Position numbers and translations under genes: made by a program. A DNA stretch of 63,913 nucleotides, the filler included, from Octopus bimaculoides (Eukaryota), in NCBI RefSeq assembly GCF_001194135.2. It is 4 parts of 4 records of this genome, joined end to end, with 100 filler letters (N's around TTAATTAATTAA, not from the genome) between each part and the next. Parts side by side here need not be neighbours in the genome. Positions count along the whole stretch, not along the records: positions 37,052 to 49,758 come from NC_068990.1; 3 more parts are not named here. The stretch is one strand, 5' to 3'. The notes beneath the pieces are model-generated. The model saw nothing but the letters and a program-made list of their open reading frames with translations, was not told the DNA's origin and did no database searches. Shown here piece by piece: positions 1 through 63,913 of this stretch. Each line of letters begins with the position of its first letter. Positions within the stretch are counted from its first letter, which is position 1.

Positions 1-335
1 AAGTACTCTGTCACTTACTCTAACGACCTTGATTACCTTATCCACCCATTTCTCCGCTAGAAGTATTCCTACGCCCCCGACTCCGTCAGTGTTCCCTGCC
101 CAGAAAATCTTGTACCTGTGTTCTTTGCCTGTGAGGAACCTCGCAGAACCTCCTCTCCATCTTACTTCCTGGATGCAGCACATATCTACGCGTCTCCGTT
201 CAAGCATCTCAACAATTTCACCAGATCTACTTTTCAGCGTGCCGACGTTGAGAGTGCCAATCCTAACAGTATGGGTGTTGGGGGTGTGGGCCTGTAGCCT
301 GGGAAGGGGAAAAGCAGTGTCGTGTACCTGAAAAG
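1..335 (-). mobile_element. RTE-clade LINE, AP-endonuclease N-terminus (open frame, runs off window edge)
   Basis: Manual - strand translation has no stops: TVRIGTLNVGTLKSRSGEIVEMLERRRVDMCCIQEVRWRGGSARFLTGKEHRYKIFWAGNTDGVGGVGILLAEKWVDKVIKVVRVSDRVL. It contains the TLNV, IQE.RW and GVG.L APE motifs. Confidence 0.9.
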
Positions 336-624
336 AAAACTTGCAATTGTATATATATATATATAAATAAATATACATGTGTATATATATGCATATATAT
401 ATATATGTGTGTGTGTATATATAATCATATCAAAGGGAAATGGAAATTAATAAAAAATTTCACTTCCAAGTGGCCTAGCGTATAAAAGTTTAGTCCAAAG
501 ACTATGAATTACTCATAATGTACAGTGAATATTTAAATACTTGAGGAATCCACTCACGGGATTCCTTATGCCAGCTTAAGGAATCTCGTGAATGGATTCC
601 TCTTATGTATTTAAATATACACTG

Positions 625-664
<40 letters not shown>

Positions 665-667
665 CAC

Positions 668-1470
668 CCTTGTTTACCTTGGAAGCACACTATCAAAAGA
701 TGGTAGCCTTGATGCAGAGATATACTATCGAGTAGGGAAAGGAAGTGTTGCATTTGGAAAGTGAGTATGGCCGGATAAAGGTATTTCCCTGAAGACAAAA
801 ATCAGTGTCTATAAAACTTGTGTATTGACTGCACTTCTTTATTCATTTATTCGAGTGAGACGTGGACCATTTACAGACGTTATACGAAAATGCTGGAGAG
901 ATTTCATCAAAAGTACCTCAGACGTATCTTGAGAGACAAGTGGGAATGCTTCATATCAGATACAGAGGTTTTGCACATGGCATGTTGTAGCTCAATTGAA
1001 CAGCATGTTATCTTGGCTCAAATGAGATGGGCTGGACATGTAATTAGAATGAAAGATGAGCGATTGTCAAAGCATCTTTTTTATGGTGAGCTCAACTCTG
1101 GTAAGCGACCACAACATAAGCTGAGGAAAAGGTATAAAGACTGTGTGAAAGAAAACCTGAAGAAACTAGGTATGAACAAAAGTGATTGCGAAATTGATGT
1201 TCTAGATCGGAACAAGAGGAGAAGTGCTGTTAGGGCTGATTCAGCATCCTAAGTTTAAAAGGACTTATCGCAAAGGAGCAATTGGAATGAACTCAACAGT
1301 GAACATTGGATATGTATTATGCGTGATCGTGTTCTGTTGTCAAAATCATATGAAGTCACTTGAAAATCGAAAAGCTCAGCTAGGTAATAATCTTGAACAT
1401 CAACCGCTTCTAATGACTTATGTCATATGTCGCAAAACTTGTAAGCCAATATCTGGACTTAAAAGACATT
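668..1470 (+). mobile_element. RTE/BovB-like LINE 3' part (RT thumb region plus C2H2-like tail), decayed
   Basis: VYLGSTLSKDGSLDAEI; GISLKTKISVYK; SETWTIYRR..LERFHQKYLRRIL; QMRWAGHVIRMKDERLSKHLFYGEL..GKRP; terminal ICRKTCKPISGLKRH. Frameshifts and stops are present. Confidence 0.85.
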
Positions 1471-1539
1471 CCTTCAGGCCAATAGCTGGACTTAAAATCA
1501 TTCCTTCAGAATCAGATCTGTTTTTTTCTTTTGAAGAGG

Positions 1540-1833
1540 TTACCATCCTTAAACCCATTGAGTGGATTTGGTAGACGGAAACTGAAAGAAGCCTGTCGTA
1601 TATATGTATATATGTATATGTATGTGTGTATATGTTTGTGTCTGTGTTTGTCCCCCCAACATGGCTTGACAACCGATGGTGGTGTGTTTACGTCCCGTAA
1701 CTTAGCGGTTCGGCAAAAGAGACCGATAGAATAAGTACTAGGTTTCCAAAGAATAAGTCCTGGGGTCGATTTGCTCGACTAAAGGTGGTGCTCCAGCATG
1801 TCCGCAGTCAAATGACTGAAACAAGTAAAAGAG

Positions 1834-1835
<2 letters not shown>
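1540..1835 (+). mobile_element. Bipartite tRNA-derived SINE family A, 5'-truncated copy
   Basis: Shares GTGGATTTGGTAGACGGAAACTGAAAGAAGCC-(TA/TG)n-GACAACCGATGGTGG...GAATAAGTCCTGGGGTCGATTTGCTCGACTAAAGG...CAGTCAAATGACTGAAACAAGTAAAAG with many copies in the window. Confidence 0.8.
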
Positions 1836-1878
<43 letters not shown>

Positions 1879-1920
1879 TCTTTTACTGTTTTACTTGTTT
1901 CAGTCATTTGACTGCGGCCA

Positions 1921-2400
1921 AACTTGAAGCAATCTAGCGAAACTCGAAGCAATCTAGCGAAGCTACACAAAGAAAATTGTCTCAATGCAACATATCAGCT
2001 ACTGGGAAAGGCTGAAAGATTTAAGACTATGCTCTCTAGAATGAAGGTGGAAGAGATATTCAGTGATATACACCTGAAAAAATTATGGAAGGCCTTGTAC
2101 CGAACTTTGGCATTGAAAGTTACACAAACAGCAGAATGGGGTGCCACTGCATAGTGCCAAAGATCCCAGCATCGCCATCACAATACAGGACCAGATAGTG
2201 CAACTGTTTGGGCTTCAAAGGTCCACAGCTCTTCAATATCCTTCCAAAAATGCCTGAGAGACCTGCATGGTTTGGATGTAAGTGTCTTCAAAATAAAATT
2301 AGATCTCCTCCTGTCAAGGGTGCCAGGTGAGCCTACATCACGGCAGGAAACACAAATGAGGGCAGCAGCATCAAACTGCCTCATTCACCAATTGCCATAC
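1921..2400 (+). mobile_element. CR1/L2-group LINE ORF2 3' fragment, decayed
   Basis: SYWERLKDLRLCSLE*R.KRYSVIY; IMEGLVPNFGI; FKGPQLFNILPKCLRDL...FKIKLDLLL, typical of CR1-group C-termini. Confidence 0.75.
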
Positions 2401-2494
2401 ATCAGAGTAGATTTCAAATAATGGTGTAACACTGCTAACGATGGTGCCTCAGCAGGACCATAGCTTTGAAGTTGAATCATGTTAAAGAGTATAT

Positions 2495-2826
2495 ATGCTG
2501 AGACCCCCTTCGGTCATCACTGACCATGGGATTGCACCTAGAAAGTTACCCTCCCAGACACAAGTCCGTGCAAGGTTGTTTATGGAAGACCTGCAGTTGC
2601 CCATGCATACCGGCCTCCCCTCTCCATGTCACCAATGTTATCCAAGGGAAAGGCAAAGGTCGATACAGCTTGCCACCTGTGACGTTGCAACTCATTTCTA
2701 CAGCTGAGTGAACTGGAGCAACGGGAAATAAAGTGTCTTGCTCAAGAATACAACACACAGCCCGGTCCGGGATTCGAACTCACAACCTCAGGACCGTAAG
2801 CTCGACGTTCTAACCACTGAGCCATG
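2495..2826 (-). mobile_element. tRNA-derived SINE (not a tRNA gene)
   Basis: Pol III A-box TGGCTCAGTGG and B-box GTTCGAATCC, followed by a SINE body (CTTGAGCAAGACACTT...CCAGTTCACTCAGCTG). Confidence 0.8.
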
Positions 2827-3767
2827 AGAGTGTATATATATGTATATGTATATGTATATGTATATATNNNNNNNNNNNNNNNNNNNNNNNNNNNNNNNNN
2901 NNNNNNNNNNNNNNNNNNNNNNNNNNNNNNNNNNNNNNNNNNNNNNNNNNNNNNNNNNNNNNNNNNNNNNNNNNNNNNNNNNNNNNNNNNNNNNNNNNNN
3001 NNNNNNNNNNNNNNNNNNNNNNNNNNNNNNNNNNNNNNNNNNNNNNNNNNNNNNNNNNNNNNNNNNNNNNNNNNNNNNNNNNNNNNNNNNNNNNNNNNNN
3101 NNNNNNNNNNNNNNNNNNNNNNNNNNNNNNNNNNNNNNNNNNNNNNNNNNNNNNNNNNNNNNNNNNNNNNNNNNNNNNNNNNNNNNNNNNNNNNNNNNNN
3201 NNNNNNNNNNNNNNNNNNNNNNNNNNNNNNNNNNNNNNNNNNNNNNNNNNNNNNNNNNNNNNNNNNNNNNNNNNNNNNNNNNNNNNNNNNNNNNNNNNNN
3301 NNNNNNNNNNNNNNNNNNNNNNNNNNNNNNNNNNNNNNNNNNNNNNNNNNNNNNNNNNNNNNNNNNNNNNNNNNNNNNNNNNNNNNNNNNNNNNNNNNNN
3401 NNNNNNNNNNNNNNNNNNNNNNNNNNNNNNNNNNNNNNNNNNNNNNNNNNNNNNNNNNNNNNNNNNNNNNNNNNNNNNNNNNNNNNNNNNNNNNNNNNNN
3501 NNNNNNNNNNNNNNNNNNNNNNNNNNNNNNNNNNNNNNNNNNNNNNNNNNNNNNNNNNNNNNNNNNNNNNNNNNNNNNNNNNNNNNNNNNNNNNNNNNNN
3601 NNNNNNNNNNNNNNNNNNNNNNNNNNNNNNNNNNNNNNNNNNNNNNNNNNNNNNNNNNNNNNNNNNNNNNNNNNNNNNNNNNNNNNNNNNNNNNNNNNNN
3701 NNNNNNNNNNNNNNNNNNNNNNNNNNNNNNNNNNNNNNNNNNNNNNNNNNNNNNNNNNNNNNNNNNN

Positions 3768-4929
3768 GCTATTCAACTTCATAAAAAGACATAAAGCAGC
3801 TAAAACTACTCGCGATATCAACGAAACGTCTGGTGAAGAAATGACCTGTGAGTGGTCAGCTCGAAAATGGTTTAAACAATTTCGCAGTGGGGACCTGAGC
3901 CTTGAAGATCGTGAGCGTAGTGGACGCCCATCTGTCATCGATGACAGTCAATTAAAGACCGTCATTGAGAAAGATTCACGTAAAACTACTCGAGAACTGG
4001 CAAAAGAACTTCAAGTTATCCATCCAGAAAACTACTTGCAGCCATTTGCATGCGATCGGAAAATCAAAAAAGTTCGACAAATGGGTAGCAAACCATTTGA
4101 ATGAAAATCAGAAAATGCGCAGATATAAAATTTGCTCATCGTTTCTTCTCCGTAACAAGACCGATCTATTTCTCAACCATATTGTAACTTGCGATGAAAA
4201 ATGGATTCTGTACAATAATAAAAAACGTTCTTCGCAGTGGTTGGACCAAAATGAAGCACTGAAAGCCTTCCCTAAGCCCTAGCTCTTCAAAAAGAAGGTA
4301 TGGGTGACTGTTTGGTGGTGTACTTCTTAAAACCCAGAAAAACCATTACTGCAGAAACATTGTCATGAAATTACCAAAATGAACGAAAAACTGCTACTCC
4401 TCCATGTCAGACTGGTCAACAGAAGAGGGCCAATCATTCTTCATGACAATGCTTGACCACACGTTTCACTAATGATGCTTCAGAAGTTGAGGGAACTTGG
4501 ATACAAAGTACTTCCCCACCCAGCTTATTCTACACTTTTTCAAGCAACTTGATGGTTTCCTGCGAGAGAAGGAGTTCAAAAATCAAACCGATGCTGAAAG
4601 TGCATTCAAAGAATTCATCAGCTTCAGAACTCCAGAATAAACAAACTTGTAACTCGTTACCAGAACTTGTTACCGGAATAAACAAACTTGTAACTCGTTA
4701 CCAGAACTTGTTACCGGAATAAACAAACTTGTAACTCGTTACCAGAACTTGTTACCGGAATAAANNNNNNNNNNACTTGTTACCGGAATAAACAAACTTG
4801 TAACTTGTTGACAAAAATATGTTGATTGTAATGGTATTTACTTTGATGAATAAAATTTCCGCATTGTTGAAATATATAGTGATGAATTTCATGTTTCAAA
4901 ATGTTGCTTACTTTTTACTCAGCCTGATA
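3768..4929 (+). mobile_element. Mariner transposon with defective transposase; 5' end lost in gap, right TIR present
   Basis: KWFKQFRSGDLSLEDRERSGRPS, KWVANHL (WVPHEL-like), IVTCDEKWILY and HDNA*PH motifs; YSPDLAP(D) region deleted; ends ...TTACTTTTTACTCAGCCTGA followed by TA. Confidence 0.92.
4638..4805. repeat. 41-bp tandem repeat inside mariner C-terminal coding region
   Basis: Unit AAACAAACTTGTAACTCGTTACCAGAACTTGTTACCGGAAT, three copies, then a short gap and a partial copy. Confidence 0.9.
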
Positions 4930-5131
4930 TACATATATATATTGTTGAAATTTTTGAAAATAAGTTATCCATCTACATGTTTACCTCACTTAAACAGCTA
5001 ACGTCATTGGTAAAGGTATGAATATCACAGATACCCAATTTTTTTCAAAACAGGTTGTGTGTGTTTTGTCGTGAGGAAATCAATTTGTTTCAAAGATATT
5101 TTAATTTGATTGCTGTATTTTACAGAAAGAT

Positions 5132-5137
5132 TTTATT
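5132..5137 (-). promoter_or_regulatory. Candidate polyadenylation signal of the MAM gene
   Basis: AATAAA on the - strand about 90 nt downstream of the TGA at 5226-5228. Confidence 0.4.
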
Positions 5138-5225
5138 GACAAACATGCTTCAATGTTTATATGTTACTAATCTTAACATGTTATAGTGTTACCATTTTAC
5201 AACTGTACGATGTGCAGAAGAGTTA

Positions 5226-5345
5226 TCAAGGTAGATCAATCCCTCTGAAATTCCGTTTGTAGTTACAGAATCCTGGTTCAACTCTGATGTCGTCCACTGC
5301 AATGTCACCTTCTCTGCCAGAACCAATAACAGCCTCCAGTACCAA
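5226..5345 (-). CDS. MAM-domain protein, last coding exon
   Basis: Acceptor ttttttgcag, phase 0; LVLEAVIGSGREGDIAVDDIRVEPGFCNYKRNFRGIDLP* contains the MAM C-terminal GDIA.DDI..C motif. Confidence 0.92.
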   Translation of the reverse strand: MVLEAVIGSGREGDIAVDDIRVEPGFCNYKRNFRGIDLP

Positions 5346-5786
5346 CTGCAAAAAATATTTTATGCTTATTAGAAAGTGTACAGAATGGTAGAACATTGGA
5401 CAGAACTGTTAGAATGTAGGACAGGATTGACAAAATGTCATTTGCAAAGTATGACACGGTAGCTTATACTATAACTTCTATTGTTGGTGATGAAGTCTCA
5501 GTCCTACTACCCTTGACTCACCTTTGATGAGTAGAAGGGAGAGGGCTGTACTATCAGTAGTTTGGTAGCCATTCCACAGTGAATTGGATCAGCATGAAAT
5601 GAAATGCTGAGCTCAAGGGATAATGTGTTACCTAGTCCAGGAATTGAACCAATGATTTTAGGATTGTGAACCTAACTCCAAAACATTAGGCCACAAACTT
5701 TCACTGAAACAATGATACTAGTTATATGTAATAAGGATAGAATTGAAGTGGTCAACTGTATGCTTCCCACAGAAAGTCATAGTTAC

Positions 5787-6037
5787 CTGAAATGGGGATC
5801 TGGCTTGAAATTCAATGTCACTTTTGTGCCATTCATCTCCCTGTATTCCTCTCTTGCTAAACAACACCTCTGTTTGCTGCCTATCAAAGAACTGTGCTCG
5901 TAGAGACAACATGCCTACTGTATAGCCAGCCATGTGGTAAGAGAGTCTGATACAGTATAAATTAGTTGGTATATGTTGTGAAGTGAGCTGTGTCACTCTG
6001 TTCTCATGTCCATTAGCTTCAGCAAAGATGTAATAGC
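5787..6037 (-). CDS. MAM-domain protein, internal exon
   Basis: Acceptor tttttatgccag (phase 1), donor GTAACT (phase 0); GYYIFAEANG..LTS....YCIRLSYHMAGYTVGMLSL....LFSKRGIQGDEWHKSDI. Confidence 0.92.
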
Positions 6038-6424
6038 CTGGCATAAAAAGATATATTTCAATAGGCAATTGATTTAATAAAATCTATTTAAGTTGATTAT
6101 ATATTCTGGAATTAAATTTAAACAGTAAAAACCAATAAAAGAATCTGTACATCATCATGTGAATATTTTTGAAAAAAACTAATTATAACACTAATTATAA
6201 TACATTCTAGCCGATTCAAATGTGAATATCTGATTGCTGTTGTTTTTCTTCGATTCTTGTTGCTCTGCTTGCACCTCATGAATTAATATCTGAACAATTT
6301 GTTTGCTGATTCCTATAAACAAAGGCTTGTACTGTTAGATTCATCTGTTTGGTGGAATGCTTTAGACTGAGGAGACACACAAGGTCAAAACACAGAAGTG
6401 TCTCAAAGACTTTACACCTGCAAA

Positions 6425-7323
<899 letters not shown>

Positions 7324-7374
7324 TGTTCATCATCATCATCATTATCATCCTCCTCCTCCTCCTCCTCCTCATCA

Positions 7375-7810
7375 TTTAACGTTTGTTGTCCATGCTGGCA
7401 TGGTTTGGATGGTTTGGTCAGAGCTGGTAAGCCAGATAGCTATACCAGGCTCCACTCTGATTTGACATGGTTTCTACAGCTGGATGCCCTTCCTAATTCC
7501 AACCACTTTACAGAGTGTGTTGGCTGCTTTTACATAGCATTACAGAGTGTGTTGGATGCTTTTACATGGACGTTTTTATGTGGCCCAGCACAGGTGCTTT
7601 TATGTGGCATCACAGGAATGCTTTTACATAGCACCATATGGGTGCTTTTACATAGTGCTTTTTATGTGGCACTGGCACAGGACTCTTGCCGGTCAATCCT
7701 CTCCACCAGGGAGACTGGACTTAACATTCTGCTGTGGAGCACAGGTCTTCTTGAGTACAAGATGCCAGGCATTTCGGTCCTTTGCCATCTTGCCCGAAGG
7801 GTTCAGCATC
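7375..7810 (-). mobile_element. SINE-like repeat family B (core GGTTGG..TTAGGAAGGGCATCCAGCTGTAGAAACC, (GAT)n tail)
   Basis: Same core at about 10000-10175, 17290-17590 and 28260-28740; 5' part carries tandem GTGCCACATAAAAAGCAC units. Confidence 0.7.
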
Positions 7811-8934
7811 CTGCAGTCATTCTTCACTACTTCAAGTGTTATAATCACAAATTGTCTAAACCATTGTTTCTCAAATGATTCTTAATCTAAAGACTCCTTT
7901 GATTTCTATTTTATTCAGATGGGCCTTCCTAGCCATTCAATGTTTAAAAATCCATATTATATTTTTGTGATTAAACATTATTGGGAATTTTATTAAAAAA
8001 ATTGTTAAAATATTTTGGGTATTGTAGAAGTATAACAGATTTATTGCAGATAAATTTTAATAACAAAGTCTTATGTGGACCCTCAAGGGCCATATGGATC
8101 CTGGTTGAGAACCACTGGTCCAAACAGAGGAAGTGTTCTCTGATGATGAAAAATAGCAGTGATCAAATATTCACATTTGAATCTACAAGAATGTATTAAG
8201 AATGAATACATACTTTGTTAATTATAATAACGTTTCTGATTGTCACAAAGTTATTTTCACTGTTTCAATTAACAAAAACAAAATATCTACTGTTTTAGAA
8301 CAGTAGAAAGGGAGGGTCACTACTTGTAAACTTTTCAGGTTTCTCCAGACTGGTGTGACTATCACTTTTACTGCACAATATTGATAAGATGAATGTGAAC
8401 CTTTACAGTCCTACCTTGGTCAGTTTGTTAGTGTGCCTATGATCTTCACAGTTCCACATTGGTCAGACTGGTATGAAGTGACCATCACCTTCACTGGTCA
8501 GACATATACAACTAATGTCTATTCTGAATGGGGAATATGAACTTGTGGTTTGGTCTCAATTCTTGCATCTGAGTAGATTCTTATTAAGGTACACCAGGAC
8601 CAAGTGGTGGTGTTAAACTGGGTGGCTAAATATAATTGATACTGTTACTGACCAGCAGTTTTATAGGTTCTTATAATACAGCGACACTTTTGTTCATTTT
8701 TTATTTCATTTTATGGTTCTATAGCACATTTACTGAATGAGTGAGCTGCTATATAGTTACTTGGCCCATCAGAAATAGCAGTCAAGAGTCTCTTAAATCA
8801 TAAGGACACATTAGATATGGCTGATTAAAAAAAGATGGATGGTCATAGCCAAAATAACTTTGTTCAACTGCTCAATTAGGGATGACATAGAAGTCAAGAA
8901 AAAAGAGGAGGAAATGAAGGAGACAATTACTCAC

Positions 8935-9081
8935 CAAGACCATTAGTATTATCTCCACTGGGGCCAGTGAATGCAGTTGGAGTTGAACCTTTGAAGACTT
9001 TCCAGTCAAAATCATCGTCTGTATTTTGTTTCCAAGAACAAATGTTCTGTTGTTCAAAGTTGCAATCCCACTTTGTATGCC
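8935..9081 (-). CDS. MAM-domain protein, exon with MAM N-terminus
   Basis: Acceptor tttcaatgtcag, donor GTGAGT, phase 1 at both ends; [48 protein letters not shown](G). Splices in frame to the 6037 exon. Confidence 0.92.
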
Positions 9082-9144
9082 CTGACATTGAAATATAAGC
9101 TTATCGGTTTAGATTATTGGTTACAATGTCAATAATGATGATGG

Positions 9145-9184
<40 letters not shown>

Positions 9185-9504
9185 ATAACAATAATAGCAA
9201 TTTTGAGGTGGGGGATTAATCAATACCATCAACCCTAGTACATGACTGGTACTTTTCTTTATCAGTTCTGAAAAGATGAAGGGCAAACTTGAGAGAAAAA
9301 GGTGAGAGAGAGAGAGCGGAGGGGAATGTAGCAAGTGGTGGTGAGCATGGGTGGGGAAAGGGAGTGTTGGGAAGATGGGTTGTGAGAGGGTTTTCAAGGA
9401 GAGAGATTATGTGTGTGTGTGTGTGGGGGGGGGGGATGATCATAAAGGACATGCCTTAATGGCCTCAAATAAAAGCAGTGTCAGGTAAACAAACAAATAA
9501 AAAA

Positions 9505-10320
9505 AAAACATACCAGCAGAGCAGGCACTTCAAAAGTAATGAAAGCAAATTTTACCAACAGCTGAACAATGAAGAGGAATATCAGGGGAATGATATGTCA
9601 GATACTGAAGTAGCAAGAATTCTTGAGAAAAGAAGTTCAACATAATATGGAGGCAGACTAGTTATGGAAATTTAGAAGTGAAATGGAAGCCAGAGCAAAA
9701 TAAGAAAATATAACTATTACAGATATGAGGATTAGATTGAGTGCATGAGCAGTGAGTTCACATGAAGGCAAAATTCACCTCCTTGTACCTTGAGGGTAGG
9801 CTCTGGCACATTGCTACCACCTCTCTCTCTCTCTCGACCCCTCCCTCTGACTGGGAGTAACCATGTATATCCTTTACAGTAAAACACCTGTTTCCCCTCA
9901 TAGCTTAACTTCTCATATCAACTAGTAAAAGAACACCTCCACAATACTACTCACCCTCTCAGTTGATGGATTTTTGTCTTGTCAGTTACTTCATGACCTC
10001 GCTGGTGCTGGTGCTAGGGCCATGTAAAAAGCACCCAGTACACTCAGTAAAGTGTAGGAAGAACATCCAGCCATAGAAACCATGCCAAAGAAGATAGCAC
10101 AGTTGTCTAGCTTGCCAGCTCCTGTCAAACCGTTCAACCCATACATGCATAAAAGATAGATGTTAAATGATGATAGTCACAGATAAGAAAGTGAAAAAGA
10201 TGGTTAAGAAGATACCAAACTGGAAAGTCAATGGACTAGATGGTGTTCAGGGATTCTTGCTAAAAATCTTCTGAGTACTCATGGTCATATACAATACAAT
10301 CTTTTCACATTGTTGGCAAA
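9505..10320 (+). mobile_element. R4/Dong LINE ORF fragments (about 9505-9760 and 10190-10320) split by another repeat
   Basis: FKSNESKFYQQLN..E...MSDTEVARI and VKKIPNWKVNGLDGVQGF resemble the R4-clade pre-RT F.TNQ.KFY..L and PNWKAPGPDGV.G motifs. Confidence 0.65.
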
Positions 10321-10376
10321 GGCTTTCTAATATATAACTTTAAATATATCTATATTATATGGTGCAGGAGTTATAG

Positions 10377-10430
<54 letters not shown>

Positions 10431-10884
10431 CTACAACTACTACGACGACGACGATGATGATGGCAACAATGATGATGATGATGAATGATGATAAAAATCT
10501 GTTTAAGAGTGCTTGGGACATTTAAGCAGAAGGGAATTTAGGCCACTGCTCTGAAAAATATTAACATTGATGAATTATCAATGTAATTAACATATTCATT
10601 AATGAAAGTGTATCGTTTTTGCTTCATATAATTATTATATGCCAAATGTATACACTAAATGGTTAAGTACTAAATGTGCTTGACCCAACAAAATGGTTGG
10701 GGCCAGCTCAAATGAACCTTGACTATAATTCCATAACCTCGATTTTTTCAATTTTTAATTTTCATTAACTTTCTTAAACTTTGTAAAAATTGCATAAACT
10801 TTATGTTAAAATATTCATTGTATTATAACCTTTAGTTTCATATAAGCATAATAATTTCATATAGCATAATAATTAATAATAATA

Positions 10885-11075
10885 ATGGTTTCAGATTTTG
10901 CCGCAAGGACAGCAATTTTGGGGCAGGAGATGAGTCGATTACAGTGTTCAACTGGTACTTATTTTATCGACCCTGAAAGGATGAAAGGTAAAGTCAACCT
11001 CAGCAGAATTTGAACTCAGAACGTAGCAGCAGGCAAAATACCACTAAGCATTTTGTCTGGTGTGCTAATGATTCT
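10885..11075 (-). mobile_element. tRNA-derived SINE family C (GAGTTCAAATTC..GAGGTYGACTTT.CCTTTCATCCTTTC.GGGTCGATAAA..AGTACCAG)
   Basis: Core recurs at about 13700-13800, 14070-14180, 23200-23420, 50040-50345, 53680-53780, 54540-55010 and 60970-61170. Confidence 0.75.
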
Positions 11076-12269
11076 GCCAGCTCACCACCTTAATAATTAT
11101 AATAGAAATATCTTTTCTAACATTCTTTACTCAAGAGTCTCTTCATGTTCACATTTCACTCGGATCTCTATTTTACTCTTACTTATCATCTCCCACTCCT
11201 CTTCTTTCTCTGTTTGTTTACTCTTTCTCCCACTTATTCTCCTCCCCTTTCTATTAGTCATTTCGTCTTTATATATCTACTTTTCTATCTGTCTCTCTTT
11301 CTTCTGTTTGTTTTTTTCTGTCTCCCATTCTTCCTCTCTCTATGTTTCTTTACTCTCTTTTCAACTCATTCTCCTTCACTTTCTGTCAGTTCTGTATCAA
11401 TCCTCCTGTCTGTCTATGAGTCCTCCCCTCTCTCTATATCTACCTTTCTGTCTGTCTGTCTGTCGTTCTCTCTCTCCCTCTCCCTCTTTTTATCTCTATC
11501 TCTGTCTTTCACTGTCTTCATTTGCATTTCCCTCTTACATTCTTCCTCCTACTACTACTGTAGCTTCCTCTCTTTTTCTTTTACACTCCCTCCTCTATCT
11601 CCCAAACATGCTTTATTACCCTTTCTTTCTTGTTTTCTCTGCGTATTCCTCTCTACCTTACAACACTAGAGAAGTTAAATTGCCCACCAGGTCATGTCTT
11701 CTCTCTGGTTACGTCTTGTCTCTTCCTTCTGGTGATCATCATCTGGTCAAATTTAATTAACACTATGTCCGAATTCTCATTAATTCATTAAATTAATACT
11801 TTTCTTTCTTTTCACTGAGCTCAAGGCTAACCTGAATAGTGAGAACAGAGGAGGTACAGATGTTATTATGAGAGATAACGTGATTGTTCGACTTGTTAGA
11901 AATAGGAGTTAGAATGCTCTCAAATCACTTCCTACTGTCCCTTAGGAAAGATGCATTTGATGATGTATTTCTAGACATACTGTATCAGAAATACAGAATG
12001 GCTGGTCAAGCTGAGCTGAAACATCTTTGATTGTAGGTCTGCTAACCCAGAAATGGTCTGGGGCTAAATAACCAGATATGTTTTATGTACAAAGTAATGT
12101 ACATATTTATGTAACACATGTATATTATACTAAAGTTAAATGAATGTACTGGTCAAGCACTTAACGTGCTTGACCCAACGAAATGTTGGGTCAAGCTCAA
12201 ATGAGCCTTGACTATATTTCCGTTACCTCGCCACACATTAGAAATAGATAGAAATACTGAATTTTTCAA

Positions 12270-12690
12270 TTCTTTAATTTCCATTTACTTTTTTACTTGT
12301 TTCAGTCATTTGACTGCGGCCATGCTGGAGCACCACCTTTAGTCGAGCAAATCGACCCCGGGACTTATTCTTTGTAAGCCTAGTACTTATTCTATCGGTC
12401 TCTTTTGCTGAACCGCTAAGTGACGGGGACATAAACACACCAGCATCTTTTGTCAAGCAATGCTAGGGGGACAAACACAGACACACAAACATACACACAC
12501 ATATATATATATATATATATACATATATACGATGGGCTTCTTACAGCTTCCGTCTACCAAATCCACTCACAAAACTTTGGTTGGCCCGAGCTATAGTAGA
12601 AGACACTTGCCCAAGATGCCACGCAGTGGAACTGAACCCGGAACTATGTTGTTGGTAAGCAAGCTACTTACCACACAGTTACTCCTGCGC
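12270..12690 (-). mobile_element. Bipartite SINE family A, near full length, inserted into a repeat
   Basis: tRNA-like head GGAGTAACTGTGTGGTAAGTAGC...GGGTTCAGTTCC, core, (TA)n(TG)n and second module. Flanks rejoin to match 10660-10860. Confidence 0.85.
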
Positions 12691-13010
12691 CATAACTTAA
12701 ACTTTGTTAAAATTGCATAAACCTTATGTTAAGATATTCATTGTATTATAACATTTATTTTCCTATAAGTTTTATAGCACAATAATTGATTATTATAATT
12801 AAATACCAATTTTCCATCCAAAATGCTGAACATTGTTGCTTTGTTTTTTGAAAAAACTTAATTGAAATGAAATAACAGGCTTAAATGATAATTATAAAAT
12901 AAAAATTAAANNNNNNNNNNNNNNNNNNNNNNNNNNNNNNNNNNNNNNNNNNNNTTAATTAATTAANNNNNNNNNNNNNNNNNNNNNNNNNNNNNNNNNN
13001 NNNNNNNNNN

Positions 13011-13056
<46 letters not shown>

Positions 13057-13259
13057 TGTGTGGTAAAAAGCATGCTTCCCAACCACATGTTCTGGGTTCA
13101 ATCCCACTGCATGGCACCTTGGGCAAGTACCTTCTACTATAGCCTTGGGCTGACAAAAGCCTTGTAAGTCGATTTGGTAGACAGAAACTGAAAGAAGCCC
13201 ATTGTATATATATAAAACTACTGAACAATAATAATAATAATAATAATAATGATAATAAT

Positions 13260-13618
13260 AATACCAGCAGATGACAACGTTTCTCTAAAAGAAATGGAGA
13301 AACTTTCAAAATACAAAGACCTGGAAATAGAGATAACTCGAATGTGGAATCTAAAAACAGAAACAATTCCTATCATAGTAGGTGCCTTAGGTATAATAAA
13401 AAAATATTCAGACAAATACATAACAAAAATACCAGGACTTACAAATATATATAACATACGGAAAATTGCACTACTGGGTACTGCACACATTCTACGCAAA
13501 ACACTTTCAATAGAGTAAACATAAGAGCACCACAGCAAACCACAGCACATACCCAAGGCACACAGAGCTGCGCTCGGTAGTGAAGTGAAAGCTTGTTATA
13601 CAAATAAAACTACTGAAC

Positions 13619-13656
<38 letters not shown>

Positions 13657-13660
13657 TAAT
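13260..13660 (+). mobile_element. R4/Dong LINE 3' end (restriction-like endonuclease C-terminus, 3' UTR, (TAA)n tail)
   Basis: IPADDNVSLKEMEKLSKYKDLEIEITRMWNLKTETIPIIVGALG...KIALLGTAHILRKTL* carries the REL K..KY..L and PI.VGALG motifs; flanked by (AAT)n. Confidence 0.88.
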
Positions 13661-13837
13661 CCTTTCTACATTAGCAACAAGAACTGAAATTTTAAGGGGT
13701 GGGGGCTAGTCAATAACATTGACCCAAGTACGCAACTGGTACTTACTGTATTGACCTCGGAAGGAAGAAACTCAAAGTTGACCTCGGTGGAATTGCCTAG
13801 CATGGTAGAAATTCTACCACCCTCATGCTTTTTTAAA

Positions 13838-13892
<55 letters not shown>

Positions 13893-14719
13893 CAAATTTC
13901 TACTAAAAACACAAGGCCTGAAATTTTGCGAAAGAGGATTAGTCAATTTTATTGACCCTGGTGTTTCACTGGTACTGAATTTATCTAATTTGAACCCAGA
14001 ATGCAAAGACAGATGAAATGCCACCGAGTGTTTTGCCGGACACAAAGCCTAAAATTTTAGGGGAGGGGTGTCTAATCGATTATACCAACCCTAGGGCTCA
14101 TCTGGTACTTATTTTACCGATCCTGAAAGGATTGACGGTAAAGTTGCCCGCGGCGGAATTTGAACTCAGAACATAAAAAGCAGAAGCTATTCTGCCAGAT
14201 TGCAACCTTAAACAACAACAACGTAACATCAACAACGATATCAAATAACATTGATGCAACAACAACAACAACAACAACAGCAGCAAAAATATGAACAACA
14301 ATATAGAAACAACATTGAGATCAATAATACCCAACAACAACAACAATCATAACTACAATGTTATAGAAGCATCATCATCCTGGTCATCATTTAATGTACT
14401 TGTTCCATGCTAGTGTGGGTTGATCTGTTTGATGCCAGCAGTTCAGAACTGCTGGCATCTCACCAACATGAGGTGGAAATAGAATGCAAATCTGGTAATC
14501 TTTGAAGCATCTTACATCACCTGAAGAAGATCTTTTGCACTGTGTTGCATCTAGTGTCATTACATTGTCCCACACTCACCAAGGTGCAGTGCAGAAGGAA
14601 GCCAAAACAATTGTTGTGCTAATAAATTCTTCGAGTTGCACTGCATCTTTCATTTTAATCAACAAAATCTTACATGGAAATCCCCTCCAGGGTCATACAG
14701 GCCATGGTTGAGAGCCACT

Positions 14720-14870
14720 GCTTTGAATCAACAGAAGGTTGGAATGGTAGTTTATTCTTAACCAAATATTTCTCCTGTAGTTTCCTCTCTACGAAGATCT
14801 CGTCTGCAGTGCCTCTTCCAGGGGCAAAACCATAACTGCATCTCATCCTGGTCTTCTTTGCCATGGAACA
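14720..14870 (-). mobile_element. RTE LINE reverse-transcriptase fragment
   Basis: YGFAPGRGTADEIFVERKLQEKYLVKNK resembles QFGF.PGRGT.DAIF..RQLQEKY. Confidence 0.7.
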
Positions 14871-15134
14871 ATTCTGCTATGACTTTTGCTGTGACCTTCA
14901 TAACCAGATTTAGTAAAGATTAACAAAAGCAACTGCCACAGCAATAACGACAACAAGAACAACCGCAACGTATTGCAGTATTGACTACCACATATAGAAC
15001 AATGACAATGACAACAGTAATTCCTACAGTCTTTGGAATAATAACAACAACAACAACAATAACAACAACAAATGAATTATTTTAATGTTTCTGGCATTTA
15101 AGAAATATGTTTGTAAAAGAATATAACATTCTTT

Positions 15135-16735
15135 GTGGTGGTGGTGGTGGTGGCTATGGTTGTAGTGGTGGTAGTGGTGGTGGTGGTTATGGTTGTAGTG
15201 GTAGTAGTGGTGGTGGTGGTTATGGTTGTGGTGGTAGTGATGGTGGTGGTGGTTATGGTTGTGGTGGTGGTGGTGGTGGTGGTGGTGGTGGTAGTGATGA
15301 TAGTGGTAGTGGTTGTGGTGGTAGTGGTGGTGGTGGTGGCTATGGTTGTGGTGGTGGTNNNNNNNNNNNNNNNNNNNNNNNNNNNNNNNNNNNNNNNNNN
15401 NNNNNNNNNNNNNNNNNNNNNNNNNNNNNNNNNNNNNNNNNNNNNNNNNNNNNNNNNNNNNNNNNNNNNNNNNNNNNNNNNNNNNNNNNNNNNNNNNNNN
15501 NNNNNNNNNNNNNNNNNNNNNNNNNNNNNNNNNNNNNNNNNNNNNNNNNNNNNNNNNNNNNNNNNNNGATAGTGGTAGTGGTTGTGGTGGTAGTGGTGGT
15601 GGTGGTGGCTATGGTTGTGGTGGTGGTGGCGGATATGGTTGTAGTGGTAGTGATGGTGGTGGTGGTGGTGGTAGTAGTAGTATTGCTGTGTGATAGTAGT
15701 AATAATAGTAGTAGAGGTGATGGTACTAGTGGTGGTGCCTGTAGTAGTGGTCATAGTAGAAGTATTTATGATTGTAGGGGAGGTGGTAGTATTAGTATTA
15801 GTAATAATAGTAGTGGTGGTGGTGGTGGTTGTAGTTGTGATCATAGTAGAAGTATTTATGACTGTGGAGGTGGTGTTGATAGTAGCAGTAGTAGTATTAA
15901 TTGTGGTGGTAGTAGTAGTTGCAGTCATTGTACTAGTAGTGAAGGTGATGATAGTGGGAGTTGTAGTAGTAGTTGTAGTAGTGGTTGTGGTGATGGTAGT
16001 ACTAGTAGTAGTGGTGGTAGTTGTAGTAGTAGTAATATTTGTGATTGTAGTGGTGGTAGTACCAGTAGTGGTGATGGTGGTGGTAGTAGTAGTGGTGGTA
16101 GTTGTAGTAGTAGTAATATTTGTGATTGTAGTGGTGGTAGTACCNNNNNNNNNNNNNNNNNNNNNNNNNNNNNNNNNNNNNNNNNNNNNNNNNNNNNNNN
16201 NNNNNNNNNNNNNNNNNNNNNNNNNNNNNNNNNNNNNNNNNNNNNNNNNNNNNNNNNNNNNNNNNNNNNNNNNNNNNNNNNNNNNNNNNNNNNNNNNNNN
16301 NNNNNNNNNNNNNNNNNNNNNNNNNNNNNNNNNNNNNNNNNNNNNNNNNNNNNNNNNNNNNNNNNNNNNNNNNNNNNNNNNNNNNNNNNNNNNNNNNNNN
16401 NNNNNNNNNNNNNNNNNNNNNNNNNNNNNNNNNNNNNNNNNNNNNNNNNNNNNNNNNNNNNNNNNNNNNNNNNNNNNNNNNNNNNNNNNNNNNNNNNNNN
16501 NNNNNNNNNNNNNNNNNNNNNNNNNNNNNNNNNNNNNNTAGTGGTGGTAGTACCAGTAGTGGTGGTGGTAGTAGTAATATTTGTGAGTGTAGTGGTGGTA
16601 GTACCAGTAGTGGTGATGGTGGTGGTAGTAGTAATATTTGTGAGTGTAGTGGTGGTAGTACCAGTAGTGGTGATGGTGGTGGTGGTAGTAATATTTGTGA
16701 TTGCAGTGGTGGTAGTACCAGTAGTGATGGTGGTG

Positions 16736-16768
<33 letters not shown>

Positions 16769-16930
16769 CTGAACATGATGAACATTGAGAAGCTTACAAT
16801 GATGATGATGACAGTGATGGTGGTGGTGGTACAGGTGATGATTATGATGATAATGATGATGATAATGTTGCATATACTGCTGCTGATGATGATGTCAATA
16901 TTGATTATAACAACTACACCCACCATTCCA
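15135..16930. repeat. GGT/AGT/TGT cryptic trinucleotide array with 54-81 bp higher-order units
   Basis: Unit AGTAATATTTGTGA(T/G)TGTAGTGGTGGTAGTACCAGTAGTGGTGATGGTGGTGGT repeated on both sides of a gap. Confidence 0.9.
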
Positions 16931-17054
16931 CCATGACCATCACTAATCACAATAGCAATAATAAAATAATAATTTTTTTGACAAATTCTTTTCATCTTTT
17001 CAAAAAACGAATTTGAAATTTTAACATTTATTAAAATTATTTTCTACTCCAATT

Positions 17055-17090
<36 letters not shown>

Positions 17091-17775
17091 CTTTTCTTTC
17101 TTTCTTTTCTTCTTTTCATTCGGAAAACTACTTTTTTTTTTAAAAAAAAAAGAGAAAATTTCTTTTCTTTATTTTGCAAAAATCAACATAATTTTTTATC
17201 AGATTTTTATATTTTTAGCACACTTCAGAAAATGTATTTTTAGTTGGCAAATTTCGCCTTTTCTAGAAAGGATTCCCATGTTTGTTCCATCAACATCCGT
17301 TCTTTTTTAACCCATGCCGGCATGGGTTAGATGGAGAGATATTCGAGGCAGGATTTATACAGCTGAATGCTCTTCCTGTTGCCAAACCCTTACCTGTTTT
17401 GTCATTATCATCATCTTCATTGTCGTTTAATGTCCGTTTTTCATGCTGGCATGGATTGGACACTTTGACAGGATTTGGCAAACCAGAGGGCTGCACTGTG
17501 CCCCAGTATCAGCTTTGGCATGTTTTCTACAGCTGAATGCCCTTCCTAATGCCAACCATATCACAGAGCATACTGGCTGCTTTTTTTCATGCAGTGAGCA
17601 CAAATAAGGTTACAAGCTAAGCTGTAAGATAGAAAAGAACAACACAGAGAAAAGACCTTATCACTAAAGTATGATAGAAGGGACAATTTCCACATTTTCA
17701 ATCAAGATTTATTAGTTACTATGGTGATGGCACTACCTATCTCTCTATCTATTTATTTATCTATCTATCTATCTA

Positions 17776-18713
17776 GCGCATCCTCTTCCGCTTCTTGTGG
17801 AAAGGAAGCGTTCCGATGGTTAGGCGATCCGTTTGCTGCCAACACCCGTTAAAAGGAGGACTGGGCATGCCGTGGTTGATGATGCGCAGACACGCGCTGA
17901 GACTGCGACATCTCCGGCTCTACGTAGACAGCGGTGAACAGGTGTGGTCACCGTTTGTGCGGCGCGCTTTCCCGCAGCTCGTCTCCATGACCGAACTGCA
18001 GTCATGGATCAAGAAGAGGCCGAGGAAGGGCGAATGGCACCACGAGTGTCGCGCTGCTCTTCGGCAACTCCAACAACCCGGGTCAACCTTGAGCGACTGC
18101 ATCACAACTNNNNNNNNNNNNNNNNNNNNNNNNNNNNNNNNNNNNNNNNNNNNNNNNNNNNNNNNNNNNNNNNNNNNNNNNNNNNNNNNNNNNNNNNNNN
18201 NNNNNNNNNNNNNNNNNNNNNNNNNNNNNNNNNNNNNNNNNNNNNNNNNNNNNNNNNNNNNNNNNNNNNNNNNNNNNNNNNNNNNNNNNNNNNNNNNNNN
18301 NNNNNNNNNNNNNNNNNNNNNNNNNNNNNNNNNNNNNNNNNNNNNNNNNNNNNNNNNNNNNNNNNNNNNNNNNNNNNNNNNNNNNNNNNNNNNNNNNNNN
18401 NNNNNNNNNNNNNNNNNNNNNNNNNNNNNNNNNNNNNNNNNNNNNNNNNNNNNNNNNNNNNNNNNNNNNNNNNNNNNNNNNNNNNNNNNNNNNNNNNNNN
18501 NNNNNNNNNNNNNNNNNNNNNNNNNNNNNNNNNNNNNNNNNNNNNNNNNNNNNNNNNNNNNNNNNNNNNNNNNNNNNNNNNNNNNNNNNNNNNNNNNNCG
18601 ACACCACCACTTTTTTTTTTTTTTTTTTTCCTTCCTGCCCCCTCCCAAAAAGAAAAGCTCTACATTGTATTTGTCCCATCTTCGTTGAGCCCTGTGTGGC
18701 TAATAAAAGAAAT
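17776..18713 (+). mobile_element. 5'-truncated L1/Tx1-clade LINE (ORF2 post-RT region and 3' end), middle in gap
   Basis: RILFRFLWKGSVPMVRRSVCCQHPLKGGLGMPWLMMRRHALRL matches the FLW.G...V....P...GGLG.P signature; 3' end GCTAATAAAAGAAAT; (ATCT)n on both sides. Confidence 0.8.
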
Positions 18714-19344
18714 GTATCTATCTATCTATCTATCTATCACACACACACACTTTCTCTCTCACTGTATTTCTCTCTCACTGTATTTCTCTCTCAACAACAA
18801 TTTTTCTCCTTCCCTTCTTCTAAAAATACAGTCTGACATATATTTTGATTTCTCCCTTCTTTTTCTCCTCTCTCTAAAAATGATTGTGACAGACAGTCAT
18901 ACAAGAGGTCAGCTTCTCTTATAATATAAGATGTATTATTTGAAAGCAAGATACTTTTGCTGCTATTTCTAGCTGATTGCACAACCACCCAGTGTGGCCC
19001 CCTCACTTTCAAACCACTATTATTATTTTCATTGTTGTTGTTGCTGTTGTAAATCATTTTCTATCATTTCGTCTAAATATGCCTTGCCTCCCACTCGTCT
19101 ATTGACAAAGCAATCGACTAGTCATACTTGATTACCCTGCAATCTTAAATGGAACATTCCTGGATAATAGATTGCTCATTGTCTGTTAGAGGGCGCTAGG
19201 TGTCCACTTCCTGTCGGTCTCCATTGGTCAAGTAGGATTCACAATAAAAGCAATTTACTTTAACTTTTAAGTCAGACAACAACACAAAGGGTGGTGGGGC
19301 ATGGTTGGCAGGAAGCAGGGGGAGATCTTCGATAAAATGTGATA

Positions 19345-19790
19345 GTTGTTGTTGTTTAGCCCCAGGTCTGTCCTGATCGAGCAGAACTATGATCAAAGAT
19401 GTTCCATCTGTAACCGTCCCATCTTTTATTGCGGTATAGTGTATCTTGGACTACATTGTCTAATGTATAGTATAGGAGTTAGGATAATAAGTAGTTATAG
19501 TTGTTGGTGTTGTTTAGCCCTAGGTTAGTCGTGATCCAGCAGACCTATGCTTAAAGATGTTCCAACTGTGACCATCCCATCTTATATTCAGGCATAGTGT
19601 ATCTAGGATTATATTATCTGATGTACAGTAGTTAGTATTCCTGGCTGTAGCTGTTGTTTAATCCCAGGTCAGTCGTGGTCCATACAGACCTATAATCATA
19701 GCTGTTCCAGATGTGACCATCCCATCTTTTATTCAGGCATAGTGTATCTAGGACTACATTATCCAATGTAAATTATTAGTAGTTAATATT
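19345..19790. repeat. Three tandem copies of a ~150-bp unit (GTTGTTTAGCCCCAGGTC...GTGTATCTAGGACTACATT)
   Basis: Unit starts at 19351, 19509 and 19653; dispersed copies at about 21287 and 23706. Confidence 0.85.
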
Positions 19791-20990
19791 AGTGGTTATA
19801 GTTGTAGTGGTGGTGACGGTAGTGGTGGTGATGATGTGGTGGTTGTAGTGGCAGTGATGATAGTATTGGTAGTGGTGTTGGTGGTAGTAAAAGCACGTGA
19901 CCAGTTTTGTGGTGGTGGTGGTGGAAGTGGTAGTAGTGTTACCATGTTATGATTACGGTATAGTGCCAGTGAAATTGTGGTGTGTGGTGTAGTATGTCGT
20001 GGTGGAGGACCATGGCTAAGACCACAGCGTGGTCAATTGTGACATGGTGGCACAGCACAATTGAGATGTGGAGTGGGGTGGTGTCGCAGTGTAGTTAGTG
20101 GCGCAATGTGTAATGGAGTAGGGCAGGTTGGGTTAGTGGTGGTTTCATGTGTCACTGGATGTTTGATGGGGGGGGGGNNNNNNNNNNNNNNNNNNNNNNN
20201 NNNNNNNNNNNNNNNNNNNNNNNNNNNNNNNNNNNNGGGGTAATTGTGGTGGTGGTGGTGGTGGTGGTGGTGGTGGTGGTAAGGTGGTGATTGTACGAGT
20301 GATGGTTTGGTGGTGAGGTTATTTGCCGAGGTGGTGATGGTAGTTGTAGGGTAGTGGTTGTGGTAGTTGTAATGGTGATGGTAGTAGTAGTTGTGGTGGT
20401 AGTAGTAGTAATAACGGTGGTGTTGGTTGTTGGTGGTAGTAGTGGTGTTGCTGGTAGTGTTGGTGTTAATAGTGGTAGTAGTAGTGGTGGTGGTAGTGGT
20501 GGTATATATAATAGTAGAATTAGTAGTAGTAGTAATAGTAGTAGTTGTACTGGTGCTAGCAGTGGCAGTGGTAGTGGTAGTGGTGGTAATGGTGTTGCTG
20601 GTTGGTGGAGGTGGTGTTTGTAATAGTGGATGTGGTGGTACTGTTGGTGCAAATAGTAGTAATAGTAGTAGTTGTACTGGTGCCAGCAGTAGCAGTGGTG
20701 GTGGTAGTGGTGGTAATGGTGATGCTGGTTGGTGGAGGTAGTAGTAGTGGTGGTGGTGGTGTTTGTAATAGTAGTGGATGTGGTGGTACTGTTGGTGCAA
20801 ATAGTAGTAATGGTAGTAGTGGTGGTTGTGGTATTAGTAGGGTGGTGGTGGTAACAGTAGTGGTGGTAATACTGATGGTGGTGGTAGTAGTAGTAATGGT
20901 AGTGGTGATAGTGAAGGTTGTGGTGGTGGTGGTGGTAATGGTAGTGGTGGTGGTTGTGGTGATGGTGATATTAGTTGTGGTGGTGTGGTG
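19790..20990. repeat. GGT/AGT-rich array with internal ~135-bp duplication
   Basis: GTTGTACTGGTGC...GCTGGTTGGTGGAGG...GGATGTGGTGGTACTGTTGGTGCAAATAGTAGTAAT occurs twice between 20545 and 20815. Confidence 0.85.
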
Positions 20991-21459
20991 TGCAGGGCTG
21001 GAGAATGGGGATAAGCAGTGGTCAGTTTGATCCAAATTAGCGGATGATGTCGTGACGCGGTTCCGAGGTCGGAGGTCAGTGACGTCGACAGAGGGATTAT
21101 GTGATATTTAATTACGGACGCTCGGACACTGGACAGAGCCGACAGTGGAACAAAGATATCTGGAGTGGTCATTGGTCAACAACCACAGTGATCTAGTCTC
21201 AATGAAACTTTCACTGCTTGACCATTCCCATTGTTGTCTTGCTGTTGCTAAATGGACATTTCGGCCTCTGTCTTTTACAATATGGTGTTGTTTAGCCCCA
21301 GGTCAGTCCTGATCCAGTCTATTGATCAAAGATGTTTCATCTGAGATCATTCCGTCTTTTTTTCAGACACAGTGTATCTGGGATTACATTATTGAATGTA
21401 TGGTATAGTACTAAGCGTTAGTGGTTATAGTTGTTGTTAGCTACCATGTAGAGGTTTAT

Positions 21460-22470
21460 CATGTTGGATCATGCAGACACATACATGCACACAGAAGACA
21501 ATTAGGGGGTGATATGAGAGAGATTTGGCTGCTATTTCTAACAGGTCTACCTGCCATGTAGAGGTCTCCGTTATTGACTCACACATACATATATGCATAC
21601 ATAAGACAGTAGGGTGTCATTTGAGAGAGATTTGACTGCTATTTCTACAGGTTCTGTCTACCATCTAGAAGTCTCCCTCATTGGCTCATGTTGTTGTTGT
21701 TGGCACTCCGTCGCTTACGACGACAAGGATTCCAGTTGATCCGATCAACGGAACAGCCTGCTCATGAAATTAACGTGCAAGTGGCTGAGTACTCCACAGA
21801 TACGTGTACCCTTAATGTAGTTCTCGGGTATATTCAGCGTGACACAGTGTGACAAGACTGACCCTTTGAAATACAGGCACAACAGAAACAGGAAGTAAGC
21901 ATGAGAGAAAGTTGTGGTGAAAGAGTACGGCAGGGTTGGCCACCATCCCCTGCCGGAGCCTCGTGGAGCTTTAGGTGTTTTCACTCAATAAACACTCACA
22001 ACGCTCGGTCTAGGAATCGAAACAGCAATCCTATGACCTCGAGTCCGCTGCCCTAACCACTGGGCCATTGCGCCTCCACTCATTGGCTCATACATACACA
22101 TATACATACATAAGACAGCAGGGTGTGATTTGAGGGAGGTTTGGCTGCTATTCCTGTCAGGGGTAGCTACCATGTAGAAGTCTCTCTCATTGCCTTACAC
22201 ATAAAACAATAGGGTGTGAACTGAGTGAGATTTAGCTGCTATTTCTACCCAGTGTAGCTACCATGTAGAAGTCTCCGCCATCGGCGCATACAAACATATA
22301 CGCAAATACAACCATAAAGTGTGCTCTGAGGGAGATTTGGGTGTTATTTCTAGCTGTTCTAGCTACCATGTAAAGTTCTTTCTCATCAGCTCATACACAC
22401 ATGAGACAGCAGGGTTTGATTTAAGGGAGATTTGGCTGCTATTTCTAGTTAACTGCACAACCACATAAAG
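21460..22470. repeat. Degenerate ~100-120 bp tandem array (GAGAGATTTGGCTGCTATTTCTA...CCATGTAGA), about 6 units
   Basis: Unit visible at about 21500, 21610, 22120, 22210, 22320 and 22410; interrupted by a SINE. Confidence 0.8.
21690..22078 (-). mobile_element. Full-length tRNA-derived SINE with 13-bp TSD
   Basis: A-box TGGCCCAGTGG, B-box GTTTCGATTCC, (CAA)n tail; TSD CTCATTGGCTCAT at 21677-21689 and 22079-22091. Confidence 0.88.
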
Positions 22471-22784
22471 ACAAAGATCTGTCACAGTAAATAAGAACTG
22501 GCTGTTGCAAGTGAGAGGTGGCAGTTGTTTATTGTGATTAGGTTAATTAGCTGTTAGCTAATGAGGGCCTGCTTGGATAAGGAGACACTGAGAGAGGTGG
22601 AGATAGGAGACAAAGAAAGAGGGAGGGAAAGAAAGAAAGGAGAAAGGATTGTGAAGGGGTGATGGAGAGGGAGTGGGGAGAAGTGAGCTAGCTAGCTAGA
22701 TAGACATATAGACAAATAGGTAGATGGATGGATGGATAGTTAGATAGATAGATATATGGATGGATGGATAGATAGATAGATAGG

Positions 22785-23420
22785 CGTAGGAGTGGCTGTG
22801 TGGTATGTAGCTTGCTTACCAACCACATGGTTTCGAGTTCAGTCCCACTGCGTGGCACCTTGGGCAAGAGTCTTCTACTATAGCCTCGGGCCAACCAAAG
22901 CTTTGTGAGTGGATTTGGTAGATGGAAACTAAAAGAAGCCCATTGTATAGATGTATATATATGTATGTGTGTATATGTTTGTGTCTGTGTTTGTCAACCC
23001 AGCATCGTTTGACAACCGATGGTGGTATGTTTACGTCCCAGTAACTTAGTAGTTCGGCAAAAGAGACTGACAGAATAAGTACTAGGCTTACAAAGAATAA
23101 GTCCTGGGGTTGATTTGCCCGCCTAAAGGCGGTGCTCCAGCATGACCGCAGTCAAATGAATGAAACAAGTAAAACAGTAAAAGAGAGGTAGGCGATAGAA
23201 AAGGCGGTGAGCTGGCAGAAACATTAGCACGCCGGGTAAAATGCTTAGCAGTATTTCATCTGAGTTCAAATTCTGCCGAGGTTGACTTTGCCTTTCATCC
23301 TTTCGGGGTCGATAAATAAAGTACCAGTTACGCACTGGGGTTGATGTAATCGACTTAATCCCTTTGTCTGTCCTTGTTTGTCCCCTCTATGTTTAGCCCC
23401 TTGTGGGCAATAAAGAAATA
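22785..23420 (+). mobile_element. Family A SINE followed directly by a family C SINE
   Basis: Both consensus modules are recognisable; family C tail TTTGTCCCCTCTATGTTTAGCCCCTTGTGGGCAATAAAGAAATA. Confidence 0.85.
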
Positions 23421-23884
23421 CGATAGCTAGCTAGATAGATAGATAGATAGATGGACAGATGGACAGACAGATGGACGGATGGGTTAAATAGATAGATAGA
23501 TGGACCAAAAGGGAGAAAGAGATGAATTAGTCCAGTAGTGGTGGTGGTGGTGGTAGTTTAGTATGGTGTTTGTATTTTTGTGGCTGGTAGCAACGTAGTT
23601 TGTTGTACCATTCAGCTGTGGTGGTCATGTAGTGATGTAAGATATACTGGTGTCTTCAGTATGGTGCAATGTTAAAATCTTGAATACTTAATTACTGCAC
23701 ATGTTGTTGTTTAGCTCAAGGTCAGATTTGTGTGTTTCGACTGACCGTCACATCTATCATTCAAATATTGTGTAACATTGTGTATTTAGGACTACATTGA
23801 CTTATGTATAGTATGTTAATTAATATTCTAATTAATGATGAAAGCAAAATCCTCTGGTAACATACATATTCACATGAACACATG

Positions 23885-23963
<79 letters not shown>

Positions 23964-24685
23964 NNNNNNNNNNNNNNNNNNNNNNNNNNNNNNNNNNNNN
24001 NNNNNNNNNNNNNNNNNNNNNNNNNNNNNNNNNNNNNNNNNNNNNNNNNNNNNNNNNNNNNNNNNNNNNNNNNNNNNNNNNNNNNNNNNNNNNNNNNNNN
24101 NNNNNNNNATATATATGTATATATATATATATAGATGAAGAGAACAGAGAAATTAAGTGTGGGAGTAGATGTTAATTCCACTAGTTGACAGCTGTTTCGT
24201 AATCTGTGCTAGGAATATGTTATGTTATATTATCCATCTCACATATATAAATGAACATAGATTTGAATATATATATATATAGATATATTCTTTTATTCTT
24301 TTACTTGTTTCAGTCATTTGACTTCACTCATGCTGGCGCATATATATATATTGTTATTACTTATAACTCATTTAGAGATTTTAGAACTAGCTATTCTGCT
24401 CGTTATGAGATCAGCAGCTGTCTGCCACTTCTCTGCTTATGTATGGTGTGTAGGGACAATTGACTGTCATCTCTAGCAGGCACATGTTCAGTACCAATGA
24501 AGGGTAAAAACCCAGAAACCATGCTCTACTGGCTTTCCAAGCTGGTAGGGAGTGATTTGCTCCCTTACTCCCAATATACCAGACACAATTTGTGTTTCAT
24601 GAAAAAGACATTTTCCTGGGGTTAAAATATAGTATCATAGTTTTTTTATAGAACAGCCATGTTATAGTGGCAAAAAATGTTACTG

Positions 24686-24729
<44 letters not shown>

Positions 24730-25341
24730 CCAGTCACGACAGCTGAATATGAAAGTATTTAGAGAGGCACCCCATCGATTGGCTGCATCAGTTAAAGGAT
24801 TTTGCTGATGAGAATGATATGTATATCAGGCTGTTTAGCTTAATGATAGAGTACTCAGCCAGTATCTGATGGGTTCGAGTCCCATAGCCGTCTTCTGGCA
24901 ACTCTTTAATAGGTGCAGGTGTGGCTGTGTGGTAAGAAGCTTGCTCTGCAATCACGTGATTCTAGGTTCAGTCCCAAGGTTAGAGTGGAAGACACCTGCC
25001 CAAGGTGCCACACAGTGGGACTGAACCCAGGACTATGTGGTTGTTAAGCAAGCTACTTACCACACAGCCATTCTTGTGCTTTATATGTAATTTTTTTTAT
25101 TCTTTTACTTGTTTCAGTCATTTGACTGTGGCCATGCTAGAGGTGAAAATTGATCAGTCCAAGGCTATAGTAGAAGACGCTTGCCCAAAGTGCCATGCAG
25201 TGGGGCTGAGCCTGGAACCATGTCGTTGGAAAGCAAGCTACATACCACACAACCAAGCCTGTGCTTATATATGTGAGAATAATTCTGTGTGTGTACGCCT
25301 GTGTGAAGTTTTGTGTGTTTATGTGTATGCAGAAAAACCCC

Positions 25342-25374
<33 letters not shown>

Positions 25375-27679
25375 ACAGAGTAGGAAGTGTGTATGCATGC
25401 ATGTGTGTGTGTCTATTTGTGTGAGATTAAATGGTGGCTCATGTCAAGGTCATTGCGTGTCTGTGTTTAATTAAATGTGTGTGTAATTAGATGATAGTAT
25501 GTTTGTGTTTGTGTAATTAAATGACTATGTGTGTGTGTGTGATCAGATACAAGTGTGTTTGTGTGTGTGTATGTGTTTGAGTGTATGATTAGATGATAGT
25601 GTGTGAGGGGCTGAAAATGCTTGTATGTCCGTGTGTGTGTCTGTCTGAGTATGAGAGTGTGTGTGTGTGTGTGTGTCTCTGTGAATTTGTATGTTTTTAT
25701 ATGTGTGTGTGTGTGGTTAGATGACTGTGTGAGTGTGTGTATGTGTATGATTAGATGAATGTGTGATGAGCTGGTGATAGTTGTGTGTGTGTGTACACGT
25801 GTGTATACACACACGTGTGTTTCTGCGTCTCTATGAAGATGCATTCATCTCCACGGCCATCCCCGCCCTCCCCACCAGCATAACTACAAAGTGTTCCAAA
25901 GGCGAGGGGACAGTCAAAGCTAGCAGTCACCACTGGTCAAGTGTTCATGTTGTGAAGGGTGGCGGGGAGCGGGGAGGTGAACGAGAGGGAAGGGAGTAGG
26001 TGCAGACACAGGGGGAAACAAGATGTCCGAGAAAAGGGTTGGTGCATTGAATGGAAGAACTAGAGGTGGTGGAGAGGACAAGGTGGACTTATACACCGAT
26101 GGGATGGTGGTGGGGTAAGTGGTGGAGGCTGCTTCAAATACCNNNNNNNNNNNNNNNNNNNNNNNNNNNNNNNNNNNNNNNNNNNNNNNNNNNNNNNNNN
26201 NNNNNNNNNNNNNNNNNNNNNNNNNNNNNNNNNNNNNNNNNNNNNNNNNNNNNNNNNNNNNNNNNNNNNNNNNNNNNNNNNNNNNNNNNNNNNNNNNNNN
26301 NNNNNNNNNNNNNNNNNNNNNNNNNNNNNNNNNNNNNNNNNNNNNNNNNNNNNNNNNNNNNNNNNNNNNNNNNNNNNNNNNNNNNNNNNNNNNNNNNNNN
26401 NNNNNNNNNNNNNNNNNNNNNNNNNNNNNNNNNNNNNNNNNNNNNNNNNNNNNNNNNNNNNNNNNNNNNNNNNNNNNNNNNNNNNNNNNNNNNNNNNNNN
26501 NNNNNNNNNNNNNNNNNNNNNNNNNNNNNNNNNNNNNNNNNNNNNNNNNNNNNNNNNNNNNNNNNNNNNNNNNNNNNNNNNNNNNNNNNNNNNNNNNNNN
26601 NNNNNNNNNNNNNNNNNNNNNNNNNNNNNNNNNNNNNNNNNNNNNNNNNNNNNNNNNNNNNNNNNNNNNNNNNNNNNNNNNNNNNNNNNNNNNNNNNNNN
26701 NNNNNNNNNNNNNNNNNNNNNNNNNNNNNNNNNNNNNNNNNNNNNNNNNNNNNNNNNNNNNNNNNNNNNNNNNNNNNNNNNNNNNNNNNNNNNNNNNNNN
26801 NNNNNNNNNNNNNNNNNNNNNNNNNNNNNNNNNNNNNNNNNNNNNNNNNNNNNNNNNNNNNNNNNNNNNNNNNNNNNNNNNNNNNNNNNNNNNNNNNNNN
26901 NNNNNNNNNNNNNNNNNNNNNNNNNNNNNNNNNNNNNNNNNNNNNNNNNNNNNNNNNNNNNNNNNNNNNNNNNNNNNNNNNNNNNNNNNNNNNNNNNNNN
27001 NNNNNNNNNNNNNNNNNNNNNNNNNNNNNNNNNNNNNNNNNNNNNNNNNNNNNNNNNNNNNTGGATGGGTGTAACAAGGTAACAGTAGCAGTAATGGCGG
27101 CGGTGGCGGTGGTGGCAACGATGATGGTGGCGGTAGTGGTGGGGGTAGTGGTGGTGGTGGTGGTGGTAGTGGTGGTCATTGTGATGATAGTGGTGGTTGT
27201 GGAGGCGGTGGTGGTTGTAGGATATACATGTCCGGCTGCCAGTAGAGTGGTAGTGGTGATGGTTGTAGTAGAAGTAGTAGTGGCGATAGTAGTAGTACTG
27301 ATAACAGTGGTGGTCGTGGATGTGGTGTTGGCGTCAGTAGAGCAGTCTCAGTTGAAGTTGTGATGTTGATGCCTCGTCGGGTTAACATCAAGATATAAAG
27401 TAGACTTTGGCGGTGGCAAGAATAGGCAAACAGATGACGGAGGGCTAAGGGGGTTGTGATGGGGGCAGGGCAATTCCCTCCCCTCGAGACTGACCCTACC
27501 TTGCACTTCTCCTTCCTCTTACACTTTGAAGAAATTGAATCAAGGATGTTCTTCAAAATTCATGGCACCATTTTCGGTGGGTGGAGCAATTTACAATATA
27601 ACCTGTGGAGGTGGGGCAGAGATTTGTAGGGTATGGGTTTGTAATAATTAAGATCTTGGTGGTGGTGGTGGCTATTGAT

Positions 27680-27837
27680 ATTATTTACATTATTTACATT
27701 TGACGGATATTTGTCCTCATCTTGTTTGTTGTTAACACAATGTTTTGGCTGATATACCCTCCAGCCTTCATCAGATGTCTTGGGGAAATTTCAAACCTGG
27801 GTTCTCATTCCTAAGGTATTTTTCAATGTTGTTATTA

Positions 27838-27890
<53 letters not shown>

Positions 27891-28020
27891 GTTATTATTA
27901 TTATTATTATTATTAATGATATTATTATTATTATTATCATTGTTATTTAAGTCTCTGCTTGGAATCGAACTCGGAATCTTGGGGTTAGTAGCCTGCACTC
28001 TTAACCACTACGCCATATGC
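27680..28020 (-). mobile_element. tRNA-headed SINE with internal (AAT)n and Penelope-like/hammerhead 3' module
   Basis: A-box TGGCGTAGTGG and B-box GTTCGATTCC (28020-27945), then (AAT)n, then a body with CTGATGAAGGCTG...CAGCC; tail (TGTAAATAA)n. Confidence 0.75.
27735..27778 (-). ncRNA. Degenerate minimal type I hammerhead ribozyme motif
   Basis: ACAT-CTGATGA-A-GGCTG(10-nt loop)CAGCC-AAAAC-ATT-GTGT: stems I and II pair; core GAAAC and GTT read AAAAC and ATT, both consistent with CpG decay. Confidence 0.6.
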
Positions 28021-28899
28021 CCCTGGTTATTGATGTTGATGGTGGTTGTGATGAGGATGATGGTGATCTGTGAATTTAGTGAATGGAAACTAAAAGAAGC
28101 TTATCATGTGTGTGTGTGTGTGTCTTTGTGTCTGTGTTTGTCCCCAGCGCAAGAGTTGGTGTGTTTATGTTCCTTTAACTTAGCAGTTCAGCAAAAGTGT
28201 CCAATAGAAAAAGTAGCAGGCTTCTCGAATAAGGTTTTAGAAACAAATAAGCACTGGTGATGGTCCCACATAAAAAGCACTCAGTACACTCTGTAAAGTG
28301 GTTGGCATTAGGAAGGGCATCCAATTGTAAAGACCAAAGCTGACTGCGGAATCTGGTATGGCCCCTTGACCTCGTCAGTTCCTGTCAAGCTATGCAATCC
28401 ATACCACCAGGGGGAGCTGACATTAAATATTGATGATGGTGATGTGTGTGTGTGTGTGTGTGGTGCCACATAAAAAGCACTGGTGTTTGTGCCACATAAT
28501 AGGCACTGGTGCTGGTGTCACGTAAAATGCAATGGTGATTGTGCCACATAAAAGACAGCAGTGATGGTGCCACATAAAAAGCACCGAGTTTACTCTCTAA
28601 AGTGCTTGGCATTTGGAAGGGTTTCCAACTTTAGAATCCTGACCAAAACAGACTGTGGAACCTGATGTAGCCCTTGGCTTTGCCAGTCGCGGTCAAGCTG
28701 TCCAACCCATGCCAGCAGGGAAAACTGACAAATGTTGATGATGATACAATGCTTGTTGCATTAATCTGTTTTCAAGAACAAATTCATTGATCAGCATTAT
28801 AGACTCTAACTCTCGCTGTCATAAGAGGAAAAAGCCAATGACCAACTCATTGTGAAGGGGTCATTAATGGGGCTCTTGGTTCCCCAAAGTGTCGTATGA

Positions 28900-29130
28900 A
28901 ACTTGAAGCTGCTGAGGTTGGTGATTATGATGGTGGTGAGGTTGGTGATTATGATGATGGTGTTGATAATGAGAAGGAGGAAGAGGAAGACCAAGATGGT
29001 GGTGGTCCCGAGGTTATGACGATGATCATGATGATGTTGACGGTGACAATGATGATGATGATGATGGTGATGACGATGATAATGGTGATGATGTTGATAG
29101 TGACAATGATTTTAATAATGATGTTGGCAG

Positions 29131-29193
<63 letters not shown>

Positions 29194-29299
29194 CAATGAT
29201 GATGATGATGATGATGATTGTAGCAATGATAACAATGATGATTTCAGAAATGATAAGGATTATGATGGTGACAATGATAATGTTGATGTTATTATTGTC

Positions 29300-29335
<36 letters not shown>

Positions 29336-29560
29336 GCAGTGGTGGCGGTTGGCATAATCATGGTGATGGCGAAGGTGATAATGAAAAGATAAAGATGCGA
29401 ATGGAGGTGGTAGTGGTGATGACGGTGACGACGATGACGATGATGTTGATGGTGATGACAGTTGTGGTGGCATTGCTGATGCTGATAGTGATAATGATGT
29501 TGGTGATGATGATGATGATTAACAGTGTTATCATCATCATCATCATCACCACCATCATTA
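28900..29560. repeat. (GAT/ATG)n-based array with perfect tracts
   Basis: Direct inspection. Confidence 0.9.
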
Positions 29561-29743
29561 TCATTATCGTGCCAGTGTTTAAGCTAACAAAGCTAGCTGC
29601 TAATACAGTTAAACACCAAGTGTTTAATTAGATCTTTTTTTTTTATTGTTTTTGAAAAATAAATTAAGTTAATGAACTCACATTGGTGTAAGTAGATTTA
29701 TGCAAATCAGTTTGTTTATAACGACCAACCCCTCCACTTCAAC

Positions 29744-29798
<55 letters not shown>

Positions 29799-30354
29799 CA
29801 TACACATAACTTATAGAGACAAATTCTGTTGTTATTTTCTAATTAGCCTTAATTACAAAAATTAATTTTACAACTGCAGAGTGTAAATTTTAAAGTTTAC
29901 TTAAAAATCACATTAGCCCTTTGGCTTTTAGCACCTTACCTTCCCCTGTGTGCTCCCCCTCAAGTTAATTTTCTCTCATGCNNNNNNNNNNNNNNNNNNN
30001 NNNNNNNNNNNNNNNNNNNNNNNNNNNNNNNNNNNNNNNNNNNNNNNNNNNNNNNNNNNNNNNNNNNNNNNNNNNNNNNNNNNNNNNNNNNNNNNNNNNN
30101 NNNNNNNNNNNNNNNNNNNNNNNNNNNNNNNNNNNNNNNNNNNNNNNNNNNNNNNNNNNNNNNNNNNNNNNNNNNNNNNNNNNNNNNNNNNNNNNNNNNN
30201 NNNNNNNNNNNNNNNNNNNNNNNNNNNNNNNNNNNNNNNNNNNNNNNNNNNNNNNNNNNNNNNNNNNNNNNNNNNNNNNNNNNNNNNNNNNNNNNNNNNN
30301 NNNNNNNNNNNNNNNNNNNNNNNNNNNNNNNNNNNNNNNNNNNNNNNNNNNNNN

Positions 30355-30700
30355 GGTTCCGGGTTCAGTCCCACTGCGTGGCACCTTGGGCAAGTGTCTT
30401 CTACTATAGCCTCGGGCCGACCAAAACCTTGTGAGTGGATTTGGCAGACGAAAACTGAAAGAAGCCCGTCGTATATACATATTTATATTTATATGTGTGT
30501 GTGTGTCTGTGTTTGTTCCCCTAGCATTGCTTGACAACCGATGCTGGTGTGTTTACGTCACCGTCACTTAGCGGTTTGGCAAAAGAGACCGATAGAATAA
30601 GTACTAGGCTTACAAAGAATAAGTCCCGGGGTCGATTTGCTCGACTAAAAGTGGTGCTCCAGCATGGCCACAGTCAAATGACTGAAACAAGTAAAAGAGT
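30355..30700 (+). mobile_element. Bipartite SINE family A copy
   Basis: Matches the family A modules. Further copies at about 13050-13213, 24915-25140, 33730-34035, 36190-36590, 50705-51120 and 59955-60112. Confidence 0.85.
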
Positions 30701-31204
30701 ACAGAGAGTAAATGTATGTATGTGTGGGAGTGTTTGTGTCTGTGTTCCTCCCCTCACTCCACTGCTTGATAACCAGTGCTGGTTTGTTTATGTTCCCATA
30801 GCCTAACAGACAAAAGTGACTAATAGAATGGGTAATCAAGTCGTTTTTGCTTGACTAAACCCTTCAGTGTAGTGCTCCAGTATGGCCACAGTAAAAAGAG
30901 TATATGAGGCTGACAAAGAAACAAGGACGGTATCAGATGGACATGAGATGTGCTAAAAACAACAGCTAAATCAGCCTTAAATCACACAAAAAAAAACATT
31001 TCCTTTTTTTTTTTCTTTGCCTAATTTTCTGAAAATTCCAAAGACCTAGAAACGTCATGAAGGATTTTATGGGGTGCTTCAACCGGAATCCCGACATGAC
31101 CACCTCCACCACCCCACAGATTCACACAGACATAACAACAGAAACGAAGACACGACAAACCCAGATGACATGATGCAGCTACTAAGAAAAAAATCTGTGA
31201 CTGC

Positions 31205-32240
31205 TGCCAATGGTGTTGGTGGTGGCAGTGGTTAGGTTAAAGCTTGTGGTGTGACATTGGACTGTTGCAGTGGTAGTTGAGTTCTTTGTAGTGGTGATGT
31301 TAGTCGTGAAGGTAGCAGTAAACACTACGTTGTTGTGGTGGCGCTAGTAGTGAAGGTGGTAGTTTGTTGTCAAGGATTACTTTGATAGTAGTGGTGGTAG
31401 TGGTGGTTGTGGTGGTGGAGGTAGTTTTGGCGGTTGTGATAGCTGTATTGGTGGTGGTAGTTATGCTAATGGAAGTAGTGGTTGTAGAGTTGATACTAGT
31501 GGTTGTGGTGATGGTGGTGGTGGTGGTACTGTTTGTTGTAGAGGCAACAGTGTTTGTGGTCGTGGTTGCTGTAGAGGCAACAGTATTTGTGGTGATGGTG
31601 GTGGTAGTGGTAGTGGTGATAGTGATTGTTGAGGCAACAGTGCTGGTGGTTGTGCTGATGGTGGTAGTGGTTGCTGTAGAGGCAATAGCGTTTGTTGTTG
31701 CATTGGGGATAGTAGTGGTTGTTGTAGAGGCAATAGTGGTGGTGGTGATGGTGGTAGTGGTTGCTGTAGAGGCCATAGTAGTTGTGGTGGTAGTGGTGAT
31801 AGTTGTTACTGTTGAGGCAACGGTGTTGGTGGTTGTGGTGATGGTGGTAGTGGTTGTCGTGGTTGCTGTAGAGGCAACAGTGTTTGTGGTTGTGGTGATA
31901 GTGGTAGTGGTGGTTGTGGTAACAGTGGTAGTTTGGGCAGTAGCGTTTGGTAGTGGAAGTTACATTTATGGAGGTGCTGGTTGTTCAGTTCACAATCATG
32001 GTTGTGGTGGTGGTGGTAGTTTAGGCAGTAGTAATAGCAGTGTTGGCAGTGGTGAGTTATACTTGTGGTGGTAGTGGTTGTAGCATTGGTAATGGTGGCA
32101 CTGGTTGTGGTGGTAGTAGCGGTAGCGGATGCTGTAAAGGTGACAGTAGTAGTGGTTGTAGTGGTGGTGGTAGTGGTAATATTAGAGGTTGTTGTGTAGT
32201 GATGGTGGTGGCGGTGGTGGTGGTGGGTATGTTGTTGTTT
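31205..32240. repeat. GGT/TGT array with recurring GTTGCTGTAGAGGCAACAGT unit
   Basis: Unit repeated at least 6 times; G/T-rich on the + strand. Confidence 0.9.
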
Positions 32241-32339
32241 TCTTCTGTCCACAAATCCATACATAATACATCAGATCCCGATCTTTTGGATAATCCACCG
32301 GATTTAATATATTATGTAGGAGGAGATAAGAACCATGAT

Positions 32340-33600
32340 GGACAGCATCCCCCCCCCCACCACCACCACTGCTGCAACAGCCACAACCAACACCACCACC
32401 ANNNNNNNNNNNNNNNNNNNNNNNNNNNNNNNNNNNNNNNNNNNNNNNNNNNNNNNNNNNNNNNNNNNNNNNNNNNNNNNNNNNNNNNNNNNNNNNNNNN
32501 NNNNNNNNNNNNNNNNNNNNNNNNNNNNNNNNNNNNNNNNNNNNNNNNNNNNNNNNNNNNNNNNNNNNNNNNNNNNNNNNNNNNNNNNNNNNNNNNNNNN
32601 NGTGTGCTACTGCTACCACCGCAACCACGACTGCCACTATCCACAACCACCACCAACACTACCACTACCACCACTACCAACAGCACCACAACCATGGCTG
32701 CCACTATCCACCATACCATCACCAAGTGTGCTACTGCTACCACCGCAACCTCTACTGCCATCCCCACTACCACCACCACCACAACCACGACTGCCACTAT
32801 CCACCACCACCACTACCACTACAACCATGACTGCCACTATCCACCACACCATAATCAATGGTGCTACTGCCACCGCCAACACCACCACCACTACCACCAC
32901 CACCACAACCATGACTGCCACTATCCACCACCGCAGTCACCACTAACACCACCACCGCAACCACCACCACCACTACCATCACTATCCACCACACCATAAC
33001 CAAGAGTGCTACTGCCACAGCCACCACCACTACCCCCAGCACCACAACCACCACAGCAATCACTACCACAACACTAAGAGCGCCACAACCACTACCACCA
33101 CCACAGCTACAACCAGTACCACAACTAAGACTACCACTACCGACAACCACCTTCTCCACCACAACCACTACCCTACCCCCACCACCAACACTACTACCAG
33201 CACCACAACCATGACTGCCACTATCCACCACACCATAACCAAGAGTGCTATTATTACCACAACCACTACCGCCACCACAACCACCACCAACAATACCACT
33301 GCAACCATGACTGCCACTACCACCACACCATAACCAAGAGTGCTACTACCACCACTACTACCAGCACCACATCCACGACTGCCACTATCCACCACGCCAT
33401 AACCAGCACTGCCACAACAACCACTACCTTCACCAGCACAACCACCACTGACAAACACTACAGCAAACACCACTGCTACTTTTGCCTCCACCAACCACCA
33501 CTGCAACAACCATCATCACTGTGACAGCCACTACCACAGCAACTGCTACCAACACCACATCCAACACTGTCACAGCAACCACCACTACCACCGCCAGAAG
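32340..33600. repeat. ACC/ACT array with recurring CAACCATGACTGCCACTATCCACCACACCATAACCAAGAGTGCTA unit
   Basis: C/A-rich on the + strand, opposite polarity to the neighbouring array. Confidence 0.9.
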
Positions 33601-34121
33601 CATATTTAGACCCCCTCCTGTTTATCGTCGTTATTTAGCCCCAGATCGGTCCTGATCCCAGGCACCTCGATCAGGTGATATCAAAAGGTTCCCAGACTAA
33701 TTATGTTTAATAAAAATTAACTTATAGGTGCAGGAGTGGCTGTGTGGTAAGTAGATTGCTTACCAACCACATGGTTCCGGGTTCAGTTCCACTGCGTGGC
33801 ACCTTGGGCAAGTGTCTTCTACTATAGCCTCGGGCTGACCAAAGCCTTGTGAGTGAATTTGGTAGACGGAAACTGAAAGAAGCCCGTCGTATATATGTAT
33901 ATGTATATATATATACATATATATATATATATGTGTGTGTGTGTGTTTGTGTGTCTGTGTTTGTCCCCCCAACATCGCTTGACAACCGATGGTGGTGTGT
34001 TTACGTCCCCGTAACTTAGCGGTTCGGCATAAAGANNNNNNNNNNNNNNNNNNNNNNNNNNNNNNNNNNNNNNNNNNNNNNNNNNNNNNNNNNNNCAAGG
34101 GCAATGCTCACAGCAGGGCTT

Positions 34122-34254
34122 CTGCGGGGTGTCCACAAAGTCTGGGTACATGGGGATTAACACATACTTTAAGAAATTATTATTTCTTATATTTAATTGT
34201 TTATGTTATGATTTTATTTACTCCATGTACCCAAATCTTGTGGACACCCTGCAG
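34122..34254. mobile_element. ~133-bp MITE with ~32-bp imperfect TIRs
   Basis: CTGCGGGGTGTCCACAAAGTCTGGGTACATGGGG versus the reverse complement of CTCCATGTACCCAAATCTTGTGGACACCCTGCAG; partial copies at about 35448-35557 and 35707-35812. Confidence 0.75.
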
Positions 34255-34625
34255 ATTGCTCATTATCTTCCAAGGATGTTCTTCCACTTTTGAAGCATCT
34301 GTGCCACTCGAAACATTGCGCAAAACCCATTGCCTTGTCACCATAAACTTGCCAAAACATGCTCAATGTCTCTGGAGCAGACTTCCTGAGTTTAACGTAG
34401 AATTTCACGTTGGTTCTTTGCTTCTGTCCATGATAAAAATCGCAGACTACAACATACATGTGATCATAAAAATACAAATTTCACAACTTGGAATTTAAAT
34501 ACAGCAATGTTACTCAACACACTGCCTCATGAAGGTCGCTGCTAGCTTTCACTGCGCACGCAAATGTGTGCTGCCATCTGTCGGTGCATTACAGAACCAG
34601 CCTGGGAACTTTTTGATACCACCTC
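34255..34625 (-). mobile_element. Mariner 5' fragment (same family as 6425-7323), truncated at the MITE
   Basis: KQRTNVKFYVKLRKSAPETLSMFWQVYGDKAMGFAQCFEWHRCFKSGRTSLEDNEQS; TIR GGTATCAAAAAGTTCCCAGGCT. Confidence 0.82.
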
Positions 34626-35819
34626 ACAATCTCAAATGTTCCATCTATAACGATCCCATTTTATATTCACTTTTCCATGCTGGCATGGATTGGATGGAAT
34701 TTGTTGAGGCAGATTTTCTTCTTTGTCACCAACCGTTGCCTGCTTCCACACAGTAACATTTCTTGACTTTGGAAACAAACAACGCTGCTTGTACAACAGT
34801 GATGCTCATTTACATGATGTTAATACAAGGGCACACACACGGGAGAACTAGAAGGCAGACTAGCGGAAGCCCACCAACCCGAGCATGATACCCTCATACC
34901 CTCACTACATCCTCCTGGTCCAAAAGAAAGTGAACATCACGGAGGGGCTCCCTAATAAACCTATTCTCGGTCCACTTCTAAAAAAAGAGAGTAGACATCA
35001 TAGAGGGAGTATCCTATACTAGGTATAGCGGGAGTTAAAAGCCCTTCACTACCAGGGAGTAGGTGGGATAGACTACACTAGATGCTCATTTACATGATGT
35101 CAATAAAAAGGCACACACACACACAGAGAAAGATGGACAGATAGACAAGTACCTGAAGAGATAGACAAATAGACAGATTGATAGATCGATAGATTGATAG
35201 ATCGATACATAAATCCATATTTTTCACAGGAAACTCATGAGTGAGGAGAGCTGAGTGACGGTGCATTGTCGTCCTGAAGAATCCAGTTCTTTGCCCCCCA
35301 TAGATCCTGTCACTTTTGCCAAATGTCCTCCATCGAACACTTCAAAGTGTCACAGAAGAACTCTTGACTGATGGTCTGGCCTTGGTGGGGGGAGGAATTC
35401 TCAATACACAATACCACGTTTCCAAGGGCAATGCTCACAGCAGGGCTTCTGCGGGGTGTCCACAAAGTCTGGGTACATGGGGATTAACACATACTTTAAG
35501 AAATTATTATTTCTTATATTTAATTGTTTATGTTATGATTTTATTTACTCCATGTGTNNNNNNNNNNNNNNNNNNNNNNNNNNNNNNNNNNNNNNNNNNN
35601 NNNNNNNNNNNNNNNNNNNNNNNNNNNNNNNNNNNNNNNNNNNNNNNNNNNNNNNNNNNNNNNNNNNNNNNNNNNNNNNNNNNNNNNNNNNNNNNNNNNN
35701 NNNNNNGCGGGGTGTCCACAAAGTCTGGGTACATGGGGATTAACACATACTTTAAGAAATTATTATTTCTTATATTTAATTGTTTATGTTATGATTTTAT
35801 TTACTCCATGTGTGTGTGT

Positions 35820-36130
35820 GTGAAGGCACATGGCTAGGTGGTTAGGGTATTCAGCTCATGATTGTAGGTTCATGAGTTCAATTCCTGGTAACACATGTCC
35901 TTGAGCAAGACACTTTACTTCACATTTCTCCAGTCTAATCAGCTGGCAAAAATGAGTAGTAGCTGTATTTCAAAGGGGCCAGCCTTGTCATGCTATGTGA
36001 CATGCTGGATCTCCCTCAGAACTATGTTAAGGGTACGTGTGTCTGTGGAGTGCTCAGCCACTTGTACATTACTTTCACGAGCAGGCTGTTCCATTGATCG
36101 GATCAACTGGAACCCCCATCATCATAATTG
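35820..36130 (+). mobile_element. tRNA-derived SINE sharing its 3' module with the 21690-22078 SINE
   Basis: 3' module ...AAGGGTACGTGTGTCTGTGGAGTGCTCAGCCACTTG...GAGCAGGCTGTTCCATTGATCGGATCAACTGGAA is shared, but the head and centre differ. Confidence 0.75.
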
Positions 36131-36154
36131 ACAGTATACCAGCTGCGTGTGTGC

Positions 36155-36191
<37 letters not shown>

Positions 36192-36868
36192 AGTGGCTGT
36201 GTGGTAAGTAGCTTGCTTACAAACCACATGGTTCTGGGTTCAGTCCCACTGTATGGCACTTTGGGCAAGTGTCTTCTACTATAGCCTTATGCCAACTAAG
36301 GCCTTGTGAGTGGATTTGGTAGATGGAAACTGAAAGAAGCCTGTCGTATATATGTATATATATGTATGTATATGTATTTGTGTGTCTGTGTTTGTTCCCC
36401 CCCCCCCCACCGACATCGCTTGACAACCGATGGTGGTGTGTTTACGTCCCCGTAACTTAGCGTTTCAGCAAAAGATACCGATAGAATAAGTACTAGGCTT
36501 ACAAAGAATAAGTCCTGGGGTTGATTTGCTCGACTAAAGGCGGTGCTCCAGCATGGCCACAGCCAAATCACTGACACAAGTAAAGGAGTATAAATATATA
36601 TATATATATATGTATATGTAAATGTCAAACAATGAGAATGAGTGCTCAACACTGCATTGGCGTGTTTTCATCCAAAATGGAGATGAATACCATTCCTCCA
36701 TGTGATCGGCTTGAAAAATTAAGATATCAAGATATTTTATGTGTGTGTACGTATATACACACATGCATTCACATGTATGTATATCTATTGCCTGCTCTTT
36801 CTCTCTCTCTGTATATGTATGTATACAAATTTATATACACAAATACACACACACACACACACACACAC

Positions 36869-36917
<49 letters not shown>

Positions 36918-39893
36918 TACATGCACACACACACACATATACACACACATGNNNNNNNNNNNNNNNNNNNNNNNNNNNNNNNNNNNNNNNNNNNNTTAAT
37001 TAATTAANNNNNNNNNNNNNNNNNNNNNNNNNNNNNNNNNNNNNNNNNNNNAGGGGAGGGGAGGAGGTGGAAGAGGGAAGGAGGTGGAAGAGGGGAGGAG
37101 GAGGTGGAAGAGGGGAGGAGGAGGAGGAGGAGGAGGTAGTGATCGTGTTGGAGATGGCAGTGATGATGCTACTAGTGGTGATGCTGGTGGTGATGGTGAT
37201 GATAATACTGATAACACTAATCAATTAACCCTCTCCCCTTAAATTGAAGGACATGATTATTATTTTGATGAAGCATAAAATGAAATTTATAAATTATAAA
37301 GAATGTCATGAAAAGAATCGGTGTTGTAACTTATTAGTTCATAGTTCTGTGGGGAGTTGTTAAATGATCAATTCGACCTTATGATTTGCTAGATCATGTA
37401 GTTGAGAACTAATTTTGCAGTTGAGTGCTTTTTTCGATTACGAACGCCGAGTATTCGAATGTCATCAGCCTAACTGTAAATGTATCTATCGGATTTGATA
37501 TCATAGATTCCTTTGTTTGTGTATTAACCAGGGGAGAAATGGTTGGAACAATATATCTGGTACTTAAAGATCCTCACAGACTAGTGAGGTCAATGCAGTT
37601 GCTATTTTCCGTATTTCAATGTCTGTAGTAGAAACGTGAGCAAGAAGAGACTCCTAGAAAAACATCCCCGTCGAAGAACAATTGGGTAAAGTATTTAGTT
37701 GACGATCTAGAGCAAAAGAAGAATACTCAGCACACTTACTAGGGTCCATTGGTGTGTCAATATCTGCCGATTAGTGAAATGTGTATTGACAGGGAGGTGA
37801 ACACTGCACCAATGTAGCACCTACTTTAGCTTTGTCGATGGTCAACAAGTGATCAAGCTTGTGACATATTCTAGCCGTGAAAAGATCAAAATATAGTCTT
37901 TGGGTACATACTTTGTGAAAATACAGTATCGGTAGTCACTGAGAAGACAGAGAGGCGGGGGGAATTCAATATGAAGGAAAATGATACGTTGTTTACGATT
38001 TTTCCATGATGTTTGGAATTGTGAGGATGCTATACTGACTGTTGACTGAGTGAGGGAGTTTGTCCTTCCTAGGAATGCAATGCACTCAGTGCTGGATTTA
38101 CCATTGTGCTTAGGTGTGCTTAAGCACAAGGTCCCATTAAGGGACTCCTCCTTCCTGCCCCCAAAATCTTTACGATGAATTTTTCAAATGTCAAATGAAA
38201 AACGTAGCTAGGAAGCCTGTCCTTACTAATTTATTTACTACTTTACTTTTCAAAACAAGAATAAAGAAAAAATAATGCCAAAAGAAAAAAAAAACCCAAA
38301 ACATATATCTCTGAAGCTGGTCATAAAATTCCCTAGGAAATTTCGTAGAAAGATGAAAGAAATAATACTGAGAAAAGGCAATGTCAGCAACAACAACAAA
38401 AATGACGCCGACAGCAGCAACGACAAATTTAAAAGAATACATACATATATACACATATGTATATATATATAGGCAAATAAAAACAAAATCAATGAAAGCC
38501 AAAAGGATGTACACAGTGAATGCGTTATGCTGACGTTCAGTTTAAGATGACAAACGGACACACACACAAACACTCCTACTTGGCGTTGGTATCAAAGTAC
38601 ACTGTTCACTGATCCCCAGAGAATAATTGAAGACCATATGCATGTGTGTATGTATGTACATGTGCATACGTTTATCTATTTGTCTGTCTGCCTAGTTATG
38701 TATGCGCACACACATACATATATATGTATATGTATACGTGTGGTTATATATATATATATATATATATATATNNNNNNNNNNNNNNNNNNNNNNNNNNNNN
38801 NNNNNNNNNNNNNNNNNNNNNNNNNNNNNNNNNNNNNNNNNNNNNNNNNNNNNNNNNNNNNNNNNNNNNNNNNNNNNNNNNNNNNNNNNNNNNNNNNNNN
38901 NNNNNNNNNNNNNNNNNNNNNNNNNNNNNNNNNNNNNNNNNNNNNNNNNNNNNNNNNNNNNNNNNNNNNNNNNNNNNNNNNNNNNNNNNNNNNNNNNNNN
39001 NNNNNNNNNNNNNNNNNNNNNNNNNNNNNNNNNNNNNNNNNNNNNNNNNNNNNNNNNNNNNNNNNNNNNNNNNNNNNNNNNNNNNNNNNNNNNNNNNNNN
39101 NNNNNNNNNNNNNNNNNNNNNNNNNNNNNNNNNNNNNNNNNNNNNNNNNNNNNNNNNNNNNNNNNNNNNNNNNNNNNNNNNNNNNNNNNNNNNNNNNNNN
39201 NNNNNNNNNNNNNNNNNNNNNNNNNNNNNNNNNNNNNNNNNNNNNNNNNNNNNNNNNNNNNNNNNNNNNNNNNNNNNNNNNNNNNNNNNNNNNNNNNNNN
39301 NNNNNNNNNNNNNNNNNNNNNNNNNNNNNNNNNNNNNNNTCAGAGTAGTACCAGGTCATTTTACTACTATCAAAATGTTGAGGAATTAAAACCCTAGGTA
39401 TATGGGTCAAATAGGTTTTTTTCTTTTAGTCTGAATAGAGTATCAGTATAGTTATACAGATAACAATATTAGTTTAACCAATATTTTCACAATAAGAGGT
39501 ATGTTAATAAAATAAATAAAAAGAGATGTAATTATTTTATACAAAAATCATGAAATAATGTCATTATTGAATTCAGGGGCTATAGATAGGGTGTAAAGTT
39601 TAAGGATATTAAGTGTACTGGGTTCATGAGAACTATTTTGAATTATCTTAAAAAAATTATAGCTGAAAATAAAATAATGATACTATTTAGGAGACACATA
39701 GGTAAGCTTTATTTTTATAATGTGAATAAAAATTATTATCGGATTTATATTAGTTCATAATAATGTGTTTACTAAGGTTTAAGGGACTGAAAAAAGAAAA
39801 GATGCTAGGAAATAACAAGGATATTCAATACAGGAACCTGATTATTGATTTAAGTAGATTAAATGTTAAGGTGAGAGATCAGGAATATATATT

Positions 39894-39927
<34 letters not shown>

Positions 39928-41136
39928 GTGTACATATATACATGCGTGTGTATGTATATATATAGTTATATTTTTATATATAACGTTGACCACTAACGTG
40001 GACATTCAATGTGCTAGAAATAGATCACATCTTGTGTCTACTAAGACTTAAATTGTTCTCAAAACGAAATTTAGCGGAATACCAAAGCGTAAGTGGGCAA
40101 GACATTTAAAATTACCGAAAAACATCATTATTAAACAGGGACCGGTTTCGAAATTAACAATCTTACCGACTGTCTGTTTCTCTTCAGCCTATTCGTAATG
40201 TAACCATAATCCTCAGAACCCAATACAAAATTGCCCACCGTCATAGGTGCACGTGTATGTGGTTCTGTTAATTACAGCGTAATGGTAAAATTCAAAGATC
40301 TTCGTTTTGGCGCGCTAATTCCAGGAATATGTCTGCAGAAAATATGTACTGCGTCGCATATATCCAGTTTGAGAACTTGGTTATGGTTAATACATTAACA
40401 TAGGGTAAAAATCATATATTAATTAATACCGATTAATTACCAGGAAGCTAGCACATTTAAAGAATCAAAGAGATTCAGAAACAATATCTGCAATTACCCT
40501 ATGTTAATATATATAGTTATATGCATCGATTCGTTTTTTACTCTTATTTCTAGCAATGCTGGTATTATTTTATACCCTGGTTTATTAATTTGCGTTTAGG
40601 TTTTAATTGCTAACGGGCCGNNNNNNNNNNNNNNNNNNNNNNNNNNNNNNNNNNNNNNNNNNNNNNNNNNNNNNNNNNNNNNNNNNNNNNNNNNNNNNNN
40701 NNNNNNNNNNNNNNNNNNNNNNNNNNNNNNNNNNNNNNNNNNNNNNNNNNNNNNNNNNNNNNNNNNNNNNNNNNNNNNNNNNNNNNNNNNNNNNNNNNNN
40801 NNNNNNNNNNNNNNNNNNNNNNNNNNNNNNNNNNNNNNNNNNNNNNNNNNNNNNNNNNNNNNNNNNNNNNNNNNNNNNNNNNNNNNNNNNNNNNNNNNNN
40901 NNNNNNNNNNNNNNNNNNNNNNNNNNNNNNNNNNNNNNNNNNNNNNNNNNNNNNNNNNNNNNNNNNNNNNNNNNNNNNNNNNNNNNNNNNNNNNNNNNNN
41001 NNNNNNNNNNNNNNNNNNNNNNNNNNNNNATATATATATATTAATAAATTATAGGGTAGCAAAAAAAATTTTAGAAATTTTATTTACCACCAGTGGTCCA
41101 GCGAGAGTAAAAAAAAACAGTCAATAGACTATGTAT

Positions 41137-41215
41137 TATTCATTTAAAATGCAGAGATGCCTATTTCTAGCGAGTAGATGTCCTATTATAGGCATCTCTG
41201 CATTTTAAATGAATA
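41137..41215. repeat. Perfect 28-bp inverted repeat with 23-nt loop
   Basis: TATTCATTTAAAATGCAGAGATGCCTAT / ATAGGCATCTCTGCATTTTAAATGAATA. Confidence 0.9.
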
Positions 41216-41579
41216 TATATGTGTGTGTGTGTGTGTGTTAAGAGGGGCTTTTTATTTAAACAGTTTACATGAAAATGTTCAAAATAGGTAGTAAAATAAA
41301 TTTATAATTATTTTAAGTTCATCAAGAATCATGGTTGTATAGAAGCATATATACAGGAGGAAATATATTTAAGTATTTATACAGAATTCTAGAGGAATGA
41401 CCAACCTTTCCATCCATCATCTCCTGTTTTGTAGTGTGTATATGAGAAATGCTTGCTATTTTTAGAAATGGTGTAGGAGGTTGATTCGTTGATGGTGGAG
41501 AGCATTGTGGAATCAAAAGGATTTTTTGTTTCTAGGTTAGTCTGTCATAGTTCAGTGGTTTGAGAGACTGAGAGTTCAA

Positions 41580-42776
41580 AATAGTGTGAGTCTGTGTGTT
41601 TCTGTGCACGTTTCTATGTGTGTGTGTACATATATGTGCTTGTATTTGTGTATGGGTTTTTTCATTGGTCTTAGAGTTCAAGACCATGAAAATGGGTATA
41701 AGACCCATGAAAATTCAAAGAGTTCCGTATGGGGTGTGTATGGGTTTGTGTATGTGTGTTTTATATTTAGCAGGATGGTGCGTGAATGTGTGCACTTTTG
41801 TGTGTGTGTATATGTGTGATTCGTATTTGTCAGGGGTGCTGTGTGAGTGCATGTGTGTGTGTGTGTTTGTTCGTGTGTGTGTATGTTTGTGTGTGTTGTG
41901 TTGGTGGGGAGGTTATATGCGTGTACGTGAGTATGTGTGTGTCTCTGAGTATGTTTGTGTTGTAATTGTCCGGGTGGTGTGGTGGAGAGGTAGTGCAACC
42001 GTATGTGTGTGTGTGTGTGAGGGTGCATATGTATGTGTGGGTGTGTATGTGTGTGTTGTATTTGTCAGGGGTTCGGTGTGTATCTATGTGTGTTACGTTT
42101 ATCCGGGTGGTGTGTACGTGTGTGCGTGTACGTACTGTGCATGTTTGTACTGAGTATGCGTTTATGTGGGTGTGGTTTATGTAGTTTTCGGGTGTGTATG
42201 CACATGTGTGTGTGCTATATTTGTTGTGGCGAAGTGTGTGTGTGTGTGTGTGTGTGTACGTGTGGGTGTATTTGTGTGAGTGTGTTGTCTATGTGTCTTG
42301 TATTTGTCAGGGTGGTGTGTGTTATTGTGTGTGTGTGTATGTTATTGTGTGTGTGTGTGCGTGCTTGTCTGTGTATATATGTGTGTATGTGCGTGTGTCT
42401 GTCAGTGTTTGTTGGGATTGTATTGCGTGTATATATGTGAGCGTGTGTGTGATTTTTTACTGTGGAACGGGCATATTGTGTTTGTGTACATATGTGTGTA
42501 TATATATGCGTGTGTGNNNNNNNNNNNNNNNNNNNNNNNNNNNNNNNNNNNNNNNNNNNNNNNNNNNNNNNNNNNNNNNNNNNNNNNNNNNNNNNNNNNN
42601 NNNNNNNNNNNNNNNNNNNNNNNNNNNNNNNNNNNNNNNNNNNNNNNNNNNNNNNNNNNNNNNNNNNNNNNNNNNNGGTATTTGCGTGTTTGTGTGTGTA
42701 TATGTGGGTATGTTTGTGTGAGTGTGTCTTGTATTGTCAGGGCGGTGTGTGTAGGTATGTGCCTGTGCATGTTTAC

Positions 42777-42826
<50 letters not shown>

Positions 42827-43050
42827 TGGTTGTGATTGCTAGAATCGTATTGCATGTGAATATATGCATGTGTTTTTTCTTGGAATGTATGTGAGTTTGT
42901 GCTCGAGCGTATGGATATTGTGTTTGTGCATGTGTGTGTGTTTGTGTGGGAGGTTTGCATTGTATTTGTGCGTGTGTTTGTACATCTGTGTGTGTTTCTG
43001 TGTGCATTTGTTGTGGATGTGTACCTGGGGGGGGATATTAGAGTATGTTG
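41580..43050. repeat. Degenerate (TG)n-rich low-complexity tract inside the hAT element
   Basis: Direct inspection; its ORFs are C/V/Y-rich artefacts. Confidence 0.9.
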
Positions 43051-43590
43051 AGTTGTGGCCTATATAGTTTCACTCGTGCGGTACCATATATATATATATA
43101 TTATATATATATATAGGAGAGATAGAAGGGGTGGAGAGAGAGATTTCACAAAAGAAATCATTCTGTTCCTTCCATATTTTCGCCAGACTGATCTCCAAGT
43201 TTGTCAGTTTTTTAGGATAACGGTAAGAAAATTTTCATATTTTCTGTAACTGGTAATTTCACAGTTTAGTATTGATCAAATAATTGCAATGTAAAAAAAA
43301 TCCTATAATGTGAGCATGCCTTAAGTTGGCTTTATGCAGTGAAGTATATGCTGTATGTTTGTTATATCGTATAACAGTGTTTGTGTGTGTCATTGTTATT
43401 CATTAAGTATTTTTGTTTAGTTCGATCTAGTTTGTTGCAAGTTTTTATCCAACTTTCTGTTTTAATTTTTGATATTATATTGTTAATTCTTTTGTTAATT
43501 TATTACATATTGATTTGAAATTTGTATTATTAGGTTCTTAGAATCGAACTCAACCAACTGATACTCTTCTCCAGCTCTTTAATCGTAACA

Positions 43591-46143
43591 ATGAGTAGAC
43601 GTTACGAAAGTAGTGCAAGTAAAAGAAAACGTCAAAAAGAACAAAAAGATATAATTAAACGTTTAAAGCCAATCACATCATTTGGCTTTGCACACTCGGA
43701 ACAAACGGGTTCAGCAGCAGATACAGAAGATTCAGATACATTACTTGGCACCCGGGAGCATTTGTCAGTAACATAACTCCAAGTACTGATTTCCTTGTCA
43801 AGATTGATGTAGGTTTATGGACCATATTGAACAATGAAAAAATTTCATTTCGGATTGAGAAAGTTTGTTTATTTCTCCTCATGTTGTACACGACTTGAAC
43901 AGAAAGTGGTCCCCTCTTCGAACCACTCTAGTGTCTCTAACATTACCCTGATGAGGAGGGACAAATCTCACTCGCACAAAGCCTAGTCCTACCGGGAGTA
44001 ACTTTTAAACAAACAAACACTGCTCCAGTAGTAACAGTCAATCTAATTGGGATGGACCTTTCACAACTTCGAAGCAAACCTACAAAAACCAAACTCGTTC
44101 ATGCTCAAGAAGTTTATTCTTCTCCACTAAAATAAATAGAGAAACCTACCCTTGGGAATGGCTAGTATATTACCCAACAAAAGGAAAAGTCTACTGTTTT
44201 GTGTGCAAACTTTTCTCAAAATTCTCTGAGAACGTTTCTTCAACTACAACTCTAGCTTCTTCAGGATTCGATAACTGGTCTCAATCTTAAATTATTAAGA
44301 CCCATGAAAATTCAAAAGATCACATGGCCTACTTAACAAGAAAACGTGGTCAGACGCTTACAACAAAGCTTGATGAGCAAATCAAAGCAGAACATGATTT
44401 CTGGAAGCGTGTACTTCAGCAGGTGATGACAGTGATTTACTTGTTGAGAGAACGTGGATTGGCTTTTAGAAATGATGAAACTTTCTGCTGCCCAAACAAC
44501 GGAAACTTTCTCGGTTTGCTGGAATTGATTGCCAAATTTGATCCCTTCTTACGTACCCACATAAATCAGTATGAAAATGAAGGCCATACATCATACCTAT
44601 CCAAAACCATATGTGAAGAAGTTATCCAGCTAATGGCTAAAATAGTTCTTGAAGAAATAGTGAAAGAAATCAAAGAAGCAGGTTATTTTAGTGTATCGGT
44701 CGATTCAACGCTTGATGTTTCCAATGTTGATCAACTCACTGTAATTGTTAGACATGTTTCTTCCCTTGATGGAATACCAGTTGAACGGTTTTTGACATTT
44801 ATTGAACTGAAGAATCACACAGGTGAAGAAATGGTTGAATTGATACCGAATTTCTTTGAAGAACTTGAAATTGATTTCAGAAACTGCAGGGGTCAATCAT
44901 ATAACAATGCAGCAAATATGGCTGGAAAGTATAATATAATGGCGTTCAGCAGAAAATTCTGGAAAAGAATAAGTTTGCAAAATTTATTCCCTGAGCTGAA
45001 CATTACCTAAATCTGGTTGGAGGAGCTGCAGTTGACTCTTACCTTGATGCAGTGAATTTCCTTGGCGTTGCCAATGAACTTTATTGCTTTTTCTCAGCAT
45101 CTACAAGACTGTGGGCAGTGCTGAAAAAACTTCTTTCCACCAGTGTCAAAAGCTCCGCAACAGTTATCTAACACAAGATAGGAAGCCCATGCCAAGAGCT
45201 ACGACAGCCATCAGTGCAAGTTACGCACACATTGTTGGAGCTCTCAGTCACGTCCATGATGATGACACTGAAATGGTTGACACTAGACGACAAGCTCAAA
45301 ATATTTTGCAGAAAAATGGAAGAATTTGAATTTGTGCTCATGCTTCATCTATGGACAGGTTGGCTTGAGTAGTTTCACTAAGTAATGCCTTTCAAAGTGC
45401 ACAGATTTCATTGACCAATACAGTTCATATCTGCAATTTGTTTCCAGCATATGGGAAAACTTTGATGAGATTGAGGAGCAAGCAAAAACTACTCTACCTG
45501 ATGTAGAGTACAGAAGCCTCCAAAGAAGGCGTAGAAAACGACAACACAGTGATGGCAGTGCAACTAAAGCTTTGGATGAAATTCTTCCAATGGATAATTT
45601 TAGGATATATTCATTTATTCCTATAACTGATACTCTTCACTCAAATTTAGACAGAAGAGCTATTGTGTATATGAATGAGTATTGCTGACAATTTCTCGTT
45701 TTTAATTGATCTGCAAGTGACGAGGGAGCAAATTTTCCATTGTGTCAAGAAACTAGAATAAGAATCCCCAAAGAATGTTGATCTGTCTTGTTGATGAACT
45801 CTTGACTTTCCACTTGTATGTCAAACAGGCTCATGCAGAAAAAGAAAGCTTCAGCCACCAAGACGTGTACAAAATAATAAAACAGGAGAAAATTCAGACA
45901 GTTTTCCCAAATGTGGAAACAATTTTTAGATTGTTCCTGTGTTTGATGGTCACTAACTGTTCTGGACAGAGATCATTTTCTAGACTGAAAAGGATCAAAA
46001 GTGACCTTCATTCAACAATCTCACAAGAGAGGCTGTCTGTCCTGAGTATTCTCTGTATAGAGAATGATAAACTGCGACCTATTGATTTTGATGAAATTGT
46101 TGATGAGTTTGCAGTCAGGAAATCTCGAAGGAAGATGTTCTGA
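43591..46143 (+). pseudogene. Disrupted hAT transposase (ZMYM1-like: TTF-type zinc finger, DUF4371, hATC dimerisation)
   Basis: EWLVYYPTKGKVYCFVCKLF; GLAFR...GNFLGLLELIAKFDP; YLSKTICEEVI; FSVSVDSTLDVSNVDQL; CRGQSYNNAANMAG; FPNV..RLFLCLMVTNCSGQRSFSRLKRIK....ISQERL. Multiple frameshifts and stops. Confidence 0.92.
43860..44048. repeat. 189-bp perfect inverted copy of 47052-47240
   Basis: Position x pairs with 91100-x; no mismatch found by eye over 189 bp; the match stops at 43859/47241 and 44049/47051. Confidence 0.92.
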
Positions 46144-46574
46144 CATTAAATAGCCTACTGTAAATGTATAATGACTGTCCTGTCTGTTCACTTTTTATCA
46201 AGTTTGACTACTTCATCATGTGGCCTGTGTAAGTTCAAAAATTTGACTGACTTGTTTTTAAAAAAATAATGATTAATCTGGTAACAGGTAATAGTTTAAC
46301 TACCCCTAAATTTCCTGAGCATCTCTTAAATCCAGCACCGAATGCACTGGTGTGTATTCCTGTAAATTGGAAAAGAAGCTTTTAGAAGAGATTGCGAGTA
46401 GAATTATCCGACTTAATAATCTGTGGAACTCATTTGAAATGTAACTGAATTTATCGACCAGAGTTTTGTTTTGTTTTTGTTTTTATTATCGGGGGTGGCG
46501 GGTTGGGTTTCTTTCTGATGGATAATGACAAATCATATTATGTTTCAGCTGGAGATTTTTAACCGATTTTCATT

Positions 46575-46765
46575 ATGGTCCGAAAAATTTGCGTACTAGG
46601 AGCTGGAATTATTGGTCTCTACTCGGCTGTACGAATTCTTGAAGACTTACAAAATGTTGATGTTACGATTATTGCTGAAAAATTTTCTCCGAACAACACA
46701 ACCGACGTGGCTGCTGGCTTCTGGAGACCCTATAAAATGGGCTCCACAAACGCGTTACTAATCAA
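46575..46765 (+). CDS. D-amino-acid oxidase / D-aspartate oxidase family (DAO/DDO), first coding exon
   Basis: [53 protein letters not shown]: GAG.IG FAD motif plus the family TTDVAAG.W.PY motif; donor AA|GTAAGT (phase 2); upstream acceptor tatgtttcag at 46548. DAO versus DDO cannot be resolved from one exon. Confidence 0.92.
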
Positions 46766-47217
46766 GTAAGTTGAAACGATTTCTCTATTTTTTCGTTTTG
46801 CCTGTGTAAATGTAATTCAGTTTAAAGGATGAATGCTGCATATTTGAAGAACATATTGCCGAGTTGAAAACCTAAAATAGCAGGTGACTGTGGGAAACTT
46901 CTGAGTCATTAGTTCATGACCTGTTATAGGCAGCTTCTTTATATTTTATCAAGACAATTAATACTACTAGCTTCTGATCGCCTCGCTAACTTGTAGTTGG
47001 CATTTCTATGTAAAAACTGGTACCATTCATTTAAATAAAAACAGAGAAATTAATTAGATTGACTGTTACTACTGGAGCAGTGTTTGTTTGTTTAAAAGTT
47101 ACTCCCGGTAGGACTAGGCTTTGTGCGAGTGAGATTTGTCCCTCCTCATCAGGGTAATGTTAGAGACACTAGAGTGGTTCGAAGAGGGGACCACTTTCTG
47201 TTCAAGTCGTGTACAAC

Positions 47218-47587
47218 ATGAGGAGAAATAAACAAACTTTATGTTAGTTCAAATATGTTTGTGACATATTTAAACTTCTAAAGGCAGTTCCACTACAGCT
47301 TAACATCCAGAAAATATTCTTGCATATGGTAAAAGATGTAAAAACGCCTTATCGGTTTATTTCTCATCATTGCTTGGCGCTGCTACTACAATATGAGGAA
47401 GGCTAAGGAGCCAGAAACATGTCTATCAGTCCGATAGAGTGTGACGTTGAACAGATAAGGTGTTTTTACACCTTTTACCATAGGTGATAATTTTCTTTCG
47501 CTCCACGATATCAGCAGAGAAATTACTTTAGAAGTTAAAATATGTCACATATTTGAACGAACAAAAAGTTTGTTTATTTCTCATCAT
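47218..47587. mobile_element. Foldback/MITE with ~62-bp TIRs and an inner 29-bp inverted pair
   Basis: 47218-47283 pairs with about 47526-47587; 47325-47353 pairs with 47454-47482 (27/29). Confidence 0.82.
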
Positions 47588-49039
47588 AGATATTTTAACT
47601 ATGAATTGCAATGCCTTATTTTATCTACTTAATTACTAAGAATGCCAATCGGAAGGATTCTTGGATTATTCAGATCAAGCGAAGAAGAAGCCCTACTGTT
47701 TCTGTACATAACGTTTGTTCTCGTCTGTCTGAATATTTACTCTCAGTTATGGTCGCCATATTAAATTAATGGAAGAATAGAGACAATACAACGGCTTCAA
47801 TGAAACAGCTGCGCTACTGAGAGAGAAATAGACGGAGCTAAGATTCTACTGCTCGGAGCAAAAAAAATCGATTAAAATAAATATGATTCTTAGTTGATTT
47901 CAAATCAGGTGAAAAGAAAAATAATTTTAAATTGGTATACAGATTAATGGATTTGCAAATGACTATATATGTTTGTATGTTACTATATATATAAGAGTGT
48001 ATACATATATTTACATATGTGTGTTGGGGTGTGTGTGAAATATAAATATATATATATATTTATATTTCACACACACCGCAACATATATATATGTGTGTGT
48101 GTGTGCGTGTGTGNNNNNNNNNNNNNNNNNNNNNNNNNNNNNNNNNNNNNNNNNNNNNNNNNNNNNNNNNNNNNNNNNNNNNNNNNNNNNNNNNNNNNNN
48201 NNNNNNNNNNNNNNNNNNNNNNNNNNNNNNNNNNNNNNNNNNNNNNNNNNNNNNNNNNNNNNNNNNNNNNNNNNNNNNNNNNNNNNNNNNNNNNNNNNNN
48301 NNNNNNNNNNNNNNNNNNNNNNNNNNNNNNNNNNNNNNNNNNNNNNNNNNNNNNNNNNNNNNNNNNNNNNNNNNNNNNNNNNNNNNNNNNNNNNNNNNNN
48401 NNNNNNNNNNNNNNNNNNNNNNNNNNNNNNNNNNNNNNNNNNNNNNNNNNNNNNNNNNNNNNNNNNNNNNNNNNNNNNNNNNNNNNNNNNNNNNNNNNNN
48501 NNNNNNNNNNNNNNNNNNNNNNNNNNNNNNNNNNNNNNNNNNNNNNNNNNNNNNNNNNNNNNNNNNNNNNNNNNNNNNNNNNNNNNNNNNNNNNNNNNNN
48601 NNNNNNNNNNNNNNNNNNNNNNNNNNNNNNNNNNNNNNNNNNNNNNNNNNNNNNNNNNNNNNNNNNNNNNNNNNNNNNNNNNNNNNNNNNNNNNNNNNNN
48701 NNNNNNNNNNNNNNNNNNNNNNNNNNNNNNNNNNNNNNNNNNNNNNNNNNNNNNNNNNNNNNNNNNNNNNNNNNNNNNNNNNNNNNNNNNNNNNNNNNNN
48801 NNNNNNNNNNNNNNNNNNNNNNNNNNNNNNNNNNNNNNNNNNNNNNNNNNNNNNNNNNNNNNNNNNNNNNNNNNNNNNNNNNNNNNNNNNNNNNNNNNNN
48901 NNNNNNNNNNNNNNNNNNNNNNNNNNNNNNNNNNNNNNNNNNNNNNNNNNNNNNNNNNNNNNNNNNNNNNNNNNNNNNNNNNNNNNNNNNNNNNNNNNNN
49001 NNNNNNNNNNNNNNNNNNNNNNNNNNNNNNNNNNNNNNN

Positions 49040-49242
49040 ATAAATGAGTATATGCATATATACGTACAGGTATGTGCATACCTACGTCTACCTGTATATA
49101 TAGGTGCATATCTGGGTACAGAACATTGCAAACAAAACGTAGACAAAAAAAATAACAACCAGAGTACAGAAAACACACAGGCCACATAGAGAACATTTTC
49201 CTTCATCAGCTACCCCCATTCTGACACAGGCGTTTCGAAGAG

Positions 49243-49243
<1 letters not shown>
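49040..49243 (-). repeat. Dispersed repeat with CTTCGAAAC...CTGATGAAGG (copies also at about 51908-52115 - and 60148-60360 +)
   Basis: Shared body CTCTATGTGGC.TGTGTGTTTTCTGTACTC...GTACCCAGATATGCA...TACTCATTTA; possibly Penelope-related. Confidence 0.7.
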
Positions 49244-49273
<30 letters not shown>

Positions 49274-51404
49274 ATATCTATAATATCTAATATTGATATC
49301 TAATATCTAATATTGATATCTATAAATTTCCCATACTTAGTATATGTATAACAATACTGATGCTTTATTCAGACTAAAGAAAAAGCCCTGTTGACCTAAA
49401 TGCTTAAAGTTTTAATTCCCCAACATTATGATAGCAGTAAAAAACCTAACTTAAAATAGTGTTGCCACTCTGACCAGAGAAACCTTTATAACTATATCCA
49501 TGTATAATGCTTACAACTTTCCTTTCCTTAGAAGGGATTGCCCTTTATACTATAACCACTAGATAAGAGACAATAAAATCAGAGACAGTTAGAATTCTAC
49601 CTAAAACTAATTACTAGTCTGCTAGCCTTGGCTATGTCAAGATGGATTTTTATGTATTCTTCTTCCCACTTGGATTTTGAATGTTGCCACAATTATAATA
49701 TGTCTATTCTACTGTAATTTTTCTACATTTTTGTGCAGCTGAAGATTGTTCTACATATNNNNNNNNNNNNNNNNNNNNNNNNNNNNNNNNNNNNNNNNNN
49801 NNTTAATTAATTAANNNNNNNNNNNNNNNNNNNNNNNNNNNNNNNNNNNNNNNNNNNNCAAAATTATTACCTGAAGATGATGAGAGGAACAGATCGGCAG
49901 AATCGGTAACGCACAGGTGAAAATATCTTGTGGCATTTCGTCTCGAATAGTTATACATTCTTAGTTCAAATCCCGCTGAAGTCATCTATGCTGCTCGTCT
50001 TTCCGAGAGCTGAGTCGCTAAAACACAGACCAATAAAATATTGATTTCAAATTTTGGCACAAGGCCAGCAATTTCGGGGTGGGGTGGTGTGAGTCGGTTA
50101 CATCGAACCTCCTCCCCCAGTACACAACTGGCACTTATTTTATCGACCCCCGAAAGGATGAAAGACAAAGTCGACTTCGGCGGAATTTTAACACAAAACG
50201 TAAAGACGGACGAAATGCCACTTAGTATTTTGTCCGGCATGCTAAAAAAAGCAAAATGTTTAGTAGCATTTCGTCCGTCTTTTACGTTCTAAATTCAAAT
50301 TCCGCCAAAGTTGATTTTGCATTTCATTCTTTTGGGGTCGATCAAATATTGGTATCTATCCAATCGAATGCTTGCTGCGCATGCCTGAGCTTGTGTCTTT
50401 GTTAGAAAACATAAATAAAAGACAACAACTGAAGAAGATGCATAGCCCAGAGGTTCGGATGTTACACTCACGATCGTAAGGGCGTGGTTTCAGATCCTCG
50501 GACCACGGGCTGCGTTGAGATGTTTGAGCAAAATATTTCATTTCTCGTCGCTCCAGTCCACTGCAAACGGACTGGAGGAACTACTGATTCTGCTCACGCT
50601 ATGCAAAGCGGATAACCGGTCCTATTGTAACCTTGAACTCAAGCCAGGACTTGCATTTTAACACAGACTGAGGTAGTTTAGTTTTATTTTATTTTATCTT
50701 CTCAGGCGCAGGAGTGGCTGTGTGGTAAGTAGCTTGCTTACGAACCACATGATTCTAGGTTCAGTCCCACTGCGTGGCATCTTGGGCAAGTGTCTTCTAC
50801 TATAGCCTCGGGTCAACCAAAGCCTTGTGAGTGGATTTGGTAGACGGAAACTGAAAGAAGCCTGTCGTATATATGTATATGTATATATATATGTGTGTGT
50901 TTGTGTGTCTGTGTTTGCCCCCCACCCCACCCCCACCGACATCGCTTGACAACCGATGCTGGTGTTTTTACGTCCCCGTAACTTAGTGGCACGGCAAAAG
51001 ACACCGATAGAATAAGTAGTAGGTTCACAAAGAATAAGTCCTGGGGTCGATTTGCTCGACTAAAGGTGGTGCTCCAGCATGGCCACAGTCAAATGACTGA
51101 AACAAGTAAAAGAGTAAAAGAGTAAATAAACAAAATGAATGTTAATGCCAGTGATATTTTCGTATAGGTCTGCTGTTACATATTTCACGGCATGCTATAA
51201 CATTGCTCGTTATAGAAGTTAAGTACCCCGTGCTATGAAAGATGGATCGTACCTCTTGTAGTTTGTTATTAACAGCGAAACTAAAACAAAACAATCAAAC
51301 AATCGCCTCAAAGAACAACGGAATAATAAGTAAATTATTATATATATATATATAAATTTGTTTTTTGTCAAAACTCACGGGATGGCGGAAAGGTTATAAC
51401 TATA

Positions 51405-51438
<34 letters not shown>

Positions 51439-52678
51439 NNNNNNNNNNNNNNNNNNNNNNNNNNNNNNNNNNNNNNNNNNNNNNNNNNNNNNNNNNNNNN
51501 NNNNNNNNNNNNNNNNNNNNNNNNNNNNNNNNNNNNNNNNNNNNNNNNNNNNNNNNNNNNNNNNNNNNNNNNNNNNNNNNNNNNNNNNNNNNNNNNNNNN
51601 NNNNNNNNNNNNNNNNNNNNNNNNNNNNNNNNNNNNNNNNNNNNNNNNNNNNNNNNNNNNNNNNNNNNNNNNNNNNNNNNNNNNNNNNNNNNNNNNNNNN
51701 NNNNNNNNNNNNNNNNNNNNNNNNNNNNNNNNNNNNNNNNNNNNNNNNNNNNNNNNNNNNNNNNNNNNNNNNNNNNNNNNNNNNNNNNNNNNNNNNNNNN
51801 NNNNNNNNNNNNNNNNNNNNNNNNNNNNNNNNNNNNNNNNNNNNNNNNNNNNNNNNNNNNNNNNNNNNNNNNNNNNNNNNNNNNNNNNNNNNNNNNNNNN
51901 NNNNATAATACAAATAGTAAATGAGTATATGCATATATACGTACATGTATGTACATACCTACATCTACACGTATATATAGATGCATATCTGGGTACAGGA
52001 CGTTGCAAAAAAACGTGGACAAAATGATAAACAGAGTACAGAAAACACACTTGCCACATAGAGAACATTTCCTTCATCACCTTCCACCATTCTAAAACTA
52101 AGCGTTTCGAAGAGTTAGGGCAGGATGCATCGTTAGAATGGCTCTTCCCACGGACCACAAATTAAATTTGTACCATGGAGGAATGTAGTGGCGGACAGAA
52201 AACCAGACGGGAAACGAAACAGTGAAAACAAACAAAAAGGGCCAAACGGCCAGACGTGAAAAAATATGTGTATATTGAACGATGTGAAGCAACGAACTGG
52301 AAGGAAGCGGGACGAAGAATGTTCGTGTGCGTGCTTGGCGATAGCCAAGATAAGAAACGAATTAGTTACTGGTATATGAAGGGAGAGATGACTTTCTAAA
52401 GAGAGGTAGCTCTAGTGAACATAGCCATTCGACAAAATAATTCTCAAGTTATAAATGAGATAAAGGAAAAAAGAGTTGTGTCCAAAGTACTGCGGAACAG
52501 CGGAAAAAGAACATTAATGGCCTCCAAAACTGCACAAGTTTCAGGGACTTAGTGAAAATCATGAAATGCAGCATTTTCCTATAAAACTTACGTAAATATT
52601 TAAAAGAAATCGAGAGAGGGAGAGAAACGTGGGATTGAAACCCGGGCAAGCGTTTATGGAATGAAATCGTTAACGACA

Positions 52679-52718
52679 TGGCCATCAGGTGGCGTTACGG
52701 AATGGATGACTTCCTGTC
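52679..52718 (+). promoter_or_regulatory. CTCF-like motif followed by an ETS-like motif
   Basis: TGGCCATCAGGTGGCGTTA is close to the CTCF consensus TGGCCAC/GYAGRKGGCRSTA; ACTTCCTGTC at 52709-52718. Motif match only. Confidence 0.35.
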
Positions 52719-53141
52719 CGATTTTTAAAATAAACCTTACACCCCCTCCACCCTCTTTGCATTAATTATTTCTTTCTAGCAGGTGTATATTAGCAATTAA
52801 TTAAACAGTAAACACACACACAAACACACACACGCACATACACGCATACATACTCACAAACACACACACACACACACACATAGATACAATACATGCAATT
52901 GCACGTTCACGCACATGCGTTCGCATATCCATAAGCATACACGCACAGTATGTATGTCCACACACACACATACACACACACACACACGTGTGTGTGTGAG
53001 TATTTTATTATTGCATCGTTACATCCTTACATTCACATAACCATAGACACATACACACAAATACGAATACACATACACACACATGCAATATCTGCAGTTG
53101 CATGTTCACACACACACACATTCATGCATTAATACCTTCAT

Positions 53142-53183
<42 letters not shown>

Positions 53184-53349
53184 ACATACATATAGAAACA
53201 CACTAACACACTAACATACACNNNNNNNNNNNNNNNNNNNNNNNNNNNNNNNNNNNNNNNNNNNNNNNNNNNNNNNNNNNNNNNNNNNNNNNNNNNNNNN
53301 NNNNNNNNNNNNNNNNNNNNNNNNNNNNNNNNNNNNNNNNNNNNNNNNN

Positions 53350-53408
<59 letters not shown>

Positions 53409-54539
53409 TCATACATCCAAAATATTGTTAATTAAACAACAGCAGTAATTAGTTAAACTTTTACTATCAACAAACCAATCCGCCTCTAGGTGAATAGTGG
53501 AGGGGCTAGAAACAGCAGCCATATTTCACACGAATCACATCTTCACGTCCTGAGTATCTTACACATAAGAAATATACAGAACGGCCATGGCTGGAACGCT
53601 GAAGATCATAGATCTTTTCGGTCAAGCATGACTAAAAGGGCTGGACTAAATGCTTGGCAGTATTTTTATTTAGTTTTTTTTCCGTGCAGCTCTTTACGTT
53701 CCGAGTTCAAATTCCACCGAGGTTGACGTTGCCTTTCGTCACTTTCCGGGTCGGCAAAATAAAGCGTCGGTTGAGTTCTGGGGTCCCCTCAAATTTCAGC
53801 CCCTTCCCGTCAAATTTCAGGCCTCGTTCTTAGTAGAAAGGTCTACTACAACAACAACTACTACTACTACTACTACTACTGCTACTGCTGCTGCTGCAAG
53901 CATTTAACCCGCCACGCAGTCCTTAGTTCTGCTAGTAATAGGAACCAAATTCCCTGAAACTACCCCCTAAAGTCTGAAAAGAAGGACAGCATATCGTGTG
54001 CAAAACAAAATGGAGTGGTCATGCGTGGAATGCTTATGATGATTGCTCTGCTCGATTGGGCTTGAGTTGGTGCAAAACAACATCACCGCACCAACTGATC
54101 TACAAAGGGGCCCTTAGGCTTTTGCACTTAATTTGTTTGAAATAGCGGCCAAACAACTCTTAAAAGGAAACAAGAATGTTGTTCTATATACACTGTCTGT
54201 AAAACAGAGGTGCCGATCATGGCTGGGACACATTCCATCATAGTTTTACTCGTCAGGCCAGGCCTTGGGCTAAACTTCAATAGCCCCTCTCCCGACTGAG
54301 CAACCAATTTTCGCTCAAGTCACTCCCCACCGCCGTCTTGACAAGTAAAAAGCCTCTTAGGATAATCTCTTTGTTGTACATAGAAGAAAATTGCAGGATA
54401 GCCACGTTTGGAAAGCCTTTCATATATCAGCTCGACAAGAACAATGACAATAATTTGAATATAGTTATTCCGAGCCAGCGCCGATGGGACATTAAATACT
54501 CGCTCAAGGCGGCAGCCTGGCAGAAACGACCACACGCCG

Positions 54540-55010
54540 AGGACGGCGCGCTGGCAGAAACGTTAGCACGCCGGGTGAAATGCTTAGCGATATTTNNNNN
54601 NNNNNGAAACGTTAGCACGCCGGGTGAAATGCTTAGCGATATTTTGTCTGTCTTTAAGTTCTGAGTTCAAATTCCACCGTGGTCGACTTTGCCTTTTATC
54701 CTTTCTGGGTCGATAAATTAAGTACCAATTACGCACTGGGGGTCGATATAATCGACTTAATCCGTTTGTCTGTTCTTGTTTGTCCCCTCTATGTTTAGCC
54801 CCTCTATGTGGGCAATAAAGAAATAAGAAACGTCCATACGCCGAGTGAAATGCTTAGCGGTATTTTGTCTGTCTTTAAGTTTTGAATTCAAATTCCGCCG
54901 AGGTCTACTTTGCCTTTTATCCTTTCTGGGTCGATAAATTAAGTACCAGTAGCGTACTGGGGTCGATCTAATTGACTGGCCCCCTTCCCCCAAATTTTTC
55001 GGGCCATGTG
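54540..55010 (+). mobile_element. Two tandem family C SINEs
   Basis: The second copy begins directly after the AATAAAGAAATAAGAAAC tail of the first (about 54830). Confidence 0.8.
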
Positions 55011-55872
55011 CCTAGAGTAGAAATTAATTGCTCGCTCGACATAGTTAGATCTTCCTCGAATCAAACCAACAAATCTGTCACGGGGAGAAAACAAACTGAC
55101 GTCCGACAAAATATGTGGTCCTGCAATCCTAGCCTATTATAAGAAGGGGGAATAACCGGTGCTACTTTAACAGCATTATACCCCTAACCCCGAGCCAAAT
55201 CAATGAACAGGGCCCTATAGCAAAGCACAATACAAGTAGATCAAAATTGGACCCGTACACCCTGTAAGGGCCCCATCCTTTCTCAGATAACAACTCAGTG
55301 TGCCTATGCCTGAAGAAAGCACAGGGGACAACCATTGTAGGAATGACTTCAATTAGACGGTCTTACAGGATCAGTGCAGACCTGGGGCTAAACAACAGTT
55401 GAATTTGTTGTCTATTGTCTGCTAAGCAGCAAGTTTAGTAAATGAGATAAGTACGGTTACGTTAGGAGGAAGGGGAGGAGGAGGAGGAGCAATTAGGCTA
55501 ATCTCACCCGCCTTTCACTCTCACAACACTCACTATCTCTCACACACTCTCTCTCTCTCTCTCACACACACACTCTCTCTCTCACACACACACACTCTCT
55601 CTCTCACCCGTTTTCTTTCTTGTCAAGCCAACCCATTAAGTAGGTCTTTTGTTGCTCTCTATTATCTCAATGACTCATAACGTCTTTTTCCTTCTTTTTT
55701 TGCTTTCTTTCTTTCTTTTTTTTTTTTTTTACCTGATCCAAAACCCGACCGATGACTTCATCGTACATATTAACAGGTGAATGCGTCTCTCTCTCTGTAC
55801 ATCTCTCCTCTCCCTCACACCCATTCGCCTCCTTTCTCTCTTTCTTTCTCCTTCTCCCTTCTCTCTTACTGT

Positions 55873-55905
<33 letters not shown>

Positions 55906-55953
55906 GCATACATATCTTTTCCTCTATTTTTCTCTCAAATGCACATACATGCA

Positions 55954-56001
<48 letters not shown>

Positions 56002-56246
56002 NNNNNNNNNNNNNNNNNNNNNNNNNNNNNNNNNNNNNNNNNNNNNNNNNNNNNNNNNNNNNNNNNNNNNNNNNNNNNNNNNNNNNNNNNNNNNNNNNNN
56101 NNNNNNNNNNNNNNNNNNNNNNNNNNNNNNNNNNNNNNNNNNNNNNNNNNNNNNNNNNNNNNNNNNNNNNNNNNNNNNNNNNNNNNNNNNNNNNNNNNNN
56201 NNNNNNNNNNNNNNNNNNNNNNNNNNNNNNNNNNNNNNNNNNNNNN

Positions 56247-56298
<52 letters not shown>

Positions 56299-57787
56299 AC
56301 ACATACACATACACACACATACACACAAACGCATATGCATATGCATACACACACACATTCACACTTGCATGCATACGGAGTTGGTGGGTTGACAGAACCG
56401 TTGGCGCGTTGGGTAAATTGCCCTGCGGTTAATTTCGATACGGTGCTTTACGCACTGAGTTCGAATCCCGATATGGTGAACTAAATCTTTTATTCTGGAA
56501 GATCGATAAAATAAGGAACCAAACAAATATTACAATCGATTTGAATTTTAATAATGCCCAATGCATTTCAGGATCAAATTATAAGTGTGTGTGTGTGTGT
56601 ATGTGTGTGTGTGTGTGTGTGAGGGAGGGATTGAGATTGTGTGGTGGGTGGAGCGTAAATACAATGAACATAAAAAGATAATACATGAGAGACGAAGTTT
56701 AACAAACATGGTATTAGTTCAACGCTTTAATGGCTCGAGAAAATATTTTTTTACGTTTCGGGCGTTACTTCTTCATCACAAAAAAAGAGAAAAACATAGA
56801 CGAAGGAAGAAAAATAGTGTGTGAGGGGGAGACACAGATAAAGAAAATGAGACAGAGTTGAAAACGANNNNNNNNNNNNNNNNNNNNNNNNNNNNNNNNN
56901 NNNNNNNNNNNNNNNNNNNNNNNNNNNNNNNNNNNNNNNNNNNNNNNNNNNNNNNNNNNNNNNNNNNNNNNNNNNNNNNNNNNNNNNNNNNNNNNNNNNN
57001 NNNNNNNNNNNNNNNNNNNNNNNNNNNNNNNNNNNNNNNNNNNNNNNNNNNNNNNNNNNNNNNNNNNNNNNNNNNNNNNNNNNNNNNNNNNNNNNNNNNN
57101 NNNNNNNNNNNNNNNNNNNNNNNNNNNNNNNNNNNNNNNNNNNNNNNNNNNNNNNNNNNNNNNNNNNNNNNNNNNNNNNNNNNNNNNNNNNNNNNNNNNN
57201 NNNNNNNNNNNNNNNNNNNNNNNNNNNNNNNNNNNNNNNNNNNNNNNNNNNNNNNNNNNNNNNNNNNNNNNNNNNNNNNNNNNNNNNNNNNNNNNNNNNN
57301 NNNNNNNNNNATTAATATGTTTGTGAAAACTTGTCCCTATTGTGATGCCTTTCATATGCTGTGTTCATTGCCTCCATTACACATGCTCGCACCCCAGGCG
57401 AGACTTTTGGGCCTGTCGTAGACAATATGTGTTTCTTGTGGGTCCGGGGGCGACAAACGGAAGGGCTACGCTAGTGTTTAAAACCGATATTTCTACCCGC
57501 AATACACCCTTAGACACATTACCATTTACATGTACCCCAGTATCAACATCTCCATCCGCAGGTACCCCACAAACAATATTCTTTTTTCGCCTTCCTCTGG
57601 AGGTTCACCCAAGACAACGTTTGAATCCATAACTGAGAAGTCAGCGGAACACTCGTCAGGTATTCAATGCTCATCTGCAGCTCAAATTTACCAAAGTTAC
57701 TTCTTTGTTCTTCAAGAGCAACACTGGACATCCAGCAGCAACATCAGCAACGCTTGTAATAGTTGTTATTATTATTGTTGTTGTTGT

Positions 57788-57854
<67 letters not shown>

Positions 57855-58259
57855 CTAGAGCAGCGGCAGCGATGGGGCGCTGGCACCTTTCGCATTGTTT
57901 CCGCTAATTAATTTGCAGCCCGAACAAGTTTACAAAAATAATTCTGAATAATTAATGAAAAGATCCTGGAAGAAAGATTCGTTAGGCTGTCAATTATTTT
58001 CCATATATGGTATGGTGCTTGTTGGACAGACAGGCTCGTTAAAGACAAACATTTCCTTAGGAATTGGCAATGACATCGATTTAATTAAATTTTAATTAAA
58101 CAATTTTTTGCCTTTATTTTCTTCTTTTCCCTTTCGTAAATTCAAACTTTGCTTCTGTGTGCTTGTATGTTTATATAAATGTTTGTGTGTACATGTTTGT
58201 TTGTTTGTTTGTTTGTGTGAGTATATATACATACATACATATATATATTTATATATATG

Positions 58260-59319
58260 TATATATATATATATATATATNNNNNNNNNNNNNNNNNNNN
58301 NNNNNNNNNNNNNNNNNNNNNNNNNNNNNNNNNNNNNNNNNNNNNNNNNNNNNNNNNNNNNNNNNNNNNNNNNNNNNNNNNNNNNNNNNNNNNNNNNNNN
58401 NNNNNNNNNNNNNNNNNNNNNNNNNNNNNNNNNNNNNNNNNNNNNNNNNNNNNNNNNNNNNNNNNNNNNNNNNNNNNNNNNNNNNNNNNNNNNNNNNNNN
58501 NNNNNNNNNNNNNNNNNNNNNNNNNNNNNNNNNNNNNNNNNNNNNNNNNNNNNNNNNNNNNNNNNNNNNNNNNNNNNNNNNNNNNNNNNNNNNNNNNNNN
58601 NNNNNNNNNNNNNNNNNNNNNNNNNNNNNNNNNNNNNNNNNNNNNNNNNNNNNNNNNNNNNNNNNNNNNNNNNNNNNNNNNNNNNNNNNNNNNNNNNNNN
58701 NNNNNNNNNNNNNNNNNNNNNNNNNNNNNNNNNNNNNNNNNNNNNNNNNNNNNNNNNNNNNNNNNNNNNNNNNNNNNNNNNNNNNNNNNNNNNNNNNNNN
58801 NNNNNNNNNNNNNNNNNNNNNNNNNNNNNNNNNCACTGAAACAAATAAAAGAGTAAAAAAGTAAAAGAGAGAGCCAAACACAGTTTATCTTTTATGGTGA
58901 AGGTTTCACTGAAAGTGACTCTCTCATCTGATGCTGTGTTGCGATGCATAGATGCCAGGGTTATTAGCATGTTGGGTAGAGCAGAGCTCTTTCCAGTCGG
59001 TGTTTTAGTTCTGTACGTTCTGAGTTCAAATCTTGCCCCGAGCAACTTTGCCTTTTTTTTTTCTTTCGGGATTCAATAGATGAGATACCAGTCATATACT
59101 GTGGGTCGATACTTTATTTTTTTCTCTCTCACTCACTTACTCATTTACCTACCATTACCATCATCATCATCATCCTGAAGACAACGATGGCGGACAAAAA
59201 CGATAATGATGATGAGTATGATAATGGTGATGATGATGGTGATGGTGATGGTAGTGGTGATGGTGATAGTAGTGGTGATGGTGGAGTGGTGGCAGTGGTG
59301 ATAGTAATCGTGAAGACAG

Positions 59320-59356
<37 letters not shown>

Positions 59357-59756
59357 AATGGTGGTGGTGGTGGTGGTGGTGGTGGTGGTGGTGAGAGTGA
59401 TGGTGGTGGTGNNNNNNNNNNNNNNNNNNNNNNNNNNNNNNNNNNNNNNNNNNNNNNNNNNNNNNNNNNNNNNNNNNNNNNNNNNNNNNNNNNNNNNNNN
59501 NNNNNNNNNNNNNNNNNNNNNNNNNNNNNNNNNNNNNNNNNNNNNNNNNNNNNNNNNNNNNNNNNNNNNNNNNNNNNNNNNNNNNNNNNNNNNNNNNNNN
59601 NNNNNNNNNNNNNNNNNNNNNNNNNNNNNNNNNNNNNNNNNNNNNNNNNNNNNNNNNNNNNNNNNNNNNNNNNNNNNNNNNNNNNNNNNNNNNNNNNNNN
59701 NNNNNNNNNNNNNNNNNNNNNNNNNNNNNNNNNNNNNNNNNNNNNNNNNNNNNNNN

Positions 59757-59804
<48 letters not shown>

Positions 59805-61740
59805 ATAGTGGTGGTGGTGGTGGTGGTGGTCGTCGTCGTCGTCGTCGTCGTCGTCGTGAGAAAAAATGAATGAATGAATAAAATTTAGACGAAACAGTCA
59901 CGTGTTTTGTATATATAGCATGTGGGAATGGATGTGTGTGTGTGGGGAAAGTGTAGGAGTGGCTGTGCGGGGAGAAATTTGCTTCCTAACCACAAGGCTA
60001 TGGGTCCAGTCCCACTCGTGGCACCCTGGGCAAATGTCTTCTACTATACCCTCGGGCCGACTAAAGCCTTGCGAGTGGATTTGGTAGACGCAAACTGAAA
60101 GAAGCCCGTCGTAAATATATACATATATATATGTATGTATGCCTAACTCTTCGAAACGCCGGTGTTAAAACGGGGGTAGCTGATGAAGGAAAATGATCTC
60201 TATGTGGCTTGTGTGTTTTCTGTACTCTGGTTATTATTATTTTCTTGTCTACGTTTTGTTTGCAATCTCCTGTACCCAGATATGCACCCATATATACAGG
60301 TAGACGTAGGTATGCACATACCTGTACGTATATATGCATGTACTCATTTATTATTTGTTTATATATNNNNNNNNNNNNNNNNNNNNNNNNNNNNNNNNNN
60401 NNNNNNNNNNNNNNNNNNNNNNNNNNNNNNNNNNNNNNNNNNNNNNNNNNNNNNNNNNNNNNNNNNNNNNNNNNNNNNNNNNNNNNNNNNNNNNNNNNNN
60501 NNNNNNNNNNNNNNNNNNNNNNNNNNNNNNNNNNNNNNNNNNNNNNNNNNNNNNNNNNNNNNNNNNNNNNNNNNNNNNNNNNNNNNNNNNNNNNNNNNNN
60601 NNNNNNNNNNNNNNNNNNNACCACTTGACAACCGGTGCTGGTGCGGTTATGTCTCTGTAACATAGTGGTTCGGCAAAAGTGACCAATGGAATAAGGACTA
60701 GGATTTTAAAGAGTACCGGGGTTAATTCATTTGATTACAAACATCACCTTTTTTTTCTGTCTTGACCGCATTGTTTACATAGGCGTATTTGCATACAAAT
60801 AACTTTCAGCGTTGGCTCTGAATTCTATAGAAAATCTATAAAGAAAAGAAGACTACAAATATCAGTATTAAGAGGTAAAATTCATGTCCCTTTTTCGTTT
60901 TTTTATGGGTAAATTTTATGATTTGGTGACCATTGATCAGTGTGTGTGTGTGTGTGTGTCGATATGCAAGGGCGACGAGCTGGCACAATCGTTAACACGT
61001 CAGCCAAAATGTTTCGCAACAATTCTTGCTCTTTACTATCTGAGTTCAAATCCCGCCGAGGGCGTCTTCACCCTTCATTATTTTAGGGTCGATAAAATAA
61101 GTACCACTTGAGCACTGTGGTCGATGTAATCGGTTTGCATCTTCTCCTAGAATCTCTGGCATTGTGCTAGAATTAAGAAGAATATTATGTATAACACAAG
61201 TGTATGTGGTCGATGGTCAAGAATATGCGTGTGTTGTGCAATATTACGCAAGAATGATCAAAGCCAGTGAAGAAAAAAATAATAAAATTGTCAGATAGGT
61301 CAGCGAAAAAGATTACGACAGAATACGACAGTGTCTTTCACCTGCTATATTATGTAATGCTATTGTACGCCATCATAAAATCTCGGAGAAGAAAAATGGC
61401 CGAGAAGTGAAGAAATTAATAGGAGATGGTAAAAGGAAATTTAGATTTACAGCTTGCAAATGGCAAAAACAAAACGAAACAAAGGGAAAATGTAAACCAT
61501 TAGTCGAGTATGGAGGTAGCGTCAAAGCAGCCAGTCAAGTCACACGTCTTGTATGAGAATAACCTCTTAGAATACGCTGGAAGAGAAGGAAATGTGTGAT
61601 AAAAGAGAATTTGTTAGTAAAAGAAGGGTTGCAAAGAAAGAGAGAAAGCAAGAAGAGATAGAGAGACGCCAACATACATACATACAAGCATATATATATA
61701 TATATATATGTGTGTGTGTATATGTGTGTGTGTGCGTGTG

Positions 61741-61801
<61 letters not shown>

Positions 61802-63913
61802 TACACACATATATGCATATACATATATATACATGTACACACACACACACATATATGTATACAAATATACATTTACGTATACACGCACAAGGACACATAC
61901 ATATATATATATATACACATACGTACTCAAACACATTCAAAGACATATACATCTTTACACATATAAACACACACATATACTCATACATATGCACACACAC
62001 ATATATACACACATTTACACACACATATACACATACATATGCACACATATATACACACATTTACACACGCATACACACATACAAACATATGCACATATAC
62101 AAACATATACAACATATACAGACATATGCATACACGTGTACACTCACGTACACACACTGTCTCACAAACACACACACGTATACATCCATTGACGAAGAAT
62201 CTCATATGAGGAACAGATTCACGTAGAGCTTGTTCAAAGGAAACTTGAAGAGGAAAATAAAACGAAAACTACTTGTTGTTGCTGTCCATAACGAAGCATT
62301 CACCGAACGCCAAACTCTAAGTTACGACAGACATTTTGCAAACTGAAGAAGCTTAAATAAATGTCGCTATTTGCAGGGAAAGAATGGTATGGGTGTGTGT
62401 GGAAGTGGTGAAACATGTCATACTAAGTGGCAGCAAATGAAAATGCGTAAACCCCGGAGGATTATAAATGCCAACGCGAGAAAGTCTGGCCCAATCTCCA
62501 CGAGAAGTTTTTACTGAAAATATCGGTATAAAAAAAACGGAACGGGTATCAACGTGTATTAACCTTTTTCCTACCGGAATCAGAATACCCACTCAGAGAT
62601 TTATTACCATTCGTTTGTGGAAAGCGGCAGTTTTACGTACAGAAATACCGTTTGAGGAATGGCATAGCTTTGGGTCAGATGCGCCAGATTTATTGTGTGT
62701 AAAGTGCCACGCAGAAAATACCAATTCTGTTGTTGGCCTTCCAATTATTATTTTTTTATTTTTATTTTTATTTTTTTGAGGTGGTGGGGTATAATTAACA
62801 TCATTATGGAAATTATCATCATCATCATCATCATCAACGTTATCGTCATTGTCATTATCATCATCATCATCATCGTCGTCGTCATCATCCTCCTCATCAT
62901 AAGCTAAGTAAGTCAAAATAAGTTAAGTTAGCGCTTTTTGCGAAGTCACATATATTTCCTCGTTCATGTGGAGGTGTGAAATCTCCACATATAGAAAAAC
63001 CCGACAGAACAAAACCGAGTGAAATTTCGTGCTCAGCGCCCCCAAATTGCTTAAAACTTTCAAATCTTATTCAACAGACAAGAACAAAAACAAAAACAAA
63101 ATACAATAAACGAGAATAAAATTCGAAATATTTGAAAGACTACGAAATGGTGAAATTGCGAATCTAGTGATTTTAACACCTGTGAGTGTGCGCATGCGTC
63201 TACATGTTTTATGTGTACGTGTATGCATGTTTGTGTGTGCTTATGAGCATATGCTTCGTTACGAAGTATGCGTGTGTGTTTGTATGTATGTGCGTTGTAT
63301 TATGAAGTGTATGTGTGCATGTATGTGTGTGNNNNNNNNNNNNNNNNNNNNNNNNNNNNNNNNNCCTGTGAGTGTGCGCATGCGTCTACATGTTTTATGT
63401 GTACGTGTATGCATGTTTGTGTGTGCTTATGAGCATATGCTTCGTTACGAAGTATGCGTGTGTGTTTGTATGTATGTGCGTTGTATTATGAAGTGTATGT
63501 GTGCATGTATGTGTGTGTCTGTCCATGTGTGAGGGCAAGTGATGTATTACAATGCGTGGATATGCATTCGACTGCACGTGTCATGCGTGTACACACGCAT
63601 TGTACATTAGTACACATGGTGTGTGTGTGTGTACAAGAATTGTGTTATGCAGCTTGTGTGTGTGTGTGTGTGTGTGTGTGAGTGTGTGTGTGAGTGTGTG
63701 CGTGTTATTTATGTGTCTTATGTGTGTATATGCATGCATATGTAAATATGTGCATACATATACGTGCCTATATGTGTGTGATGTGCATGTATGTGTATGA
63801 GTGCACATATATGCTTACATGTATATGTTTATGCGTGTATATGTGTGTGAGTGTGTGCGAGTGTATCTCTGTGTGTGTATATGTGTGTGTGTGTATGTCT
63901 GTTCTGAATGTGT
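58260..63913. repeat. Mostly (TA)n, (CA)n/(TG)n, (GAT)n and (GTA)n microsatellites with SINE fragments and gaps
   Basis: Direct inspection; no recognisable protein motif. Confidence 0.7.

Follow-up and report, generated by a model that had tools for sequence, protein, structure and literature searches.

The oxidase exon, a transposase pseudogene and a foldback element

The window analyzed here is a composite stretch of DNA of 63,913 nt, filler included, and the locus of interest lies in a 12.7-kb piece of it that belongs to the Octopus bimaculoides chromosome record CM046610.1. This piece carries the first coding exon of a gene of the D-amino-acid/D-aspartate oxidase family (positions 46549-46765, + strand), identified by a Pfam DAO match, matches to PDB entries and conservation. 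The exon consists of 26 nt of 5'UTR followed, from the ATG at 46575, by 63 codons and 2 nt. It is preceded by an acceptor (TTATGTTTCAG/C, with the AG at 46547-46548) and followed by a donor (CAA/GTAAGT, with GTAAGT at 46766-46771). These are the borders that had been proposed in the sequence-only reading, namely an acceptor at 46548, a donor at 46766 and an ATG-containing exon of 217 nt.

The 64-aa ORF of the exon narrowly exceeds the threshold of the Pfam DAO profile (28.1 bits versus a cut-off of 27.9) and aligns with residues 2-60 of D-amino-acid and D-aspartate oxidases of solved structure (PDB, E-values from 3.5e-10 to 8e-9). It has the GxGxxG motif (VLGAGIIG, including GAGIIG) of the N-terminal FAD-binding beta-alpha-beta fold. 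D-amino-acid and D-aspartate oxidases cannot be told apart from 64 residues, and this exon is the only one of the gene in the piece. A protein search with the exon peptide returned only four genomic ORFs of 64-92 aa and no full-length transcript-derived oxidase, and the gene structure was not found in the literature on octopus D-aspartate oxidase. The coding part of the exon is 94.8% identical to that of a contig from a related species (L001), the part that precedes the ATG is identical at 25 positions out of 26, and the introns are 81-87% identical. Furthermore, a contig from a distant taxon (L002) has the same length from ATG to donor (191 nt) and also has a pyrimidine tract and an AG before the ATG. 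Since an acceptor located just before the ATG is thus conserved in three taxa (O. bimaculoides, its close relative and the distant taxon), an upstream non-coding 5'UTR exon is plausible. The public gene on CM046610.1 starts at the ATG of the exon.

Upstream of the exon, positions 43591-46143 (+ strand) harbor a dead transposase pseudogene of the hAT superfamily, recorded publicly as LOC106875504 / A0A0L8GPF7. It matches the Pfam domains DUF4371 (2.8e-16) and Dimer_Tnp_hAT (2.3e-08), and tblastn shows it to be colinear with transposases of 545-856 aa. Like the DUF4371 / FAM200-ZBED5 (ZMYM1-like) hAT transposases, it has a DUF4371/RNase-H-like core and a C-terminal hAT dimerisation domain. In contrast to these elements, its reading frame is not intact: it includes at least four in-frame stops (44288, 44992, 45169 and 45370), several frame changes (43806, 44045, 44935, 45419 and 45766) and an insertion of 182 nt. 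Its ends were not found either: when 42690-43595 was scanned against 46150-46345, neither terminal inverted repeats nor an 8-bp target-site duplication turned up in convincing form; these ends may have decayed or may lie within an assembly gap. The same scan applied to a near-intact hAT from another organism (L004) also found no ends. The public gene models on the hAT of the window splice around its defects.

Downstream of the exon lies a foldback element of 370 nt (47218-47587, no strand assigned), a long imperfect palindrome made of the inverted pairs I24, I14 and I25. Its termini (47218-47258 and 47547-47587, pair I24) are 41 nt long and 93% identical, and the whole element is predicted to fold on itself at -141.6 kcal/mol. 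Terminal inverted repeats and small size make it MITE-like. Its flanks (GTACAACA and AGATATTT) differ and thus show no target-site duplication, and no further copy was detected in about 50 kb of cephalopod-like DNA. L001 carries the same element with a central insertion of 114 nt. No Rfam family reaches its gathering score, the sub-threshold miRNA-like matches being AT/TG-rich hairpins and the foldback scoring 31 bits versus 117.

Two identical arms of different age

Two segments, 43860-44048 (upstream arm) and 47052-47240 (downstream arm), both described on the + strand, are 189 nt long each and 100% reverse-complementary, with a spacer of 3003 nt. Identity breaks off abruptly at all four ends, and a perfect match of this length within 12.7 kb cannot have arisen by chance. 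Between the upstream arm and the exon lie 2500 nt, and 286 nt separate the exon from the downstream arm; the bracketing of the exon by two perfect 189-bp inverted copies, as first noticed from the sequence, is thus borne out. The same holds for the overlap of the foldback with the downstream arm, as the left terminal 23 nt of the foldback are the last 23 nt of this arm. Being part of the downstream arm, these 23 nt were also copied into the upstream one. The copied block, which includes 166 nt of unique intron and 23 nt of foldback terminal repeat, has no transposon-like ends. It crosses the boundary between unique intron and foldback, and neither to the hAT nor to the foldback do the arms belong as units. 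The possibility that they are the terminal repeats of the hAT itself was rejected, the transposase ORF flanking the upstream arm on both sides.

Comparison with L001, whose colinear orthology served as a neutral baseline, gives the polarity of the duplication. This orthology extends over 46322-48025 on the + strand (blastn, 82.5% identity over 1111 columns and 79.3% over 653 columns), and the alignment runs colinearly through 46322-47394, crossing both ends of the downstream arm unbroken. The identity of this arm to L001 (80.8%) equals that of the intron background (81-87% for the surrounding segments, versus 94.8% for the exon), and the downstream arm is therefore an ordinary stretch of ancestral intron evolving at a neutral rate, and the source of the copy. 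Beyond 46320, homology ceases and L001 continues with 141 nt of unrelated sequence that match nothing in the 12.7-kb piece; as they end in (GAT)4, these nucleotides may represent the tail of a retroposon. The upstream copy matches the downstream version of O. bimaculoides at every position and is only 80.8% identical to that of L001; it was therefore made after most of the divergence between the two species. With 0 differences in 182 nt, compared with 19% between species, our own arithmetic places the copying roughly within the last tenth of the divergence time.

The upstream arm interrupts the transposase frame, which encodes DVGLWTILNNEKISFRIEK as far as 43862 and NWDGPFTTSKQTYKNQ from 44045 onwards; in hAT homologues, 6-7 residues (GPSEIQ / GPADCQ) separate the two. 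Depending on the intact transposase used as tblastn query, homology resumes at 44045-44057 (for instance, at 44045 with P0007 and at 44051 with P0010 and P0011). Compared with the near-intact hAT of L004, which is a 74%-identical element of another organism and not the consensus of the element's own family, homology extends to 43863 and starts again from 44046, and 18 nt (GTCCTTCGGAAATTCAAC) are missing. The empty site GAGAAAG/GTCCTTCGGAAATTCAAC/ATTGGGATGG of L004 thus corresponds to GAGAAAG/182 nt/ATTGGGATGG in the window. A protein search with the zinc-finger stretch beside the junction returned no closer hAT copy. The unambiguous inserted core (43864-44045) is the reverse complement of 47055-47236 at 182 positions out of 182, or 189 out of 189 when the junction microhomologies common to the arm and the hAT, AAAG (43860-43863) and ATT (44046-44048), are included.

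Alternatively, the arms could be two old copies, either independent insertions of a repeat family or the ends of a composite transposon carrying the exon, kept identical by gene conversion. Conversion can take place between inverted repeats separated by 3 kb, and a third copy of the 23-nt arm end is present at 47565-47587, besides a weaker one at 47348-47370. However, these 23-nt matches are the terminal repeat of the foldback itself, the arm has no defined ends in L001 and no target-site duplications at its flanks, and the upstream arm interrupts the hAT ORF instead of bounding an element. Moreover, neither L002, L004 nor the remainder of L003 yielded a copy in a search for the arm as a dispersed repeat, and independent insertions are incompatible with 100% identity, the copy in question being 19% diverged between species. 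This explanation is therefore extremely improbable. A metagenome scan for an arm pattern conserved between species found nothing.

The quality of the assembly also has to be considered. The sequence comes from a scaffold assembled from short reads, which has four N runs in 12.7 kb (38772-39339, 40621-41029, 42517-42676 and 48114-49039), and the chromosome-level record has the identical sequence and the same gaps, so that the identity of 100% is a statement of the assembly. Short-read assemblers can collapse near-identical copies, and the true identity of the arms may consequently be slightly under 100%. Repeat collapse yields exact identity, and the upstream arm could even be an artefact, or differing copies could have been merged into one consensus, in which case the perfect repeat would not exist as written. 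Nevertheless, this arm sits inside a gap-free block of 5.4 kb (42677-48113), and its novel junctions, with microhomologies of only 3-4 nt and a deletion of 18 nt, bear the signature of biological repair; a k-mer graph or a gap-closer would need junction-spanning reads to yield them. We thus regard an artefact as decidedly unlikely. An exact look-up of eight ORFs of the window, three of which span arm junctions, found none of them in a searchable collection.

Templated repair as the probable origin of the upstream arm

The best explanation of the whole, to which we give a probability of roughly 0.78, is that a single sequence was copied once by template-switch repair, leaving a structural mutation and not an evolved device. 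The insertion is recent and lineage-specific, and it is most likely neutral. Because 182 nt stand in place of 18 nt of the hAT, with AAAG and ATT as microhomologies, we infer template switching as the mechanism. A break or stalled synthesis would have occurred inside the dead hAT pseudogene, which precedes the first coding exon by 2.5 kb. The 3' end (GAGAAAG) would then have annealed, via the 4-nt microhomology AAAG/CTTT, at 47237-47240 in the hairpin-prone terminal repeat of the foldback, and 182 nt of the opposite strand would have been copied. A return to the hAT via the 3-nt microhomology ATT, with the loss of 18 nt of the hAT, would have produced the perfect inverted repeat that brackets the exon.

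Known systems that generate templated insertions include FoSTeS/MMBIR, synthesis-dependent MMEJ and the 'filler DNA' found at internal deletions of Ac/Ds-type hAT elements. As in these systems, the upstream arm has a nearby identical template (182/182) and replaces a small deletion by a nearby copy, with microhomologies of 3-4 nt at both junctions and a recipient loss of 18 nt (as judged against the 74%-identical hAT of L004). The polarity agrees as well, the downstream copy being syntenic in L001 while the upstream one interrupts the transposase ORF. The template here is an inverted one that begins at a hairpin-prone repeat, at a distance of 3 kb along the same chromosome. At 182 nt, the insertion is long compared with those of the polymerase-theta type. 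The enzymology cannot be deduced from one event. The host hAT was probably already dead before the insertion, and the involvement of a transposase is therefore not implied. An inversion heterozygote, also considered as a source, fits the left junction and does not fit the right one with its 18-nt deletion.

Predicted pairing across the exon and its significance

The two arms are predicted to cofold at -367 kcal/mol. In a predicted fold of the 3.85 kb from 43800 to 47650, 171 of the 189 arm positions pair with the partner arm, and about 18 nt go into the foldback. The sequence-only reading anticipated that the foldback hairpin would compete for 23 nt of the arm; the overlap is 23 nt, of which the predicted fold assigns about 18 nt to the hairpin. 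The transcript context, and with it any consequence for RNA, is something that we infer: because the acceptor of the exon is conserved, a transcription start of the oxidase gene upstream of 43860 is plausible, and the arms of a pre-mRNA starting there would pair over about 171-189 bp.

Intronic reverse-complementary repeats are established as flanking circularised exons, as reported by Jeck 2013, Zhang 2014 and Ivanov 2015 (ref. 14 of PMC9699675); inverted Alu pairs are the mammalian example. The octopus arms resemble inverted Alu pairs in that they flank a short exon within a few kb, on both sides, and in that their predicted pairing is strong enough to juxtapose the splice sites. Unlike these pairs, which are two members of a dispersed family, the octopus pair is a single-copy local duplication, perfect over 189 nt, and its upstream arm is only putatively intronic. 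The arms can also be likened to the inverted-repeat dsRNA that is hyper-edited by ADAR, since a long near-perfect intramolecular duplex is predicted here in the species for which the strongest hyper-editing signal has been described (Porath et al. 2017, PMC5625713). This likeness of the predicted duplex to an ADAR substrate depends on both arms being co-transcribed.

The two arms could be seen, as in the sequence-only reading, as a regulatory switch, in which both would be included in one oxidase pre-mRNA and their pairing would measurably alter the processing of the ATG exon, be it by forming a circle in which 46765 is joined to 46549, by skipping the exon or by a modulation that depends on editing. 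The placement of the arms around the 217-nt exon, comparable to that of the inverted repeats of circularised exons, the very strong predicted pairing, the upstream exon implied by the conserved acceptor and the competition of the foldback for about 18-23 nt of the arm all agree with this proposal. However, neither arm is conserved above the neutral rate, and the protein search gave no transcript-derived protein with this exon. Furthermore, circRNAs are low overall in O. vulgaris, which has been ascribed to ADAR antagonism, and editing occurs mostly in introns and in 3'UTR hairpins, intronic hairpins being mainly edited (PMC9699675). O. bimaculoides shows a hyper-editing rate that is exceptionally high, and loci able to form long near-perfect dsRNA are very common in its genome (4.4e-3 of loci; PMC5625713). 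On balance, such a switch is unlikely. The geometry, the conserved acceptor and the predicted pairing on which the exon-switch reading was built stand, while the switch itself lacks evolutionary support, because the downstream arm is neutral and the upstream arm is a recent accident in a pseudogene.

If the duplex forms in octopus, its most likely fate is hyper-editing by ADAR, and any back-splicing or loss of the ATG exon by skipping would be minor at most. It is highly improbable that it measurably diverts transcripts to a 217-nt circle or to exon-skipped non-coding forms, with hyper-editing by ADAR setting the balance. The arms thus look real but ordinary, that is, like the product of a repair accident and not like an evolved switch or a conserved regulatory structure.

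Loss of the exon at 46549-46765 would abolish the FAD-binding start of the protein. If the insertion proves to be a polymorphism and both arms are transcribed together, nature would provide at this locus a clean experiment on how a perfect duplex, ADAR editing and back-splicing interact, and polymorphism would offer a presence/absence test of the antagonism between ADAR and circRNA in the most heavily editing animal known; otherwise, the insertion is one neutral structural variant among thousands. Our analysis also shows that a transposase pseudogene underlies two public gene models (LOC106875504 and A0A0L8GPF7). Moreover, an inverted repeat flanking an exon can arise in one local template-switch step, without two transposon insertions. 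Local template switching is one concrete way in which the unusually high load of such loci, as reported for octopus, could build up.

Oxidase exon and ancestral intron

The two arms, at 43860-44048 and 47052-47240, are 100% complementary over 189 nt, with a spacing of 3003 nt (repeat search). Direct string comparison re-verified their identity, and the match ends sharply at all four ends. They enclose a transposase-like region and an ORF (46575-46769). A MITE-like foldback (47218-47587; 41-nt termini, 93%), with a predicted self-fold of -141.6 kcal/mol, shares 23 nt with the end of the downstream arm according to the repeat search. Complementary arms flanking an exon of 217 nt, with a foldback overlapping one arm, had been claimed by the sequence-only reading, and these features are all borne out.

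The ORF matches Pfam DAO and aligns with solved structures of D-amino-acid and D-aspartate oxidases over their residues 2-60. Therefore, it belongs to an N-terminal coding exon, with a GAGIIG FAD-binding motif. Splice-site reading places this exon at 46549-46765 (217 nt), between the acceptor TTATGTTTCAG/C (AG at 46547-46548) and the donor CAA/GTAAGT (GT at 46766). The DAO-family gene on record (CM046610.1, GCA_001194135.2) begins exactly at the ATG of the window. A pyrimidine tract and an AG closely precede this ATG in the window, in a related-species contig (L001) and in a more distant relative (L002), in which the ATG-to-donor length is 191 nt, as in the window. The conserved acceptor and the 96% conserved 26 nt before the ATG suggest a non-coding exon farther upstream; the region 37052-43590 is without a gene-like ORF.

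L001, retrieved with the exon peptide (94% amino-acid identity), is 1973 nt long and stems from a sequencing run of the related species. It is colinear with 46322-47394 and 47394-48025, and its alignment crosses both ends of the downstream arm without a break. Nucleotide identity is 83.7% in the upstream intron, 25/26 nt in the exon part before the ATG, 94.8% in the CDS (five synonymous and four non-synonymous codon changes), 87.5% in the intron from exon to arm, 80.8% in the downstream arm, 81.1% in the foldback and 86.5% further on in the intron. By this comparison, the exon is under constraint and the downstream arm is not; the arm is ancestral intron and the foldback is likewise ancestral. 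L001 also carries, at 1-141, directly upstream of the shared intron (window 46320), an unrelated sequence ending in (GAT)4 that is possibly a retroposon tail, and a 114-nt insertion (1229-1343) in the middle of its foldback copy.

Other repeats were recorded nearby. An AT/TG-rich palindrome (48003-48100; 42 nt, 93%) gives serial miRNA-like Rfam matches below threshold (best 44.6 bits, gathering score 80) and was rejected as a recognised RNA family, being a low-complexity hairpin; no Rfam family reaches its gathering threshold. Two sequences in inverted orientation, separated by about 10 kb (39359-39462 and 49341-49442; 63 nt at 79% plus 44 nt at 86%), both adjoin assembly gaps and probably represent two copies of a dispersed repeat.

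An interrupted hAT pseudogene

Pfam detects DUF4371 and a hAT dimerisation domain in the window, and a profile-free search retrieves thousands of relatives, among them intact transposases (836-877 aa). In tblastn, colinear homology begins at the inner end of the upstream arm (44045-44057 in the various homologues) and extends to 46140. Directly beyond the outer end, 43806-43862 encodes DVGLWTILNNEKISFRIEK, whose counterpart in the transposase homologue P0007 is DVGLWNTLTKDDISFWVQK. Apart from this interruption, the element (43591-46143) is dead as well: stops lie at 44288, 44992, 45169 and 45370, and the frame changes several times. Its transposase ORF is identical to two O. bimaculoides database proteins, LOC106875504 (281 aa) and UniProt A0A0L8GPF7 (278 aa), which are a pseudogene annotated as protein; over 44324-45688 (10001-11365 of the CM046610.1 piece), the models skip stops through GT-AG introns (44929 to ~45448, or to ~45095).

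A search for hAT termini at the locus (42690-43595 against 46150-46345) and in L004, a contig from another organism, found none, and a protein search for closer copies with the zinc-finger stretch beside the junction gave zero matches. A 21-nt perfect direct repeat, TAAGACCCATGAAAATTCAAA, occurs at 41699-41719 and 44296-44316 (within 41664-41722 and 44274-44318). Whereas the downstream copy belongs to the hAT coding sequence (IKTHENSK), the other lies in a hAT-like fragment of about 50 nt within a TG-rich tract 2.6 kb upstream; this fragment may be a second hAT remnant or a further small templated patch. Directly upstream of the hAT, 41550-43050 is a TG-rich degenerate minisatellite with recurring TTGTCAGGGTGGTGTGTG and strong GC and AT skew.

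Origin of the upstream arm

L004 (ENA) served as empty-site reference. It carries a near-intact homologous hAT (74% nucleotide identity over 2.1 kb), flanked on both sides, on the opposite strand, by LINE-like reverse-transcriptase/endonuclease ORFs (3936-7405 and 14045-18182). Its uninterrupted site reads GGATTGAGAAAG/GTCCTTCGGAAATTCAAC/ATTGGGATGGACC, and the window reads GGATTGAGAAAG/182 nt/ATTGGGATGGACC. Relative to L004, the recipient site has thus lost 18 nt and gained 182 nt, with microhomology common to hAT and intron template (AAAG left, ATT right). No difference separates the inserted block from the downstream arm of O. bimaculoides, whereas it is only 80.8% identical to that of L001; its copying from the downstream arm therefore postdates most of the species divergence. 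With none of the 182 nt changed, as compared with a divergence of 19% between species, the event would fall roughly within the last tenth of the divergence interval, by our own arithmetic, which ignores gene conversion and assembly collapse. The copied unit is not a transposon; the 189-nt block comprises 166 nt of unique intron and 23 nt of foldback terminal repeat. The upstream arm is best read as sequence recently inserted into a dead hAT.

An assembly artefact could also produce a second arm. The chromosome-level record around LOC106875504 (CM046610.1, GCA_001194135.2) is identical to the window piece, N gaps included, and is no independent check; an exact look-up of window ORFs in the collection found no independent same-species sequence. 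However, overlaps of 3-4 nt are insufficient for an assembler to build such junctions, and the arm lies inside a 5.4-kb gap-free block; an artefact is therefore improbable. Elsewhere, the largest "inverted repeats" of the repeat finder and a 226-copy "direct repeat" (38752-39180, 40621-41049) are N runs, i.e. assembly gaps.

For the young insertion, the small deletion, the inverted copy and the 3-4 nt microhomology at both junctions point to template switching, which, during break repair or replication, would yield such a deletion and an inverted copy from 3 kb away. Known types include FoSTeS/MMBIR and synthesis-dependent end joining. Filler DNA occurs at internal deletions of Ac/Ds-type elements and is comparable to the templated insertion in this hAT. 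Copying would have started within the terminal repeat of the hairpin-prone foldback, which in this single case fits exposure of a single-stranded template there. This arm is a well-documented example of templated inverted insertion.

RNA pairing and its possible consequences

As RNA, the arms are predicted to cofold at -367 kcal/mol. In the predicted minimum-energy fold of 43800-47650, 171 of the 189 arm positions pair with the partner arm and the foldback hairpin is retained, taking the remaining end of the arm, in agreement with the competition that had been proposed. The arrangement resembles the exon-flanking inverted repeats of circRNA biology and ADAR substrates. A metagenome scan for a cross-species conserved arm pattern gave zero matches.

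The suggestion that the arms form a candidate ADAR-editing or back-splicing switch is borne out in part, for structure and predicted pairing potential; a putative function as a switch lacks evolutionary support. Since one arm evolves neutrally and the other is recent, an adaptive switch is unlikely. In O. bimaculoides, the hyper-editing rate is exceptionally high and 4.4e-3 of loci are able to form long near-perfect dsRNA (PMC5625713). In O. vulgaris, editing affects mostly introns and 3'UTR hairpins, and overall circRNA levels are low, an observation that the authors ascribe to repression by ADAR (PMC9699675). Should both arms lie in one transcript, hyper-editing of a neutral duplex would be expected; the ATG exon might also be circularised or skipped to a substantial degree, but this is less likely.

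Follow-up and report, generated by a model that had tools for sequence, protein, structure and literature searches.

A perfect inverted copy of neighboring intron DNA within a decayed hAT transposase gene of Octopus bimaculoides, probably a microhomology-mediated repair scar

In Octopus bimaculoides, about 18 nt of a hAT transposase gene have been replaced by an inverted copy of 181-182 nt of a nearby intron, joined to the hAT sequence through the short overlaps AAAG and ATT/AATT. This replacement probably records a microhomology-mediated templated inverted insertion, produced by the repair of a break or of a replication fork within a hAT that was already dead. As such, it is a known kind of repair scar, a single neutral one located in non-coding DNA, and it leaves the general picture unchanged. 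The window, that is, the whole stretch of DNA analyzed, is 63,913 nt long, and the locus lies in a 12.7-kb piece of it that contains the following features.

43591-46143, + strand: decayed hAT transposase gene, ZMYM1-like/Buster-type (Pfam, homologues, frameshift-aware alignment, tblastn)
43860-44048, no strand assigned: inserted inverted copy, an exact match to the donor and absent in the related hAT L004
46575-46765, + strand: first coding exon of a DAO-family gene (Pfam DAO), lying between the two arms, with its end placed by the GTAAGT at 46766
47052-47240, no strand assigned: donor (template), continuous with its flanks and located within the first intron of the DAO-family gene
47218-47587, no strand assigned: MITE-like inverted-repeat element of 370 nt, with 41-nt terminal arms of 93% complementarity

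The inverted copy and its donor

An earlier note on this DNA had described 43860-44048 as the exact reverse complement of 47052-47240, and this was confirmed by repeat search and string comparison, which found all 189 positions identical (100%). The two arms are separated by a spacer of 3003 nt, and direct string comparison showed that the ends of the match are exact, the next base outside being mismatched on both sides. A perfect inverted match of 189 nt within 12.7 kb cannot have arisen by chance, and self-BLAST of the whole piece returned only one further non-trivial match that involves this region, which pairs the 23 nt at the edge of the 370-nt element with the other arm of that element.

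The same analysis upheld the proposal that the donor consists of intron DNA plus part of an inverted-repeat arm, as it is made of 166 nt of intron followed by 23 nt from the start of the left arm in the 370-nt element. The intron belongs to a D-amino-acid/D-aspartate oxidase-like gene of the DAO family, whose called start at position 12252 of L001, the assembly record of this locus, corresponds to 46575 in the window, and whose first exon has a 94% identical counterpart in another octopus species (L002). The donor also occurs at the orthologous site in L002, with 80.8% identity over 167 nt and 26 mismatches, and because of this presence the intron copy is ancestral and thus the donor. The opposite direction of copying, from the hAT into the intron, was ruled out by the synteny with L002, to which positions 46322-48025 are collinear.

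The 370-nt element that supplied the last 23 nt is likewise found at the orthologous L002 site and is therefore old. As single-stranded DNA it folds into a hairpin of -84.4 kcal/mol (z -11.4), and its flanks (...GTACAAC and AGATATT...) contain no visible TSD.

One explanation for two copies of the same 189 bp is that they belong to a dispersed repeat family, such as a SINE or a MITE fragment, inserted independently at both sites. The sequence adjoins an inverted-repeat element and contains a motif, GGTTCGAA, that is reminiscent of a tRNA B box. However, the inserted copy matches L002 as poorly as the donor does, so that the sequence is 100% identical locally and only 81% identical to its orthologue; furthermore, it runs from unique intron DNA into 23 nt of another element, and it lacks a TSD. 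ARAGORN found no tRNA-like gene in the 189 bp, and Rfam gave no match above threshold. Weak negatives like these two were also obtained with the longest reading frame of the sequence, which shares words with no protein among 5.8 billion, and with a 23-mer that O. bimaculoides and L002 have in common, which had 0 matches in metagenome contigs. Independent insertion of a dispersed repeat is thus extremely improbable.

Replacement of 18 nt in the hAT gene

The recipient was identified as a hAT transposase gene by two Pfam matches, PF14291 (DUF4371, 2.2e-17) and PF05699 (hAT C-terminal dimerization, 6e-8), and by 351 homologues in the protein collection, many of which are named ZMYM1-like. Its remaining ORF is collinear with that of full-length relatives. 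Besides the insert, the gene carries eight frameshifts and six in-frame stops, 14 disabling lesions in total, as counted by frameshift-aware alignment to the proteins P0017, P0063, and P0005.

What the insert replaced can be read from a related hAT of another genome (L004), which aligns to the window with 79.7% identity up to 43863 and with 73.6% identity from 44046 on, with 18 nt of its own between the two blocks. L004 reads ...ATTGAGAAAG-GTCCTTCGGAAATTCAAC-ATTGGGATGG..., whereas the window reads ...ATTGAGAAAG-[182 nt]-ATTGGGATGG... The loss thus amounts to 18 nt, or six codons (GTCCTTCGGAAATTCAAC in the nearest DNA relative), replaced by 182 nt, with the ancestral sequence of this hAT copy deduced from relatives that are only 74-80% identical to it. 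The motif K-G-(P/S)-x-x-C-Q-(N/H) is found at this site in every one of the 53 protein relatives that extend across it. The earlier note had anticipated that other hAT copies would lack the 189 bp and carry a short stretch in its place, as L004 indeed does. The parts of the insert that matter for the joins are listed below.

43864-44045: part of the insert foreign to the hAT, 182 nt long (181 nt should the A at 44045 belong to the hAT)
43860-43863, + strand: left overlap AAAG, a Lys codon and the first base of a Gly codon, common to hAT and donor
44045-44048, + strand: right overlap AATT, of which ATT is native to the hAT and the first A is uncertain

In the window, the left junction joins GGATTGAG to AAAGTTTG, and the right junction joins AATCTAATT to GGGATGG. 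At the left one, both DNA relatives (L004 and L005) read GAG/GAA AAA GGT, which makes AAAG native to the hAT in both, and the corresponding K-G is conserved among the protein relatives. At the right one, L004 and L005 read CAT TGG GAT and thus share ATT and not the first A, while the residue at this point is either His (CAT) or Asn (AAY) in the relatives, several of which carry N. Overlaps of 4 nt had been claimed for both joins; AAAG stands, and on the right only ATT (3 nt) is certain, since the relatives read CATTGG. If two joins were made at random, overlaps of at least 4 nt at one and at least 3 nt at the other would have a probability of about 1e-3. The flanks GGATTGAG and GGGATGGA are native hAT sequences that lie 18 nt apart in L004, and not a duplication. 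A more extended homeology at the right junction, between the end of the insert (SNSQSNW) and GPSNCQHW in P0004, was considered and rejected because the Q alone is conserved across the 53 relatives, and a gap is needed to align it.

The orientation of the transposase is unchanged across the insert (...ISFRIEK before it and NWDGPF... after it), with a frame shift from 0 to 2. An inversion with duplicated breakpoints, of the staggered-break type, is rejected on this ground and on that of the collinearity of 46322-48025 with L002, so that the exclusion of an inversion already drawn from the transposase orientation is borne out.

The same observations bear on whether a short-read assembler, or a gap closer, placed an inverted copy inside the hAT by mistake. 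The build is a short-read one and highly fragmented (713,915 contigs), there are four N gaps in the 12.7-kb piece, and the sole other available copy of the locus, in GCA_001194135.2 (L001), comes from the same assembly; the junctions are accordingly confirmed at the assembly level in this one assembly, which is identical to the window base for base. However, both arms and all four junctions lie within a single N-free stretch (42677-48113), and the insert swaps exactly 18 nt between microhomologies that are native to the hAT, after which the hAT resumes in register, a repair signature that mis-joined contigs would not be expected to leave. In addition, a path swap at an inverted repeat would have inverted the 3-kb interior, whereas collinearity is preserved both in the hAT and in the synteny with L002. 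No Logan contig is recorded with any of the ORFs that cross the junctions (72, 50, and 49 aa) or with the exon-1 ORF of O. bimaculoides; a k-mer assembler would break contigs at the repeat anyway. Taken together, an assembly artifact is distinctly improbable.

The event is recent because none of the 189 positions differs between the arms, which sets the pairwise divergence below 1.6% (95% bound), although this identity may be slightly inflated, as short-read assemblers may collapse near-identical arms, and gene conversion between the arms could have maintained it. The bound corresponds to less than 11.5% of the distance between O. bimaculoides and L002; an insert as old as the split of these two would be expected to show 26 differences, against the 0 seen. 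The insertion is thus young, and the hAT was a pseudogene by then. The earlier description of the insert as a recent, inverted, templated filler that arrived after the hAT had reached this locus is supported by the comparison with L004 and by the ancestral state of the intron donor.

A proposed repair route

The insert has no TSD around it and no inverted-repeat ends, as seen by direct reading, and it therefore lacks the hallmarks of transposition. The geometry favored here, inferred from the arrangement of the copies, is a fold-back of the resected right-hand 3' tail onto its own strand. In this scheme, a double-strand break would have occurred within the lost 18 nt, and its right-hand end would have been resected by more than 3.2 kb. 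The minus-strand 3' tail, ...CCCAAT(T)-3', would then fold back, so that its self-complementary AATT pairs with its own strand at 47052-47055, and extension by about 185 nt would proceed to 47240, stopping 23 nt into the base of the stable 370-nt hairpin element. The new 3' end, ...AAACTTT-3', would be unwound and annealed to the left-hand ...GAGAAAG-3', and the join would be completed by end joining. Alternatively, the same geometry may be reached during replication by a switch and return, in which the nascent leading strand moves to the lagging-strand template and then back. The two routes cannot be told apart from sequence alone, and neither needs a transposase.

When the strand polarity of the fold-back is followed through, every base of the observed sequence is recovered: the AATT at 47052-47055 is a palindrome with which the minus-strand 3' end ...CCCAATT can pair, and extension from this end regenerates 47056-47240. 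The orientation of the copy, its cis donor 3.0 kb to the right, and the complementarity of the primer all fit such a fold-back, which is compatibility and not proof. The copied tract terminates inside a hairpin of -84 kcal/mol, which hints that synthesis was halted at the hairpin-forming element. What counts against the fold-back is its range, as a 3-kb loop primed by 3-4 nt is far longer than those of experimental fold-back events.

A different possibility is that a free piece of intron-derived DNA or cDNA, about 185 nt long and arising either as a by-product of repair or by reverse transcription of pre-mRNA, was captured and ligated into the break by end joining, with no primed copying. The donor is in an intron of a + strand gene and would be present in pre-mRNA if the gene is expressed, and distant templated insertions at breaks are known. 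However, the donor is in cis, 3 kb away, and the orientation and overlaps fit a fold-back exactly, so that direct copying is the simpler account; moreover, neither a poly(A) tract nor anything else points to an RNA intermediate. Fragment capture is for these reasons highly improbable.

The earlier note had also implied a link with the gap repair of Ac/Ds elements. According to this view, the hAT was excised from one chromatid, the gap was filled by sister-templated SDSA from both ends, and at the meeting point of the two syntheses the polymerase switched to nearby DNA and left filler, giving an abortive repair of the Ac-to-Ds kind. The insert does lie inside a hAT, with microhomology at both joins, and filler DNA is a recognized feature of Ds-type hAT derivatives (PMC3260210); like these derivatives, the octopus element has foreign filler at an internal deletion junction.

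The comparison ends there, and the implied link turned out to be unsupported. The octopus hAT is long dead, and with its 14 lesions it cannot supply transposase. No convincing pair of TIRs with an 8-bp TSD was found in 42700-43600 and 46140-46345, where a search with thresholds of at least 7/12 for the TIR and at least 7/8 for the TSD gave three poor candidates, although decay could hide the ends, and L004 has no clear hAT termini either. Likewise, among the best 120 of the 351 protein matches, the only O. bimaculoides proteins more than 70% identical to the hAT are models of the same locus, the next-best matches being 57-70% identical and from other sources; no close intact paralogue or active source of transposase is evident among these 120 matches, although unannotated copies may exist. 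Finally, abortive gap repair as a rule removes large internal segments, whereas only 18 nt were lost here, and nothing in the sequence requires an excision. Any break or stalled fork would suffice, and the event need not be linked to hAT excision, so that abortive gap repair is quite unlikely.

Known systems and wider meaning

Microhomology-mediated templated insertion, the reading preferred here, has its closest counterparts in fold-back repair and SD-MMEJ. At yeast double-strand breaks, fold-back templated inverted insertions range from 2 to about 150 bp, with 0-5 nt of microhomology at the capture end, and most events are 5-34 bp long with loops of tens of nucleotides (PMC11724301). In Drosophila, snap-back SD-MMEJ is described in two reports (PMC2943611, PMC5728401). 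Like these events, the octopus insert is an inverted copy of nearby cis DNA at a break, with a small deletion of the target, an unchanged donor, and short microhomology at both the priming site and the capture end. Unlike them, it copies about 182 nt from 3.0 kb away, with a loop of about 3 kb, and, unlike the events of reporter assays, it took place in the germline of a wild animal, in whose genome it is either fixed or segregating.

Similarities exist also with replicative template switching, both of the four-point type and of the FoSTeS/MMBIR type, in which a segment is replaced by a nearby reverse complement, giving a perfect inverted repeat, with microhomology at two switch points. However, the four-point switch-and-return model was used to explain events of short range, with long-range ones explicitly left aside (PMC5453318), MMBIR events are usually larger than the octopus one and often multi-step, and the octopus sequence gives no sign that would favor replication over break repair.

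The locus is a clean natural record of repair, as the donor and its orthologue, the two junctions, and the 18 nt that were lost can all be read. It suggests that, in an animal germline, templated inverted insertions may draw on a template some 3 kb distant and copy about 180 nt of it, which exceeds typical reporter-assay events by one to two orders of magnitude. Such insertions also create perfect inverted repeats around neighboring exons, and the 189-bp inverted repeat found here brackets a 3-kb segment in which the DAO-family gene has its 5' flank and first coding exon.

It is very unlikely that this inverted repeat is more than a scar, either as a 189-bp dsRNA stem in a read-through transcript or as a substrate for flip-flop inversion. 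If it were, a transcript reading through from the hAT to the oxidase gene would form the dsRNA stem and might be a substrate for RNAi or for ADAR editing, a system that is very active in octopus; alternatively, the arms would allow the promoter to be flipped together with exon 1, so that an on/off allele would be polymorphic. A more practical observation concerns annotation, where caution is advised as the hAT-derived gene model at this locus rests on a pseudogene.

The inverted repeat, its recipient and its donor

A repeat search of the piece at 37052-49758 identified 43860-44048 and 47052-47240 as exact reverse complements of each other (189 nt, 100% identity, spacing 3003 nt), and direct sequence comparison set the length of the match at exactly 189 nt, with the first flanking base mismatching at either end. 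Both bear out the inverted identity claimed in the earlier note. The two arms lie within a single N-free stretch (42677-48113), and self-BLAST of the piece gave only two further non-trivial matches: 23 nt shared by the copy's end and the opposite arm of an inverted-repeat element close by, and an unrelated 21-nt direct repeat. The "inverted repeats" I1-I5 of the repeat search were discounted as merely N runs paired with one another. The same locus in GCA_001194135.2 (L001) is base-for-base identical to the window, N runs included, and is therefore no independent check.

Genes and lesions at the two arms:
43591-46143, + strand: hAT transposase gene (DUF4371, 2.2e-17; hAT C-terminal dimerisation domain, 6e-8)
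About 43747, 44930, 45124, 45197, 45312, 45385, 45680 and 45786, + strand: frameshifts in the hAT gene, from frameshift-aware alignment
44288, 44992, 45179, 45370, 45379 and 45759, + strand: in-frame stops in the hAT gene, from the same alignment
46575-46765, + strand: DAO-family oxidase gene, first coding exon, downstream of the hAT

The recipient has 351 homologues, many of which carry the name "zinc finger MYM-type protein 1-like", and its reading is 100% identical to the predicted Octopus bimaculoides protein LOC106875504 (P0001), which maps to chromosome record CM046610.1 of GCA_001194135.2. With eight frameshifts and six in-frame stops besides the insert, in alignment to full-length relatives, the gene is a pseudogene. 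LOC106875504 (281 aa; UniProt variant P0002), at 44324-45688, is a spliced model placed over the decayed hAT that skips the frameshifted parts, and that it yields a functional protein is very unlikely.

The donor is located about 290 nt into the first intron of the DAO-family gene, upstream of whose start codon the hAT lies, and, as had been proposed, it consists of host intron plus the first 23 nt of the adjoining element. The orthologous region was found in L002 (1973 bp), a contig of another octopus species that comes from a sequencing run and was reached via the 94% identical exon-1 peptide P0121; it aligns collinearly to window 46322-48025, with 79-83% identity. The donor stretch occupies the same intron place there (80.8% over 167 nt, 26 mismatches) and is followed by the inverted-repeat element, so the copy in the intron is the ancestral one and runs on unbroken into its surroundings. 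The hAT copy matches L002 as poorly as the donor does and matches the local donor perfectly; copying at this locus ran from the intron into the hAT.

Further differences from L002 were noted. An 11-bp stretch, AGAAATTAATT (about 47045-47057), is present in O. bimaculoides and missing from the orthologous sequence; it falls exactly on the donor's left boundary (47052) and contains the AATT priming site, a coincidence with a roughly 1-in-5 chance, given that the alignment has an indel about every 74 bp. The homology has an abrupt start at window 46322, some 180 nt past the transposase stop codon, and L002:1-141, where the contig ends, matches nothing in the 21-kb locus, so that species may lack the hAT, or a block larger than it, at this site. 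The 370-nt element (47218-47587) is orthologous to about 1100-1560 of L002, with about 113 extra nt in the centre and a degraded left arm there, and is therefore old; no target-site duplication of it is visible in either species, and what the earlier note called a MITE is a putative one.

The insertion site in related hAT copies

A related hAT alignable at the DNA level was found on L004, a 130-kb contig from another genome, reached via the 70% identical relative P0019. Window 43805-43863 aligns with L004 3581-3639 (79.7% identity) and window 44046-46093 with L004 3658-5744 (73.6%). The junction reads AAATTTCATTCTGGATTGAGAAAG | GTCCTTCGGAAATTCAAC | ATTGGGATGGACCTTT in L004 and AAATTTCATTTCGGATTGAGAAAG | 182 nt | ATTGGGATGGACCTTT in the window. 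Where the window has 182 nt, L004 has 18 nt, the six codons G-P-S-E-I-Q; the 189 bp are therefore not part of the hAT family. This is the outcome forecast for a check set in the earlier note, a related hAT with roughly 5-6 codons in place of the 189 bp, and it supports that note's main claim, that neighbouring intron DNA recently served as template for a filler insertion in inverted form. A second DNA relative, L005 (carrying P0004), reads GAA AAA GGT ... CAA CAT TGG GAT at the same site, and W-x-x-K-G-(P/S)-x-x-C-Q-(N/H) occurs in 53/53 protein relatives covering it. The L004 hAT is divided among four consecutive ORFs, so this copy is decaying too, and LINE-like endonuclease and reverse-transcriptase genes lie on its flanks (L004 1-1405, 3063-5800 and 8045-8741 for the hAT and its flanks together).

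Given these DNA relatives and the K-G conservation in the protein relatives, the left overlap AAAG (Lys plus the first Gly base) is native to the hAT. Of the right overlap, ATT is hAT-native; the remaining base, A in the window, is C in both DNA relatives, though Asn occurs at this position in several relatives. Here 3 nt are thus certain and 4 nt possible. Two 4-nt overlaps had been claimed, of which AAAG stands and AATT only in part, as ATT with a possible first A. Two random joins would show overlaps this long (4 nt or more and 3 nt or more) with a probability of about 1e-3. Overall, 17-18 nt were lost and 181-182 nt gained, and the reading therefore moves from frame 0 to frame 2.

Inversion was rejected, since the hAT orientation is unchanged across the insert and there is collinearity with L002 on the right, in agreement with the earlier reading of the transposase in one orientation on both sides. 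Transposon insertion was likewise rejected, as there is neither a target-site duplication nor termini of the insert's own; both flanks belong to the hAT itself and are separated by 18 nt in L004, and the fragment spans a junction between unique intron DNA and 23 nt from another element. The 189 bp are probably not a dispersed repeat. Weak negatives are that they contain no tRNA-like gene (ARAGORN) and no Rfam match above threshold, that their longest reading has no word-sharing protein among 5.8 billion, and that a 23-mer probe had no match in metagenome contigs.

An assembly artefact is very improbable. The assembly was built from short reads and is fragmented, and look-ups of the junction-spanning ORFs and the exon-1 ORF did not find them in other assemblies; however, what the insert displaced is precisely the sequence lying between two hAT-native microhomologies, beyond which the hAT is again in register, and a mis-resolved inverted repeat would flip the interior, which is not flipped.

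Proposed fold-back copying and the age of the insert

The insert has the anatomy of a microhomology-mediated templated insertion. On one simple path, a break inside the lost 18 nt would be followed by resection of the right-hand end past 47240, leaving the minus strand as a 3' tail ending in ...CCCAAT(T)-3'. This 3' end would fold back, pair with its own strand at the self-complementary AATT (47052-47055) and be extended through 47056-47240; after release, the new end ...AAACTTT-3' would anneal to the left-hand end's ...GAGAAAG-3'. Worked through strand polarity, this path yields the observed sequence exactly, and it would explain both the inverted orientation and a donor in cis on the right. 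The copied tract ends 23 nt within the element 47218-47587, for which fold prediction as single-stranded DNA gives a hairpin of -84.4 kcal/mol (z -11.4), and a stall at this hairpin is a plausible cause of the tract end.

At induced breaks in yeast, fold-back gives templated inverted insertions of 2 to about 150 bp; these require Pol delta, and NHEJ or alt-EJ captures them through 0-5 nt of microhomology (PMC11724301). The Drosophila counterpart is snap-back SD-MMEJ (PMC2943611, PMC5728401). The path proposed for the octopus insert shares this logic on a different scale, about 182 nt being copied over a 3-kb loop. Replicative switch-and-return (the four-point model, PMC5453318; FoSTeS/MMBIR) has the same geometry as fold-back and is inseparable from it by sequence. 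The locus is a fresh example of an already known type of repair scar, notable solely for its range and for the completeness with which the scar can be read.

The earlier note had also tied the event to hAT transposition, as excision-coupled gap repair. Filler DNA is genuine in Ds-type elements (PMC3260210), but this copy is long dead, no TIR/TSD pair was found for it or in L004, no close intact paralogue appeared among the 120 best of 351 hits in the protein collection, and the loss is limited to 18 nt. Nothing at the locus calls for such repair, which is thus a highly unlikely source of the insert, and this link is not sustained.

The two arms differ at 0/189 positions (95% upper bound 1.6%, or 11.5% of the O. 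bimaculoides-L002 distance, JC 0.138); were the insert as old as that split, 26 differences would be expected versus the 0 observed. The bound on its age would be about 4 My if L002's species belonged to the reference clade. Near-identical arms collapsed by a short-read assembler would look younger than their true age, and gene conversion between the arms would likewise give too young an apparent age. Even given both caveats, decay of the transposase gene predates the insert by far.

Other repeats of the piece

An exact 21-nt direct repeat, TAAGACCCATGAAAATTCAAA, occurs at 41699-41719 and 44296-44316; in blastn of the piece against itself the match has an E of 9.5e-5. The copy at 44296-44316 belongs to the hAT's own coding sequence (..K T H E N S K..), and the other, 2.6 kb upstream, lies in a TG-rich repetitive stretch beside the near-duplicate AAGACCATGAAAAT; the pair may represent a second, tiny templated patch, or chance. 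A long TG-rich minisatellite-like region (41570-43020), with repeated units containing TTGTCAGGG(T/C)GGTGTGTG (families D2, D5 and D10), is broken by an assembly gap at 42517-42676.

The AT/GT-rich palindrome at 48015-48090 (42-nt arms, 93% complementarity), which adjoins an assembly gap, has many sub-threshold miRNA-like Rfam matches (best 44.6 bits versus a gathering score of 80) and is almost certainly a low-complexity hairpin. Two inverted stretches of about 100 nt each, 39359-39462 and 49341-49442 (I9 and I23), are 79-86% complementary and 10 kb apart; both are probably old members of a dispersed repeat family. Finally, a perfect 22-nt inverted repeat with a 23-nt spacer (TTTAAAATGCAGAGATGCCTAT ... 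ATAGGCATCTCTGCATTTTAAA) was read directly from the sequence at 41143-41209.
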